A DNA stretch of 64,000 bases. Source: Girardia tigrina (taxonomy: Eukaryota). Below are positions 1 through 64,000 of the stretch, one piece after another. The stretch is from NCBI GenBank assembly GCA_001938485.1, contig MQRK01228140.1, positions 1-64,000 of the forward strand. Reading direction: 5' to 3'. How positions within the stretch are numbered: the first letter of the stretch is position 1; each line of letters starts with the position of its first letter. Below the pieces are notes generated by a model, which searched no databases, was not told where the DNA came from, and worked only from the letters and a program-made list of their open reading frames with translations. The translations under genes were made by a program, and so were the position numbers.

Positions 1-444
1 CTTTCAACACATTTAAATAATTTTCACTTCTCATGGTGGTGTTTGGAGGCAAGAACCACAAAGTGCACTTAATGTGTAGAAAATGTGAAAGTCAACAGAC
101 TTTTGTCCACAGCTGTAGATCTATGCTTGAAAAAATAATACCAAAAAATATTATTGTGCATTATTTGACTCTTGAATGGCCATGCGGTCATTTTGACAGC
201 AAGTTAATTTCCAACTAAGACCCTTTTAAGATGTTAAGTCATTCCTTTCGACATGATTTCTTCAAACTTCTACCCAAATTGTTAATATCTAGCAAAGTTA
301 AAAGTCAAAAAAATCAATAATTCAATTTTTGAATTTGAATATCAACGTATAAAAGTTAATTTTTCGGATCCGTTTAACTGGTTTTATTTATGCTTTTTTT
401 CGTTTATGTTTTTTTTAAATTATTATTTATTTTTTTAATGACAG

Positions 445-625
445 TTTATCAAATCTGGATGTCTTTCGGATATTCAACTGAATGACATTGATGATTATTC
501 CAAGACCTTTACTGCCATGAAGAATATGGGAATCAGTGACAAGGACTGCTTTCAGATTTTTGGAATAGTGGCTGCAATTTTACATCTAGGAAACATACAA
601 TTTGAAGAGTTTAACAGCTCTCAAG
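445..625 (+). CDS. myo6: Myosin VI exon (motor domain; first exon in window, gene starts upstream)
   Basis: ag|TTT ATC AAA...CAA G|gtatg; FIKSGCLSDIQLNDIDDYSKTFTAMKNMGISDKDCFQIFGIVAAILHLGNIQFEE matches the myosin VI segment ending AGVLHLGNIDFEE. Confidence 0.92.
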
Positions 626-951
626 GTATGCGATTTACAATTATTATTTATTTTTGCTGTTGTTATTATTATTTATATTATTATAAAAGACAATTAAAAT
701 TAGTTAGGGCATTTTTTAGGCCTAGGGCATTCGTTTTCATTCAGACATCAGTTATAAGTCGGAATGAAGTTTCTTCGCGAACCCGGAAGTTGTTATCGTC
801 AATAGTTTTTTATGACTTTGTAATAAATAACTGACGAGTACAATAATTTTTGTGAAAATTGTGACTATAAAAGTTTTAATAAGTAAACATGAAATAAATT
901 TTATTCCAAAATTGGTATAATGAATAAAACAATTACTATTTTTTTTGTTTA

Positions 952-2271
952 AGGTGTGTCCACTAAAAAAGTACACAAGTTTTAAAATCATCATAACTTT
1001 TTAATTAGACCTTCAAATTGACGGAAATCTGAACAAAGACTAGATCATAATAACACAATAACTATTTTATTATATCAAACTATTAAGGCCTTAAGAGTTA
1101 GCAAGCATTATTCTTTGTCTATAATTTGCAAATAATGTCCTAAAATATAAATTGTTAAACTGCTTTGCTTTAGTTTTGATTCTGCGAATCAACTGGTCTT
1201 CAGAATCGGCAGTCCAACCCTTTTCATACACCTTCGCCTTTAAATGAGTCCAAAACTTTTCATTTGGGCGTATTTGGGGAGCACAAGGTGGATTCGAATC
1301 TTTTTTGACAAATGGAATTTAGTTGTCCTCTAAGCACTTCAGACTTGCTTTGGTGTAGTGACAAGAAGCAAGATCTGGCCAGAAGATGAATTGACCAGCT
1401 GGATATTTCTCATTCAGATAAGGAAGCAAACGCTTCGTTAAGTACTCGGAGATATAAATATCCGAATAAGAAGCTACAGATTTTCATTTCCTGATGTATA
1501 GATTTGAAATGGCTCCTCTGGAAACAGTTGCCCAAACCAAAACTTTTACTGTGAATTTCTCTCGAAATTTAAGGCGAATATTATCAGGTACATCACCGAA
1601 CTTCTTTTGGTCCACATAATAACCCGATGTCATTGCTCCGGTGAGTGTAAAATACGACTCATCATCAAGTACAAAGTCGGTTTTGGTCTTTTCCACAACA
1701 ATTATAGCGAGATTTTGCAACATGACTTTCTGGCGAATAATCTGTGTCGGAGTAACCTTTAGGGCTTCTTTCCTCTTTCGAAACACTATGTTATTAGTCT
1801 TGAGCATCTTATGCACGTAAGACTTTGAAACATTCATTTCTCTACCTAACTTTCTCACACTTTGTCCAACAGTCAAAGTTNNNNNNNNNNNNNNNNNNNN
1901 NNNNNNNNNNNNNNNNNNNNNNNNCAGGTTTCCTTCCACTTCCTACTTTTCTTTCAATGCTGCCGGTCTTCTCATAGCGTTGTATTATTGCATATATACC
2001 TCTTCTGGAAAAATGAATGCCAGTAAACTTTGTCACAGTCTCATTTTTACTGTGCGTTTTGAAAAAAATGATTATATCTTCATGTCGTTTTGAAATCATT
2101 ATAATTGTCTCTAAAATAAAACATATTAAACCACAAATTTTAAATACCTGCTTTACTATTTCTAACGTATTAAAACAAATATTTAAATTCCAAATTTACG
2201 AAATTAAATAATATTACATTAAAAAGTTATAATGGTTTTAAAACTTGTGCACTTTTTTAGTGGACACACCT
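952..2271 (-). mobile_element. Tc1/mariner-superfamily DD37E transposon, full length, inactivated
   Basis: TIRs AGGTGTGTCCACTAAAAAAGT / ACTTTTTTAGTGGACACACCT flanked by TA; DDESYF...FWPDLASCHY...PQIRPNE with 37 residues between D and E; internal stops and an N gap. Confidence 0.9.
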
Positions 2272-3639
2272 TAAATGTTTTTTAAAAAATAAATTAGATA
2301 ATTAATTAAATAAAATCTGATTCAAATAAAATATATTTTTGAATTCTCAGGGGGGGTCATTGACATGAAAAACGTTCTGTGTTTATGTATATATTTCTAC
2401 TTCGATGTTAAAATTGTTTGATACTCTTCCAATTGAAATGACCCGTCATAGGAACGAAAATAAGTACATCAAAAAGAAGTACATCATATTTAGTGTTACA
2501 TATAGTTAAATATGGCTTATATGTTTCCATCAATTAAGACTTAATTAAGAATTTTCGTCAATTTCTCAGAAATGTCCTTAGTTAGCTTGTAATATCGCAG
2601 TTTTATGTTTCATGAAAGCTGTAAAAAGAGTAGAAACGTCAAAAAAGAGATAAGGGATGTGAGAGCCTATCTAAGGAAAATGTTTCCGGTACCTAAAATT
2701 CTTTCCACAAATGTAAAATCTTAGTTGTTTATTACAGAGAGGAAGCTAATATTAAGTCTAAATAAGAGTAAATTGATTATTTATATTTTTTGAATGAAAT
2801 GCATAGTTGACATCCCCAGAGGTTCCCATTCTCGCAAGTGAGTTTTCAATAAGTACGATTTGCAGTTGCGAAATGCGAAATTAAAGAGCTGTCTCATCCT
2901 CCTTACAATGCGGAGTTTGTAAAAAAAGCAATTTTACTTATTTATTCACCTTTAAAAATCCTTTCAAACCTGTTATTCACTCATCATACTTTTTCTTCTA
3001 TGCTGTATGAATGATTCCGTAGGCAATCATTTTATCTTTATAATAACTATGAAAATATAGGCCGATTATGAAGTTAAATCTCTTAACATTTAATACCGCT
3101 TCTGTAGTTTATGATTAATTAATTAGTTTAATTATAGTCGTAAGATTTGTCTGTAAAGATAAAATCTAATTCATTTATGGTTCTATTTTACTGAAACTGC
3201 CATTAAATTGTCTAGAATTTATCAATATTTGACCATTATAAAAGTTGTAAAACCTCTGCGGTTCTTATTATAATTTATAATATTTCATAAATTTCCTCCT
3301 TTTAAATTCTTGGAAGTCCATAATCCTTCACTTATTCATAAATTCACATGAATCTTATAAAGATAATTGCCTGTTAGTCTGTTCGCGCATCAATTGAAAA
3401 CATTATTACCAAATGCAACCAAACTTTTCACAAACCTTCTTCATAAACAGACACAGGTTGGCGTTAAAGATTTTTTTCGAAAAGAAATTAATGTTCAATT
3501 TGAAAAAGCTGCAAGTTATCCCAAGTTATGGACCAAAAGTAAACATTTTTCTTTGTTTAGAAAATTAGATATTTATTTAGAGTTATTTTAAATAAATTTA
3601 TTTAGATACTCCTTCAACCTCGCAACAAATGAGTAGATG

Positions 3640-5870
3640 AGACCATTTCGGAGTTGGTGATGGAGAACGGGACAGGACCGTTAGACGTAACAGACTGAAA
3701 AAAAAACTAAAATTGAAATGGATTCATTGAAAGGGTATAGGATTCTCACCATTGGAGAAAAGGAAGAAGGTGGACATCAAAATCGGAGCAAACTAAGTGA
3801 AACTTCGGACAGCGATTTAATGAAATTTGAGGAGGTTTGGATGATCCTGTAGCGCGTTTTACACCCTAGAGATGGACCTGCATAGAGAAAATAAGTGGGA
3901 ACAAAAATGTAAGGCAAGCCAAATTCATATGGGCGTTTTTCTTCAAGCAAGCAAAATTAGAGAGCAACCTATAAAGACTTTGGAAGTTAAAGTAGTTTTC
4001 CAATATTGCCGTAAATACACGCAAACGATGAACAGGAAACTCTCAAACGGACCACGGACACTCTTCGATATTGTGATGAAAGATTTTGTGTTAGTCTACC
4101 ATGGAAGGACAAAGCGAAATCATGGCCAAAAACGTTCAAAATGTCAAAGACTATATTTAAGTCACTCCAGTGAATGCTTGAAAAAAGACCGGAAGTGAAG
4201 AAGATTTATAAGTGTTACGAAAATACATTGAAAAGGATACATTTCAGAAATTGGATATATGTGCGAGAATACACCACAATGGTTCCTAGTATATTTTCCC
4301 ATTGTCAAGGACGACCAAGATGAAATTAAACTCAGATCCGTTTTTGACGCAGCTGCTAAGATTCAAGAGAAATGTCTTAATGAAACTGCAGACAGAATCA
4401 CTCGGTATTTTATTGAGAATGTGAAAAAAATTCGATATGTTGTGTTGTGCGAGATCAATGAAATGTATCTTCAAGTAGGAGTATAGGAAATATTTGCACT
4501 TTTTGTGGGAGAACGACCGAAATGGAATAACGAAAACGTTCAAATTCAATCAACTTATGTTTAGTTTAAGCACATCGTCGTTTTCGGCTCAGCTGGTCTC
4601 AAGAGTGAATGCGGATTGTTTAGTTATCAGGGAGTCAACTTAGATGGATGATTGTATAAATTCCGTCCACACGGAAGAGATGACAATGGAGTTATTCTGA
4701 CAATTGAAAGAAATTTTGTGACAATCTGGGATGGAAGGCCTCAAATGGGAATCGAATTCAGACAGAATGATTCAGGTAATTCCAATAGATACAACGTCTA
4801 GATATGTAGCTGTCGAGCCAGAGGGCATGATAACCGTGAAGATGCTTGGTTTGACATGGAAGGCTGCAGGAGATGTATTTTACTTTGACTTAAGAAAGTT
4901 AGACGATGAAAAGTTAAAGAAGCGTTCCTTATTCAATTCACTGGCATTTTAAAGCTGTATTTCCATAACTGGGAAAATCTTGCTGTAGAAGTTATGGATT
5001 CTCGACATTGGTTGTAATTAAAATCCAGAAAGAATTGAAAAGCAGGTTCTAGATTGATATCGCCAGTTCGAATTGCAGGAGCATCTAAAGGTCCGACGTC
5101 ATCTAGAATGGAGGTTGGACACAGAATTGACGTTTCATGTATTTTGTGACGCTTCAAGAGAAGCCTTTGGAACCGTAGTATTCGTGAGAGTAGAGAATGT
5201 CGGAGAAATAGACGTCAACTTAGTGATGGGCAAGGCTCGTGTTACTCATACAAAATCTGTGTCCATTACTCGGTTGGAACTTAGTTTTTGCAATGAGTAG
5301 CTAATGCCTGGCGATTAGATGTAAGACAGACGGTTTTCTGGACAGAAAGTATGGACGTGCTACATTGGGTTCCGGAGTGCAGTAAATTATTCAAGATTTT
5401 TATCGTCAATCAGGTGAGTTACATTCAAGAGCGTACTACAGGAAGTCAGTTGCGATATATCTGTTCAAAGTCGGTAACGCACATGAAGACCAATGAAATT
5501 TGGTTTCAAGGACCAGAATATTTGAGGAGGAAGATGAACATTGACCAAAACAGACACTGATCCCAAGTAAGAGAAAGGATGGTGAACAAAGGAAGGAGTT
5601 TATCTTTTTAACCGTAGCGGCCTCAGCGAATCCATAGGAGATTGAATGAGACAAGTTTTGGATTTTGCAGTGAGATATAGCATGGGCGAAAGCTGTCACC
5701 GATAAAGTCGAAAGATTGGGAAGTGAAGAAACTGGGAAGGAAACAGAATTGAACACCTTACCTTCGAACGATCTCCAATGGAGGGTCTAGGCAGGAAGAA
5801 TATTGATTAGTTGGGAGTAACTGAAGTACTTTTAGAAGGAGTTTGCCACCCTGGAAAGTAGAGTGTGTAG
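3640..5870 (+). mobile_element. BEL/Pao LTR retrotransposon pol remnant (RT-RNaseH)
   Basis: LRSVFDAAAK, MLGLTW, FHVFCDASREAFGTVVFVR, KARV..SITRLEL, IWFQGPEYL in broken frames; boundaries approximate. Confidence 0.85.
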
Positions 5871-7975
5871 TTATTTTCATAAACATTTTTCTTGACTACT
5901 CCACATAAAAATTAGGTTAACATGGTGGCATTCCGAACCGGAAAGGTTTTATGAAGATTCTATGTTACTTGTTACACATTATGTCGATGTACTTCATCTT
6001 GCTGGAGACAGAGTTCCTAAAGTTAACTTTGGCTCTCAGTTGTGATACTACCACATGTAGCATTTCCGAATAATTATATTCTGTAACAAATCCATAAAAA
6101 ATATGTGTCTGAGAGCACCTTCGCTGGACAATGCACCTCACTTTGTAACGACAGACTGGTTCAGTTGGGACTCATTTTCATCAAAATATCCTTTTTCTCA
6201 GTCATTTAAATCTTAGGACGTTTTGCATCATTGCATACTGGACCTTGAGTTTCAAATTTATCCATTTTTATGATAAATTGCACATTTTTTCTTGTGTGAA
6301 GGCGGAGGGGTATGATAAGCTTCTTGTCAAGCTAAGTGCGCATGCACGGCATTTCCCAAATTTCATTAATATCCACATTCTTTGCTCTGTTATGTAATTG
6401 TTTAACATAATTCAGGGTCATCTAAATAAGAAACGAATTTGTAAAATATATAATGTTTTTAAAACATGAGTAAGTATTTTAAAATAAGGTTTCAATATTA
6501 TTGTCCATGACTTACAGGTATATTTAAACGTGATTGTGAAAGTGAAACAGATAATTAATTAACTAATTAAATGGTTGATTAATCTGAATAACGATTAAAT
6601 ATAAAATAAATATCTAATTTTCTAAAAAAAATTTTTAACCTTGCCTTCATTTTCCATGGTGTTTGCAAATGATTTTGTTGTAAATAGACAACATGTTTTA
6701 AAAGATAATACTGTTAATCTAAGTGATCATTTCAATTTTCAGTATCCTTTTAGAGCTTAGTTGGCTTATTTCACAATATTTCTCACTATTTCGCTCTTTA
6801 TTTCACAGAATTTAAATTAATTTAACTTTTGAATAATTATTTTGTGCACTTTTTTTGATTTGTAAAACATTGAAATTTCCTGCCCCTGGCAGCGAAAATT
6901 AAATTCTTTCAACCGTTATTCGCGCTTGTGTTGCCGAAAAACATACGTGACAAGTTTGAAAACACGAAGACGCACTTCTTGCGTCTCGGATTTTCTAGGT
7001 CTTCTTCGTACCCATTAATAAATAATTTTAAAAGTTGAAATTTTGAAAAATGTTAATTGACGAATTTTAATAAATGAGAAATGAAAGAATTTCCGATAGT
7101 GATTTTAAGGATTTTTTTAGTTTTCGAAAATTGTTGTTTTGAATGTGGACTTTGTTGTGTTAACGTATTTTTATTTTTATTTCACTGAATTTTAATTAAT
7201 TTCACTTTTGAATAATTATTTTGTGCACTTCGTACATCTTCGTGTTTTGCATCAAGATAACAAGAAAGAAATATCATTTGTTTACAAAAGGAGATAATGG
7301 CATGGAAAAAGAAAATATAGTCTGGTGAACGCTTGTTTAACATTATTGATAAATAATTTAATTGAATAAATTAATAACCAAAGTCATCCATTTAAAAATA
7401 TATTTTAATTTTCTTCTCAATGAACTGAATATTTTCATATATCTTCTGAAAGGCTTGAGCGCACCAGGGTAATGATTATTGATAAAACGAAGTCCGTTTC
7501 ATGGTTATTAAAAGAAGATTTTCATCCGGACTTCGTTTTATCAAGAATAAATTAATATTATTGATTTCGTAAAACATCATTGAAACCGTTGAATAGCAAT
7601 GATCATAGAGACATGGTTCGAATTTTTCTTAGATAATAAATAAAATCAATAATCTTAAACTAGAGTTCACAATTTTTAAAAGGTTTTATAAAATATTATT
7701 AAAAATTGATTATTTTTTTAAACTAGTTACTAATTATTTTGTTATTAAAATATATGTTTTAACTAAAAATAAATCCATAATTATAGTTTCCCATCCACTC
7801 AATTCCTAATATTTGCAACGCCCATTTTTATAATATTCGTTCATTTGAATATTTGACTTCTATAATGTACATATATATGATATCAGTGAAATATTTCTAG
7901 AGAAAAAAAATAAAAAAATATACATATAAACAGTATTTTATTGAATAAATAATAATCTGGTTCATATTATTTAAG

Positions 7976-8275
7976 GTGGATGCCGGATAACTGAATCAAG
8001 CCAAGCAGCTCTTCGATCGGCATGTCGCCTTTTAGGCTTTCAACCAAATTTGTTAGCAGAATCCTTATGTAATAGATTTACCACTGCTGCGGGTCGGGGA
8101 GCTCAAGATAGCTTAAGAATAGCTTTAAGAGTAGAAGATTCTCAAAATGCAAGAGACGCGCTAAGCAAAGCCATTTATTTGCGCTTATTTGATGAAATAG
8201 TTTCATTGGTAAATCAATCTTTACCATTTAAAGATTCTGTCAATTATGTTGGTATTTTAGATATTGCTGGATTCG
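7976..8275 (+). CDS. myo6: Myosin VI exon (cardiomyopathy loop/TEDS site, switch II)
   Basis: ag/gt boundaries, phase compatible; NARDALSKAIYLRLFD...VGILDIAGF. Confidence 0.95.
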
Positions 8276-8463
8276 GTAAATATAATTTATGTTTCAGATA
8301 TAAATTAGATTACAAAAATGTCATGATGAAACAGTTAATTAGTTCTCAAATATTAGCATAAAATTTATAGACCACAAAATATAAACAAAAAATATTTACT
8401 AATTGTGAGGAATATTTTTAATTGTAAGAAAGTGTGAATGTATAAATGACGTATGTTAATTCA

Positions 8464-9640
8464 AGTATGTTGAACTTAGAAGGGTGATTCTCCCACCTAG
8501 ATGGAAATTGGTATTTTTCGAATATTTACAATGATTGCATATTCGAACATAATTAAAATAATAAGTTTTTATTTTTTAAATTAACAATTTAAATTAAGTT
8601 TAATATTTTTTTAAGAAAAGAAAAGCATTTAATTAGATATAAATAAAACTAATAAAATTTAAATTAAATTCATTTTTAACAATTTAAAAAATTTTTTATT
8701 ATTTTGAGTTTTTATAAAGAAATGGTTAAAATTATTATTTTTAATTAATATTTTTAGAAAATAAATATTTTAAAAAGATTTAGAAAAATTGTTCGAATAA
8801 TCATGATTAAAAATAGAAATAAAAAACCAATTAGAACGATGTCCAGCAGTGAAAGATTTTCTGAAAGTTATAATGACTCTAAATGTACTTATAATAAAAA
8901 ATTAAATGAAAATTGTCTCAATGTTCTTAACACTGATAACATTTATTATGAGAGTTTCTCCTAACAAGAGTAATCATGGACTGCACCCACTTTTCAATTA
9001 TCAATTATCATACTGCTAGATGTTTTATTGCATCTGATTGACATTTATTTGTCCTTGAAATAGCTTCGTTTTCAGGTTTTTTATTCAAAAGGTGTATCCA
9101 TCATTGATAAATGAGGTATAGCTAAACTTGACTGATACATTTTATTTCTGAACATATATCGGTCAAAGGGTAAAAAATGAAACATTGACAACAAAAGAAA
9201 ACGAAAAAGTGAAGCAAGAAAAAGACAAGAATCAAAAGTCGTATAATATTAATTTTACGACTAATTTATAAATTTAACATAAGACAAAAAAGTTAATTAA
9301 TTATTTAACTAATAATTCAAGCCGTTAGTAATTATTTATTTTAATGGTTTTTACTACTGGTAATTTATTGCAATTGATATACCATTATCTTATTAAATTG
9401 ATACTTGACAAATGGCAACCTCGGAGCTCTTACAATGAGTTATCCTTTTGATGACATTTTCCATTAGAAAAAGATGAGTTACTAACAATTAACATTTTAA
9501 GTTATTTTTAATCGTGATTATTCGAACAATTTTTCTAAATCTTTTTAAAATATTTATTTTCTAAAAATATTAATTAAAAATAATAATTTTAACCATTTCT
9601 TCATAAAACCTCAAAGTAATTAAAATATTATTAAATTGTT
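8464..9640. repeat. Foldback-like element with ~130-bp inverted arms
   Basis: 8690-8815 is the reverse complement of about 9503-9640; left terminus motif is shared with 45369. Confidence 0.6.
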
Positions 9641-9896
9641 AATTATTAAATTATTAAATTAAATTTTTAATTTTAAGAGCTAAAATAATGTCTTTGAGAG
9701 CTGGGATTGTTTCTGGAGCTTTCACGTTACCCAAACAAGACATGGCGTGATCAAGATTGTTTCCTTTTTATAATAACTACAGATCTTGTTTTATATTGTT
9801 GATCATTCCAGACCATAGAACTGCTTCGTAATATTTTCTCAATTTCAGTGTACTGCTTAATTGTGTGTCAACTCATTTTCGGTAAAGTTAAAATTT

Positions 9897-10228
9897 ATTA
9901 GGTTGCCAAGTATGAAATTTGTAGACATGATTACAATAAATTCAAATAGTTATAATTTGACAATGACTCAACATTTTGTTGCTCAATTTTTTATTTGATT
10001 GCTACATATATTGGCTATTGAATATATCAATAAAAATTTATTAAAATTATTGATAACTTGTTTTAATAATCAGTATTTTTAAAAATGGAAAAGGCAGGAA
10101 TTCGAACTATTATGAAGCAAGAGTTTCTATGTAGAACCTTAGCATCAGAAACCATGCAAAACATCAGTAGTGTATTCGGATACAATGCGACTATGCAGCA
10201 GAGAGTCTCAAATTGGTTCAGAAAATTT
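9897..10228 (+). mobile_element. Mariner 5' fragment
   Basis: TIR-like TTAGGTTGCCAAG; MEKAGIRTIMKQEF...VSNWFRKF HTH start. Confidence 0.7.
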
Positions 10229-10899
10229 ATAAGAAAATTTATAATTTTATAATAAATTTATTTAGAAAATTTATACATTTATAACATGATGATGTATATA
10301 AACATCGAAACATGTTTATACTCAATAATATATATATATATTGGAAGTAGATAATAAACATCCCTTTCTAGACATTCTTGTCACTAGGATGAATGGAGGC
10401 TATAAAACTGAATTATTCAGAAAGGCAACAGATACAGGTCTTTACACAACACCACAGAGTTTTTGTCAGGAAAAATACAGAGAGAGTATGATAAAAGGGC
10501 TTATTCACAGAGTTTGGAATTTGTCGTCCAGTTTTGAAATTGCAAATTAGAGTTTAAATAATCTTAGAAGGCGCTTGAAGGACAATATGTATACAAACAA
10601 GCAAATGGAACACAACATTAGGGTAACATTAGACAAATTATGTACAGATGCTCGAGTTAAAAAAAATAAAAGAAGAAAATACTGAAAAATACAAACAAAT
10701 TATTAAAATTCCATATTCTGAAGGATTTAGAGCGTTTAAGAAGAGTATTTGTAGAACAATAAGTAGTGCTAAAGTAGTCTCTGTCACATCCAAAGTTCAA
10801 AGTTTCCTCTCAAACAAATCGAAAACAGTTTGTGATTTGCAAGCTAATCTGGTTTATAAATTTAATTGTCACGGGTGTGAAAACTCGTACATCGGAGAG

Positions 10900-11298
10900 G
10901 GATCAACTGTGCGGCCAGTGGGCATACTTCTACGTAGTATCTCTGAGTAACTAGAGATCTCGGTCTCTAGGCTAAAGTCTCCAAGAGCTAGCCGATTATT
11001 GCGGAACAGCCGGCAATATATCGTCTTCAGGAATGGGCCAGCAATCCATTAACTAGGCAACGCTTTATAATCTGGGTGTGAAGGCTGTGGGGAGTAGTGA
11101 CCCCGCTGTCGGTGGTTGGATTGCATCTTAATGATCTGGATGAGTCAATCCCGGTGAAGGGTGTTGTAATGACGTCGATGCATCTTCGGACATGCATGGA
11201 GCCCAACATTGGGGGAGTGCCCGTGGAGAACCATCAGCGTCCCGGGCCTCCTAAAAGCCTCAGGCTTAATACCGTTAAAGGAGTAGAGGTGCAGGTGC
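10900..11298. mobile_element. ~400-bp GC-rich structured insertion with 11-bp TSD
   Basis: ACATCGGAGAG duplicated on both sides; splits the GIY-YIG YIGE/TNR motif. Confidence 0.8.
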
Positions 11299-11707
11299 AC
11301 ATCGGAGAGACAAATCGTCATCTCAAAACCCGGATTAGCGAGCACTCGCAAATGAGTCGATCGAGTAAGGTTCTTGAACATTGGTTATGTTGTAAGGATA
11401 GAACCTCATCCATTTCAAAAGATGAGTTTTCTGTTCTACAAAAGGGTTTTGATTCACATTACGAACGACAGTTTTGTGAATCTCTACTAATAAAACACTA
11501 CAACCCATCAATTAACATTCAGAATGGACAAAGTAAGGTTATTTCAATACTTAAAATTTTTAATTAAAGTATTCTTTTTGTCATTATTATCCAATAATAC
11601 TTTAATAAATAATAATAATTATTTTTTTCGTTACCTTTTAAAGTAAATATATCTGTTAAAATTGTATTATTGAAACAATTCAATATTCATATACTAAACA
11701 TTCGAAA

Positions 11708-11749
11708 ATTGCTGATGAAGATGTATGTAAACATCGAAACATGTCCAAT
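11708..11749 (+). ncRNA. Minimal type I hammerhead ribozyme (Penelope-associated)
   Basis: ATTG CTGATGA A GATGT-ATGTAA-ACATC GAAAC AT GTC CAAT: intact core, stem II, palindromic ACATGT stem III, stem I ATTG/CAAT. Confidence 0.85.
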
Positions 11750-11956
11750 AATTATATAAAAAAAAGCTTTAATCATGTTATATTTTCAAAATACTAAACT
11801 TGCGTTCACAAGACTCAATATTATATATATTTATATAGCTTACTCATAGATTCAAGCACAATAAATAAAAAAGATATTTGTTACAAACATATTTAAATAT
11901 GTTTAATAAAAGATAACCGTATTAAACATGGAACAGGTAAATATATGTACTCATCA

Positions 11957-11957
<1 letters not shown>

Positions 11958-12016
<59 letters not shown>
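11958..12016. repeat. (TTA)n microsatellite just upstream of a myo6 splice acceptor
   Basis: About 19 perfect TTA units. Confidence 0.95.
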
Positions 12017-12019
<3 letters not shown>

Positions 12020-12025
12020 TTGCAG

Positions 12026-12190
12026 AATATTTTGAAAAAAATAGTTTTGAACAATTTTGCATTAATTACTGTAACGAAAAACTTCAACAGTTTTTTAATG
12101 AAAGAGTCCTTCACGAAGAGCAGATTCTCTATGAAAAGGAAGGACTTGGACTATCCAAAATTAAATTTGTCGACAATCAAGACTGCATTG
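12026..12190 (+). CDS. myo6: Myosin VI exon (relay helix)
   Basis: tgcag|AA TAT...ATT G|gtaaa; [41 protein letters not shown] (not the frame in the ORF track). Confidence 0.95.
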
Positions 12191-12981
12191 GTAAAATATA
12201 ATTCATTAAACACTTTTTTAAAAATTTCAAATTTACCAATTAAGATTTTATAAAAGAAATAACTGGGAACCGTATTTAATTAATATTAAATAAATCTATT
12301 CTTAATGATAACGTTAATTACAAAAAATGAGCCTTCTCAAAAGACTTAAACCTTTCATTTTCAGTTATTTTTTGGCATATTTTTTATTTTATTGTGATTA
12401 TTGCTGGCGTCATTGCTGTCATTGTCTTGCTCGGAGTGTTTCTTTCTTCTTAAAACATTTCCATTTATTTCGAGTTGTATTTTTTTGCCATTTACTATTT
12501 ATTATTGTTTCATATCATATTGTACTATTCTAAATTTATATGTAAATCAAAAATTATTTCGGAGATTTATACTAAATAATTTTTTAATAGTTACATAGAA
12601 AATATTTTTGTATTTATTTAAATTATTTAAATATACTTCTCTAAAGTTTAAAGTTTCCATGTTTTTTTTAGCATACTATCAACCAAATAAATACCTAAAA
12701 TATTAATTTTTTGTCATTTAATAGCAATATACACAGCGAAGAATGTAAATTGTAAGATGAACGCAAGAGTTCTGTCGTTGTAGTTTATTCTTATTTTAAG
12801 CTTTTTAAAAGTTTTATCTATTTTATCGATATTCATAGAAATTTTATTCTTGACAATAACTCAGTTGTCCTGTAACACTTTTTGAATCTTTCAAGTGACC
12901 TTGACTCGTTATACATCAACCTTATAATGATTTTTTTAATTAAATAATTTAATTTATTGTTTTTATAAATTAATTACTTAG

Positions 12982-13109
12982 ATTTAATTGAAAAGAAATC
13001 ATATGGCATTATTGACATTCTGGACGAAGAGAGTAAATTACCGAAATCCAGTTTTGAACATTTTACAACTGCAGTTTTTGGAGCAAACCAAAATCATTTC
13101 CGTTTGCAA
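12982..13109 (+). CDS. myo6: Myosin VI exon
   Basis: ttag|AT TTA...TTG CAA|gtac; DLIEKKSYGIIDILDEESKLPKSSFEHFTTAV...HFRLQ. Confidence 0.93.
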
Positions 13110-13382
13110 GTACATTTTTATATTATATTCCTTTCTTTAGTTTAGATATTAAAAGATACTTTATTACAAACCTCAAAAGAGTTCAATGCTCAACTTGCGG
13201 CAGTGGATGAACATTTCATAATCATTGAATATTTGCTAAACCTTAGTTAATCTGAGACTTAAAAAATCGCGACTTAAACTTGATTAAATATTTTTGAAGT
13301 ATTTGCACTGAACGTTGTAATTAATGCACCAAAGAGTGAGCGTACGTATATATTTATAAAAGGAAGTTAATTTTAACTTAAC

Positions 13383-13603
13383 CCTCTCCTAATAATTTTT
13401 TAAAATACTGCACAGTTTTTTAAAATCGGTTATCGTTACATCCGATCTGCAACTTCCTATGCCCAGCAATATTACTATCATTACTAAATCATCTATGCTG
13501 CTGAATACACTTGCAGAAATAACCAGAAGTCTTTCCAATGTATTTGGCATCACACCCATTACAAGGAAATACTGTGCAGAATTTTTTAAATTATTGGGAG
13601 AGT
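13383..13603. mobile_element. MITE-like element with ~33-bp TIRs
   Basis: CCTCTCCTAATAATTTTTTAAAATACTGCACAGT versus ACTGTGCAGAATTTTTTAAATTATTGGGAGAGT. Confidence 0.6.
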
Positions 13604-14618
13604 ATCTCTTGTGATACATTATTGATCAACTGATCAATTAATATTCAAATAAGCCGCTTCCACTTTTTTGAAATTATTTAATGGGTTGTATTTAAAATGC
13701 TATAAAAACAAATTAAAATGCTAAAAATTAATTTTATAATTGTTATTATATAAATTGAAAACGATATGAAAATTATACATTTCGCAATATATTCTTTGCA
13801 ATAAAAATATTACATTTGCAATAAAAATTAATAAAAAAATTCAATAAAAAATCATTATTCCTATTTATCTCATGCAACAAAAAATATTATTATTTGCAAT
13901 AAGAATTTAATATTTGCCATAAATATTTAATTTTTGCTATAAAATTTTGTTATTTTTTTGTTTTATTATTATAAATGTTTTAGTTTTATTAAATTTTTCA
14001 ATTCTAATTGATACATGTAAAATATGAGCCTCTATCAATGTACATACACTTCTGAGGTATTTTATTATTAATTTCTCAAAATAAATTTTAATATCTATAT
14101 TAATGCAACATTTATATTCCAGAAAATTAGCTATTAATTAAAAATCAAAAAATAAATTGAAAAATAAAGTCAAGTAAACTGATTTAAAGTCTAACTAATA
14201 AATCAAAATTTTTTCATTTTCATGCTTTATACAGGAACTCTGTTTGGCCAACAGAATTTTTTATTGTTTTTTTAGAAAATATTTTAAATATTATTATTTT
14301 GTTGGCCAAGTAGAGAATTGATATAAAAATACTTTTTGATTTATTAGTTTGAAGTGATAATGAAGTTATTTCGTGAATTTTAGTTAGAATTTTCTTTACA
14401 TATTTTTTATTTCACACAAATAAGTTTTACACGATTTGTAATTATTCTTTGGAATCGTATTTGACAAGTAAAAAACAGAATTTAGAATTCCTACATGATT
14501 CTATTATTTAATCTTTCGAATTGAAACAAAAAAGGATCCTCATAGTTGTTTTACCATTAAAATAATAAATATATTTGTTAATTATGACTAGAAAAATATT
14601 TTATTTGATTCTTTTTAG

Positions 14619-14810
14619 TTACCCCGAAAATCAAAACTTAAAGCTCATAGAGATATCAGAGATAATGAAGGATTCATGATTCGTCATTTTGCTGGAGCTG
14701 TTTGCTATAATACTGAAGAATTCATAGAAAAGAATAATGATGCCCTCCACGACTCACTGAAAGCTCTCCTAGAAACAAGCGACAATTCACTAATGCAGTC
14801 GATGTTTCCC
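14619..14810 (+). CDS. myo6: Myosin VI exon
   Basis: [44 protein letters not shown], class VI-type PRKSKL motif; ag/gt boundaries. Confidence 0.95.
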
Positions 14811-14855
14811 GTATGTAATGTTTTTTACTCAACACTTGTTTGATGGCTATAACAG

Positions 14856-14993
14856 AAAGAACATGTACAAAGTGGTCTGGTGATGACTTCAGCGATGAAA
14901 AAGGCTCCGGGTACCGGAAAACTGACATTTATCAGTGTGGCAAGCAAATTCAGATCTCAATTGACTGTTCTGATTGACAAATTAAAGAATTCA
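14856..14993 (+). CDS. myo6: Myosin VI exon (loop 2)
   Basis: Follows a 45-nt gt-ag intron; GKLTFISVASKFRSQLTVLIDKLKNS|gtaag. Confidence 0.92.
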
Positions 14994-15744
14994 GTAAGAT
15001 ATGTTTATTGTACTCAGTTATTCTAAAATATATGTTAAATTATTCCAAAATATGTTTAAAATTATTGTAAAATGTATTTAAATAATTCAATATTGATATT
15101 CAGTTTTTTAAAAAAAATATAAGTTTCTAAATTCTTAATTCTTTATATCTTTCCGTTCATTAGGAATGTTTTAAAATAAGATATATAGAATTAACAAAAT
15201 GTATTCTTATGGGAAATTATTAGAATAATCCATACATCTTTTTACTTCAAAAAGTTATTTTCCCCTAAAAGGTCAATCAAGTTTTCCTAATTTCCCTTTA
15301 TAATTTGTTTTGGAATAATTTAAAATACATTTCTGAATAATATAATATATATAATATTTAATCTTTTGAACGCTGATTTGATAGCTTGAAAAATAATTTT
15401 GTTAAAGCTTTTTTAAGAAATAGATTATGCTTCAAAGTTTCATACTTCATCATCAACAATTACAATTTAATATTCGTTAGATTTAATGTTAGTTTTAGTG
15501 TTAATTTTATAAAATCTTAGTTTGAAGGGAATGATTTTTTAAAATTTATTTCTGTTATTCAGAATATTAAGGGTTAATAATGGTTAAATGTTTTAAAATT
15601 TAATTATAAATTTTAAGATATTAAACGGCTTTACTTTGTTCATTTTTAAGGTTTATAGTTATAAAATGAACAATTGTTTAAATAGTCATTAGTTAGTGTT
15701 GTAATTTTAAATATATTTTGTAATGGTTATTTATCATGATTTTA

Positions 15745-16430
15745 GTGGTGACCACGGATGAAAAAAAACAATGAATGTTTGTGCAATTTCAAAGATGGAA
15801 GAAAGAAGAAGCATTTTCGATAAACTTCCTCAATCAGCGCAGAAAATTTTGACTTCGAAAGTAGCTTTTTTCAACGGACAAGATCAAGATCCACGGTAAT
15901 GGATTGAAGAAACAACGGATTTCACCACATTCAATCAAATGGATCTATCATTGCCTTCGATATGCTTTTAAAAGGTGATCCTAAAGTTTTATGACATGAA
16001 TATTGTGGTCACAAGAAAGATCTGTTAGTCAACGCAGTTAGTGAGTGGTTTTATCCAAATTTTTCTAAACCAAATAGCATAATTGATAAAGTAAGAGATC
16101 TTTGAAATTCAGCTCAGAGACCAGATAAACGGTACCATTGTTCCTAACTCTGAGTTCGAAAATTGGTACAGGAAGTAATTGAGAGTCAGATCTCAAAGAA
16201 GAAATTATTTCCTCTTCCACGGTTTGAGGGTTGCAAAATTAGTGATAGTGTAATCTCCATTTCACCTTATCATATAAATAATTCTTTTGTTTCGATAACA
16301 CCCATAGATTCCTCGGGACAAGTACTGTTTAGGAAGCTATTTATTAATATATCAACTCCAAACAGTTAGCTTCGAGAAAACCGATTTTGAATAAAACTAA
16401 TTAATGTATTATAAAATTATAGTATAAAGG
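15745..16430 (+). pseudogene. Degenerate LTR-retrotransposon gag remnant
   Basis: PBS-like TGGTGACC followed by FFNGQDQDPR*WIEE; boundaries approximate. Confidence 0.45.
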
Positions 16431-16904
16431 ACTTAGCAATAGAGATTTAAAATTTAAAAAGTCAGTTAACAAATACAATATTACTAAGCAAATAATAAAA
16501 AAAATTATACTGTAAGAGAAGAGAGAAAAATTAACGAAGAACATAAATAGTTGATATCAATTCCAAAGAGAATCGAAAGCTTTTCCCCAGTGACCAGATA
16601 CTGAAGTACTTACTATCGAAAGAAATCAATTTACAAAATAAATTCTAAAATTTCCTTATTGAAAATACGATATTTATTTACTTATAGCTTATTCCATCAG
16701 TCATTATTAAATTATCCACCTATTTTGTGAGTCTGAAAATACAACTGTAATATCGAAGCCATATAAAAACCACTCTACCTATAGAAGTTCCCTCAAATTC
16801 TATTTTTGTGCGATAAAACTATTTCTATTCTGTTCGTTTCAAATTTTCATAATTAATGTAAGTTATCTTTCAAAACAAATAAAAAAATCAAAGTCATGTT
16901 GTTA

Positions 16905-17720
16905 ATATGGCGATCACGGCTCATGTGACAACAAACATTATGGGATACGACCACTTCGATGGATCTGAGTCGAAATTAGATGACTTCATAAAACATTTCG
17001 AAATTTATGCCGATATTATGGGTTTAACAGAGATAGAATAATATTAATGGTAATGATCTTCATGACTCCATCAGTAATCACAAAATATTCAGAAATAGAT
17101 GGAAATACGTTTATAGAAAAACTGAAAACTGGATTTGGGAAAGAAAAATCCCTGCTTGGTTCAATGAAGGATATTTTAATTCTCCGATGGAGATCCTCAT
17201 ATCCTGAAAAATGTTCAAAAACCCGAAGAATTGGTAACGACAGATTAATTATTGGTATTAACAGAAAGTAAACTTTTTAAGAAAAGTTGCTCAACCTTGT
17301 TTGCATGAATGTGGTTGATGATTATGATGTGAAAAGAGAACTGAAATTGATTGAGCTACTGAAACCAAGGGCATAAAAGACGTACTTTCAAATATGTGTG
17401 AACTACGCAAAATGGAAAAAGAAGAAACAATCGCGGCATACAATACTGCAGGTAAACATTATGAATCGTAAACGATAGCCAAACGTTGACCACAATATAA
17501 TGAACGAACCCAACAAAGAAATTTCGCAAATAGATACACTAATCAAAGAAATAATGAATACAAACCGACAAATAACTATTCAAAAGTTGTAAAATGCTGG
17601 GCATGCCACGAAGAAGGACACATTTTTTGAAAAAGAAAGGGCCATATCATAACGCAATGCTACATGAACAGGGGGAGGTCGAAAGAAAGAGACCAAGACG
17701 TCAGAAAAAATGAATGGGCA
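16905..17720 (+). pseudogene. Gypsy gag remnant
   Basis: PBS-like TGGCGATC; FDGSESKLDDFIKHFEIYA...DDYDVKRELKL...KCWACHEEGH zinc knuckle; resembles the gag at 58450-59537. Confidence 0.7.
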
Positions 17721-18606
17721 AGGAAAACAATTTCAGTTCATAATTTAATTCGTTTCTGATATTGCTTTGTTTTTATAAACATTTCCTCGAAGCAGTGAAT
17801 ATACAAATCTAGACTTGCTGATACATATTTATTTAGTAAAATATTCAACTAAAAAATTTAAATACTTGTATTTTTTAAGTTAATAACTTTCAAATTATGT
17901 TTTCGAAAATGCTTTTACTAAATATTTTAAATAAGGACTGCCTATTAGTGTTATTCTTTGATTCTTACCCCTCAAACTTCATCCTTTGTTTACTATCCTC
18001 GCGTATACTAATACGGCATTTTATTTTTGGTAATTTGGCATGCTATAAGGGAATCCTTACTTAAATATGGATCCTCTAAATTTGTAATATTATTTAGTCA
18101 TTATATTCTTTTTTAACTTTCCTTTCATGCCCCAGTATAATATCTTCAATTTTTAATCGACATAAACTTTGTTCCTTTTTTAAAGCTTTAATAAATTACC
18201 AGATATTTGGAAGGGTTCCATTTATCATACTCGAAAAACTATTATGTCAACCTTCAATTGTATTATTAGTGCGATTTTAAATTGTATTAAAGATGTTTAA
18301 AAATTTAAATATTTAAATATAAAAAAATAAATATTAAGCTTTTTCAAAAAAATAAAAAATTGCAAAAATATCATAAAGTGGTTGACTAAACAACGAAATT
18401 AAAAACAACAAAAAATATTTAATTAAAACAGTAAAATGAAAAAAACATTATAAAAGGATTAAAACACAATAATGGTAAAATTTAAAAAAAATTACATTTG
18501 GAAAAAATTAAATATATTTTAAAATAATTGTTATAAATATTTTGAATAAAATTATTTAATTTAAAAAATTTTAATTTTAAAATTTAAAATATTAAAAAAA
18601 ATTTGT

Positions 18607-18713
18607 ATTGTCCGCGCTGAATTGTCGCCTCGCTAAATTGTCGCTTCGCTGAATTGTCGCTTCGCTGAATGGTCGCATCGCTGAATTGTCCGCGCTGAAT
18701 TGACGTGGATCCG
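18607..18713. repeat. ~16-bp tandem repeat (CGCTGAATTGTCGCTT) x6, likely a DNA-transposon subterminal array
   Basis: Direct reading; ends in GTGGATCCG. Confidence 0.8.
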
Positions 18714-18958
18714 AAATTTCTATGGTTAAAAAGAACCTTTTGAAGACTGAAAAATAATCATCCTTTCATTTTAAGTTACATTTTCTTTGAGCTCACCAAA
18801 TTCATTAGAAGTAACAACTTTCACTTTTATATGACGAAAGATTTAAAACGACTCTAATTTATTCCATTTGAAAGATCCTTCTATTAATTTCTTTTATTTA
18901 TACTGATATAAATGTATCATATTTAATTTATTTAATTTTGTATATATTATAATTGCAG

Positions 18959-19183
18959 AACACTAACTTCATTAGATGTATTAAACCAAACCTATCTATG
19001 GTGGCGAAGTCATTCGAAGGTGGTAATATACTTAGCCAACTTCAATGTTCAGGTATGACTGTTGTTCTTGATTTGATGCAACAAGGTTATCCAAGCCGAA
19101 TTAAATTTTTGGATCTTTATGAAATCTACAAGAAACTTCTTCCTTCAAATCTGGCAAACTTAGATCCAAGGTTATTTTGTAAA
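18959..19183 (+). CDS. myo6: Myosin VI exon (SH1/SH2 region, converter start)
   Basis: [11 protein letters not shown]...[24 protein letters not shown]...LDPRLFCK|gttag. Confidence 0.96.
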
Positions 19184-19864
19184 GTTAGTACTTGAATTTT
19201 TAATATTTATTTTCATTTTTTTTTATTTATACTGAATTCGTTTATTTTAGCTTATATTTAATTATTATATTTACTTGTTAGTATTCATTTAAATAAATGT
19301 AATCTTCAGTTTACTCCAATGTCCCATTCCTACAAAAGTCGGTACAAATCGAATTGGCATAAAAAGACAGTTTTTCACAAAATTAGTTGGACAAATTTTC
19401 CATGGTTGAAAGGATTAGCCTTACGTCGTGCGTTTTCATAATTCTTGAAGTTTTTTCTTCATTTTCTTCTTCTTTTCGCGATATGTTCTTTTATTAATTC
19501 TTCTAAATCTTCATTCAAGAATAAATGTTCATAAGCTTATAAAATGTGAGTCACGTTTTTAGCTGTAACATCGTCTTATGCTACTTCGCTTGATCGAGAA
19601 AGAAAGTCAGTTTAGTTGTTATATATTTTCAGTCAGTGTCAGAAAATAGTTTTGTGAATAAATGTTAAAGTGCAGTAAACCACGGGTTACATTTTTGTTA
19701 CGTTTAATTTATTCATAATAATAGTAATTATATAGTGTTTTCATTTCTATTTGTGTCTTTTGCATTTCAATTTGGGTCATAGGGGCTAAATATTTTATTT
19801 TTGCATTTCAATGAGAACCATGGGGGTTAAAATTTTTATTTTTGCATTTCAATTTGGATCTTTT

Positions 19865-22330
19865 ACAGGTTTGGCTTAAAAGTTTCTGCCGATGAATAAA
19901 GCTTTCTAAAATTAGTTCTATGCATTCGCGGTTAATGAATTTTTAACATGTACTCTTCAGTAGTTTTGCAAACAATATATGTTATTATTTTCACAATTTG
20001 AACAGAACTTTTATAATAAAATACTTAATTTGTATAAAATTAAACATTGTTTAAATCTATTACGAATGTTTTTCGTTTTTCCAGTGAGTATTTGTACTGA
20101 AAATGCAGTTTTCTAGAGAAGATTTTAGAAAAATCATTTATTAAAACTAGAAGAGAAGACTGTCAACTGCCAATAATAATAAAGAAATCAACTGCATCCT
20201 TGGTGAAGGCACAGTTGGCCTCAGAATATGCTCCGACTGGGTTGCAAAATTCAATAGTGGAAGCTTTATCTGTGAGGATGAGCCACGCAGTGGACGGCCG
20301 TCATACACTTTGGAAGAGGAGATACTAACTGTTCTCAAAGAAGATCCACGAGCTAAAACAAGAAACATTGCTGAGTGCATTGGGAATGACAAGGAGACTG
20401 TGAGAAGACGATTGATTCAAATGGGAAAGCACTATTTGTGCAACGTGTGGATATTATATGTGCTGACTGGTGCAGCGAAGACAAATAGTTACAATCTGTT
20501 AGCAGTCACTTCGACAACTCCACTGCAACAATTTTCTATATCGCTTTATTACAGCTGATGAAACCTGGATTTATTGGCAAAACAGTGATCAACAACGGCA
20601 CAAGTCTTGATGAGGCGCTGGAGATAAACCAGTGGCGGAATCAAAAACCCCCTTACCAAAACGTAATTCATGCTAAGTCTATTCTGGGACTCACAAGGAA
20701 TCATATTGATGGACTTTTTGCCACCTAATGAGAGTATCACTACCAAATATTATTGCGACCTGTTGGAAAAATGTAGCCGTTTTTGAAAAACTACGAAGAC
20801 GAATGTCTGATTGGAATCTCTAGCTCCAGCACGATAATACGAGGCCCCATACGGCTAACATCACACGAGAGAAGATTACTCAGCTTTGTCTAAACATTCT
20901 TGGACATCCGCCATACTCTCCAGACGTTTTCCCTCTGATTATTATTAGGGTGAACAAAAGTCTTTTCGTATTTTTTATTAAAAATTTAAACATAATTTTA
21001 CAACAAATAAAAAAAAATTAAGTTTCAAAGTAAAGGCCATTTGAATCTATAGCTTGAAGCCATCTATGGGCAAGTTGTGGAATCTCGCTGCGGTACCAAT
21101 CCTTGTTCTTTGAAGCGAAGAACTGGTGACACCCGTTTTCAACCTTGGACAGATTATTGAAGCTGCTACCACGAAGAAAGTGTGCCATAGAGCGGAAAAG
21201 GTGATAGTCGGATGGCGCAAGATCCGGACTATACGCTGGGTGTGGAAAAAGTTCAAAGGCGTCGAGATTTTTGATTTTTCCTTTGTTTGTTTGGCGGTGT
21301 GCGGTTTTGCATTGTCCTGTTGTAGAAGAACTCTCTTTCGATTGATTAAAGCGGGGTATTTATCGCCAAGTGCCGCATACATTCGATCAAGTTGGGCGCA
21401 GTAAAGGTCAGCGTCGATGGTACGACCATTTGGAACCAGCTCGAAGTGAATCACGCCTTCGAAATTCCACCAAACACACAAAAGAGCCTTCTTTGAGAAA
21501 CGATCTCGTTTCGGTACCGGTTTCGCCATTTGTCCGGGGTCCAACCATTGATTTTGTTGGTCTGGATTACTGAAGTAAACCCACTTTTCATCGCAAGTTA
21601 CAATTCGACGGATGAAACGGTCATCGCACGGATTTTCAAGCAATTTATTGACAAGTTTCGAAACTATTTTCGGCTCGAATTTGTGTCAATTCATGAGGCA
21701 CTTCTCGACATCGTCTATTGACCTTACCAAGAGCGTGAAGTTGTGGTAAAATGGATGTTTGAGGAATATCGAGTTCGGCCGACAATCTACGAGTACATAT
21801 TGACGGATTTGTCTCGACGGCTTCACGAAATCTACGGAGATAAGTCGGCCTGAACGTACATTGTCTCCGATGTCAATGTCGCCTTCGTTGAACCTTTTGA
21901 ACCAATTTTGTGCAGTACGATTTGAGACCACATTATCGCCTTCAACTTCGCATATCTTCTTTTTTGCTGCAGTTGCGTTTAAACCATGTTTCCAGTAATG
22001 ACGTAAAAGAACACGAATTTCAAAATTTTCCATGCTTTTTCTAAAAGACCATAAAAATTATATTAACGACTAATTAGAAGTTTTAATATATATTGTGATA
22101 GAACAGTTCAAGAGCTTTAAAAACATATAACACATGTATATGAAATATCTTTATTTGGTAATAAGAAACAATTGAACAAAAAGACGTAGAAAATACGAAA
22201 AGACTTTTGGTTTACCCTAATACCTTTGTCGATCAATGAAATCTGCCTTGCAAGGAAAGGATTACGCCAGTTCATCTGCTGTATTACACGATATTCAACA
22301 ATATTCAAAATTTTTGAAAGGTTTAATGTA
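19865..22330 (+). mobile_element. Degenerate mariner, interrupted by a second mariner
   Basis: CEDEPRSGRP, ITADETWIY, QHDNTRPH, HPPYSPD; frame resumes (YLCRSMKSALQGK) after 22222. Confidence 0.8.
20945..22220 (-). mobile_element. Mariner DD34D, full length with frameshifts
   Basis: TIRs TTAGGGTGAACAAAAGTCTTTTCGTA / TACGAAAAGACTTTTGGTTTACCCTAA, TA TSD; TCDEKW, QQDNAKPH, YSPDLAPSD. Confidence 0.93.
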
Positions 22331-23497
22331 CGGTTATGCTTAAGTGCAATAAAAGCCAATTAAGACCTCATTTATTTTTCGATAAAGCAAACTTCTCCGA
22401 TTCTAGAAACCAGAAATACCGATGAAGCTATTCAAAAAATGTATTATTATATCTTAGAATTCGATATATTGAAAGGAGAGCATCCAATGCCAAACTTCAT
22501 TTTTATTGACGAAGCTGGATTTTGCGTATCTATGCGGCGAAATAAAGGTTGGATAGAACGTAGAAGACCTGCAAATGTAGTAGTTCCGGCAATTAGATCA
22601 CGAAACTTTAGTGTATGTGCTGCTTTGTCGTGTCAAGGGTTGATTAAGTATGACGTCATAGATCGAGCATTCAGACCAACGGATTTCAGAGAGTTTTCGG
22701 AAAGTTTAATTGATTTACTGAAAACGGAACATGAGAATGAGAAGTTTATTTTTATCGCTGACAATGCTTCCATCCACAAAGTGAGGAACATTAGAGAATT
22801 GGTGGAAGCAGCGCGTTTTATTTTACTGTTATTGTCGCCGTATAGCCTCTTTTTAAATCCAATTGAAAATAAATTTTCAAAGTGGAAAGGGCACGTAAAT
22901 TCGCTGGCATGTAATAATGAGGAAGATTTGTTTAGTGGTATTAGGAATAGGTTTGAAATTGTAACCGGCAGAGATTGTGAGAACTATTTGTTTTACATTA
23001 ATGAATCCAGTCTAAGATAGGAAACTGTGGAATAATATATATGTAAATGTAATATATGTTATGTAATATGTAAAATATACGTTTATTTTTTGTTTGTTTA
23101 ATTTATTTTTATTTTTTTGCTTTTAAGAAATATTAAAAGTTTAAATGGAAATGCAAAAATAAAAATTTTAACCCTCATGGCCCAAATTGAAATGCAAAAA
23201 TAAAAAATATTTAGCCCTATGGTCCAAATTGAAATGCAAAAGACCCAAATAGAAATGAAAACCCTGTAAACACATATTTTTATTTGTGCATTTATATTTT
23301 ATTTCTAAACGTATTTGTTTTGAGATACTAATATAATTTAATATTATATATTTTATAAATAACAATAAAATTTTAAAATTATTTACCAAATATTATCAAG
23401 TACAACTGTTAGGTTCGATTTCAAAAATAGAATTCATAACATTAAAAATTTATTTCTATAACACTTGAATATTTTAAAACAAATTTCCGAGGAGCTT

Positions 23498-24665
23498 CGA
23501 GGGGAAATTGATTCTTATAACCGACCATTTTGCCAGTTTTTAAATTTAAAAAAAATAAATTAAATAAATATTTACCATTTTAAATAAATTAAATAAATAA
23601 ATAAAATCATAAAATAAAATTTAAATAATAAAATAAAGTAAGATTAAACCAGTAAATAAATTAAAATAAATAATTAAATAAATTAAATTAAACAAAATTA
23701 ATAATCTTTAAAATTAAATAATTTAAAAACCATCACTTTCATATGGTTTCGTTATGGTGTAAAGGTGAGTTGATTGGTGATAAAAATTCAAATTGTCTCT
23801 CAACAATATTCACGAAAACTAATACCGATGACATAATCGTTTTGAAATTAATTCAGTCGATTAAAACAAATTTTCTCGAACAAATTTCAAAGGATCCTTA
23901 TCAAAATCGGTCACTTGAATAATTGGGTAAAATCAATATGATTAAGGAAAATCGAGAATGTGTGTTGTGTGTAAAGAAAATGTTAATTGTGATTGCGTGT
24001 GTGCTTGAATGTAATTGAATGTAATTAATATGTGTGAATGTGATTGGAGTAATTGCATGTTTGTGTGTGTTTGTTTTTATAACAAGAATTTTAACCACAA
24101 TTATTTATGTACAAAAAAATAAATGGTCAATTGTTGTGAAATTTAATCGTAAAAAATATGTTCAATTAAAAAAGTGTCAAATAAATCAATTCCGTGTTCA
24201 ATTAGTAAAATGGTAAAAGTAGAAAAATGTCGATCGATTTGCTGATGTTATCAAGTGGAACAGTAAAAAAATCGAATTTGTGTTAAAGATAATAAAAAGT
24301 TTTTGCTCTCTCTTGAGTTTTTTGAATTAGTCAAGTGAGTCGATATCATTTGTATACTTTTGAAATGAGTTTGATTTACAATTCTTTGACAAATAATACT
24401 CATCCGATAAATGAAATTGTGTCAAATTATCCTCCTAATTCAATTAAGCCTTTTGGAGTGCATTTGCTGAATATTGCTCATTTAGAAACTCTGTTCTCTG
24501 GTTCTAAATTTAATGTGGAGGCACGGTTTCCGTCCAGAGCTATATTTTATTATTTTGCACAAACCAGTCATAATAAAAGTACTAAATATAATATCGATAT
24601 CATTTACTTAAATTTAATATCACTTGCTATTTTTTAATTTTGGAAATAGACACAACATTTTGACA
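23498..24665 (+). mobile_element. Diverged copy of the TGGA...TCCA cargo-element family, carrying an ORF-X homologue (24335-24637)
   Basis: 5' end GAGGGGAAATTG...CCGACCATTTTGCCAGTTT resembles the family terminus; A-rich then TG-rich tracts; ORF shares KDNK and FGV motifs with 53859; possible TSD AGCTT/AGTTT. Confidence 0.5.
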
Positions 24666-25082
24666 AGTTTGATATTGTACTAAACTTTAAAAATTACAAT
24701 TTTGTTTTACTTAATTTAATTATAGTAATTTTATTTCACAATTGTTTTTCTTTTCATCTTTACAATTATAAAAAAATTTTAATGAATTACCGTTAAAATA
24801 TTTTGAACGTTACGTTTTTTAAAATTCAAAAATTTATGAATTCACCAAGATAATAACAACAAGTATTATTATATTAATTAACAACTCATTTTTATTTTCA
24901 TTTCAACATGTTCCAAGGCTCAATCAAATTCTAATATATTACTTAATTTATTTTATGTATTTTACTTAATTTATGTTAATCCCACATTTTATATTGTACT
25001 GAAATTTAAAAATTACAATGTTAATTTACTTAATTTAATTATAGAGATTTTAAAACATATATATAATATATTTATATATAAA

Positions 25083-25131
<49 letters not shown>

Positions 25132-26097
25132 TATATNNNNNNNNNNNNNNNNNNNNNNNNNNNNNNNNNNNNNNNNNNNNNNNNNNNNNNNNNNNNNNNN
25201 NNNNNNNNNNNNTATATATATATATATATAGATAGATAACAAATTTCATATTCTTTATTAGAAATAGAAATATAATTTCGTACTTTCTTTTTATTCCTTT
25301 TTTCGATTTATCCTAGGAGGGGGTTTGTATCAAGAATGTTCGAGAACCGGAGAAGAAAAAAATAAAGAACTAATGTTTGTCCGCGAGCGCTTGTTAAAGA
25401 TTTCTCAACAGTACGAAGTTCTTCAAGAATCTCAAGAACATTTGTTACGCTTCTGACAAAAAAAGAGTCAATTTTCTAAACTAGGTATTTTCAATGATAA
25501 ACTTGAGTCCGTTGATAAATATATCGCTGAAGAAGTACTCTGATTTTGAAACCTCGTTATAGCAGAGAGAGAAAATATATAAAGGTGGTTATTGTATCGT
25601 ATTGTCAAATTTGAATCATATTGTTGAATCGTATTGTTGGAACAGAATCGTCAATTAAAGTTCAACAATTCAACAGATAATGAAAGCATCGAAAAAAATA
25701 AGAACAAAGCCGTAATGGATACTGTGTTATAAGTTGATAAAAGTTCAGATAAAGTAAAAATGAAAAATAAAGAAATGGAAATGCAAAAGGATGTTGTTAG
25801 TCATAAAGATCATTTAAAATACCAAAAGATTCCGATCGTAACGCCACAGCGGTGAGATTGAGTTTGTTATCATTCTCCCTTGAAACAGAGACCCCTATCA
25901 ACGCTGTAGTCAAGCTATTGCCCTAACTCGGTTAACAACTATTGTTATTGGTTTAATTATGTTGTAAATATTAACATCCATATTAATATTTGGTTTTTTA
26001 GTTATTATTATACTTATATATCAACAAAAATTTTTTATAACAGTAAAAATAAAACAAAAAGATCTTATTTTAATCTATTATTTGTTAAATGTTTCAG

Positions 26098-26305
26098 TTA
26101 CTTTTCAAAGTTGTTGGTTTAAAAGATTCTGACTTCAAATTTGGCATGACCAAAGTCTTTTTTCGGCCTGGTAAAATGGCGGAATTTGATCAGTTAATTC
26201 GATCGGATCCAGAAAATATTAAGATTTTGGTTGCGAAAGTTAAAAAGTGGTTAATTAGGTATCGTTGGCGGAAGGCACAATATGGAGTTTTGGAAGTCAT
26301 AAAAT
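26098..26305 (+). CDS. myo6: Myosin VI exon (converter and insert-2 reverse gear)
   Basis: DFKFGMTKVFFRPGKMAEFDQLIRSDPENI...KKWLIRYRWRKAQYGVLEVIK; ag/gt boundaries. Confidence 0.96.
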
Positions 26306-27840
26306 GTAAGTTAAATATTGAACCATAATAATTATTTTATTTCAAAGGCTTTAAAAGCGTACCGCTGCCATGTTTTATAAATTAAGCTTAGTGTATGATA
26401 GTTGATCATTTCTCCCATATTTGTTTTACATTCGAGGTTTATATGCAAAAAATATTAAAAATATTTTAATGCAACTGTGATTTTCTTTGTACTTAATATA
26501 TGACCCACACTATCATGCATTTTTAATCATAATATATCTATTAAACTATAAATATTATGATCTAGCAAATGAAGTAAATTTCCTCTTAGTTTTAGATTTG
26601 ATAAACGTGCAAAATATCTTTAAAAAGTTTATATTTTTTGATTTTATTGGTACACCAGCTATGTTAATTTTTTTTGCTATCATTTTGGCTATCCATGTCT
26701 TTACAGTGTCTTTAAATTGACTACCATCGTTAATAAATGATTTGGTGACACTTAATACCGTGACAGTTAATCACCGACACTTAATACCTGCGACAGTTAA
26801 TACCGCGAATCGTATAATTTCTTGATAATATCATCTAGTTTTTCCTCAAAGTGTTTTGGCTGTCGGTACGGTTTTACCAATATTCGTTCTCCTTGCGTTT
26901 CAATTTTATGCGTAGTTAGTGTGGTCTTCCCTATATCATATTTGTCCACCATAAATATCGTTTTATATTCTATTAGTAATTTCATTAATGGTTCATCTAT
27001 CTTTATCACGAACTTCTACGAGGCTAAATATTTCTAAACGAACTATTATAGAAAATCTTTGAAGGATTATGCAAAATATTCAAAAATACTGGAAGGGCTA
27101 TGTGGAAAAAATAGAGATAAAAAATTGACATGGACAAAGGAATGTGACGAAGCATTTCAGACATTAAAAGATAAAATGACAAAAACATCGATCCTAGCAT
27201 ATCCAGATTTCGAAAAGGAGTTTATACTGGATACAGACGCCAGTTTTGATACAATCGGGGCAGTACTGGCACAGAAGGATGCATACGGAAGGGAAAGAGT
27301 AATTGCATATGGATCACACAAGATGAACAAACACGAACTAGGATACTGTATTACAAGAAAAGAATTATTGGCAATCTATTACTTTACCTAACACTTCAAA
27401 CATTTCTTATACGGAAAGAAGTTTCTACTTAGAACGGACCATAAGGCCATCACATTCATGATGACAACAAAGAACCGAATAACTCCACAATTCCAAACTT
27501 GGATAAACTTCCTTAGTGGACTAGACATGAGGATGGAATACCGCAAGGGCAAAAAACACACTGATTCAGATGCAATGTCGAGAAATACATGTGAACTATG
27601 TGTACAATGTCAGACAATGCACGATGACACTGAAAAAGGAAAAGTTAAAACTAGAATGCTAGCATTAACAGAAGATTCAGAAGAGTTCATTTGGCAAACG
27701 AATGATGAAGAAATAGAACAGATTAAAGAAAATATTAAAATGGGAAAGACAGAAGAATGGCTACTGAAAAACAATATCGTGACGACAATAGATAACAAAT
27801 ATTGGATCCTTATGAAGAAGAGAACAGACTTTATAGAAGA

Positions 27841-29091
27841 TGGACAGGAAGCCGTGTCTCCACGATATTTTGGGAAGAGAAGAAATGTTTATCGATTTAT
27901 CATAAGCACTCAGAGATCTCTCTTTTTGAATTTCATTGGGAATGTTTTTCACTATGATTCCCCGAACGTCCTTCAATTCACAATTGACCCGAGTCAAAGC
28001 CACCGGTGTTCGGGTACTGTATTTTTATTTTGAAAATTTAGAAGTATTTTATAATTATTCAACATTTCGTGCTCTAATTTAGCATCAACTTTAACTTTAC
28101 GAATTGATAAAGTTCCTGGGAAAAAGATGTCAATCAAGAGACAATAGGCCGATTCCGATTCCAGATCCTCGATCCGGTGGTATTGGAAATTCAGAGTTTT
28201 ATTGATCCAATTAAAAACGTCTTGTCGACTAATCACTTCATTATTCGTATTATTCTTGGGAACATTCACACCGTGATACATACTCAATTATCAATCAGAA
28301 AATTCGTCTTAAAACTACAGAAATCGAAAAAGATCCTTTGATTTTGTTGGTGGATTTACAGATTAATTTATTTAAATTAAATCGAACGCAACTTTTTTTT
28401 ATTTGTTTTCAAATATTTGTTCTTTCGCCAAAAAAAACACTTAAATTGACATTTTCAAATTGACATTTTTAAAAAATATTGAAATCTTTTAATTGTGATT
28501 ACAATTCACATTTAACATGCATTCACACACATACATTAAAAAAAACATACACTCAACCAATTATTTTCATTTACATTCACATATCATACAATCACATTCA
28601 TACAAACAAACATACATGCACACTTACATGCAGAGAAAAAATTTCCATTTATTGCAATTAAAAATAAAAATAAAATGAATGAATGAGGCTCACAATCTGA
28701 CCGAAATTAAAAACATTCGATTACGAAGGCTGTATGGAAATAATTCGAATGATTCTACAAGCCTATTAAAGTTTATTATCGTTTTAGTATGGCTTACTAA
28801 ACGCAACCATTGTTTTTAAGTTTTTAACCGGTTCTATTCTTCGACACATCATTGTCGTATGTTTGTTTATTTTATCCAGAGTTTTTACGTTACATTATTT
28901 TTAATTCATTTATTATTAATTTNNNNNNNNNNNNNNNNNNNNNNNNNNNNNNNNNNNNNNNNNNNNNNNNNNATTTATTTAATTTCTTTTTAATTACTTT
29001 ATTTATTTAATTTAATTATTTTAATTATATATTTTATTTATATACTGAAACTGGCAAAAATGTTCGGTCAAATCAGCAATTCTCCGCTCCA
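27841..29091 (-). mobile_element. TGGA...TCCA element copy 1 (EB1 cargo), 5-bp TSD GAAGA
   Basis: Removing the element and one GAAGA restores Gypsy pol FIEDIHKMLCHAG; termini shared with 40638-41899. Confidence 0.88.
27994..28281 (-). CDS. Intronless, C-truncated EB1/MAPRE-like calponin-homology domain ORF inside the mobile element
   Basis: VNV...SRQDVFNWINKTL...IEDLESESAYCLLIDIFFPGTLSIRKVKVDAKLEHEMLNNYKIL aligns with EB1 SRHDMLAWINESL...[44 protein letters not shown]. Confidence 0.85.
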   Translation of the reverse strand: MYHGVNVPKNNTNNEVISRQDVFNWINKTLNFQYHRIEDLESESAYCLLIDIFFPGTLSIRKVKVDAKLEHEMLNNYKILLNFQNKNTVPEHRWL

Positions 29092-29701
29092 GAAGATATA
29101 CATAAAATGTTATGTCATGCAGGAAGTAAGAAAGTATACAATTACATAAAAGATGATTTCGATATGCATGAAAATAAGACAACAGAAAAAGAAAATCGTA
29201 CAAATTTGCGAAAACTGCCAGAAAAGGAAGACGCTGACGGCAAAAACGAAAGAAAAACACATTAAACAATCTGCCGACGAACCATTTCAAAAAATTTACA
29301 TGTACTTTTGCGGACCATTCAGAAGGACTATGAATGGATACCAATACATTTTAGCAATAATCGATCAATTTAGTAGGTACATTAACTTGACCGCAGTGGC
29401 ACACCAGGACGAGAAGACTACACGAAAGGTACTATTAGAGAAATGGATTTGGAAATTCGGACCACCAAAAGAGATACACGTTGATAGAGGAAAAACTTTC
29501 GAATCAGCACTCTTTAAAGGAACGACGAAGAAATTTAAGACGGAGATAGTCTATTCAAGCCCTTATCACCACAACACTAACGGGATCATAGAAAGACAAT
29601 TCAGAACAATAAGAGACACCATAAATATACGATTAAAGGATGAAATGCATAGAGATTGGGTAGAAATGTTGGCAGAAATAGAATTCATGTTAAACGGTAC
29701 A

Positions 29702-30092
29702 ATGGTGTTTAACACCATCAACAAACTATATCGGATACCAGATACAGTTTTTGAAATGTCCAAAATTAATTGAATTGACTGATCCGGTACATATTAGAAA
29801 GAGCAAATTCAACTTCTATGTAAAGGATATAAGTGATCGTGATTATGATATTATAAATGTAAACCTACAAGAAGTAGGAACAAGATCAGATGGGAAGCTG
29901 AGTCAGTTTAGAGAACAATATTTTCGATCATATGATGGATTAAAATTTAGAGATTTTAGGGGTCATGACATACCAATAATGGGCTTGTCTAATTATTCGA
30001 GAGCATTTATCAAAATATGCTTACAAGGAAGAAAAGAAAAAGATGGTAAAAATTATCCAATATGGAAATTATCAGAAATTCGTTGTATTTAA
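29702..30092 (+). pseudogene. Orphan ~130-aa ORF with a single frameshift
   Basis: ATG 29702 MVFNTINKLYRIPDTV joins ORF 29751-30092 if one T is removed from GTTTTTG. Confidence 0.45.
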
Positions 30093-30275
30093 TTGTTGAT
30101 ACAAGTTGCATTATTGTGTTAATAAATCTTGTAATAATTTAGTCTTGATTTTAATAAAATAAGTTAATACATTTGTTAAAATTGATATAGTAACATAAAT
30201 GAAATATGTATTAGAGATAGTAAAGCTGAATTTAGAAATGAATGGAGAATTGTTGCATTTGTGTATAGATTAACT

Positions 30276-30892
30276 CAGTGGTTTCCAACCTTTTTGTACC
30301 GGCGCCCCCCTTTTTAAAAAATAATTTGTTGCGCCCCCCTTTAAAAAACAAATTGTTTCGTCCCATTAATTATTAACCGTTAATTTATATAAAAATCAAA
30401 TTTCATAAATACTCAACTGATATTATAATTTATTTAATGGGCTATAAAAATAATATACAATATTATGTAAAAACATAATATATTTAAAACACATTTATAT
30501 ATAGTATATATCAACGTGGTTATCGCAAGCACTACTAACGAACTAATTTTGTTCATAGAAAACAGAAACAATCAGATGCTTCTGTTTACTGAAGTTTGGC
30601 GTGAGTAAGCACGAGAATACCCGAGATGTTGCGAGTGCTTATCTTTTGATTCCACGCCCCACCAGTGCTAGGCTCCAAACGCGAAAGCGAGATATTTCGT
30701 TCCAAAAAGAATATGGATTGGATGTTTTAGCCTTTGTACCTGAAAAATTCGCGGCGAGGATTTTGGATTATGTATACTGCTGATTCATTTTTTGACACCT
30801 ATTCGAATTTCTCGGTTTGTATTCGAAAATAATATTTTGGAAACAGCTACATGCCCCCCTGGCAACAGTATCCCACAGGTTGGAAACCACTG
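30276..30892. mobile_element. hAT-family MITE
   Basis: TIRs CAGTGGTTTCCAACCT / AGGTTGGAAACCACTG; perfect 8-bp TSD GATTAACT. Confidence 0.93.
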
Positions 30893-31138
30893 GATTAACT
30901 TGTTTGTTATATATAATATTGATATATACTATAAAATGTTAACTATGCAATACGTTAACACAACGAATGCAATACGTTGACATGATGGATGCAATAAATT
31001 AACATGATAGATGCATGACGATATCTCCTTGGATACAGCCATGTTTTGAATGGTTGATATGATAACATAGTATAATATCATAATATAATACATTTATATT
31101 ATATATTATTTTGTATACATAATGTGCATATGTTCGAA

Positions 31139-31700
31139 AAAGCACTATGTATTGATTTTTTCAAGAATCTAAGATCATATTCTGACTATTCATATACAAG
31201 TTACTATTCATGTGTTCAAACAGATTTTTCATATTTTGCTTTCTTCACCCTTTGCCTAGGCTATACCCTATGAGAGTTCTGCCCCACATTAAACTATAAA
31301 ACACGACATCTCAATAAAGCACTATGTATTGATTTTTTCGAGAATCTAAGATCATATTCTGACTATTCATATATGAGTTACTATCAATATGTTCAGACAG
31401 ATTTTTCCTATTTTGCTTGCTTCGACTTATGCCTAGGCTATACCATATAGGCATTCGACCCCACTTCACACTATAATACACAACATATCAATAAAGCACT
31501 ATGTATTGATTTTTTTCGAGAATCTAAGATCATATTCCGCCTATTTACCTATGGGTTATATACATGGGTTATATACATGCATAGGTTATATACATGGGTT
31601 ATATACTATGGGTTACTATACATGTGTTCAGACAGATTTTCGATATTTTGCTTGCTTCGCCATATAAAACCATATGAGAGTTCTGCACCACTTTAAAACT
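31139..31700. repeat. ~177-bp tandem repeat x3
   Basis: AAAGCACTATGTATTGATTTTT...AGAATCTAAGATCATATTC recurs at about 31139, 31316 and 31493. Confidence 0.9.
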
Positions 31701-31968
31701 ATTATATTAAAAACATGAATATATTGCACTTTATGCAATTATGAACTTGTTAATTTTGCACACGTGCACTAAGCAGGCTACACATGTTAAGTATTGATTA
31801 ACACAAGTGCAGTATTGATTAGCACATGTACAGTATTGATTAGCACATGTGTAGAATTGATTTTTTGCACTTTTTGTGTAATTTTGATAGTTTTTACATA
31901 TTTTCGATGATTTTTAAGGTATTTTTCATGGTTTTAGAGATAGCAGTGATGGTTTTTAAGGTGTTTTC

Positions 31969-32010
<42 letters not shown>

Positions 32011-32679
32011 TAAAATGTTATGTATCATGGTTACGGTAACCACATATAAAATAAAATGTTATGTATCTTGGTTACGGTAACCATGGTACTTGTGATTGAT
32101 GATGACGTACATTGATTCATTAAGTATTGTATAATGGTTAATAACACACATATATCATATTGGTTTCATATATATACGAAAAAATCAATTTTTGAGCACT
32201 TTTTTGACAATTTCAAAAATGTTCGAAAAAATCAATTTATCAGCACTTTTATGAAAATGTTGACGTGGAATCTAAATGTACATATGTGGTTTCCTATTCA
32301 AGTGTATGAGTACTTTTCTGATATTCTGCCTCCTTGTACCTTTAAAATCAATGTGCACTTTGTGTAAATTTACACATTATGCTAATTATAGAGAAAAGTA
32401 ACCAATATATGAAATTTCTAATTGCACATTCAAATAGAGAATCAAAATGTGCATCAAACACATGATATTGATTTTTGACACTTGTACTTTTAAAAAATTT
32501 TATGTATTAATTTTTACACTTTTGCACATGTGCAACTTGAAAAGCACTGTGTTAGCACATTAGAAATGTACGGCACAATTTTCACTATCGATTAGCACTT
32601 TACAAATATTAATTAGCACATCTGGGCATTGTGCACCAATCGATTAGCACTTTTTTCTACGGTCTTTAGTTACGGGGTG

Positions 32680-33090
32680 ACGGTTGCTATGGATGCGGGA
32701 ACCGTTACCATGGTTACAACCACCTTGGATCACTGTATCCGCTGCTAAGGAAAAATGTCCTTTGGTTACTGTTGCTATGGTTACCGTCACCAAGTGAACC
32801 GGAACGGTTGCTGTCTAGGCTAAGGTGATCATGACCGTTGCTAAGGTGATCGTGACGGTTGCTATGGTGATCGCGACCGTTGCTAGGGCACCAAGGACCA
32901 ATCAGAAGTGTTTTTAGGTAATCACGACCGTTGCTAGGGAACCAGGAACCAATCAGAAGCGTTGCTAAGGTGATCGCGGTCGTTGCTATGGTAACCGCGA
33001 CCGTTGCCATGGTAACCGCGCGCGGTAACTGGTTACGTTGCCATGGTAACCGTGGTAACTAGGGATGACCCCCCATGGGGGTCATGTTAG
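32680..33090. promoter_or_regulatory. Array of RFX X-box-like motifs and CCAAT boxes ending in a GC hairpin (probable Helitron-like terminus)
   Basis: GTTGCCATGGTAAC x2, GTTGCTATGGTAAC, GTTACCATGGTTAC and variants; ACCAATCAG x2; ATGACCCCCCATGGGGGTCAT hairpin beside CTAG. Confidence 0.55.
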
Positions 33091-34132
33091 GAGAACATAC
33101 ATTTTTCCCCTACTATCAACCTTCAAATATACCTTATCAGCCATATTATCAATCATCAAATTTACTTCAACAACCATCAAAATTACAATATTAACCTTCA
33201 AAAGTACCTTATGGACCATATCATCAACTTAAACGTTTTCTCAAGAAATCCATTTAAAGTTGAAAATACAGTAAAAAATTAGTGACCATAATAATTTGTC
33301 AACCCACTGTAATTCAAATTTTATAAATATTTTGAAGTAATCATTTTAAAATAATTATTAAGAACTCTATTGTTGTATTTTAGTAAAAAATAAATAAACA
33401 TAAATAATTTAGAAAAATCAGAATTAATAATTTATTAATGAAAAGTTTAGAAATATATTTTTATAATTAAGAATTAAATCGAATAATGTAAATATTTTAA
33501 AAAATGTTACCATGTGTGATTTAAAAAGTAAGAGATGTGTTTTTATAATTAAGGATTAAAAAATAGCTCGAATGAAAAAAATATAAATTTAAGCAAAATT
33601 AATAATTTGCAAAATTATTAAAAGCGCAGTCGAAATAAACATTCTGGAAAACAAATAGTAAAATTCCAAACTTTATGAAATATTTTACGAAATTATAATA
33701 AATATGAATTATTTGAAATATCGAGATTTGACGATCACTTAAATTTGTCTCTAATTTTGTTTGATTTAAATATAATATTATTATTTGTTTATTAATAAAT
33801 ATTTTTATGAATTCAAATATCGACATAACTGACATTAGCAAAATCATTTCTTCTATTAACAATATTTTCGTAGATATTATTATTTATTTTATTTTGATCA
33901 ATCTTTAAAAATATTTAATTTGTACTAAAAACATTCAAAAAAATTAAAGTTAAAGGCAAGTTTCTATTCATATAAGGTGTATTTATTAATGAAAACATTT
34001 TGAAACAGTTCAAATTAATTTTTTAACGTTCTTTAATTTTGAAATATTAACTTTGATTTTAACTTTTTCATTTAATTAAAGTCAGATATAATTATTTTCG
34101 AAGAATAACACTCATAAAGAATTTTTTTGTAG

Positions 34133-34326
34133 TGAAAAACAAAATTCTTTGGAGAAGACAACAGATTATAAAAATTCAAAAGACAATGAGAATGTGGATT
34201 AAAAAAAAGAAATATGGTCCAAAAATAAAAAGCTTGAAAAAATTAAGAAAATTACTTACCTTGATAGAGCAAATAACCGTTATTGCTAATCAAATGAAAA
34301 AATCTAAAGATAAAGGATTAAAAATG
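34133..34326 (+). CDS. myo6: Myosin VI exon (IQ motif, start of 3-helix bundle)
   Basis: LKNKILWRRQQIIKIQKTMRMW; phase-1 junction with previous exon. Confidence 0.93.
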
Positions 34327-34659
34327 GTAAGTCTTTTGAGATTCTTATTAATAACGATAATAATAATAATGTCTCCATTGCGATAGCTTGTCAATGTCCA
34401 ATGCAACAAAAGTTCATGGCCATATATTTAGATACTTAAATGATCACAACATCACCATGTATTTTCACATTTCTTTTATTTCCAAAAGTTTACATTAACA
34501 AAAATATATTATATTTGATGAAAAATGTCAGTATAATAGTGTGGTTAAAGAAAAACTCTATGAAGTGCTTATTTCATAAAAATTTTCGTTTTAAAAAACA
34601 GCACCTCTTCAATTCTATAGTGTATGCCTTATTTTTCCATTCTTTTTATTACCTTACTT

Positions 34660-35699
34660 TATATATATATGTGTGTGTGTGTCCATGGAATTTAGAAACC
34701 TCTTTTTGAAGGCCTTCTTCTCAATCAATTTTCTTCAAACTTTGTACACTTGCTCATTCTCGATGACAATAAATAATTATGTAATCATGTGATCAAAAAA
34801 ATTTTTAAGGTCCCAAAATGGGAAAAAAACGGAAATTTGGGAGTTCCAGAACAATAATAAATGAAAAATATTTACTTATAAATTACAAGTAGTTTTGTTG
34901 GGTATTACAATTAAATCTCGCTTTACTCTTTATTTATATTAAACTACTAATCTGACTACAAATGAAACAAAAGGTTTCTTCCAACAATAATATATGAAGA
35001 ATGAACAAGACCTTTTAATAATAATTTATTCTGCAAACAACAATTGAAGTACAAATATAAATTCAACTCTATCAGTACGCTACAATTCAAAGATCACACT
35101 CCGACAGTTACAACAACTTCTTAGTTCGAGCGATGCTAGAATGATTTATTTAAAACTTAATTTCTCCTTTATAGGATACTATTACTTTCTCAATATACAT
35201 TTTTATTTAAAGTTTAATTTCTCCTTTACAGGATACTAAAAAACTTTTCCTATTATTTCTTTAGTTTAAAAAGAAATAATAATATAAGAACTCAACAAAC
35301 AAAATTACCACGCATATAATTTAAAGTTAATTTTCTTTTGAGTGATCAAATGAGTAACTGTAACTGAAATAACTATTGCTTATATACTAGTTTTTCATAA
35401 CCTTGAAAATTGAATAACTAAAACAAATCTCAAAATATTTACAAATATTTTATAAATTTTATTAAAATAACTATTATAATAATCAAAAAATTATTAATTT
35501 TAACCAGCAAATTATTTAAAATTTTTTATTAGATTTTAAAATTTAATTTATATTTTTCGGAACCCCAACAGTTTATATTAATTTTTATTGTGTTTTTTTA
35601 ATTAAAAATTTTTAAATTTTAAAACCTTACCATCCGGCAAGGTAGAGTTCTGTCTGCATAAAGAATGGATATAAAAAATTTAATTTTGTGGTTTACTAG
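34660..35699 (+). mobile_element. Non-autonomous Helitron-like element
   Basis: 5' (TA)n(GT)n...CAAACTTTGTACAC; 3' end ACTAG|T. Confidence 0.4.
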
Positions 35700-36353
35700 T
35701 ATATAGATGCAGTCTATTGAAAAAATTATCTTTATACACATCCAGTGGATGCCATCCACATAAATAGTTTTTCATGTTACAGCAACTTATAAAGTAGATA
35801 TTTTTATTAATCTTGCATGCGTTAGTACACATGTATTTTACAACAATTTGATTCACCACTGTTAAATCTTAAAGTTATCAGCCAAATATGTAAATGGTGA
35901 TTATAATAAAAAAAAGTTTTTATGAATTTTAAACCTAATACAAAACAGAAACATATGTGCCCAATGTTCAGGGACGGGTCCAGTCTATGATTATAGGGTA
36001 AGGACGATTCGGATGGAAACAAAAATAAAAAAGGATAAAACTTCATAAATATACTTAGTATACTTGTTAATTTTTTACCAAACTCTATTTTCTAACAATT
36101 TTACTTTCTAATTTTAACTATTAAAATATTTTTTAAAAAATCTATTCCAAAATCTAGATTTGACTTAACTGAATTTTTCAACCAAAATCGTAACTAACCA
36201 TTTTATTCATGTTATTTAAAAAATATTTCAATAAAACGCTTTCAAGAAAATATTGTCTTTTATATCAAACAGATCTAGAATCTTCATTATAAGGTGATTT
36301 TGTGTTTTATATGTTCGTCAAGTATAATTATAATTATGCTACAATAAATTTAG

Positions 36354-36646
36354 ATAGAAGAAAACAAAAAGAAATATGCAAGTATCAGAAAGGAAATTCA
36401 AAATGCTCCTTTTAGTAAAAACGCAGCAAACGCAAGATTAGTTGAAAACTTTCAAAACGATCTTAGTAAAGACATCAGTTCTCTTAAAAATGAGTTAGAA
36501 AAAGAAAAAATAAACTCGGAAAAAGAACGAATGATGAAAATCCAGAAAGAAATAGAATTGCAGAAACAAAATGAAGAAAGAGAAAAGGAACTTCAAAAAA
36601 GGGAAGAAGAGGAAAAACGATTAAAATTAGAGATGGAATCGAAAAG
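36354..36646 (+). CDS. myo6: Myosin VI exon (3-helix bundle / charged single alpha-helix)
   Basis: tag|ATA GAA...AAA AG|gtaa; open, E/K/R-rich EKERMMKIQKEIELQKQNEEREKELQKREEEEKRLKLEME. Confidence 0.88.
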
Positions 36647-36694
36647 GTAACTGTTGTATGCATATTTTTGAGTAAATATTTCCTTATATTTTAG

Positions 36695-36975
36695 AAAGAA
36701 AGAAGAGGCAAACTTGGCAAAAACGAAAATTACACCATTAACTCCAATCAAACAGCTTCAAGAAGAAACAGAAGAGTATATCAAAGAAATTACTAATGAT
36801 CAAGAACGAAGAGATAAAGAATTGGCTTTAAGAATTGCCGAAGGAGATCCTGGTGTTATTGATGAAATAATTCGTTCACCAGATTATACTACCCAAGCTA
36901 AAAAATCAATTAGTTCATGTGGTGTAACTGAAATGTCTTATGAAGAATTACGTAAAGTTATTAACTCATCTTGTG
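36695..36975 (+). CDS. myo6: Myosin VI exon (tail, MIU-like region)
   Basis: Follows a 48-nt intron; DQERRDKELALRIA and YEELRKVINSSC match the myosin VI tail. Confidence 0.92.
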
Positions 36976-37032
36976 GTTAGTCAAATTTTTAAATAAATAT
37001 TGAAATATATTTATTATCTATTGTAAAATAAG

Positions 37033-37209
37033 ATGTAAAGCAGATTGAAGCTTGTCAAGCGGAATTCCATCGTCGAGTGAGTGCTTACAACAATTGGAAA
37101 TTGAAACAAAAAGAAAAGAAAAATATAAACGCGAACATTTCTAAAAGTCCTAAAAGTGAAGATCTCAAAGGATCGGTCAAATTTGAAAATGTTAAAAGTA
37201 ATGAAAAAA
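37033..37209 (+). CDS. myo6: Myosin VI exon (MyUb / RRL region)
   Basis: Follows a 57-nt intron; DVKQIEACQAEFHRRVSAYNNWKLK. Confidence 0.92.
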
Positions 37210-37256
37210 GTATGAGTACAAAATTCAATTAGAAAATGTGTAATGCATTATCCTAG

Positions 37257-37433
37257 TAAATCTAAACAATCCTGTTGTGGTTAAAAATAAACCTCAGCGA
37301 TATTTTGCTCTTCCTTTCAAATCATCGAGTGGTAAAGATACAAACGGAAAATGGTGGGGTCATTTTGATGGGGAATATATAGCTAGACAAATAGAGATCC
37401 ATGATAAGAATACTCATTTCTTACTAGTGGCCG
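37257..37433 (+). CDS. myo6: Myosin VI exon (cargo-binding domain)
   Basis: Follows a 47-nt intron; QRYFALPF...GKWWGHFDGEYIARQIEIH...LLVAG. Confidence 0.93.
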
Positions 37434-37468
37434 GTAATTATTTATCATAATTGATAGTTGCCATTTTG

Positions 37469-37499
<31 letters not shown>

Positions 37500-37500
<1 letters not shown>

Positions 37501-38060
37501 TGAACCCAATTATATTGCAAAATATTAACTGAAGTATTTGGAATATGTGGTCTTGTAGTTTCTGGCTTTCCTATAGAATATTGCATTTCGTGCTTTTGGA
37601 TCAGATCTAAAATATGCAATCTATAAGGTTCATAATAATGTTTGGATATATTATCCTTATTATTGCTAGTACTCCGTTTTTGGATTCAGTATTTGTAGGT
37701 TCGGTATCTGATACAATTCGTTCTATTTTCCCATTTCCAATGATATGTATTAGCAATTCATCAATGTTAGCTGCTTTTTTATTTGATATGTCTTCAAATT
37801 CAAATCATTTTATATCAATACAAACACATATAATATCTCGTGTCAGTCCATAAAGATTTTTATATTTTTCATAACATATTTTAATGTTACATTGCAATTA
37901 TTCAATGGCATATTTCCGAATATTGTTTAGCAGCTTTTCTTGAGGCTTTTGATAATGAACCTCTAGATGGTAGAATCTGAATTTAGATTATTTCAGGAAA
38001 TTTTTCCTGATACTTCTTCATAACAGCAATTGTTTGTGATATTGAAAGTTTGGAAAACTG
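37500..38060 (-). pseudogene. DNA transposase remnant (hAT-superfamily-like)
   Basis: IVSDTEPTNTESKNGV...RLHILDLI resembles the DTTxxNTG...CRxH motif; many stops. Confidence 0.4.
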
Positions 38061-39045
38061 TGGGGGGAGAAGAGCCGTTCGGAATCACAGAAAAATTAAA
38101 TAAAAATAATCACATAAATTTAAATAATCACATAAAAAAAATAAAAATTAAAAATAAATTACTTTCATTTAATTAATGAAAGGTGAACTTCGACGCAAAT
38201 GATTATGATCCTCCAAACATTCGTTATTTAAAACAGTTATCCGAAAAACTAATTCTAATATGATCCATTTGGATGATAAACTGTTGGGTAGACTAAATGA
38301 GTGTCGTGACACAACTGATGAAGTTGAAACATGGATATCAAAAGGTCATATGATGTCTTCCTGGGGTCGAGCTAATGAACTTATCATCTGTATGAGTTAT
38401 TTAATGAAAATAATCAAAGAAAAATTTTGTTATCATAGCTATAAACCTGTAAAAGTGTAATATCTAATAGACGCAGATCATCTCAATCATGTAACTTGTC
38501 GTAACAAACGTTTTAATCGTCCTGTAATATCCAACAAAATGTATCTCCATTCTACACAGCTGTCGTGGGGAGAGAATTATTAAATCGACACTTCCCTGAT
38601 TTCTGGGTCGGCCAACCAGACTTTACTCATGACAAGCAAGAAGCCCTAACTTAGCCTCAAGTGATAACGCTGTCTGAGGTATGATGCAACTAAAAATTGT
38701 GAGTCGAAAATTCGATTCATTCGATCATTGGAAAGATGTCGTTCAGCTAGAAATCTTAACATTTCAAGAGAACTTATGACGATCAATGAATTATCGGATA
38801 TTTTACAGAATCGATCTTTGTATTCAGAACTACGGTCTTCAAGTAGATCCCTTTTACATATAATGTTATATTTTATGTTTTTTTTTCAAATGGATGCATT
38901 TCGGTTTAATTTTAAATATATATTTATTTTTAAAAAAATAAACTTCTGATAATTTAGGAATTAAACTGAGATGTGATTAGATTTGAATTAAAATTAAACT
39001 GAATATCTACTCTTCATATATAAGTTAATGTGATTTAAATTGTAG

Positions 39046-39233
39046 GTATAGATGATTTGGCAATGTGTGACTTACCTCTGTCAGCAACTGGTTTGTTGAC
39101 TCGTAAAGGAGTAGAAGTCACAGAAAAGGAATTCGAGGATTTATGGGCAAAGTTTGGTGGAATAGAATTACTTAGAATTGTTTCCAAAGAAATCTCATCA
39201 AGTTATTTAAAGTCGAAATACGTGAAAAAATAA
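39046..39233 (+). CDS. myo6: Myosin VI terminal exon
   Basis: tgtag|GT ATA GAT GAT; GIDDLAMCDLPLSATGLLTRKGVEVTEKEFEDLWAKFGG...KK-stop; AATAAA at 39310. Confidence 0.94.
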
Positions 39234-40216
39234 AAAAATATTTGATACTTTATAGTTTAAATTAAAACACTAACCTAAAACCGATCTGTAATTTTTTGCA
39301 CTTTCTTTTAATAAAATGTTCTGTCTTTATGCTTTATATTTCTTTAATATTTTATTTTACTACACAAAGCAATATAACAAAATTTCGTTTAAATATACGT
39401 AAATCATTACAAATTATAAATTCAATTCAAATTCTTTTGTTTCTCTTAAATTTAAAGACTTTTAAAAAAATATTATTTCTACTACAATCAATTTTTATTT
39501 ATTTATTATTTCCTGAATAGTGTAATGTATACTCTTAGTCTTATGGTACAAACTGTTTAATTTAAAAAACATTTTATTTTGGACTAATTTTTAATAAAAA
39601 TTACGAAATTAAATATATTGTTAAGTGATGTTTTGACGCTTTGGCATTTCGTTGCAAATATTTTGGTAAAAATGTCAAGATTGTACAAAAACTTCGTACA
39701 AAAAATCATACAATTGACAAAAAAAATTAAAAAAAAGATTAGGGAACTTTTTAAAGACAATAAAAATACATGAATTGATGTAAGAACTTCATTAAATAAA
39801 AAATATAAGAATGCTAATTAAATGACAGAACAAGCAGAGGATTATTAAATAGCTTTTATTAAAAGTAGAAATCAGAGCACATTTTCCCCTTCTTTTTATA
39901 TACTTGCTTTCGTGTCATCTTGTCCCATTTCCAGCATCATTTTGTAATTTTAACCTACTTCCCATGATGCTATGGAATTGAAATTTTCAAGGTAGTTGTA
40001 TTTTGATATAACGTATCGATTGAACAATCTTTTCAAGTGCTTTGTTACCACCCGATCAAACAAAAAGTAATAAAACAAATTATATCACAATTTTTATCTC
40101 ACCAATCGATAAAAATCGACAAGAAAAATTCGTTTTTAGTGCACTCTATCGAAAAAAGGGTTTTTAAAATTGTTTTTCAATGTGTTATATTATTTCATTA
40201 CACACTGAAGATGATA

Positions 40217-42838
40217 TTAGGTTGGTCGAAAAAATAATGGCGGTTTTGGGACACAAACTTCAAAGACGTGCAAATTCACAGAAACAAAAGTTTATTAATC
40301 AAAGTATGAACCGTTGGCATCAATACATTTTTACCAACGAGAAACAAGTTGTTTTATTCTATCAGCATAAAATGCATCGGTTCTCGAAGCGACGAATTCT
40401 TGGAAGACATTTTGAGCATCATTTTGGTTTTTGAAAATTTTTTCACGTAGGAAGTTATACAAATGCCTGAAAAAGTAGACGTCCGTTTGCGAGAGGTCTG
40501 GTGAATATGGTGGATGAAGCAGGGTTTCATAGCCCAACTCATTAAGCTTTTGAAATATGAGGTCTAGCGTTATCATGAAGAAGGATGGGACTTTTTCGAT
40601 TGACCAATCCCGGACAAAGGGTTTTCAATTTTTTTGCTGGACAGGAATCCGTGTCTCCATGTTTTGGAAAGAGAAGAATTGTCTTTCAATTTATCATTTA
40701 AAGCACTCAGAGATTCTCCTCGTAGAATTACATCGTTAATTCTTTTCACCCTAATTCATTGAATATCATTCAAATTAGAATTAATTTGATTAAAGCTTAT
40801 TGGTGTTCGGGTGTAAACAGAAAATTAGTTCAAACTCGAATAGTCGAAGAACATTTTCCTTGGAGACTTTCTCGAAAACAGTATTAACACCAAAACCTAT
40901 CTGTTCGTGAAAACGACACACGTTAACGAGAGTATTCAGATTTGTTGCATCTAATTTGTCAAAATAATTCAGAAAAATGTACACCGCCGACCAATTATTG
41001 GCTGTTATGATTTTATTTATTTTTTTAAGAAGTCACTGGAATCTCTACACGATACGTTTATATTATCTTTCTCTTGAAATTCCAATTTGTATAAGATCTC
41101 ATTATATAATTTTTTAGTTTTTTTTAAATTCATTTAAACACTGACAAATTCTCTTTTTTTTAAATTGATTTAATTGTTTTAAAATTTTTTATTCCAACTT
41201 TCATTCAAAATTTAACTCACTTTTTTTAACCGAAATTGTTTTATTGTGACAAAATTTACATTTTTTAAAGACACACATGCACACCCAATTCACCAATCAT
41301 CACAAACATGCACACGACATTCCTGCACACACGTAATCATATTGGCAGAGTGAGTTAACCAAAAAAAGGAGGCTCACCATTTAATTTAAAATTTCCTCGA
41401 ATTAATCTCTCACATAATTACACATTAGTCAAACCATCGATTGATTTTGAAAATTATTTACGCATATATGTCGTTAATAATTCTTTTGAGGCGCTTGAAT
41501 TTTTTAATTCACTCGAATCAATAGATCGATGAGTAACAAATCGGAATCGGTGTCTATTTTCTGTCGACAGAAACCGTTAAATGATTAAAATATCTAGCCG
41601 TGTATCATTAAGAAATTGATGAATCTATTCGCGGATTCAAGGAAATAAATTCTGAACAAGATGTGATTGTTGACAATTATAGAAATATGAAAGAAAACAG
41701 CGATCAAATAAATCAATTCACTCATTTCTTTTGTTGTTTCTTTTTTAATATATTGCTTTTTTTAATTTAATTTATTTTATTTATTTAAACTTTTTTAATT
41801 ATTTTCTTTTATATAATTTATTAATTTAATTATATATTTTATTTATGAATTCCTGAAACTGGCAAAAATGTTCGGTCAAATCAGCAATTCTCCGCTCCAT
41901 ATGCATTTCATCAATTTCATGACAATACCTCTCCTGGATTCAAGAAACTAGTGGATGATTCCAGCATCACACCACCAAACTGTCACCATAACCTTACGGG
42001 GTGTTAGTTTCGGTTTTGGAAAGTGTTTCGGTACTTCATCTTTGTCCAACCACTGTGAAGATCGACGTCGGTTATCATAAAGGATCCATTTCTCATCACA
42101 GGTAACAATACGATAAAGAAATGGATCGTTTTTATTGCGAAGATGATTGACAGAACAAATTTCATAGCGTCGGTTCTTTTGATTTTCATTCAAATCATGT
42201 GGAACCCATTTATCAAGTTTCTTGATTTTTCCAAGTTGTTTTCACCAAGTTGTTTTCACTTAGTTGTTTTCACCAAGTTGTTTAAACTTATATACATATC
42301 AACGTAGATAAACAAAGTATAAAGCTCAAAAACCACCATTATTTTTCAATGATCCAGGACTGTTGAATGACTAATGCCCAACCCATCTGCAAGTTCTCTG
42401 ATTGTTGTACGGGGATCTGTTTCCACCATTGTCCTCAAATTGTCGTTCTTCACAGCAACTGGACGACCACGACCTTTTTCATCTGCAAGGTTTTCATCTC
42501 CATCAGAAAATTTTCGGAACCATCGTTGCACTGTGCGCTCAGAAGCTGTTCCCTAGCCAAACGCTTTATTGATATTGCGAGCCATTTCTGCTGCTTCCGA
42601 CCCAGTTTAAATTCGTACAAGAAAATTGCTCGAATTTTAATTTTTTCCATTATTAATTTAGCACCGTAAATATTCTAAAAAATAACAGCAATATGTTAAT
42701 AATGGCTATAGGAATATACAGCTAGGCATAAGATTTCAAATAATATCTAACACTAATGCATTTAAACTTATATACATATCAACGTAGATAAACAAAGTAT
42801 AAAGCTCAAAAACCACCATTATTTTTCGACCAACCTAA
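40217..42838 (-). mobile_element. Mariner DD34D, interrupted by a cargo element
   Basis: TIRs TTAGGTTGGTCGAAAAAATAATGG / CCATTATTTTTCGACCAACCTAA with TA; TCDEKW, LLHDNARPH, HPPYSPDLSQTD. Confidence 0.93.
40638..41899 (-). mobile_element. TGGA...TCCA element copy 2 (ORF-X cargo), TSD TTTGC/TATGC
   Basis: Same ~45-bp and ~165-bp termini as copy 1; splits mariner EIDEMH/KKLKTL; degenerate ORF at about 40790-41132. Confidence 0.87.
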
Positions 42839-44349
42839 TATATTAATTTATTTATATGATGAAAAACGTCTGTTTTGGAATAAATATAATAATAAAGGGT
42901 TTTTTTTAAAAACCTGTAATTTGATTTTATGTATGTTGAACAAAAAATTTTGTTATTCCAAAACACTGCTCATCATAAACCAAGATTCATCTTGGTCCTG
43001 AGAAATTTATAAACATTTCTAATTGTTTTCGCTTTCCTTCGATTAGTTGATTAATTTTATTTAAGTAAGAAGAAATTGGTGGAAACACTTCCCATGTTAT
43101 AAATATCATAATAATTATTATATAAATATCTGGATGGGCCTAAAGATGCGACCTGACCCGTCCCGGCAGTAAACATTACCGACATAAAATTCGGTTTGAC
43201 TGGTCGCCGGTTCGACAGTTCCACTCGTGGGNNNNGACCAAAGCGGGCCAAATATCTGCAGTGATTATTTTCTTCGCATTTCGTTTCATGTGAATTATCG
43301 AATGACTGGCGTTTCCGTCCGTTGACAGAAGAACGGGATCGTTGAATCGGAACACAGTCGAATCGAATTGGTGAATGCATTTCGCCAAATCACAAAAGAT
43401 GCAATCAGTCATTGAAGAAACACCGGTTAATGATTCTCGTGGATTTGATTTTTTGTTTGTGAAAATCATTTTAGAAAATCTTTCGGTTTAATGTGAAACC
43501 AGAACGAACGAATTTAACTTTAAAAGAAATTAAGTCGAAAAAGCATTTTTTTAAAGTTTTATTTAATTACTTAAATCATTAAAACAATATCGTTTTTTTT
43601 ATTATGGAATAATTTTTACACGAAAATTAACTTTTTTTATATTGAAAGAAAGTAAAATATTTTAACACAAAAAAAATATTTATTTTACAATGAGTATTTT
43701 TGTTGTGTTTTTTGTTTTTCCACAATTTCCAAGGCAGTGGCATTCATACCATAACCCTACTATAAGAACTATTTTACATATATCTATTTTATTTGTAACA
43801 GAATTGCACCTCAGGGTAATTTAAAAAAATACTATATCGATGATGTAGTTCCCTAATTATTTAGGAAATATAGTTAAAATTTTTAATAAAAATTTCTGTA
43901 TCTATGTGAGCATATGTTTTCTTTTCTATTTAATGGAGTATTCGGGGAGGTATTATATAATTTTCGTATGGAGGTACAACATTCCGTGCATAGTGACATT
44001 GCGTCATGCGGGAAAATAATGTAAGGCGGTAAATTTTAAAAATTAACTGCTGGAATCACTGACTGTAACCAAACTGAAATTCACTGTAATCAATCACCTA
44101 TTACTACAATTCAAAAGTCGCTAAAATTGTGGTAATTCATCGAAATCATATGAACATATAATTAGCCACACAATAAGTAAATTAAGGTTGTTGGGAGAGT
44201 TGCTGAGTTCATAAAATTTTTGAATTTACAATCTTATAAAATTAATAATTAAACAATTACATTCCGTAAAATATTGTTATTGTTGCGGCAGCAGTGCAGT
44301 GGAAGCACTTTTTTTTATTCGCCTTCGAAATGGATAGAGGACGTTCGTT

Positions 44350-44649
44350 ATCCTCTTTATCATCATTATTATTTAGTTCATTATTATTTTTATTATCATT
44401 TATATTTATATTAACATTTTTATTTTTATTATTCTTATCTTTATTATCATTTTTACTTTTATTATTTTTACTTTTATTAACATTTTTATTTTATTATTTT
44501 TATTTTTATTATTCTTATTATTATTCTTATCTTTATTATCATTTTTACTTTTATTATTTTTATTTTTATTAACATTTTTATTTTATTATTTTTATTTTTA
44601 CTATTATTATTATTATCTAGATTTAAATATCTATATACATAATAATAAT

Positions 44650-44690
<41 letters not shown>
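44350..44690. repeat. Low-complexity T/TTA tract plus (TA)n
   Basis: Direct reading. Confidence 0.9.
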
Positions 44691-44693
<3 letters not shown>

Positions 44694-45365
44694 GTCACCT
44701 TCAATCAGCATGCAGTCAATCACGTATCGATCGAAGTTCCCGTCCCATATGTCATTAATTGTATGAACGCGCTGACTGACTTGGGAATATTTGCCTATAT
44801 TTCTGAACACTTGATCTCCACTCTGCAAATTGAGGTAGGTATCGAATGGCGATGCCAGCAGAAATCGTGTCTATAAAGTCAAGGAACTCTTAACGATTAT
44901 TTCATTCACGATCACAAAATCGTCGATAACGTTCTCTAAGATCCGATTGTATACGTAGATCAGAACACAATTACCAATTTTATCCAATATTTTATTGGAA
45001 AAGCACTTGATCATCGTTTAACAAGAAATAATTAAAATTAATTTTAAGGAAATTAAAATTTCAATCGATTCGTAAATATTTTATGTTCCGCACGACATTC
45101 AGGTTGCCCCGAGAATCGGACGGATGCAGCAGGGTTGCACAGGGAAACTTTCTCGTTCTAAGTTCCTGATTATTACCATAATCGACACTAAAACCTAATT
45201 TCTGAACTTGTCTAAATACCGCTTGGCAGAAATGAAAATTGTTTTGATGAATCACTGTTTTGGAATTCGCTGTTTTGAGAATTCGCTGTTTTGTAATTCT
45301 CTGTTTTGATGATTCGCTGTTTTGACATTCGCTGTTTTGTAATTCGCTGTTTTCAGGTATAACCG
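44690..45365 (-). mobile_element. MULE/Mutator transposase remnant with a 17-bp subterminal repeat array
   Basis: FHFCQAVFRQVQKLG motif; (TTCGCTGTTTTG) x~7 at 45240-45355 ending GGTATAACCG. Confidence 0.7.
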
Positions 45366-45863
45366 TTTAGTATGTTGTTTTAGGATTGTGTTTCTCCCAC
45401 CCAGATGGAAGATTGATATTTTAAATATTTTAAAACGTCGGGTTGTTTAATCAATTATTAAAATTTAAATAATCACTTTAAAANNNNNNNNNNNNNNNNN
45501 NNNNNNNNNNNNNNNNNNNNNNNNNNNNNNNNNATTTAAATAATCACTTTAAAATTAAACTAATATTTCATAAAAAATATTTTAATAATATTTTCTTAAA
45601 ATAAATAAAAATTATTTTAAATTTAAATTATAAATAATTTTTGTAATAATTAAATTGTATTTTAAATTTGTTTGAAAAATAAGAGGCTAAAGAATATTAT
45701 TAAAGATTAGCAATCAAGAACGATGACGAGCTACACATTAATATTTTTAATATTTTATATATTTTATATAAAAACTTTTGTATTAATTTACCTTTCTTTG
45801 GCTTTAAAAACTAAATAATAATAAAATATTTGGGCAAAGTGCAAATTTAAACTTACTCCTCAT

Positions 45864-46509
45864 CTAGAGTTTGAAAGCGAGTGATTGTGATAGAATGTTT
45901 TGTATACAATTTGAGAGCATTTTGTGAACTTTCTTAATTCTTTTCTTCTGAAACTCTAAATAGACAATCGTGTTTGGCGATAATATTACTGGAACACTGA
46001 TGAGATACGCCATTTGTCCATAGGTAATTTTGAGAAAGATATAATTTTTGAGGAGCATTTCAGCGATTAATAAATGCTTCTCTAATTTAACTAGCTCAAG
46101 AGGAGTTTTATTGTCATTATTGTTTGATTCGAGAATACAATGTCTTTTGAGCAACAATTTAACTATTTCTATATATCCATTTTTACAAGCAATATGAATT
46201 GGTGTATCACCATTATTGTTTTGTATGTCTACATTACATTTCTTATCAAGAAGTAATTTAACTATTTCTACATTTTCATTTTCACAAGCATTATAAATTG
46301 GTGCCTCACCATAATTGTTTTGTACATCTACTCTACAATTCTTATCAAGAAGTTTACTTATTTCTTTACTTATATTCCAACAAGCAAAATAAATTGGTGT
46401 GTCAGCATTTTTGTCTGTTACATCTACATTACAATTCTTATCGAGAAGTAATTTAACTACATCTAAATTATTTTCTTGACAAGCGATAGAAATTGGTGCA
46501 TCGCCATAT
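45864..46509 (-). pseudogene. Start-less ankyrin-repeat paralogue of the ANK-RING gene (4 repeats + cap, different C-terminus, no RING)
   Basis: Open frame YGDAPISIACQENN...TPIYFACWN...APIYNACEN...TPIHIACKNG...LEFQK, preceded by in-frame TGA. Confidence 0.85.
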
Positions 46510-46519
46510 CATTGCAAAG

Positions 46520-49305
46520 TAAATTATTGCAATGTAATCATAATAAATAATATTCAGCTAACGGATAAATTATAGAACGACTTTTGAAAATAGGATGATA
46601 TATTTTGTAATAAAATCTAAAATTAAAATGAATCTGTAAAAGAAATTATTTTGATATATTTAAAAAATATAAAAAATTAATTTAAAACAATGTTTTAATA
46701 ATATTTAATGAAAATATATATTATTTATATTAGTAAAAACAAAAATTGTAAAAATTAAAATAAACTTTTTAAAAATATTTGTTTTATACATTTAAAATGA
46801 ATAAATAAAAATTTTCATTTTTAAAATAATTATTCACAAAATATGTTTTATGTAAAAATATTATTGTATCTTTTTTGAATTTTAAGTTTAAAAAAGTATC
46901 TATCATTTAATAATAAAATAAACATAAATTAATGTATTTAATATAAAAATTATGATATCTATTATTTTTTAATTTAATAATAACTATGCGTTATATTTTT
47001 AGAATAAAAAAGTACAAAAATAGAGATTAAAATTTATGATAATATTTGAAATTTATTATTTTTTGCTATAATCATATAAATGTTATGCAGTATATTTTTT
47101 TAATTAAATTAATGAATACTTTATTGTCTCTTCATTGAGAACATTTAAGTAGTGTAAAAACAAAGAAATAAGTTTTTTTATTTGTATGACAATATTCTAA
47201 TTTAAATTTAAAATATATTTTCGTAATATAATTGAAATAAATTATTATTTAAAAAAAATACTTTTTAAAAATAATAAAAATGAGATTTAAAATAATTTGT
47301 ATTATTTTAATTGATTATAAATAAAAATGCTTTAATGATTTAGAGTATGAAATATTATTTACGATATATAAATTAGAAATCGAATTAAAATTATTCTTAA
47401 TTTTGAGTTTTAAAATATTTAATCATGATTTAAAAAATAGTATTGACAATTATGACCAACGAACCATATTAAATATTTTGAAAAGTGTATTATAAATAAA
47501 TGATTATGATTTAATGGCTTTAATATATTTTGGTAAATGTTTTTGTAAATTGCAATGTTTTAAGTGATATTAATTGAAACTTCATTTTTCCATTTTTTTC
47601 ATTTTACTATTTTTTTCTTCCTAAAAAATGAATATTGATCAAATAAATGAAAGATTAAAACATTTTATATTTTATAAAATAATAGAAATGAGTATCATAA
47701 AAAAGCAGCTGCATTTCAAAATGAAGGGATCCCATTTAAAAATTTTGTCGATCAAATTGAGAAACCTATAATTAATGTAGCTGAAAATAAAAAAGTGATT
47801 ACTATAGAAGGTTATTTAACTAAAAAAAGCACTTGAAATAGAAGGTGATAAAAAAATAATGGCAATTGAACGACTTAAAGATGAAACAGACATACAAAAT
47901 AATACTAATAATATTGTTGGGTTAATCTGATGTTTTAAATATTTATAAAAAACCTCAATTGATTTTATAAAAAATATATTTTTATGTACAGTTTAATTAC
48001 AAGAAAAATAATGTTGGGGTATTAGAGTGATCGAACTTTATTAAAATGAAAATTAAAAAGTCGATAAGTATTTTACAATTATTTATTAAAAATTAAATCG
48101 ATTTAAAAATTACTGGAAGAGAGTAACGTGTGAGGCCTCATTAATAAGATCCATGGATCAAAAAATTAATATTCAAGCTTCACATTCAATTTTTCTGTTA
48201 AACATTTTCAAATAGTACATTTATTACATAATCATCATTCTCATATACAAGCTACAAAACTAATGTTAATTTAGTCTGAAGATGGCGGGTAATCAACCGA
48301 TATTAATAAAAATAAATTTTTATTTATTTTCATAATACACTTTTCAAAATATTTAATATGGTTCGTTGGTCATAATTGTCAATACTATTTTTTAAATCAT
48401 GATTAAATTTTTTAAAACTCAAAATTAAGAATAATTTTAATTCGATTTCTAATTTATTTATCGTAAATAATATTTTATACTCTAAATCATTAAAGCATTT
48501 TAATTTATAATCAATTAAAATAATACAAATTATTTTAAATCTCATTTTTATTATTTTAAAAAATATCTTTTTTTAAATAATAATTTATTTCAATTATATT
48601 ACGAAAATATATTTTAAATTTAAATTAGAATATTGCCATACAAATAAAAAAAACTTATTTCATTGTTTTAACACTACTTAAATGTTCTCAATGAAGAGAC
48701 AATAAAATATTCATTAATTTAATTAAAAAATATACTGCATAACATTTATATGATTATAGCAAAAAATAATAAATTTCAAATATTATCATAAATTTTAATC
48801 TCTATTTTTGTACTTTTTTATTCTAAAAATATAACGCATAGTTATTATTAAATTAAAAAATAATAGATATCATAATTTTTATATTAAATACATTAATTTA
48901 TGTTTATTTTATTATTAAATGATAGATACTTTTTTAAACTTAAAATTCAAAAAAGATACAATAATATTTTTACATAAAACATATTTTGTGAATAATTATT
49001 TTAAAAATGAAAATTTTTATTTATTCATTTTAAATGTATAAAACAAATATTTTTAAAAAGTTTATTTTAATTTTTACAATTTTTGTTTTTACTAATATAA
49101 ATAATATATATTTTCATTAAATATTATTAAAACATTGTTTTAAATTTATTTTTTATATTTTTTAAATATATAAAAATAATTTCTTTCACAGATTCATTTT
49201 ATTTTTAGATTTTATTACAAAATATATCATCCTATTTTCAAAAGTCGTTCTATAATTTATCCGGTAGCTGAATATAATATATTACGATTACATTGCAATA
49301 ATTTA
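46520..49305. repeat. ~975-bp inverted repeat arms (46520-47493 / 48332-49305) around an ~840-bp spacer
   Basis: Near-identical reverse-complement match, e.g. TTATAGAACGACTTTTGAAAATAGGATGATA versus TATCATCCTATTTTCAAAAGTCGTTCTATAA. Confidence 0.92.
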
Positions 49306-49742
49306 AATCGATTTGAGTAGTCATTATCCTTTATATCATATAAAATAACAGAATATTTCTATTAATATTTTCCAATAATCAATAGTATCTCGTTTGAGAA
49401 ATAAGAGAATGCAAAGAACTGATTTAAGATCAAGATCTGTTTTCATTTTAATAATATATTTAAATTATTTTTTAAAATTAATTGCGAAAAAAACATTTTT
49501 ACCTTTATTATCATTACATATTAATTTATTACATCGATGATTAAAGTTTTCTAAAAAATAAATCTTGTAAAATATAGAATTGTACAAGTGTGATAAAAAA
49601 CTATATTATTGAAAATATTTTTTAAGGGTACCATTTAAAAATAATTTAGGTTTTAAAAGCCAATCAAATTTGATCGAAATATAATTTTATTATTTAATAG
49701 TCTCTTGAAAACAATATTATTCACAAATTATAACTATTCACA

Positions 49743-52700
49743 ATGTTTGTAAAGTTTTTAAAATCAGAGAAGACGAAATGTAATTATTCATCAATACATT
49801 TTGCTTGTACGAAAGGACAAAAGGAAATGGTAAAATTACTTCTTGATAAGAATTGTAATGTCGACGAACAAAATGTACTAGGTAAGGCACCAATTCATAT
49901 TGCTTGTCAAAAAAATAATGTAGAAATAATTAAATTACTTCTCGATAAGAATTGTAATGTAGACTTAACAGACAAAAATGATAACACACCAATTCATATC
50001 GCTTGCCAAAATGAAAATGTAGAAATAATTAAATTACTTCTCGATAAGAATTGTAATGTAGACTTAACAGACAAAAATGATAACACACCAATTCATATCG
50101 CTTGCCAAAATGAAAATGTAGAAATAATTAAATTACTTCTCGCTAAGAATTGTAATGTAGATGTAACAGACAAAAATGATAACACACCAATTCATATTGC
50201 TTGTTGGAAGGGAAAAAAAGAAATAATTAAACTTCTTTTTGATAAGAGTTGTAGTGTAGACGTACAAAACAAATATGGCGATGCACCAATTCGTATAGCT
50301 TGTGAAAATGAAAATGTAGAAATAGTTAAATTACTTCTCGATAAGAATTGTAATGTAGATGTAACAGACAAAAATGATAACACACCAATTCATATCGCTT
50401 GTCGAAATGAAAATGTAGAAATAATTAAATTACTTCTCGATAAGAATTGTAATGTTGATGTAACAGACAAAAATGCTGAGACACCAATTCATTTTGCATG
50501 CTGGAATGGAAATAAAGAAATAATTAAACTTCTTCTTGATAAGAGTTGTAAAGTAGACGTACAAAACAAAAATGGCGATGCACCAATTCATATCGCTTTT
50601 CAAAAAAATAATTTAGATGTAGTTAAATTACTTCTCGATAAGAATTGTAATGTAGATGTAACAGACAAAAATACTGACACACCAATTCATATCGCTTGTC
50701 GAAATAAAAATGTAGAAATAGTTAAATTACTTCTCGATAAGAATTGTAATGTGGATGTAACAGACAAAAATACTGACACACCAATTCATTTTGCTTGTTG
50801 GAATGGAAATAAAGAAATAATTAAACTTCTTCTTGATAAGAGTTGTAAGGTAGACGTACAAAACAAATATGGCGATGCACCAATTCATTTCGCTTGTCAA
50901 AAAAATAATTTAGATGTAGTTAAATTACTTCTCGGAAAGAATTGTAATGTAGATGTAACAGACAAAAATGCTGACACACCAATTAATTTTGCATGTTGGA
51001 ATGGAAGTAAAGAAATAATTAAACTTCTTCTTGATAAGAATTGTAGAGTACATGTACAAAACAATTATGGCGAGGCGCCAATTCATATAGCTTGTGAAAA
51101 TGAAAATGTAGAAATAGTTAAATTACTTCTCGATAAGAATTGTAATGTAGATGTAACAGACAAAAATGATAACACACCAATTCATATTGCTTGTCGAAAT
51201 AAAAATGTAGAAATAGTTAAATTACTTCTCGATAAGAATTGTAATGTAGATGTAAAAAGCAGATATAGTGACACACCAATTCATATCGCTTGTCGAAATG
51301 AAAATGTAGAAATAATTAAATTACTTCTCGCTAAGAATTGTAATGTAGATGTAACAGACAAAAATGATAACACACCAATTCATATTGCTTGTCGAAATAA
51401 AAATGTAGAAATAGTTAAATTACTTCTCGATAAGAATTGTAATGTAGATGTAAAAAGCAGATATAGTGACACACCAATTCATATCGCTTGTCGAAATGAA
51501 AATGTAGAAATAATTAAATTACTTCTCGATAAGAATTGTAATGTTGATGTAACAGACAAAGATGCTGAGACACCAATTCATTTTGCATGCTGGAATGGAA
51601 ATAAAGAAATAATTAAACTTCTTCTTGATAAGAGTTGTAAAGTAGACGTACAAAACAAAGATGGCGATGCACCAATTCATATCGCTTTTCAAAAAAATAA
51701 TTTAGATGTAGTTAAATTACTTCTCGATAAGAATTGTAATGTAGATGTAACAGACAAAAATGCTGACACACCAAATCATTTTGCTTGTTGGAATGGAAAT
51801 AAAGAAATAATTAAAGTTCTTCTTGATAAGAGTTGTAGTGTAGACGTACAAAACAAAGATGGCGATGCACCAATTCATATCGCTTGTCAAAAAAATAATT
51901 TAGATGTAGTTAAATTGCTTCTAGATAAGAATTGTAATGTAGATGTAACAGACAAAAATACTAATACACCAATTCATATCGCTTGCCAAAATGAAAATGT
52001 AGAAATACTTAAATTACTTCTCAATAAGAATTGTAATGTAGATGTAACAGACAAAAATGATAACACACCAATTTTTATGGCTTGTTGGAAGGGAAATAAA
52101 GAAATAATTGAACTTCTTCTTGATAAGAGTTGTAAAGTAGACGTACGAAACAAAAATGGCGATGCACCAATTCATATCGCTTTTCAAAAAAATAATTTAG
52201 ATGTAGTTAAATTACTTCTCGATAAAAATTGTAATGTAGATGTAACAGACAAAAATGATAACACACCAATTCATATTGCTTGTCGAAATGAAAATTTAGA
52301 GATAGTTAAATTACTTCTCGATAAGAATTGTAATGTAGATGTAAAAAGCAGATATAGTGACACACCAATTCATATCGCTTGTCGAAATGAAAATGTAGAA
52401 ATAGTTAAATTACTTCTTGATAAGAAATGTAATGTAGACATACAAAACAATAATGGTGATACACCAATTCATATTGCTTGTAAAAATGGATATATAGAAA
52501 TAGTTAAATTGTTGCTCAAAAGACATTGTATTCTCGAATCAAACAATAATGACATTAAAACTCCTCTTGAGCTAGTTAAATTAGAGAAGCATTTATTAAT
52601 CGCTGAAATTCTCCTCAAAAAGAATATCTTTCTCAAAATTACCAATTCACAAATGGCATATCTCACCAATGTTCCACTAAGATTATCACCAAACACGATT

Positions 52701-53162
52701 GTCTATTTAGAGTTTCAGAAGCTTTCTTCTTTGGATAAATCACAACTGTGTAGAAATATTCAAGATTTGGCTTTGAAATGGTACATGGATAACAAAAATA
52801 GTTTTCTAAATCTTTATGTTATGCATTTCAAAAAGCAAAAAAATATTGTACTCTTGAAACAGTATAATAAATTATTTGCATTAATGGGTCCGATGGAACG
52901 AAATTGTTTGGAGGAGCCTTACCAAAGCATCAAAAAACACAGATATCGTTTTGCTAAGCGACATCATTTTCTGACAAAAAATAAGAAAATAAGTATCAAA
53001 ATATCAGAAAAGATGTGTACTGTTTGCTATACTGAATCAGTCAAAATAAGAATAGATTGTGGTCACATATTTTGTGACAGTTGTTCAAGAAGTCTCAATA
53101 AATGTCCTGTGTGCAATTATTCGTTACAGAGTAAAAACAATTTTATTGAGATTAATATATAA
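49743..53162 (+). CDS. Intronless ankyrin-repeat (28 x 33 aa) + C-terminal C3HC4 RING protein, putative E3 ubiquitin ligase
   Basis: 1139-aa ORF; TPIHIAC...EIVKLLLDKNCNVD repeats; CTVC...CGHIFCDSC...CPVC RING. Confidence 0.93.
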   Translation: MFVKFLKSEKTKCNYSSIHFACTKGQKEMVKLLLDKNCNVDEQNVLGKAPIHIACQKNNVEIIKLLLDKNCNVDLTDKNDNTPIHIACQNENVEIIKLLLDKNCNVDLTDKNDNTPIHIACQNENVEIIKLLLAKNCNVDVTDKNDNTPIHIACWKGKKEIIKLLFDKSCSVDVQNKYGDAPIRIACENENVEIVKLLLDKNCNVDVTDKNDNTPIHIACRNENVEIIKLLLDKNCNVDVTDKNAETPIHFACWNGNKEIIKLLLDKSCKVDVQNKNGDAPIHIAFQKNNLDVVKLLLDKNCNVDVTDKNTDTPIHIACRNKNVEIVKLLLDKNCNVDVTDKNTDTPIHFACWNGNKEIIKLLLDKSCKVDVQNKYGDAPIHFACQKNNLDVVKLLLGKNCNVDVTDKNADTPINFACWNGSKEIIKLLLDKNCRVHVQNNYGEAPIHIACENENVEIVKLLLDKNCNVDVTDKNDNTPIHIACRNKNVEIVKLLLDKNCNVDVKSRYSDTPIHIACRNENVEIIKLLLAKNCNVDVTDKNDNTPIHIACRNKNVEIVKLLLDKNCNVDVKSRYSDTPIHIACRNENVEIIKLLLDKNCNVDVTDKDAETPIHFACWNGNKEIIKLLLDKSCKVDVQNKDGDAPIHIAFQKNNLDVVKLLLDKNCNVDVTDKNADTPNHFACWNGNKEIIKVLLDKSCSVDVQNKDGDAPIHIACQKNNLDVVKLLLDKNCNVDVTDKNTNTPIHIACQNENVEILKLLLNKNCNVDVTDKNDNTPIFMACWKGNKEIIELLLDKSCKVDVRNKNGDAPIHIAFQKNNLDVVKLLLDKNCNVDVTDKNDNTPIHIACRNENLEIVKLLLDKNCNVDVKSRYSDTPIHIACRNENVEIVKLLLDKKCNVDIQNNNGDTPIHIACKNGYIEIVKLLLKRHCILESNNNDIKTPLELVKLEKHLLIAEILLKKNIFLKITNSQMAYLTNVPLRLSPNTIVYLEFQKLSSLDKSQLCRNIQDLALKWYMDNKNSFLNLYVMHFKKQKNIVLLKQYNKLFALMGPMERNCLEEPYQSIKKHRYRFAKRHHFLTKNKKISIKISEKMCTVCYTESVKIRIDCGHIFCDSCSRSLNKCPVCNYSLQSKNNFIEINI

Positions 53163-54199
53163 TTTTCAATAAGGATTGACAAACAACGGTGTCACAAACC
53201 TCTGATAACTTACGTTGGAACATCCAGTGTGATAATCGATCATCTGAAAACGTTTTTCTATTCATTCAGTTTTTGTGTTTAAATATTAACTTATTTGTGT
53301 GTAATACTTGAAACTCTCATTGTGTTTGAAAATTGTGAATAAATAAATTTCTATTTCTTTTAATTTCAAATGTTAAATTAAAGAATTTATTGAATGAAGA
53401 TTGTTTATCCCAATCAATCGTGAAGAATAATTAGTTTATATTATAGTTTTTAAATAGTTTATAATAAATTTAAATTAATTTGAATAATTAAATTAATTAT
53501 TTAAAATCATTTATAATATTTAAAATAAGTATTTCAAATAATAAATAAATGTGATTAGGTATTTTTTTGCTTATTTTATTGGCTTTTTGTGAATGTCTGG
53601 TAAGTGTATGTGTGTATTGTGTGTATGATATATTAATAATTGATTGATTGAAAGTGTGTGTGTTATGTGAGTGATAATTTTGTTATTGTGAATTGTTATC
53701 ACACTTTAAATCAATTTTTTAAAAGACAATTTAAATCAGTTTGTAAAAAGAGAATTTGTCAATTTAAAAAAATAAATAAAGGAATTTAAAAAAGTTGTCA
53801 GTGTTCAAATGAATTTAAAAAAAAGATGAAAAATTATATAGTGAGATCTTATACATAATTGGAATTTCAAGAGAAAGATAATAAAAACGTATCGTGTCGA
53901 GATTCCTTTGACTTCTTAAAAAAATTAAATAAAATCATTAGAGCCAAAAATTGGTTGGCGGTATACATTTTTCTGAATTCTTTTGATAAATTACGAAAAT
54001 TTGATGCAACAAATCTGGATACTCTCGTTAACGTGGGTCGTTTTCCAGAACAGAGTAGTTTTGGTGTTAATATTATCACTATACTGATTTCAAGAATGAC
54101 TCCAAGGAAAATGTTCTCCGACTATTCGAGTTTGAACTTATTTTCTGTTTACACCCGAACACCAAATAAGCTTTAATCAAATTAATACTAATTTGAATG

Positions 54200-57100
54200 T
54201 GTTGCGTTAGAATCAAACTTTAATATAAAACATATAACATAAAATTTGAGTATCGATTTAAACAAAATAATCAAAAGATCGCAAAACACATAAAGATAGA
54301 GAATTCACATGAAAATATAAGAATTACAATAAATAAATAATAAATAGCGCAAGAATAAACACAAAATGATACAAAAAACATAAATATCGATAGAAAAATG
54401 AATATTTACGAGACAATAATCGACAAAACCGGAATAATAAACGAAATCAAACAGGAAAAAATCCGACAAAATTATTATAAAATCTAGAATAATTTTACGA
54501 ACAAAACAAAATAAAAATTACGAAAATCCATTAAGAATTCGCAGAGAAATAGCAAAATTGAAGTAAAAATAATAAATAATAAATCAATAAATAACGATTA
54601 ATGAACGGATTTGGATGAAATAAACAAATAAAATAGTCGGAAAAAATCACTAAAATACTCGTAAAATACCAAAAGATAATAAAAGATAATAACCACATCG
54701 AAAAACGAGAGAAAATAGCAAGTAAATACATAAATTGGAACATCGCCAAATAAGGAAGTAACGATGAAAATCTCACAAAATGAAGACGAAAAATTCATAA
54801 AATAATCGGAAAATCAAGGAAAAATCAGCAAGATACAAAAACACCGCAATCAACACTAATCGACAAAGATTTCGAAAGAAAATAATTAAAAATTAATAAA
54901 ATTGTATTTTACTGTAATACTGTGATCAAAAAACGCAAATCTGAATGTAAATCGATCGATAAAAACGGAAAAAAATCGTAAAAATTATGATAAAAATTAT
55001 GCGATAGAAATCATGAAAAAAAGCGCAGTGAAAATAGAAAAATACAAAAAGAAACATAAAAAATCAATTAAATCGAAAATCATTCAAAATAATCAATCAA
55101 TGAGTCCAATATTATGCGGACGCCACTGAAACAGATTCCAATCGATTTAGAGTAACGTAAAAAGCTGCAAAAACGCAATAATGATAAATATCCATCGAAG
55201 CCGCAATAAATTATAAATTGAAAATATATCAAACAGAATGAATTAGATGTGGTAAAAATCTGAAAAAAATTCAAACAATCAGGAATAAACAGATTAACGG
55301 AAATAATCGAACTCCGCATGAAAATCCGACTGAAATCGTTGTGAAAAATAAAATCCGACGAAATCACGCCCATAACGAATATCGGCCAAATTAGAAGATA
55401 ATTCGAAACTCATAATCAATTAACGTGAGGATCACTGAAAAACACAATTACCAAAAATCCTGAAAGGTAAAATCAAAAGTTTCAGACAAAAATCAAAATT
55501 TCAATCAAAAATCAGAAAAAGTTAAAATCAAATTTAAATGAATGTATCAATAAAATAAAGTCCTCACTCTCCTCTGGATCGTCGCAGAGGCAGGCCTTTA
55601 CATTATGCCGGCTCCAGGAGGTAAAAAACGAAATAAAATATATGAAAGATAAAGGTCATTCAAAAAATGTAAATTTCACTCACTTTGAAACGGAATTTCC
55701 GCATTGGATTTTGAGTGCGCGCGCGGAGCATCGTCACTGACATAATGCAATTGATCCGAATAAACAATGATGCTCTGAAGGTCCGGAAAAAGGCTGAAAA
55801 GATTATCAAAATTAGTAAAATTAAAACAAAACAAATGTACTTACCGGATTAATCATCGATCCAAAATTTTCTAAATTTTTTAATTCTAGAAAGTCCAAAA
55901 ATGGAACTGACATGTTCCAATCAAAATTTGTCGTACGATTCCAAAACGTACGTGGACCAATTAAGAATTAACACGCGACAATTTTAGACTGAAATCCCAG
56001 TATAAATACTGAACAGTTTTAGACAAAAATCAGACTTAAAAATCAGAATAAAAAATTGAGAACGAAAATAGAATAGTTTTGAGAATAAAAAATTGAATAT
56101 TTTTGAGAACAAAAACTAGACAATTTTTAAAGACAATTCTTGGTATTGTTAAAATTTTCGCGTCCGAGAGAGAAAGTAATGGATTACTCTCTCTCTCTGG
56201 TCCCGAATTTTTAATTTTTATCCCTACAAACGGTCGGTCATCCGCTTTTTTATGTTTTTATTTTTATGTTAAATCGTTTTACTGCACAATTATAAATATT
56301 TCATAACCATTTATTTTATGTTAATATTTTTTTTGATGATCAATTTCAGCTCGAATACCCTCGGGTAGGATAACGTTTAAAATCATTTTATTCAAAATGA
56401 AATTCTTGAAGGCTGGTTCCGGCATGCGTGTTAGCGCGGCCAGTATAAGTCCCCGGATTATGAAGCCTCTGAGCGATATAAAAACTCAAGAATTCATACC
56501 GGAAGGCAGTTTCGGAATCCGACTGCAAATCTGTTTGACCGCTTACGTAGAATAGGGATTAAATAATTAATCAACAACTCGTATTATAACTGTTATAATT
56601 TTAGATGATACAACAGATAGAACTGCTGGAAGCTAAGCGAACAATTGAGAAATTGCAGCAAGAAAATAAAATGTTAAAGAGAGTCAGGGCGACAGATCGC
56701 AAAGAAATACTGAACCTGCGAGATAGCGTAGAGCGCTTATCACTGAAGTTGAGAGTATCGAAGGAATCTTCTATAGAGCCTGAGGAGTATGCTCGTGTAG
56801 TGAGACGAGGTGTAGTAATGGAGAGCCGAATAAGAGAGCTCGAGTGCCTTTATTCTGAGCAATTTCAGATCCGCATGAGAGAAAAGCTAAGGCCCGACGA
56901 AGGGAAAGAGTCGCGCACCTTAGGAACTCAATGGTGTATCGCGGATTATTGAGGTGAGGACTATGTGAATAGGCGAAAGCGTCAAAGGCTCCTTAAGAGC
57001 ATAGATAATGTTGTAAAATGTTTTTCAAAATAAAATTTTTTAATGGGTTTATATGAGTTGTTGATGTATTATTTTAAAATATAACATGCACTGATTAGTT

Positions 57101-57650
57101 TAAAATTTTGTTAGCATTTCTTTCTTCTTCTATAACTCTTTATCTTGACACCAAAATCATACAAATGAATGGAGGATTTGCGTTAGGGTATTCGAGCCCA
57201 TACTTTTGTAAATAAGCTTTATAATTAAAATAATAAAAGCTGAAATGTTGTCATAGATATCATACCTGTTAAGGGGTTTCAACATACCAAGATATAACAT
57301 ACAGTAGCTGGGGTCGAGACAACACATCATGGGGTTACTACATTAATGAAAATCGTTTTAATTTAACATCACATCATACCCATGGGGGCTGATCTGGTCT
57401 ATCTGGTCTTAAACCTGTGTAGATCTGGAACCTGGTAGGTCCTCATTACTTATCACTACATGCAGATGGTATGTTGGGTGAGAGGCAAGTTTTGGTCATA
57501 GACATCGAGAGATTAAGAGTTAAACTATACATGCAGGGACTAAATTAGTATGATAGTGTTTTATGGTTGGTTACCGATAACCTGGGGGCTCAAAGCCAAA
57601 ATCTCCCAAGATATGTTCACATGTTTTAAAACACCACGAACGCCACAACA
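54200..57650. mobile_element. 3451-bp TGTTG...CAACA insertion (long solo-LTR-like) with 4-bp TSD AATG
   Basis: Excision restores ATTTGAATGATATTC as seen in copy 2; TATA box at 56001; no transposase or pol. Confidence 0.82.
56179..57033 (+). pseudogene. Four-exon coiled-coil gene inside the LTR-like element, with two in-frame stops
   Basis: Exons 56179-56232, 56350-56364, 56412-56546, 56605-57033, all phase 0 with gt-ag introns; TAA in exon 1 and TGA at 56950; C-terminal RRKRQR. Confidence 0.65.
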
Positions 57651-57913
57651 AATGATATTCAAAGAATTATGGTGAAAAGCATAAACGATGTATTTCTACG
57701 AGGAGAATCTCTGAGTGCCTTAAATGATAAATTGACAAATAGTTCTTCTATTTCCAAAACATGGAGACACGGCTTCCTGTCCAATATGTTTATACCATAA
57801 ATAATAATAGTAACATAAAATCATTTTATATTTTTCTTAATCTTGAGTCGTATTAACGCTAATTAGATATAGTTCCAATATAATTTACTTAAAGCTCGTT
57901 TTAAAATATAATC

Positions 57914-57963
57914 ATTGTACATGTTTCGATTTCTTTCACATCATCATCATCAGCGCAGCAATT
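57914..57963 (-). ncRNA. Degenerate minimal hammerhead in a Penelope-like terminal remnant
   Basis: Minus strand CTGATGA...GAT-n9-ATC GAAAC AT GTA CAAT; downstream GACTCAA motif as at about 11812. Confidence 0.6.
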
Positions 57964-58193
57964 ATTATTTGAAATGAATGTCCCTGGGTTTTAAGAAAAC
58001 GATTGTAAATTTGTTCTTACCTCGGAGAGAGCGTAAGCGGATATATCTTATTTCAGGGTCTTAGACAAAAACCCCACAACATATATATCCCCTAACAAAA
58101 ACCACTGAAACAAAGAATTTGAATCTATGTACATTTTTATCGGATTTTGTTACGGATGACCGGCTAACATTTGAGTGCAGTATACTTCCTCAT

Positions 58194-58231
58194 CCTAACC
58201 CTAACCATAACCCTAATCATAACTCTAAACC
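58194..58231. repeat. Degenerate (CCCTAA)n telomere-like tract next to a hAT-like TIR (CAGTGTTTCCGAACC at 58232)
   Basis: CCTAACCCTAACCATAACCCTAATCATAACTCTAAACC. Confidence 0.6.
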
Positions 58232-58449
58232 AGTGTTTCCGAACCTGGGCAATATCGCCAAAATTTGGCGATCAAAAATAATTTATGGGCGATGAAAAGT
58301 GAATGCAGAATTAGTGGGAGATTTTTAATTTCACAATTCAACATTTATAATTCGTTAATTTATTGAAAATGTTACGACAGTTCTTATAATAAATTCCAAT
58401 TCATTTTTTTAAACTTTTATTTGATATTAAATTTCTGATCTACTGGGTG

Positions 58450-59537
58450 GCTCCACTTCTGTCGAGACGTTGCATTTTGAGTGTTCACAGCCTGTAAGAG
58501 ACTCTTCATATTCTTCTTCAATTTTATTCACGAATCTTCGATTATCTCCTAGTCTTCTGTCTTCTATATCTCGATATCTTGGTTGATTGTATCCTAATCC
58601 TCGATAGTTATTGTCACCTGTATTTTGCTATCGTCTTCTGCCATTTAGGTTTGTATAGCATTTACTTTCACTGTGGCCTTTATCTTGACATCTTTTGCAT
58701 TCGATGTTTGGACAGTTTCTTCTTATGTGTCCCTGTTGTCCACAACCATAACATTTTATTGGTCTCCTTTCCGAATAATTTCTTATCCTGTGTCCTTCAT
58801 TTCCACATCCGAAACACTTGATTGGTTTTCTTTGTCTACACGTTTCACTTACGTGACCTACTTTTTCACAATTACTACATTTGACGGTTTTCCTGCCTTG
58901 AGCGTATTCTGTAGTATTTCTACCAACCGCTGTATGATTTTGTCAGTATTTACTGTCTCCTGTTACTGCTCCTCTGTAACTCCGCGTCTGTTTTGCATCC
59001 CCTGGTCTCTTACTACATTCACGTCTTGTGTAACACTTTTGACGTCATGTACTGCCTTTATCTTTTCTTTTAACTCATCTATTATTTCACTTTGTTAAGT
59101 CTCATTTCCTTCTTTATGTCCACATCATCACAACAATGTAACAATAATGCTTCCGTGAGGGCCTCTTTTGAAAAGTCATGTTTCAAGATCTTGGCTGTGA
59201 GCTTTTCTACTTTCTCACAAAATACTTCCGGTATATCTTCCTTCATCCTGTACCGGCATGCCTCAGTCAGGTCTTCGAATAATGAGGAAGTTCGAGAGAA
59301 TGCTTTTCTCAATCGGTCTTTATAACCTACTATTGTCTTATCTACCGCTTTGTATTCATCTTTCAGATCTCTGTCCAACAAACAAACGACTATTGTCTCT
59401 TGTTTGGCCTTCGCTATTCCTGCAAAATTAAAGAATATTTCACATTCTTCAATAAATGTCTCCACATTATCGCCTTTCCTGTACTTTTCAGGTAACAGTT
59501 GACCAGTGAAAATATTCATTGCAGCGTTAGTCGCCAT
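58450..59537 (-). pseudogene. Gypsy gag remnant with four CCHC-type zinc knuckles
   Basis: PEKYRKGDNVETFIEECEIFF...; CSNCEKVGH, CFGCGNEGH, CYGCGQQGH, CKRCQDKGH. Confidence 0.85.
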
Positions 59538-60145
59538 GTGAAAAATAAAAAATGATATAATAAGACAACTATTAAAAAATCAAAAACGTTTTTAAAAATA
59601 AAATATTTTTAATGTGTTTTTAAATATATTAAAAAAATTAAAAATGATATAATAAAAGAAAATCATAAAAAATTAAACATCTATTTAAAAATAAAAAATA
59701 TCTTTTAATCTATCTATTAAATATCTTAAAATTAAAAATGTTAAGAAAACTATAAAATATTAAGAATAATATATTAAATAATATATTAAGAAAACTATTT
59801 TCGATTTTAAAAATATTTGAATTATCCATCGAATTATTCCAATTATTGTGAATATTAAAAAAAAATATTTTTTATTAATAATCACAATTTATTTTCTTGT
59901 GAGGATATCAGTTTGTAAACCTAATAACATTATAATTACTAATAAGTAATTAAGTACATAGCTATACAAATGTACCACGTAGCAAATGCTGTTATTCTCT
60001 AATATTTAATATGATGTTTATGATACAGCCTTTTCAGGGGGCGTGGCCATATTGATTAAATTATTTGGTAAATAATTATTCGATGCCATTTTAGATTTTA
60101 CAGTCTTAAAATTAATAATAATTAAACAAATAAAAAAACCTTGAA

Positions 60146-62527
60146 ATGAAGAAAATCTCAAGTTTTTTCCCAGCTGCTGCTCCGGTAAGCAAACAATTGA
60201 AACAAGAACTTGCGGAAGGTAATGATATACAAACGACAGTCTCAGAAAAAAACGTGTGTAGGCGATGTAGACATAGACTCGGACAATGATCAGTCAAGTT
60301 GTTGGACATTGGAGCAAAAATTAAACTTCTGTGAAAGATATGAGTGGCTGTGCGTTAGAAGAAAAATGCTCGGCTGTAAAGTCTGCCGAAAGGTTGGAAC
60401 ACTTGACATAGAAGCAAAAATGGGCATGAAAATATCGAAAGAATGGACTGATGACGAAGTATCTTGTTACGGAGATGAAAAAAGAAACAACAGAATTCAC
60501 TCGGAAAGAAAATTTTGCATCACAAGGAATCTGCTGGACATCAAACTGCTGTAAAGATAGTAACAGAAGCAGAAAAGGAAAAGCTTGAATACGTAGTTTA
60601 AAAAATTAATCATTAACATTAAATCATTAACACGTGAGAAAACAGTAAGGGCTAAAATTTTTCGCACTACGTACAAAGTTGCGAAACGAAATCAGTCATT
60701 TAATAACTTTGAAATGGAAACTGATTTACAAGAAATGAACGGGATAGACATGGGTCGCATTCTACATTCGACAAATGAATGCATTAATATTGTGAACCAT
60801 ATAAGCACTGAAAGGAGACAGAAGCTGGTCAAATAAGTGGTTAATTCCAAAAGTAAAACGTCACTGATGATCGATGAATCTACGACATTGAGCGGAAAAT
60901 CAACCCTTATAATATACTTGCGAAGTTGTATAGAAGGCACTGAAATGAAAGAACCAGTAAATTTATTTCTGGACTTAGTCGAACTTCAAAGTGTCACAGC
61001 CAACGGAATCTTTACTGCTTTACTAGACTGTCTTAAATATTACGGGATTGGTGAACTATTTAGTTTCTGTTACATGTGATGGTGCATCTGTCATGTTCGG
61101 ATGCAGAAGTGGAGTAAAGAAGCTACTCACTGATAAATTTCCATCGGTGATATTCTGGTACTGTGCTAATCACAGACTTTAACTATCAGTAGAAGATACC
61201 GTAAAGGACTTTTCGGGAGTAAATAGATTTAAATCATTCCTTGATAAGCTATACGTAATATACCATGCTTCTCCAAGAAATAGTAGAGAACTGCATTCAT
61301 GTGCAAAATTACTTGGAGTAGAGTTATTGAAAATTGGACGGGTTTTAAGTACGCGATGGGTTTCTTCAAGTTTCCGTGTAGAGTTTCATGTTTGCAATAA
61401 TTATGCAGCTCTGATAAATCATTTTGAAGAAGCAATGACAAGAAGTAACAATGAGAAATGTACATATGAAGGTTTGAAGAAGAAAATTGCATCAACTGAA
61501 TTTGTGATGGATCTTGGTCTGATGTGTGATGCTCTTCAAGAGTTATCTGAATTTAGCTTGGACCTACAACAGCGAAACATGAATCTTTACAAAGTAAATC
61601 AAAAAATAAAATCACTCTAACAGGTGTTCGTGGAACGAAGGGAAAATCCATGCCCATTCTACAGGAATGTAACAGCAGCTGCTGAGCATCTAATATTTAA
61701 TGAATTTGTACTACACAACAGAAACTGCAAAAATGACCATCCTATTGATGCAAATGTCTTTTACGAGAAACTTAGCGAATCCATTGCGAAAAGATTACTG
61801 TCTAATGAGGATGTTGAACTAGCTCAATGGACTAGCATACTAGATCAGAGCCATTGGACAGATAACATGAACAACCAGTTGACATTTGGAGAAGCGGAAA
61901 TTGAGAAATTGTGTAGCAGGCTACAACTTAATGCAAGAGAAATCATTCATGGATTCGGTGATTATCTTACGGAAAGAACATATTCTTAAAGAATTCTTCC
62001 TCTGACATATGCTCTTAATACAATTTCCATTTCTTCCAGCGAGTGTGAAAGTGGATTCTCACAAATGAATTTAATAATCACCCCAACGAGAGCTTCGCAT
62101 ATGATAAAATTAATCTCGGAACTTTTATTCATCAGAATGGTCGGCCCTCTATTAACATATTTTGATCCTAGAAAGTACGTAGACTCTTGGCTGCTTCGAG
62201 GCAAAGCAAGAAAAGAAATCGAGATGATTTGTCTGATGAAAACATGAGAAAACTCTGGAAATTATTTTAAAGCCCAATACGGTACAGTATCATAATACAA
62301 TAGAATACATTTGTGATTTTTCCACATAAACTTTAGTCAGGTCGCTTTTAATTATAAATAAACTCTTTGAGTCTCTCATTTACTTATAAAAAAACGTTTG
62401 TCTTTAAATTTCCTGTAAAATAAATTTGTGTTCAGTGGGAAAATTCAATTATAGTACTTTCTAACATAAGGTAAAAACACATATAAAATGAGTTCCCAAA
62501 CCTTTTTTTATTAGAAATAAAGCACTG
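60146..62527 (+). mobile_element. hAT transposon (ZNF862-like transposase pseudogene), right TIR present
   Basis: LGCKVC, SLMIDESTT, CDGASVMFG, CANHRL, TRWVSS, SSSECESGFSQMNLI; ends AATAAAGCACTG. Confidence 0.88.
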
Positions 62528-64000
62528 TATTTACTTAATAAAATCTTTTAACAATATACATTAAATTGAATACTAAAATTTTTAAATCCCTTATTAAATT
62601 AATTAAATATCGAATCAAATACAACTAATTGATTAAAATACCTGAATTAAGATAATTAAAAAAAGATGAATTATTAACAAAGTCGGTTTGTATACATTTG
62701 TATCACTAAATCAATTACAAATTATTATTAACAAAAATAAAGCTTTGAATGTAATCAAAATAGTTATCAAAAAATGACTGCAAATGATACTATTATACAC
62801 TATCTCCTTATTTTACACTAGTATTCCATTAATTAATCTCACAATTATTATTGTTCCTATTCAGAAAATTCTTTCAAAAGCATATGAACTGGAATACTCA
62901 AAACTAAGTCATAAATATTTCAAAATAAATATAATTCTTCTAAAATATTGTTTGACGTATGCATCTATAAATGTTTATGGTAGAATCAAATTAGAAAGGG
63001 ATGGCGGACCAAAAAACTGAATGAAATTATTTTAGATGAGGCAAAAAAGTATATTTCATCTTGATATAAAGAATAATTATTGAAATTCTAATATCAGAAT
63101 GAAGAGAGTAAACAATATATAATTGACATGGTTCCTCTGTATAATTTCAAAATTTTATTTCATTACAAATTTCTGTTTTTTAAACAAATTTCTTAGGAAC
63201 ATTGTTTTCTGTTCACAATCATTAATAAATAAGTGTAAAATAAGCATGAAAACATTTACCTTTTAATTTTACAATCATAAAATTTTCTCAATTTTATAAT
63301 TTGACACTTAAATTTACAATTTTAAGTTAAAACATTCATAAAATTTTCGTAAACAACGAAAACATGTTAAATTGGTATATTTTTCAGGCTGATAACGAGG
63401 TGCTAAGGATGAGAACTTTATCATATTGAGCTCATAGAAATTTGCTGAAGGAAAAATGCAACATACGAAGTCATGTAAGTTCTTATTGCACATTTTTATT
63501 GCATTTGGCTTTCTTTTAGGCAAGTTAACAAAATTGAAAATCGATATTTATTACTATTCTAGCATCTCAGATGTACCTATCTCGTCCTATGGGTTGTTGT
63601 TAGTTAGCAAACAACTGGTCTACGACAGTGTAATAGTGACAAAGACAAAAAAATCCTACATTAAATGTCTAAAATAATGTACTTAATTCTCAGAGCGAGA
63701 ATATAACCGCTAACTCGAAAATAAATCTTTGTAAATAATTAAAAAATTAGGAATTGGACGAAGCTGAAATATTTTTTAATAACCGATCTAGGAAATACAA
63801 AGTCACTCGTTATTTTCTCAAAACATTAAGACAAAAATTGAACATTTATTACACATAAATCTACAAACATCTAAATCAACGATCCGCTTAAAAAGTGTAA
63901 CCTATGATTCTCTTTCCGGCATCATAATAAAAACCATTTTGCTTCAAAAAGTCACTGTTCAGGAAGCTCTTGATCGACTGGATTTTCATTCGATTAGCCT

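What the first reader, a model, noticed from the sequence alone, without database searches (positions are those of the whole stretch)
27994..28281. Captured intronless EB1 (microtubule plus-end tracker) CH domain inside a mobile element
Seen: a stop-free 95-aa ORF clearly similar to the EB1 N-terminus, truncated after NYKIL and fused to the element's 3' terminal block. It is substantially diverged from the canonical motif (LCSGAAYC is LESESAYC) yet still open. Inference: retro-captured host gene possibly kept by selection in the element. A CH-only EB1 lacking the dimerisation/EBH region could modulate microtubule or spindle behaviour.
Basis: partly seen in the sequence, partly recalled or inferred. 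Interest (0 to 1): 0.8.

Follow-up and report, generated by a model that had tools for sequence, protein, structure and literature searches.

The report
Retrotransposon ends that swallow host mRNAs
The EB1 piece is a spliced copy of the front of a host gene sitting inside the end repeat (LTR) of a jumping gene whose hundreds of end repeats carry pieces of at least eight different host genes, mostly in frame with the element's own protein, which likely means the element borrows host start codons rather than making a microtubule regulator.

Summary
The ORF is real (minus strand, EB1 residues 4-81, E 6e-19) and retro-captured: two host exons, 96% identical and intron-flanked elsewhere in the genome, are joined seamlessly. 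But it is not a kept CH-only EB1. It lies inside a 1,251-bp solo LTR (27841-29091, TG..CA, 5-bp target duplication) of a BEL/Pao retrotransposon. The stop at residue 96 is a private frameshift; in other copies the frame runs through the LTR end and primer site into HSP90-fragment, ubiquitin, Gag and Pol. The LTR end has 757 exact copies; the same slot holds 14-3-3, LSm, USP8, longin/VAMP7, ankyrin, Usp or kinase pieces, stacked in layers (here EB1 | unknown | VAMP7 | USP8), and 72 of 89 sampled ends are stop-free in that one frame (5 and 4 in the others). EB1 copies drift neutrally, half keep only 42 codons, and the CH domain is incomplete. Best reading: reverse transcriptase jumps onto host mRNAs near the LTR end, and only in-frame captures persist because they likely supply the polyprotein's start codon. 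Capture by template switch is known; serial capture inside the LTR as a swappable translation leader was not found in print.

The parts
27841..29091 (-). Solo LTR (1,251 bp incl. a 50-N gap) of a BEL/Pao retrotransposon family, TG..CA ends
   Evidence: Shared ends with 15+ other copies; sister LTRs flanked by PPT or PBS-like site; same LTR start follows an RT/RNaseH/IN ORF with Pfam Peptidase_A17 family
27836..27840 (.). 5-bp target site duplication GAAGA, left copy
29092..29096 (.). 5-bp target site duplication GAAGA, right copy
   Evidence: contigs of three runs go from the left flank straight into the right flank (empty site), table 7
28282..28440 (-). EB1-subfamily-specific leader upstream of the ATG, inferred to be the captured host 5' UTR (boundary approximate)
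   Evidence: Not shared with LTRs carrying other cargo; host exon 1 not found; for the Usp cargo the like region matches the host gene's 5' UTR
28036..28281 (-). Captured EB1 coding piece, codons 1-82; 28154-28116 = host exon 2, 28115-28036 = 5' part of host exon 3, intron absent
27986..28035 (-). Tail of an older, unidentified cargo (layer X); holds this copy's private frameshift near 28015
   Evidence: table 4
27917..27985 (-). Tail of an older longin/VAMP7-type (synaptobrevin) cargo
   Evidence: Longin E 3e-21, Synaptobrevin E 0.003 in L146; loose ends at 27985
27881..27916 (-). Tail of an older USP8-type cargo
   Evidence: (USP8_dimer E 1e-15 in L058); loose ends at 27917
27841..27880 (-). 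Constant terminal ~40-bp U5 block, reads PKISWRHGFLS in the family frame and continues through the primer site in 5' LTRs
   Evidence: 757 exact matches of its 23-nt core, control 0
27038..27840 (+). Left part of the older, decayed Gypsy-type pol (RNase H) into which the LTR inserted
   Evidence: Pfam RT_RNaseH_2 E 7.5e-29
29097..29773 (+). Right part of the same older pol (integrase)
   Evidence: Pfam rve E 4e-13

Best explanation
The ORF is the spliced front of a host EB1 mRNA built into the LTR of a BEL/Pao retrotransposon, where it likely serves as a swappable 5' leader and start codon for the element's single gag-pol frame, not as a microtubule protein. Shown: the LTR's last ~40 bp are constant, the few hundred bases before them come from many host genes in nested layers, and the host frames run through the LTR end and primer site into HSP90-fragment, ubiquitin, Gag, protease and, in some copies, RT and integrase. 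Inferred mechanism: reverse transcriptase, primed at the PBS, copies part of U5, jumps at a short similarity onto a co-packaged host mRNA, runs to near its 5' end and makes the normal first strand transfer, so the host 5' end lands in both LTRs on top of older cargo. Because the captured ATG would be the first one the ribosome meets, only in-frame captures would make Gag-Pol and spread. More speculative: the ubiquitin in front of Gag would let host deubiquitinases cut the junk leader off, which would explain why its sequence is free. The window copy is a dead solo LTR left by LTR-LTR recombination, with a private frameshift.
For: LTR nature: TG..CA ends and exact 5-bp TSD here and in 27 of 40 held LTRs that are not PPT/PBS-flanked; full element L105 with TSD, PBS, PPT and LTRs 98.5-99.3% alike; Peptidase_A17 E 2e-45, RVT_1, DUF1759, DUF1758; one frame HSP90-Ub-Gag-PR-RT in L272 and PR-RT-IN followed by PPT and this LTR start in L269. 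RNA origin: host exon 2 (39 nt) and exon 3 joined with no intron, 5 differences in 119 nt; junction microsimilarity 6 of 8 nt. Many cargos: Pfam USP8_dimer, 14-3-3, LSM, Ank, Longin, Usp, weak Pkinase. Frame: 17 of 17 exact LTR+PBS hits have an ATG-bearing open frame from the LTR through the PBS (two pairs look like duplicates, three have only 24 codons after an ATG); 72 of 89 sampled ends stop-free over the last 30 codons against 5 and 4 in the other frames; 2.7 stops per 100 codons against 11.6 and 8.4 (63 ends); Usp class 19 of 20 junctions in frame; the EB1 short form is an in-frame 279-nt loss. Stops in cargo are 22 private and 0 shared (p=0.03) while shared amino-acid changes are free outside 14-3-3 (p=0.82); ubiquitin/gag/protease show purifying selection (p=4e-5). 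5' ends: Usp cargo matches host exon 1 from ~84 nt before the ATG and no further; EB1, 14-3-3, LSM, USP8, Usp pieces start at profile positions 1-4. Ubiquitin domain in frame with Gag, GG kept in 30 of 30.
Against: No translation or start-site data: internal in-frame methionines exist after the PBS, so Gag-Pol could start there. 5 of 90 ends (two unidentified cargo classes) read one base off the family frame, and no PBS-flanked copy of them was found; two further single copies are out of frame. Host exon 1 of EB1 was not found, so its 5' UTR origin is inferred. The 14-3-3 cargo shows an excess of shared synonymous changes (p=0.02), which may mean some protein constraint or repeated re-capture. 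Ankyrin, longin and a weak Sec23/24 piece are not shown to be mRNA 5' ends. The ubiquitin ends LRLCGG in 28 of 30 copies instead of the recalled canonical LRLRGG, so cleavage may be poor. Runs are only guessed to be RNA. Shared-variant counts can be inflated by duplicate assembly of one copy and by recurrent mutation.
Confidence: 0.72

Rival explanations
1. The EB1 fragment is kept as a CH-only protein that modulates microtubules or spindles.
For: ORF open for 82 EB1 codons in 4 of 7 long copies; crude N/S ratio 0.52; contigs holding the piece in four public runs.
Against: Ratio not different from neutral (p=0.13; p=0.62 against other private changes); 2 stops and 3 frameshifts among 7 long copies; 8 copies keep ~42 codons; conserved Gly is Glu in all 6 long copies tested; CH lacks the part encoded by host exon 4; EB1 is 1 of 90 sampled cargos; the free 95-aa form exists only in this copy.
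Confidence: 0.04
2. Same capture, but the frame is kept only because an out-of-frame upstream ATG or early stop would trigger RNA decay or block scanning; Gag-Pol really starts at a methionine after the primer site and the leader is never part of the working protein.
For: In-frame methionines follow the PBS; leader sequence is unconstrained; ubiquitin end is altered.
Against: An in-frame upstream ATG in a host 5' UTR context would still be used by scanning ribosomes (general knowledge), so this differs from the best reading mainly in which start dominates.
Confidence: 0.1
3. Cargo is positively chosen: host 5' ends disguise the element's RNA from piRNA silencing or give better translation, or some fragments (14-3-3, USP8, LSm) act as decoys of host proteostasis and RNA decay.
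For: A few cargos dominate (14-3-3 21, LSm 12 of 90); 14-3-3 shows shared synonymous excess; planarian Burro elements carry apoptosis and ubiquitin domains (PMC6431247 passages).
Against: Abundant housekeeping mRNAs are also the likeliest to be co-packaged; no constraint in the other five cargos pooled (p=0.82); cargos are overwritten repeatedly.
Confidence: 0.1
4. The pieces entered by another route: read-through transcripts from an LTR lying upstream of the host gene, or DNA-level conversion of LTRs by host cDNA, rather than a jump during strong-stop synthesis.
For: An LTR of this family lies in the same orientation ~19 kb upstream of host EB1 exon 3 in one contig (L022); one element has different cargo in its two LTRs (L026/L027).
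Against: That upstream LTR carries another cargo; no LTR match within 1 kb upstream of the host Usp exon 1; the cargo includes host 5' UTR rather than a splice into exon 2.
Confidence: 0.06

Closest known systems
BEL/Pao LTR retrotransposons (PMC3118150, passages)
   Same: Gag (DUF1759), protease (DUF1758), RT, Peptidase_A17, integrase in Gypsy order; LTRs 0.6-1.4 kb; element of ordinary size
   Different: ORF begins inside the 5' LTR on captured host sequence; HSP90 fragment and ubiquitin before Gag; CCCH fingers; no such features in the passages seen
LTR-mediated retroposition by template switch (Tan et al., PMC5131818, passages and section 10; maize Bs1 as cited there)
   Same: Partial spliced mRNA, microsimilarity at the junction, multi-gene chimeras, further rounds of transposition, one BEL example in mosquito
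   Different: There the retrocopies are internal and flanked by LTRs, at one to a few copies; here they are inside the LTR, serially overwritten, in hundreds of copies, in autonomous as well as non-autonomous members, and in frame with gag-pol
Burro giant Gypsy elements of planarians (PMC6431247, passages)
   Same: Host-like domains (ubiquitin-like, ankyrin) built into an LTR element's polyprotein
   Different: Gypsy, over 30 kb, domains fixed in the internal ORF after Gag; here BEL/Pao, ~6 kb for the complete non-autonomous copy, variable cargo in the LTR
Pestivirus (BVDV) ubiquitin insertions (PMC5381556, four passages)
   Same: A captured ubiquitin inside a polyprotein acts as a cut site for cellular ubiquitin C-terminal hydrolases
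   Different: RNA virus, RNA recombination; cleavage is only an analogy here and the ubiquitin end is altered
EB1/EB3 CH domain (PDB 1pa7, 3co1)
   Same: Residues 4-81 align at E 6e-19
   Different: About 45 C-terminal residues of the domain, linker and EBH absent

Membership tests
BEL/Pao LTR retrotransposon | Direct terminal repeats TG..CA with short target duplication | tested here: met
BEL/Pao LTR retrotransposon | PBS after 5' LTR and PPT before 3' LTR | tested here: met
   the priming tRNA was not identified
BEL/Pao LTR retrotransposon | Pao-type domains (DUF1759, DUF1758, RT, Peptidase_A17, integrase) in order PR-RT-RH-IN | tested here: met
   L269 links the pol ORF to the PPT and this LTR start
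BEL/Pao LTR retrotransposon | RT phylogeny and superfamily (BEL, Pao, Tas, Suzu, Sinbad, Flow, Dan) | not tested
   no tree built
LTR-mediated retrocopy (template switch) | Intron loss relative to a parent gene | tested here: met
   exon 2/3 junction; exon 1/2 junction untestable, exon 1 not found
LTR-mediated retrocopy (template switch) | Microsimilarity at the switch point | tested here: inconclusive
   6 of 8 nt at one junction in AT-rich DNA, no chance model
LTR-mediated retrocopy (template switch) | Retrocopy internal, flanked by two LTRs | tested here: not met
   cargo lies within the LTR itself
Functional EB1 CH domain | Complete ~125-residue CH fold | tested here: not met
   82 or 42 residues; missing part is in host exon 4
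Functional EB1 CH domain | Purifying selection on the protein | tested here: not met
   (low power, star-like young family, 97-99% identity)
Functional EB1 CH domain | Microtubule plus-end binding | not testable with these tools
   needs bench assay
Helitron / Pack-type DNA capture | Genomic fragment with introns, TIRs or CTRR end | tested here: not met
   intron absent, LTR with PBS/PPT
Ubiquitin-fusion processing signal | Complete ubiquitin ending LRLRGG (motif recalled) in frame before the released protein | tested here: inconclusive
   full domain, in frame, GG in 30 of 30, but LCGG in 28 of 30

The most novel reading that the evidence does not exclude
A retrotransposon with a modular, self-renewing 5' end: during reverse transcription it keeps swapping in the 5' UTR and start codon of host housekeeping mRNAs, a built-in ubiquitin lets host enzymes cut the borrowed leader off Gag-Pol, and the swap gives it host-grade translation and a changing, host-like face towards piRNA silencing, a DNA-level counterpart of cap-snatching recorded as layered fossils in hundreds of LTRs.
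Probability: 0.3. Interest if true: 0.9.

Novelty: new variant of a known kind. Interest (0 to 1): 0.72.

Why it matters
It turns rare gene capture by LTR elements into a repeated, countable process: each LTR is a stack of dated capture events with a built-in selection readout (reading frame), so one can measure which host mRNAs enter particles, where RT jumps, and what a leader must do. If the captured ATG drives Gag-Pol, the element depends on host 5' ends, a way of life not described in the papers I could search. Practically, hundreds of LTRs with 86-96% identical pieces of 14-3-3, LSm, USP8, EB1 and others will mislead gene annotation, RNA-seq mapping and RNAi, and may feed small RNAs against the parent genes. 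The EB1-as-spindle-modulator idea itself is not supported.

Tried and rejected
Host EB1 exon 1: DNA search of 28150-28400 gave 17 of 17 candidates, all LTR copies; not in fetched host contigs, which have N gaps. Protein search for longer relatives of the ORF found none at E<=1e-15 among 59 candidates. Search with ubiquitin+Gag N-terminus was swamped by polyubiquitins. Host 14-3-3 pattern found nothing; the kinase search returned only LTR copies among 40 scored of 87. No PBS-flanked copy of the off-frame end variant. A SUMO label that I first gave to the commonest unidentified cargo got no Pfam support and was dropped. Public runs: 10 rows hold part of the stretch, shares 0.12-0.29, RNA only guessed for the three so labelled of the four laid; contigs of three runs stop at 28371-28434, near the inferred start of the captured leader, a weak hint only; no host-type loose end at 28036 in the (cut) table. 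Expression is therefore not shown. DNA-transposon or Helitron capture, Burro membership and a simple exon copy were rejected. Earlier scan notes: none. No structure prediction was run: the domain is visibly truncated.

Full report
Observation. The minus strand of 28281-27994 reads 95 residues without a stop. It aligns to EB3/EB1 residues 4-81 at E 6.5e-19 and to Pfam CH positions 3-80 of 109. The plus-strand neighbours are RNase H (27038-) and integrase (29150-) of a decayed Gypsy-type pol, in an intron region of a myosin VI-like gene.

The unit is an LTR. A protein search of the own genome gave 19 matches of 33 candidates. The copies share sharp ends at window 27841 and 29091: TG..CA, with GAAGA on both sides here and other 5-mers in other copies. 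Of 52 held LTRs with both ends, 4 are PPT-flanked, 8 PBS-flanked, 27 have an exact 5-bp duplication and 13 do not (several are one mismatch off). L105 is a complete ~6-kb copy with TSD, PBS, PPT and LTRs 98.5-99.3% alike, without RT. Relatives about 90% identical in the protease region carry RT and integrase: L272 has one frame HSP90 fragment-ubiquitin-Gag-CCCH-protease-RT (with N gaps), L269 has protease-RT-integrase followed by the PPT and this LTR's start; Pfam gives Peptidase_A17 E 2e-45, RVT_1, DUF1759, DUF1758. So the family is BEL/Pao, with autonomous and deleted members, and the window holds a solo LTR. The kind of animal was not tested.

The EB1 piece came through RNA. Two contigs hold an intron-bearing EB1 paralogue: exon 2 (39 nt, AG/GT), exon 3 (107 nt), a 50-nt intron, and exon 4, which matches EB residues ~91-125. 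In the LTR, exons 2 and 3 are joined exactly; the 6 long copies tested differ from the host at 5 of 119 positions, 3 of them amino-acid changes including the Gly of SGSAYC. Host similarity stops after codon 82, where host and older LTR share 6 of 8 bases. Host exon 1 was not found.

The 95-aa length is an accident. L004 is open for 141 codons to the LTR end; the window copy has a private one-base frameshift near 28015 (table 4). Eight copies carry a short form that drops 279 nt in frame; one of them, a 5' LTR, is open for 306 codons from the EB1 ATG through the primer site into HSP90 and ubiquitin.

EB1 is one cargo of many. The 23-nt core of the LTR end has 757 exact matches, control 0. I examined 90 of the first 100 listed (30 returned as loci, 60 fetched; 10 left out, mainly for too little upstream DNA). 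Classes: 14-3-3 21, an unidentified class 17, LSm 12, ankyrin-bearing 10, USP8 4, weak Sec23/24-like 4, longin 1, kinase 1, Usp 1, EB1 1, two unidentified classes 5, two singletons, 11 unassigned. Pfam supports USP8_dimer, 14-3-3, LSM, Ank, Longin, Usp and weakly Pkinase; gene names such as LSm3, VAMP7 and RSK are my recall on top of these. Cargos are nested: LSm on a 14-3-3 tail, ankyrin and longin on the unidentified class, and here EB1 on X on longin/VAMP7 on USP8 (boundaries 28036, 27985, 27916, 27880, matched by loose ends). One run holds EB1 joined to a VAMP7-type layer directly (X1). For the Usp cargo the parent exon 1 was found: the match begins ~84 nt before the ATG and does not extend into the promoter.

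The frame is what is kept. All 17 exact LTR+PBS hits have an ATG-bearing open frame through WRHGFLS-KFWW. 72 of 89 ends are stop-free for the last 30 codons in that frame, 5 and 4 in the others; 63 ends with 300 clean bases have 2.7 stops per 100 codons against 11.6 and 8.4. These copies are related, so the fairer count is by origin: eight Pfam- or PDB-supported host genes in frame, 1.5e-4 if frames were random, with the caution that classes were first seen in that frame. Against: five ends of two unidentified classes read one base off, and two singletons are off; the apparent Usp exception proved private (19 of 20 in frame). Counting variants against each column's commonest codon: cargo stops 22 private, 0 shared by three or more copies (p=0.03); nonsynonymous/synonymous 249/86 private against 41/25 shared (p=0.05), the signal coming from 14-3-3 (p=0.02; others p=0.82); ubiquitin, Gag start and protease 166/65 against 34/41 (p=4e-5). 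Indel counts were too few to test (p=0.29). EB1: 15/7 plus 2 stops, neutral-like.

Mechanism. Shown: position in the LTR, splicing, sense orientation, nesting, frame. Inferred: RT primed at the PBS copies the U5 end first (established LTR biology), jumps to a co-packaged mRNA and completes the first strand transfer from near its cap, which explains why cargo is in the LTR, why the terminal 40 bp never change, why older tails remain downstream and why most pieces are 5' ends. Inferred: the captured ATG starts Gag-Pol, so out-of-frame captures die. Speculative: ubiquitin (GG in 30 of 30, LCGG in 28 of 30) releases Gag, as captured ubiquitin does in pestiviruses (PMC5381556, four passages). My odds: LTR retro-capture 0.95, frame kept for translation 0.8, strong-stop route 0.6, ubiquitin cut 0.4.

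Literature. Tan et al. (PMC5131818; passages and section 10) describe template-switch capture with internal retrocopies flanked by LTRs. The Burro review (PMC6431247; passages), the BEL/Pao survey (PMC3118150; passages) and the plant extra-ORF review (PMC7264820; part 1 of 3) show nothing like cargo inside the LTR in what I saw. Ten full-text searches listed no description of this family or of serial in-frame capture in LTRs; subscription journals, Repbase and supplements were not seen and may hold one.

Verdict. New variant of a known kind; interest 0.72.

Noticed in passing
window 40638-41899 (-): A second LTR of the same family (1,262 bp) with another unidentified cargo on a synaptobrevin-like tail, next to a mariner remnant; flanks show no exact 5-bp duplication.
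   Followed up: partly
window ~23490-24537 (+): An older, decayed LTR-like stretch ending in the same terminal block, with a 103-aa frame that has no Pfam match.
   Followed up: partly
window 18953-19186 and 26092-26310 (+): Exons of a myosin VI-like gene (Pfam Myosin_head, MYO6_lever); the EB1 LTR lies antisense in its intron region.
   Followed up: partly
window 45864-53162: A single-exon 1,142-aa ankyrin-repeat plus RING ORF (27 x 99-bp repeats) facing away from a partial inverted duplicate, with 93-98% complementary arms between them.
   Followed up: no
window 20151-23020: Nested mariner/Tc1 remnants on both strands (Pfam Transposase_1, DDE_3).
   Followed up: no
L026:2180-2455 and L027:1-952 (G000:C202803): One element whose 5' LTR and 3' LTR carry different cargos (unidentified class versus EB1): recombinant or assembly chimera.
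   Followed up: no
L055-L057: Three loci with the EB1 C-terminal family, so the host has several EB paralogues; their link to the divergent parent was not made.
   Followed up: partly
L105, L107, L278, L279: Deleted members replace RT and integrase by a coiled-coil-like tail yet keep Gag and protease open for hundreds of codons.
   Followed up: no

Follow-up and report, generated by a model that had tools for sequence, protein, structure and literature searches.

A stretch of 64,000 nucleotides from the AT-rich genome of an animal, Girardia tigrina (contig MQRK01228140.1, referred to below as the window), contains an intact ankyrin-RING (ANK-RING) gene and, head-to-head with it across a pair of inverted arms, a second ankyrin frame without a start codon. 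This arrangement raises the question of whether the second frame is a decayed duplicate of the gene, the neighbour of a foldback-type transposon, a product of the assembly, or a working cassette from which the gene could be altered. The analysis was based on one assembly, three distant relatives of the encoded protein (P0046-P0048) and simulations. It favours, with moderate confidence, a head-to-head partial duplicate that turned into a pseudogene after some past exchange with its parent, which is a known kind of locus.

The protein encoded by the intact gene (Table 1) has both an ankyrin array and the residues of a C3HC4 RING. Its Pfam RING matches (E 1e-4 to 4e-3) did not reach the curated cut-offs, and the relatives P0046-P0048, with 67-70% identity to it, carry PF13920. 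As judged from its sequence, the product is likely to be a ubiquitin ligase. Full-length homologue searches and a search of PDB returned generic ankyrin matches only, and alignment against metagenome contigs confirmed none of 298 candidate stretches. Plant XB3/XBAT proteins and viral ANK-RING clusters, which were leads from the ESM Atlas, are alike in having an ankyrin array and a C-terminal C3HC4 RING, whereas here the 28 repeats are near-identical, the ligase is a predicted one, and the middle segment is known only from P0046-P0048. The entire non-repeat part of the protein is lineage-restricted in the same way, with matches to these three relatives alone. Within the array, the unit pairs 15/17, 9/25, 9/20 and 8/19 are identical at 98-99 of 99 positions, and the variation that exists is largely at concave-face positions. 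A motif at 49658, in the single-copy DNA before the start codon, is one that we take to be CCAAT-box-like; it is one of five such matches in the window.

The preliminary description had proposed that the distal upstream DNA of this gene is repeated in inverted orientation on its left, and this was borne out by alignment of the two arms, in which 976 columns contained 21 events (17 substitutions and four one-base indels), corresponding to 97.8% identity. BLAST lengthened the arms to 47501/48322. The GC content of the arms is 13%, and the lowest value among 120 windows of 974 bp was 13.2%. It had also been supposed that the arms are upstream DNA common to both genes, but the left side lacks the 437 bp that precede the real ATG, and the arms are therefore not a promoter common to two genes. 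There was no third arm copy within the 64-kb window, an exact search of metagenome contigs with a 25-nt arm pattern gave 0 matches, and a search of 45864-50000 against Rfam also gave 0 matches. Among the 12 sequencing runs listed for this DNA, three, from two studies, contain part of the stretch (shares 0.33, 0.27 and 0.05); the best of these may be the source of the assembly, and no RNA run was among those listed.

The spacer between the arms contains, at 47678-47930 on the plus strand, a coding-like relic of 83 codons that has one frameshift in an A run and a possible splice acceptor before it. This relic matched no Pfam family and nothing in the Atlas, and none of its 36 homologue candidates scored; it may be a captured fragment, or the final exon of a neighbour that has since been lost. 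Flipping the spacer alone, which had been suggested as a consequence of the palindrome, would shift only this 83-codon relic and would move no intact gene and no proximal promoter.

Table 1. Coordinates of the features of the inverted ankyrin locus, as positions in the window
Feature	Position	Strand	Description
Read-through tail	45864..45944	-	27 codons + stop; unrelated DNA beyond the homology break
Copy of unique capping segment	45945..46111	-	Copy of main 52555-52721; 13 substitutions in 167 nt
Tract over repeats 27-28	46112..46281	-	100% identity with main 52385-52554; may stem from conversion or from assembly collapse
Copy of repeats 12-14	46282..46509	-	Copy of main 50867-51097; 17 substitutions + one 3-nt deletion
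Junction filler	46510..46519		10 nt; 8-nt inverted (7-nt direct) copy of arm end; 1561 bp missing here
Left inverted arm	46520..47493	-	13% GC, non-coding; perfect tract 46679-47094
Spacer	47494..48331		Unique, 838 bp; contains coding-like relic
Right inverted arm	48332..49305	+	Distal upstream DNA of the ANK-RING gene
Proximal upstream region	49306..49742	+	Single copy; 437 bp before ATG
ANK-RING ORF	49743..53162	+	1139 aa; 28 ankyrin repeats, unique middle segment, C3HC4-type RING from residue 1092

Beside the left arm, the minus-strand frame 46508-45867 is stop-free over 214 codons; an in-frame TGA directly precedes it, and no Met occurs in it before codon 151. The earlier report of a stop-free ankyrin frame without an ATG was thus correct, and the frame matches the ANK-RING gene. 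Its first unit is of the C type and is identical at 93-94 of 99 nt to main units 9, 12, 20, 22 and 25, the second corresponds to main unit 13 (90 matches and a 3-nt deletion), the third is a 14/27 hybrid in which the switch occurs between 46282 and 46248, and the fourth is main unit 28 (99/99 nt). The unique 14-mers of the fragment, taken in order, map to unit 13, unit 27, unit 28 and the cap, and nowhere else. Repeats 12-13-14 had been described as joined directly to repeat 28; the match to 12-14 holds, but the join is from 14 to 27.

Overall, the left side is a collinear inverted copy of 48332-52721 from which three pieces are missing, and its order and orientation (arm, repeats 12-14, repeats 27-28, cap) mirror those of the right side. 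The first missing piece is 1561 bp long and comprises the 437-bp proximal upstream DNA, the ATG and repeats 1-11; the second consists of 13 internal repeats; and the third is everything after the residues LEFQK, including the RING, since the homology stops there (45945/52721). The fragment is therefore adjacent to its parent, on the opposite strand and collinear with it, as is expected of an inverted partial duplicate, and its ORF is incomplete, with no start, no proximal upstream region and no 3' end.

The preliminary description had assigned the fragment a different C-terminus without a RING. The homology does end after LEFQK and the RING is absent, but because everything beyond this point is missing and the tail is non-homologous, the "different C-terminus" is read-through into other DNA. 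No significant homology was found between the tail and the gene (1478 of 2000 DNA shuffles scored as well, as did 1022 of 2000 in the protein comparison with the main protein), and 27 open codons have a probability of 0.08 by chance. A look-alike pair, QSLAFKL/QDLALKL, that might have marked the tail as a distant homologous C-terminus was rejected for lack of significance, since with three queries 700-1022 of 2000 shuffles scored as well; against P0048 the tail was equalled by only 23 of 2000 shuffles, but in another frame and place. The tail starts after TTTCAG and is followed by a donor-like GTAAGT motif, letters that would be compatible with a stray exon that came from another gene and became attached here through microhomology.

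The filler at the inner end of the fragment resembles a templated-insertion-like repair scar. Its 8-nt inverted copy of the arm end has a probability of about 0.015, and the outer end of the arm accordingly looks like a repair junction. Products of SD-MMEJ repair, which proceeds by snap-back or loop-out synthesis (PMC5728401), are similar to it. Furthermore, the near-identical unit pairs of the main array are closer to each other than the first units of the fragment are to their main partners, suggesting that part of the 13-repeat gap may be a later expansion of the main array.

These features can be accommodated by a single inverted duplication, of the fold-back or template-switch type, that would have copied at least 48332-52721, and with it upstream DNA and most of the ANK-RING gene, head-to-head about the unique spacer of 838 bp. 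Divergence would have followed, in which amino acids changed in both copies. The left one would have lost the 1561 bp that held the proximal promoter, the ATG and repeats 1-11, with the junction sealed by a short templated insertion, and the shortfall of 13 repeats may reflect either a deletion on the left or a later expansion on the right. The left copy would have been broken off at the equivalent of 52721, with loss of the RING, and would now be dead, and occasional ectopic conversion between the inverted copies would have produced two perfectly identical tracts. Young duplicates in C. elegans are often adjacent and inverted, and about 50% of them are partial or chimeric (PMC2728529). The locus resembles them in being intrachromosomal, adjacent, inverted and of kilobase scale, with an incomplete ORF joined to unrelated sequence; it differs from those described there in the internal gaps and the two perfect tracts of the copy, and in that its parent consists of a repeat array that changes fast.

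In order to polarise the changes, P0046-P0048 were used as outgroups. In the cap (57 codons), ten residues differ between the copies, of which five are derived in the main gene, three are derived in the fragment and two are ambiguous, with pN 0.082 and pS 0.055. The 17 nucleotide differences in repeats 12-14 divide similarly (seven main-derived, eight fragment-derived, two ambiguous). Changes after the split were thus found on both copies, mostly at the amino-acid level, and derived amino acids on both sides indicate an older paralogue and not a fresh copy. The proposal of a diverged paralogue in a palindromic, head-to-head arrangement is upheld by these data.

The open frame by itself is not unusual, as it survived in 24-43% of simulations run under neutrality, in which 12-20 substitutions were the only changes made. 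The fragment has no frameshift. Altered binding residues had also been noted in the fragment, and this observation was confirmed, with six of 10 residue differences on the concave face of the ankyrin units (p=0.04; four of six, p=0.06, for fragment-only changes), where concave-face positions were defined from PMC8781854. The lean to the concave face had a probability of 0.005 by simulation, and the change of some position in all three units one of 0.10. Taken with the lack of a frameshift, the binding-face lean suggests that much of the divergence of the fragment may date from a functional phase. The lean hints at a past functional, diversifying phase and does not show present function.

The relative ages of the arms and the ankyrin copy depend on how rates are treated. 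Outside the perfect tract, the ankyrin copies differ at 21 of 133 GC columns and 9 of 261 AT columns, and the arm flanks at 7 of 84 and 10 of 472, so that ankyrin divergence is not significantly higher in either class (Fisher p 0.15 and 0.33). When the arm-flank rates were taken as fixed, 30 ankyrin differences were observed vs 16.6 expected (Poisson p=0.002), and whole-arm rates gave an expectation of 14.2; an excess under fixed arm rates suggests that the ankyrin copy may be older than the arms. A single age for the arms and the ankyrin copy is therefore allowed by the Fisher tests, although it is not proven and the Poisson comparison points away from it.

Younger arms would suit another origin of the palindrome, in which 46520-49305 is a non-autonomous foldback or Mutator-like DNA transposon with terminal inverted repeats (TIRs) of ~975 bp. 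The element would have inserted between the members of an older head-to-head gene pair, or else triggered the rearrangement, and a deletion at its left end would have taken the front of the left gene. We regard this origin as rather unlikely. Long arms of 13% GC surround a short non-coding middle with a coding-like relic, they are less diverged than the ankyrin copy, and the window is rich in transposons, all of which would agree with such an element. However, no target duplication of more than 2 nt is free of residual inverted symmetry outside it, and a TA duplication is automatic since the arms begin with TA. The sole 8-nt option lies inside the arms, with 6 nt of inverted symmetry outside, although the left end may be deleted. 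The arms contain no modular tandem repeats but only AT-rich rows of 2-5 copies (best score 54), the lack of a third copy in the 64-kb window and the lack of a Pfam or homologue match for the relic are also unfavourable, and one end of the element would have to lie no more than 10 nt from a collinear inverted copy of the gene. The foldback elements Tetris and Galileo (PMC4079207) have target duplications and internal tandem repeats. They share with this locus long TIR-like arms, a non-coding middle and a tie to rearrangements, whereas this locus lacks both an 8-10-bp target duplication and an internal tandem-repeat domain and has no other copy in the window.

Uniform neutral divergence without conversion tracts had been named in the preliminary description as evidence that would count against it. 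Divergence was instead found to be patchy, with two perfect tracts. The arm tract is 416 nt long (p ~0.0002), a length reached in 19 (plain), 49 (merged) and 17 (composition-aware) of 100,000 permutations. The tract over repeats 27-28 measures 170-178 nt (p 0.0002-0.015); for 178 nt the count was 22 per 100,000 permutations, rising to 1539 when clustered changes were merged. Purifying selection was rejected as the cause of the ankyrin tract because the tract is no more conserved relative to P0047 (35/56) than the neighbouring cap (39/57). Past conversion between the inverted copies would be the natural explanation of the perfect tracts; assembler collapse would also fit.

The latter concern extends to the locus as a whole, since two haplotypes or paralogous loci could have been stitched head-to-head, or the merging of assembly bubbles could have homogenised the tracts. 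An artefact of this kind is unlikely for the locus. For the tracts alone, which are more exposed than the architecture, it is a possibility to be taken seriously, though not the one we prefer. Five short N gaps are present in the window, and the one at 45484-45533, ~410 bp from the fragment, shows a 21-nt overlap across the gap and is probably of zero length, which suggests a short-read scaffold. Merging of similar paths in such a scaffold could make perfect tracts, and an arm divergence of 2-4% could be allelic. On the other hand, 45534-64000 is free of N, so that arms, spacer, fragment and gene all lie in one uninterrupted stretch; the left copy is set apart by junctions of its own, a 3-nt deletion and 31 differences; and the arms still differ from each other between stretches of perfect identity 55-77 nt long.

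If conversion did occur, the fragment might be thought to serve the gene, either as a maintained silent cassette that gives binding-face variants to an E3 ligase or through crossover in the ankyrin homology that flips ~6 kb and exchanges the RING end for the RING-less end. The frame is open and in register with the main gene, as a promoterless partial copy should be, a perfect tract is present, and the changes lean to the concave-face positions taken from PMC8781854. In addition, a modelled crossover in the 27-28 tract yielded a RING-less protein of 1019 aa, and one at unit 12 yielded a RING-less protein of 589 aa. Nevertheless, we consider a maintained cassette very unlikely. The fragment had been put forward as a conversion donor, but none of main units 2-27 of this one assembly has the residues specific to the fragment (S or Y at position 7, N at position 8 and E at position 12) at the corresponding sites. 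Only one copy is present in the window, with no recombinase or dedicated sites seen, the open frame and the tail length are ordinary under neutrality, and His7 is also listed in PMC8781854 as a structural TPLH residue. Also very unlikely is the full combination, an animal E3 ligase with an invertible and convertible C-terminal cassette, in which the ~6-kb flip would produce the 1019-aa or 589-aa RING-less binder and conversions would feed concave-face residues; if true, an invertebrate would be switching both substrate recognition and ligase activity in the manner of a shufflon.

Known palindromes and donor systems help to place the locus. The human Y palindromes have arms that are >99.9% identical and rarely invert (PMC3723533). 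Like palindrome P6 in that source, the locus has inverted arms about a unique spacer and patchy homogenisation, and crossover inversion is mechanically possible. Unlike P6, its arms are 1 kb long at 97.8% identity and asymmetric after deletions, and conversion, which for P6 was shown in 378 chromosomes, would have to be deduced here from a single assembly. In avian IGH, many pseudogene donors have been proposed to come from inverted duplications, and conversion was detected in transcripts that are expressed (bioRxiv 10.64898/2026.09.05.749481). There, as here, an inverted duplication led to a pseudogene able in principle to donate to a binding protein, but one candidate donor is present here and many are described there. 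The locus most likely belongs with the C. elegans-type duplicates and acts a little like the Y palindromes; any action like that of avian IGH would be hypothetical. As a partial duplicate turned pseudogene, it would be an ordinary instance of gene birth and death within an ankyrin-RING family that evolves fast and is lineage-restricted, one in which the breakpoints can be read and conversion tracts are probable. Should both orientations exist, or should the expressed gene carry codons specific to the fragment, the locus would exemplify cassette switching of an animal ubiquitin ligase and be far weightier. A narrow literature search, partly by title, returned no cassette switching in ankyrin genes or in an animal ubiquitin ligase, and no title on such an ankyrin-RING family.

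Several other features were observed in the window. Exons for the motor, lever arm and tail of myosin VI make up a spliced gene that extends from 442 to ~39230 on the plus strand and stops well short of the ankyrin locus; mariner, Tc1-like and LTR relics lie in its introns, and the window is transposon-rich. Gag-like frames with a zinc knuckle are present at 58631-59579 (-) and 60201-62244 (+), together with further broken frames that resemble a transposase relic; no Pfam match was obtained for these frames. A dispersed repeat at 40638-41299 is inverted relative to 53645-54199 plus 57651-57783 (80-91% identity), with a further piece at 27841-28015; its left copy lies inside a mariner at ~40214-42843, and its right copy is split by ~3.4 kb. 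A larger palindrome reaching out to 40638/57783 was ruled out, as these sequences are copies of the dispersed repeat. Finally, short tandem arrays of 15-16 bp with a CGCTG core occur at 45240-45353 and 18615-18702 and resemble the subterminal repeats of a DNA element.

Follow-up and report, generated by a model that had tools for sequence, protein, structure and literature searches.

A large family of ankyrin-RING genes in Girardia tigrina, with predicted binding positions under positive selection and a probable role in defence

What could a protein made of 28 ankyrin repeats and a RING recognise, and how did its repeats come to differ from one another? This question is raised by a locus of Girardia tigrina, for which the window, i.e., the whole stretch of DNA analysed here, covers 64,000 nucleotides (GCA_001938485.1, MQRK01228140.1:1-64000). 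The initial annotation described at 49743-53162 an intact reading frame in a region where nearly everything else is decayed. The frame is indeed open over 1139 aa, with no stop, and the statement about the region has to be dropped, since a myosin VI gene takes up the first 39 kb of the window, with seven open, Pfam-supported exons spread over 442-39230. The features of the locus are the following.

45864..46508, minus strand: truncated inverted paralogue (arm I2, 93%), limited to a few ankyrin units and the beginning of the linker, with neither start region nor RING
46520..47496, minus strand: second, inverted 5' flank (97-98% to 48329-49305), which gives a pair arranged head-to-head
48300..49742, plus strand: AT-rich 5' flank, 86-95% identical in close paralogues; the proximal ~640 nt also match a distant subfamily (67-77%)
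49743..53162, plus strand: ankyrin-linker-RING ORF, 1139 aa in a single open frame; no other complete copy in the sample is as long
49743..49874, plus strand: N-terminal leader and first, cap-like ankyrin unit, in a start context common to close paralogues
49875..52547, plus strand: 27 in-register 99-bp ankyrin units of about five classes, with multi-unit blocks duplicated
52548..52646, plus strand: divergent last, cap-like ankyrin unit, conserved family-wide
52647..53015, plus strand: family-specific linker of ~120 aa, predicted helical with low confidence (pLDDT 51), with no Pfam match and no outside homologue
53016..53114, plus strand: C3HC4 RING, whose nearest solved structures are IAP RINGs (BIRC7, cIAP2, cIAP1, XIAP)
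53163..53551, plus strand: 3' flank, common to paralogues to about +389, with a boundary that varies by copy

The proposed architecture of 28 ankyrin repeats followed by a RING stands. A Pfam scan of the whole protein returns 28 Ank stretches and one RING only, with no NACHT or NB-ARC, and the 28 T/A-P sites are spaced by exactly 33 aa. At the DNA level, TRF reports a 99-bp period with 27.1 copies and 79% matches at 49833-52510. The RING scores 31.2 bits against PF13920 (cut-off 27, last 200 aa scanned), it has eight of eight zinc ligands with RING-HC spacing, and it aligns to the BIRC7 and cIAP RINGs at E 3e-7. The residue following its last Cys is Asn in the copy of the window; among 57 copies, it is Arg, which we take to be the activating residue, in 45, Asn in 11 and Ile in one. 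The predicted structure of the C-terminus (pLDDT 51) gave weak RING matches, none of them at E<=0.001, and a single-sequence model of one short paralogue (pLDDT 41) was set aside.

All the turn classes (KND, KNA, KYG, RYS, KDG) and di-residues (RN, QN, EN, QK, WN, WK) that had been listed for the array are present, and so are the turn classes KNG, KNT, NYG and KDA. The 99-bp units had also been called almost identical, which is true within classes only: over the 25 inner units, the pairwise difference has a median of 17 of 99 nt (0-34), and 20 of the 300 pairs differ by 5 nt or less. Their order, which had been taken as shuffled, is patterned by block duplication and is not random. Indeed, 10 different class bigrams occur where shuffling gives 15.1 (P=0.0002), and after each of the 7 W-class units comes a unit of class L or E. 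The array holds duplicated blocks of 2-3 units that are 98-99% identical at distances of up to 11 units, such as one of 293 nt (2 mismatches, 11 units apart) and one of 265 nt (4 mismatches, 2 units apart). Compatibility between sites is also higher at short than at long distance (P=0.03), which hints weakly at recombination inside units.

The gene is also far from single-copy. We searched the genome assembly (1.43 Gb) with the C-terminal 204 aa and obtained 1855 candidates, the best 150 of which were scored and gave 151 matches; the 150 matches listed all have E<1e-61 and 62-100% identity. An exact 16-mer from the linker was found 299 times in the genome (control, 1), and the motif contigs that fell outside the top list were family members in 20 cases of 20. 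There are, thus, at least 299 family copies in the genome, a count that takes in probable haplotype duplicates in an assembly of 255,254 contigs. This 16-mer is found in 49 of the 61 copies sampled, and scaling by this fraction suggests about 370 copies, pseudogenes and probable haplotype duplicates included. A second count motif (591 matches, control 23) was discarded because, out of 20 contigs unique to it, 18 carried an unrelated repeat and 2 the family. The initial annotation had considered one gene and missed the family of hundreds of genes as the unit of interest.

Family copies are single-ORF and intronless, and they form a mix of whole genes and pseudogenes. Among the 61 rows sampled, 38 are complete from start to RING, 10 have assembly gaps, 2 lie at a contig edge and 11 are broken or filtered, one of the latter (L169) having failed the filter on its start position alone. 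In a lower-scoring sample of 22 motif matches, 6 are open from the start through the RING, 9 run off the contig and 7 are broken. The complete copies other than that of the window measure 343-964 aa, and the arrays contain about 4-28 repeats. Copies that are 95-96% alike in their C-terminus can have very unequal arrays (28 vs 17, 23 vs 15 and 13 vs 6 units), these differences being between copies in one assembly and not between individuals. For 163 of 332 units (23 ties), the nearest unit is found in the same gene, while 3.5% would be expected, which points to turnover within arrays. The repeats evolve in concert, with high internal repeat conservation. The idea of an ankyrin recognition array diversified by recombination and joined to a RING is, hence, supported.

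Is this variation focused on the positions that would contact a target? For this analysis, 333 in-register units (324 unique) were taken from 35 of the 38 complete genes, leaving out the first unit of each array, indel-bearing units and three genes missed by the pattern. Six columns of the DARPin libraries, ankyrin positions 2, 3, 5, 13, 14 and 33, were fixed as the paratope set before the family was analysed. The published paratope of ANK-N5C (columns 2, 3, 5, 10, 13 and 33, as given in the part of PMC4308713 available to us) was added afterwards, and the columns were placed through the consensus register rather than on a reliable structure model. The claimed focus on binding positions is strong across the family, with an entropy of 2.67 bits in paratope columns against 1.04 in the others (P=1e-5), and modest in the gene of the window alone (1.28 vs 0.67 bits, P=0.017), where columns 14, 16, 28 and 33, counted there as non-paratope, are variable too.

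The same unevenness is found in substitution rates, omega being 2.0-3.2 in the paratope and about 0.6 elsewhere. In three random subsets of 120 units, the codon model gave an omega of 3.10, 3.18 and 2.52 at the six DARPin columns (2dL 18.6-25.9 against omega=1) and of 0.54-0.63 at the other 27, so that both column groups depart from 1 (2dL 18.6-38.8). With the ANK-N5C columns, the values are 2.04-2.23 and 0.55-0.62. Recombination violates the tree that codon models assume. For the last full repeat, which has a fixed position and was taken once per gene along the gene tree (38 rows, three seemingly non-orthologous rows kept), omega is 4.66 or 2.26, depending on the column set, against 0.52. In 53 units from held-out contigs, it is 2.07 or 2.33 against 0.41 (2dL 3.9, 5.7 and 30.8, the first two making the paratope significance modest). 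Finally, N:S ratios counted along a minimum spanning tree were compared with those predicted by a mutation model that had been fitted on 20 flanks: the ratio is 13.6 in paratope columns (4.3 expected) and 2.4 in the other columns (4.2 expected). Judging from these substitution patterns, the paratope columns appear to be under positive selection and the framework of the repeat under constraint. The C-terminus, for its part, is loosely constrained (omega 0.77 overall): the RING weakly so (0.69, 2dL 5.9), and the linker almost neutral, as its omega of 0.85 does not depart significantly from 1.

Paratope positions that change faster than neutral, associated with a RING and present in many copies, point to a likely diversified repertoire able to recognise and ubiquitinate. 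The best reading that the sequences offer is that of a host family of E3 ligases evolving by birth and death, with diversified binding surfaces that probably serve defence. Three sources feed its diversity: selected point change, gain and loss of repeat blocks, and birth and death of genes. E2 recruitment is established for IAP-type RINGs, and by likeness to these, the RING of the family would recruit a ubiquitin-loaded E2. The concave face of the ankyrin array would bind the substrate, as suggested by its register and by what is described in the available parts of PMC4308713 and PMC8683736. The bound target would then be ubiquitinated by the same chain and marked for destruction. Unequal crossing-over and conversion would reshuffle the repeats, pieces of 2-8 kb, ragged at their ends, would be duplicated at the DNA level to give new copies, and selection would come from an intracellular parasite or from the proteins of a mobile element. 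Taken as a whole, this chain, that of a diversified set of single-chain ubiquitin ligases probably recognising fast-changing foreign proteins for destruction, is what we favour on balance. We find unlikely, as a complete proposal, its bolder version, in which the family would be a natural DARPin-RING library of "intracellular antibodies", with hundreds of single-chain degraders whose paratopes would be renewed by point selection and block recombination, possibly also in adult stem cells, against intracellular pathogens or proteins of the abundant, virus-like Maverick elements.

Positive selection shows an arms race and not the partner in it. The main rival to non-self targets is internal genetic conflict, in which an adaptive repertoire of E3 ligases would degrade fast-evolving proteins of the host or of selfish genes in the germline or in stem cells (drive, toxin-antidote systems, cell competition). 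The selection signal on the paratope fits this too, and mobile elements abound in the genome, where a single Maverick PLA2-integrase protein has 2567 first-look candidates. However, the flanks of some 60 copies showed no linked partner gene, and the published systems most like the family recognise non-self, so that we hold an internal conflict to be improbable.

Next to a host innate-immune factor, the initial annotation had considered an effector carried by a transposon or a virus. Cargo that spreads with a mobile element, be it a Maverick, a Penelope-like or some other one, could well be intronless and dispersed, as the gene is. In one subclade, a decayed Maverick capsid/core piece lies 2.4-4.7 kb upstream, a Maverick PLA2-integrase lies 1.4 kb downstream of one copy, and inverted repeats are found inside 9 of 35 5' flanks. 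The borders of the copies speak against carriage. The flank shared among copies extends over 0.1-4.2 kb in 5' and 0.06-1.8 kb in 3', with scattered ends (-84 to -4207 and +63 to +1809), and a sharp 3' terminus at +386 dissolved once the flanks were aligned. In the 22 copies with both boundaries, the lengths of target-site duplications (mean 5.5 vs null 5.9) and of terminal repeats (6.9 vs 6.4) are at chance and there are no poly(A) tails (A-runs of 8 or less), keeping in mind that old signals of these three kinds could have decayed. A search of 9 loci against Rfam gave 0 matches, hence no hammerhead. As for the Maverick piece, it is decayed while the gene is whole. Its free relatives (67-80% identity) encode capsid, core protein and integrase and run on into other element genes, and the ankyrin-RING gene is absent from the gene run of the free-Maverick stretches examined, which are partial; it is present only in C217451, with the integrase 4 kb away, and in C243763, in a co-duplicated flank. 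We read the piece as a passenger, and carriage by an element as quite improbable. The long flanks of 15 contigs consist mostly of interspersed repeats, and a collinear segment of 1.1 kb shared with C233021, which like the window contains head-to-head copies, may reflect a larger, old segmental duplication. The simplest account of the spread would be the DNA-level duplication of gene-sized pieces, sometimes head-to-head.

Could the family rather result from a largely neutral amplification of repeats, in which conversion between repeat classes would have left variation on a paratope surface that tolerates it? The near-neutral linker and the many broken copies would go in this direction. Tolerance, however, can bring omega up to 1 and not to 2-4, synonymous changes were counted at the same codons, the signal holds in the position-fixed repeat and the framework is under purifying selection. 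Stops are also far rarer than under neutrality: among the 150 matches listed, a set biased toward intact C-termini, 6 contain a stop codon, against about 1.5 per copy expected (terminal branches of 0.106 per codon, 7% of changes being nonsense). We, therefore, give neutral amplification little credit.

A founder gene acquired from a giant DNA virus and then amplified by the host would be in line with the lack of introns, ankyrin genes being common in Nucleocytoviricota. In the Atlas of look-alikes, a giant-virus ankyrin cluster comes second for the C-terminal part (0.91, 146/256 features), but a Platyhelminthes ankyrin cluster comes first in both queries (0.97 and 0.91). A profile built from 34 C-termini was run against 1.84 billion proteins and gave 264 matches at E<=0.001, of which a single one, below 1e-10, is the sole full-length relative, and it is a member of the family on a 925-bp contig; the next best ones are centred on the RING, and no relative of the linker was found outside the family in this search. 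A word-indexed search with the C-terminus, over protein lengths of 626-1994 only, found nothing. When the query was a 534-aa paralogue, generic ankyrins at 40% identity or less were recovered, and P0226, the sole match covering 94% of it, has the RING alone in common. The sole match on a viral contig was an unrelated protein with an N-terminal RING, and no Nucleocytoviricota core genes were seen in the flanks, all of which makes a viral founder very unlikely. Finally, the length of 28 repeats can hardly be an assembly artefact: the assembly is fragmented, with gaps in 10 of the 61 sampled copies, and array units 14 and 16 are identical, but the longest exact internal match of the ORF is 197 nt, there is no N in it, the frame is kept and the same architecture is found on many independent contigs.

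No description of the family was found in the literature on planarian or triclad ankyrins, RINGs and expansions, of which few subscription papers were covered. A planarian screen reports 393 RING/U-box transcripts and notes a TRAF expansion; the word "ankyrin" does not occur in the available text, and its supplementary table could hold relatives (PMC8807557). Planarian ankyrin proteins are mentioned in general terms only in the accessible part of PMC13034038.

If the host-family reading is right, this lineage-specific recognition repertoire would be comparable in size to the F-box expansion of nematodes. It would use the scaffold and the surface positions selected by protein engineers for DARPins, and recognition and ligase would sit in one chain. 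It would give a concrete way to study how an invertebrate, which has no antibodies, recognises non-self inside its cells, and the conserved linker would permit the knockdown of the whole family at once. Hundreds of ankyrin binders already selected in nature would also become available, as would a natural template for the geometry of bioPROTACs.

Ankyrin repeats N-terminal to a C3HC4 RING are also found in the Mind bomb-like and plant XB3/XBAT E3 ligases, which are low-copy conserved genes. Clusters of both kinds came up among the Atlas look-alikes, and MIB1 chains were matched as well. Mind bomb has MIB/HERC2, ZZ and SH3-like N-terminal domains and several RINGs, whereas the protein described here has one RING and, in the Pfam scan, none of these N-terminal domains. 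The best identity outside the family is 40%, in the repeats only. The ankyrin repeat protein 2 of Giardia (33 genes, PMC7000408) likewise forms a multigene set combining ankyrin repeats and a zinc finger, but its linker is unrelated, its genes are about ten times fewer, and neither near-identical repeats nor diversifying selection are reported in the part of that source at hand. The engineered DARPin bioPROTACs (PMC12181330, from its available part) also join a variable ankyrin paratope to an E3 module, and they degrade their target; they are synthetic, CHIP-based and made of short binders, while the family is natural, RING-based, with about 4-28 repeats and a putative activity.

Two systems come closer. 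The ankyrin domains of fungal NLRs, as described in the available text of Dyrka et al. 2014 (PMC4986451), share with the family near-identical units, variation in repeat number, concerted evolution and positive selection, which in their case bears on the concave face and the beta-hairpin. The difference is that the family has no NACHT or NB-ARC and no death effector, its array is N-terminal and fused to a RING, and it belongs to an animal host, with hundreds of copies. The expansion of F-box and MATH-BTB genes in nematodes also involves hundreds of genes of the ubiquitin system with diversified substrate-binding parts, and these adaptors were proposed to target foreign proteins (PMC4063957, citing Thomas 2006, in the part available). 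They are, however, cullin adaptors, whereas here a single chain carries its own RING and, unlike the F-box set, the family varies in the number and order of its repeats too. By analogy, then, this family evolves as the ankyrins of fungal NLRs do and would fill the role of the nematode F-box proteins, while being a member of neither.

One contig of the host assembly (G000:C214202; stretches L078 and L079) carries a second, inverted copy, which is 99.4% identical across 1717 nt and spans the 5' flank and the start of the array before stopping inside it. Either it was duplicated very recently or it is an artefact of the assembly. In the window, the array gene at 49743-53162 (+) and its truncated inverted paralogue form a head-to-head pair, flanked on both sides by an inverted repeat of 85% identity (40767-41180 and 53769-54199) that may be the remnant of the inversion or may reflect two insertions of one kind of small element. 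A third subfamily of the ankyrin-linker-RING family (L230, L234, L235, L238, L243 and L246) has a linker shortened by in-frame internal deletions, and several of its partial copies lie in tandem.

The 5' flank common to the close subfamily includes a scrap, found about 2200-1850 nt upstream of the start codon in the paralogue stretch L083 and partly also at window 48097-48321, that by eye resembles a Penelope-like element at its GIY-YIG end; the scrap's free copies are about 70% identical. An abundant short repeat, unrelated to the family, adjoins (TA)n tracts and holds the 17-nt motif, discarded as a family counter, in 18 of 20 contigs (L210-L229).

Elsewhere in the window, a multi-exon myosin VI gene (442-39230, +) retains intact exons that encode motor, lever and cargo-binding domain, and its introns are packed with mariner/Tc1, LTR-element and other relics. 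The long, fragmented frames at 60134-62244 (+) resemble, by eye, a hAT-type transposase; a Pfam scan of one piece gave no match.

At least two Maverick/Polinton families of unlike gene order occur in the assembly (L115-L117 and L156-L158), the former at:

G000:C238657:28800-39000, Maverick/Polinton stretch (L115-L117)

In these families a PLA2 precedes the integrase as a fusion, and the elements also have an A32 ATPase, a double jelly-roll capsid and a core that resembles adenovirus protein X. Such elements are very abundant, since one query returned 2567 first-look candidates.

Follow-up and report, generated by a model that had tools for sequence, protein, structure and literature searches.

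The insertion at positions 54200–57650 of the window (the whole 64,000-nucleotide stretch of Girardia tigrina DNA that was analysed) is a 3,451-bp solo LTR derived from a Burro-like giant Gypsy element. The protein gene that it holds is real but restricted to 56605–57033. On balance, we favour a reading in which the solo LTR carries this selected 142-aa gene with its own promoter, a splice to an acceptor and a poly(A) site in the same LTR. Solo LTRs are usually taken as non-coding leftovers, whereas here a selected gene lies among promoter-like and poly(A)-like signals. The features of the insertion are as follows.

54196–54199, + strand: left target site duplication (TSD), 4 bp, AATG
54200–57650, + strand: solo LTR, 3,451 bp, TG...CA, of a Burro-like giant Gypsy element (from copies, PBS/PPT junctions and parent domains)
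54200–56029, + strand: A-rich part, putative U3; conserved ORF absent on both strands
56001–56008, + strand: TATA box, TATAAATA, in place in 46 of 49 sequences
56030–56175, + strand: initiator-like TCAG with a putative transcription start, then a hypervariable ATG-free leader
56176–56181, + strand: candidate 5′ splice donor whose GT is retained in 49 of 53 sequences, with 3 gaps
56179–56214, + strand: upstream ORF of 11 codons (exon 1 of the sequence-only reading), closed by a family-wide stop
56350–56364, + strand: 15-nt block, conserved and flanked by TTCAG and GTAGG; either a micro-exon or a hairpin
56412–56546, + strand: nucleotide-conserved block with three predicted hairpins, open and in phase with the ORF
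56599–56604, + strand: acceptor-like TTTTAG directly 5′ of the start codon (from the sequence)
56605–57033, + strand: 142-codon ORF under purifying selection, three predicted helices; private stop of the window copy at codon 116 (56950–56952)
56971–56988, + strand: basic RRKRQR motif, past the stop of the window copy, kept in relatives
57029–57075, + strand: AATAAA overlapping the stop codon (25 of 26), then a conserved GT-rich element; putative poly(A) site
57076–57650, + strand: putative U5, with a weaker second TATA-like motif and a second AATAAA
57651–57654, + strand: right TSD, 4 bp, AATG

The insertion and its parent element

A search of the genome itself with 56380–57060 as the query gave 1,065 candidates, 40 of which were scored; the 39 scored loci besides the window were 88–91% identical to the query. 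Flanking sequence was retrieved for 30 scored copies, and in these flanks the similarity among copies ends at 54200 and 57650. Both ends were present in 14 of the 30. Among the resulting 15 both-ended sequences (14 copies and the window), 11 had an exact 4-bp TSD, one had a mismatched TSD, one had none, and two stood behind a common purine tract and are 3′ LTRs. Given the exact duplications and the same end bases in the copies, the LTR ends are more than chance. The sequence-only reading had described TGTTG at 54200, CAACA at 57646–57650 and an AATG duplication on either side, all of which are present, and it had named other copies sharing these termini as a test; genomic copies do start and stop at the same bases. 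A second copy within the window was absent among the 20 largest direct-repeat families shown.

The purine tract abuts the LTR exactly at 27 places, and the PBS directly follows the LTR at 39 places, with 0 in the controls for both junctions. The PBS is complementary to host tRNA-Pro(TGG) genes, CCA included; the CCA end of a tRNA is added after transcription. Searches of the same genome gave 1,065–1,545 candidates for the LTR gene versus 74 and 122 for internal probes, all of them lower bounds. Since the former far outnumber the latter, solo LTRs probably predominate.

Upstream of the purine tract, protease, RT, RNase H and integrase were found in Gypsy order. A single 3,258-aa frame on one contig contains a Ty3-like capsid, two CCHC knuckles and a Monjiviricetes fusion glycoprotein. 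The Ty3-type capsid match (E 1.4e-6) is just under the Pfam cut-off, and the mononegavirus-like env (PF24664, E 1.9e-76) lies in frame between gag and protease, giving the parent polyprotein the order gag–fusion-glycoprotein–PR–RT–RH–IN. Downstream of the PBS there is a 448-aa ORF with zf-TRAF and MATH domains, followed by four small ORFs. Summed from separate contigs, the parent is ~33 kb long and its polyprotein has ~5,900 codons; the 5′ and 3′ halves of a two-LTR element were seen on different contigs of the fragmented assembly. The earlier proposal of a solo LTR from a giant Burro-like element is thus supported by TSDs, PBS/PPT junctions and parent anatomy.

In several copies, the polyprotein continues for ~1,300 codons beyond the integrase (L070:4199–8120). 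This stretch has no Pfam match and contains hydrophobic signal- or membrane-like stretches; it is possibly a second surface protein. At the BCL2 position before env, a helical segment is present, for which Pfam, the PDB sequence search and the Atlas gave no BCL2 match; it carries what we take to be a BH2-like motif. The ubiquitin/SUMO-like segment gave a weak PB1 match only, a dUTPase match was not found in the domain search of the parent element, and named Burro sequences were absent among the 120 RT matches listed. A divergent 14-3-3-like ORF (L061:8332–8865) was observed near a truncated element copy, apparently outside the element.

A Burro-like element has been described from Dugesia tigrina, and its authors suggest a provirus (PMC6431247). 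As far as the available part of that report goes, the parent resembles Burro/GYPSM1 in its ~33 kb, two CCHC knuckles, long LTRs and PR-RT-RH-IN, in a TRAF-MATH gene as a separate upstream ORF, and in a mononegavirus-type fusion glycoprotein in frame in the gag–protease interval (PMC6431247). It differs in three respects: the polyprotein here has ~5,900 codons when summed, ~1,300 of them past the integrase, where 5,140 codons were reported; the BCL2 and dUTPase labels were not reproduced; and a protein gene lies in the LTR here, while the same part of the report mentions none for the Burro-like element (PMC6431247).

The protein gene and the conserved block upstream

Codon-level selection was assessed on an alignment of the window and 52 of 61 loci, namely those covering 56345–57035. 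Within 56605–57033, changes shared by at least four copies of the 53 sequences were mostly synonymous (S/N 86/30, dN/dS 0.10, p 7e-32), and private changes were neutral (S/N 49/154, dN/dS 0.92). The other two sense frames of this last exon gave dN/dS of 2.0 and 3.3, and a comparable selection signal was absent from the 3′ flank of the ORF. Pairwise pS and pN within the 142 codons were 0.36 and 0.056. The protein gene that the sequence-only reading had placed inside the LTR is thereby borne out for its last exon. The frame is open in 31 of 53 sampled copies, the sample having been picked by similarity to this region. The ORF is present both in PBS-adjoining LTRs (L167, L170) and in a PPT-adjoining LTR (C253766). 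A clearly more diverged version, at L176:693–990 in an LTR that adjoins a PBS, suggests an older subfamily.

The stop at 56950 occurs in none of the 52 other sequences and so arose in the window copy. The RRKRQR motif, also pointed out earlier, is present at 56971–56988 and conserved in relatives. Such relatives made up 8 of 11 candidates in a protein collection (74–82% identity, from metagenomes), and all seven with an intact N-terminus have the Met start at the same place, it being noted that gene callers favour Met starts; their DNA was not found in metagenome scans. AlphaFold predicted three helices with a basic C-terminal helix (mean pLDDT 79, pTM 0.30), and replacements cluster in helix 1, where they affect 18 of 55 columns; the other two helices have 4 of 48 and 3 of 38.

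A profile search of 1.84 billion representatives returned two close relatives only and no distant homologue. The product gave sub-threshold coiled-coil matches only in Pfam and no match in fold searches of viral and PDB libraries, and the Atlas was uninformative on its function. One PDB sequence match, with E 0.008, was discounted as a probable coiled-coil coincidence. Homology between the LTR ORF and the other small ORFs of the element was not found.

The sequence-only reading had drawn a larger gene, a 210-codon frame in four exons with stops at 56212 and 56950. This frame can be read in the sequence, and the six GT/AG dinucleotides are all where it had put them, but a 210-aa protein does not follow. 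It had been expected that other copies lack both stops. This holds for 56950 but not for 56212, which is a stop in 26 of 30 copies (2 sense, 2 gapped) and in 46 of 52 in the larger set (2 sense, 4 gapped), and the four-exon frame is therefore not open in most copies. With a family-wide stop, exon 1 is not coding as drawn, and its length stays a multiple of three in only 14 of 29 copies. For the 15-nt exon and exon 3 a coding signal was not established either, selection being confined to 56605–57033. In exon 3, codon-level selection was absent (shared S/N 1/12; pS 0.096, pN 0.074), and conservation was alike at the three codon positions (0.086, 0.083 and 0.072). Together with the predicted hairpins, this equal conservation makes 56412–56546 look like an RNA element. 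Its hairpin folding is modest (mean z −1.8); no recurrent two-sided change was seen among the listed pairs of the hairpins, and nothing real was matched in Rfam.

Spliced reads at the three predicted introns, a further expectation of the four-exon reading, were sought in five public runs, two of them containing the sequence weakly (share 0.06) and three chosen by label. Among the joints listed, none was a GT-AG joint at the predicted introns, in four runs on the window and three on L047, and in the one run on record as RNA, contigs cross 56547–56604 unspliced. Since all runs consist of contigs and may contain DNA, the missing joints are no proof of absence. In the genome, five junction patterns revealed no intron-less or spliced copies; their matches, none of them a joint, were 0, 2 unrelated, 1 point variant and 5 non-junction. 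Three of the last five were diverged copies, near-identical, in which an insertion just after the gag AG breaks the frame.

It is conceivable, if rather unlikely, that the message has several exons after all, the short AT-rich spacers being true introns and the product starting at 56424 with ~183 aa. Its weakly constrained N-terminus would then double as RNA structure, and exon 3 could also give gag a phase-0 start codon. This would fit the openness of 56412–56546 in the ORF-matching frame only (2 stops in 1,357 codons versus 126 and 77), its three recurrent ATG positions, all in the ORF frame, and its freedom from shared length changes, whereas the spacers (41–52 and 58–62 nt) vary freely. 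The AG/GT pairs are kept in 46–52 of 53 sequences, and a 42-nt GT..AG stretch with a common in-frame TAG occurs in ORF d, an internal ORF of the element. However, the exon-3 changes given above lack a codon signal, the bases around GT/AG are as conserved as the dinucleotides themselves, and neither junction reads in the five runs nor junction copies in the genome were found. In addition, the seven relatives with an intact N-terminus all start at the Met of the 142-aa ORF, with the gene-caller bias already mentioned.

Signals around the gene and its proposed expression

The sequence-only reading had noted TATAAATA at 56001 and TCAGAC at 56030, and both are found there. Hypervariable sequence begins right after the initiator-like motif. 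Up to the GT at 56176, 36 of 37 leaders contain no ATG, where shuffling expects 2.9 per leader, and their mean identity is 46%. The leaders share ancestry and many repeats, and GAT is rare in them too, so this depletion is supporting rather than decisive. Between the GT at 56176 and the ORF there are 4–10 ATGs, so that all upstream ATGs come after the candidate donor. The donor is only a moderate match to the splice-donor consensus, at a site picked after seeing the data; a host-gene search for host splice sites found nothing. Given the upstream ATGs and an ORF that starts directly behind TTTTAG, the ORF likely needs splicing, which we infer from the sequence. The AATAAA at 57029 is partly forced by the Lys codon and stop. 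Placed between the conserved TATA and the poly(A) signal, the ORF probably lies in an R region of ~1 kb.

Based on these signals, we suggest the following route for expression of the 142-aa gene. A short LTR message would start near 56030 under the LTR's own TATA. One splice to 56604/56605 would remove the upstream ATGs together with the hairpin block. This may be a cis splice from the 56176 donor, which would give AAA-ATG, or the trans-splicing of a spliced leader. The message would then be polyadenylated inside the same LTR, behind the ORF. If R spans ~1 kb and includes the gene, the short message could come from any 5′ LTR or solo LTR, independently of the rest of the element. Only unspliced RNA would be packaged, which would be why every copy keeps the intervening sequence; the absence of spliced DNA copies fits such packaging and is equally compatible with no splicing. 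The gene copy of the window itself is broken at codon 116. When recombination removes the element, the gene would stay in place in the solo LTR, and it would travel with about a thousand scattered copies.

A second TATA-like motif at ~57075 (18 of 26) and a second AATAAA at 57232 (19 of 26) follow downstream, and this pair allows a location of the gene in U3, which we regard as improbable. The gene would be a self-contained cassette with its promoter at 56001 and poly(A) at 57029, comparable in position to MMTV sag and HIV nef, which are genes in the U3 of vertebrate retroviruses. Genomic RNA would come from the second promoter at ~57075–57100, and a short R, which is the usual LTR arrangement and which this reading fits, would end at ~57250, close to ATTAAA/AATAAA at 57220–57237 (20 and 19 of 26). 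On the other hand, the second TATA is absent in 8 of 26 sequences including the window, its spacing to the nearest initiator-like motif is short, and the genome would be truncated ahead of R by a strong poly(A) site in U3. With sag and nef the LTR gene shares coding inside an LTR, but it is located downstream of the best TATA, probably in R, and belongs to an invertebrate Gypsy element.

It is highly improbable that the ORF plays no part in the element, as a captured or decaying passenger, or that it belongs to a nested element. The lack of a known domain or distant homologue, the joints not found in the five runs and the 31 of 53 open frames would suit such a reading, but it is largely refuted by purifying selection that acts on shared and not on private changes, as selection at the time of replication gives; in addition, 5′, 3′ and solo LTRs all contain the ORF as an integral part.

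As for the function of the 142-aa product, no homology or fold support was obtained in Pfam, profile, Atlas or fold searches. We tentatively suggest, by analogy, that this basic helical protein may be Rev- or CERV-like, so that the element passes from making short spliced messages to making its ~30-kb unspliced genome. HTLV Rex is a small helical protein with an Arg-rich motif next to structured RNA. HIV Rev is likewise a small helical protein with an Arg-rich motif, and a structured RNA block adjoins, as with the LTR gene (PMC10309623). To both Rev and Rex there is resemblance only, since sequence or fold matches are absent.

The guess is based on Cer1, a Gypsy element of C. elegans with a spliced, partly SL1 trans-spliced message (PMC3315495, PMC10309623). 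Its product CERV, a protein of ~60 kDa whose gene lies between the LTRs, is required for unspliced genomes to be exported (PMC10309623). Both elements would thus have a spliced message (here inferred) for a novel protein in a Gypsy element with an unspliced genome; in contrast to Cer1, the gene here is in the LTR and its function is guessed by analogy. Foamy-virus LTR microRNAs represent another coding capacity of LTRs. Among the literature titles and abstract openings examined, there was no report of an LTR-encoded ORF in Burro or Gypsy elements; Grohme 2018 may describe LTR transcripts. The element type is already known, and the selected gene inside the LTR and the ATG-less gag start described below, neither of which is mentioned in the available part of the Burro-like description (PMC6431247), appear to be new.

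Accessory ORFs, the start of gag and the window

The four small ORFs between TRAF and gag (L135:2109–6903) measure 94, ~113 and 149 aa, with one in two parts. These ORFs, a–d, are under selection (pN/pS 0.12–0.31, 6–19 sequences each), and none of the three scanned had a Pfam match above the cut-off. ORFs a, b (at its second Met) and c start 0–1 nt behind a T-rich AG, the distance from AG to start being 5–10 nt in ORF d and 21 nt in TRAF. An AG this close to a random ATG has a background of ~2%, the ORF sites compared having been chosen after viewing. The 42-nt stretch of ORF d, which ends in its TAG, is a candidate intron.

The gag frame begins after a T-tract and an in-frame TAG, i.e., an acceptor-like AG. 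Its first Met comes only after 138 codons (L135:7461–7874), a stretch under selection, with pN/pS 0.22 across the initial ~130. In 23 of 28 copies this 5′ stretch is free of ATG in every frame. Read-through of the TAG was considered as the gag start and rejected, no in-frame Met preceding the TAG in 26 of 27 copies. Translation of gag must begin at a non-AUG codon or at a start brought in by an upstream exon or by a spliced leader. Reported spliced leaders of parasitic flatworms end in ATG, and planarians trans-splice (PMC12582326).

Judging by these sites, the accessory ORFs and gag of the parent follow the acceptor-AG design of the LTR gene. It is a speculative extension that the element may be built like a complex virus, all of its genes being opened by splicing, with solo LTRs as stand-alone cassettes of a trans-acting, Rev-like regulator and the gag Met supplied by an upstream exon or by the terminal AUG of the flatworm spliced leader. 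The element offers testable handles on how a >30-kb retroelement full of splice acceptors makes unspliced genomes, and on whether a retroelement takes its gag start codon from host trans-splicing.

Elsewhere in the window, pieces of two DDE transposases, of another Gypsy RNase H/integrase and a gag-like ORF were found (21047–23020, 27392–29773 and 59082–59579), the gag-like ORF having no Pfam match. Exons of a host myosin motor gene, with a 7-kb intron between, occupy 442–8361. An uninterrupted frame at 49734–53162 encodes 27 ankyrin repeats and a C-terminal RING-like finger, and a shorter inverted copy of it lies at 45864–46508. Between the two ankyrin copies, the arms 46520–47496 and 48329–49305 are 97–98% complementary, a head-to-head duplication.
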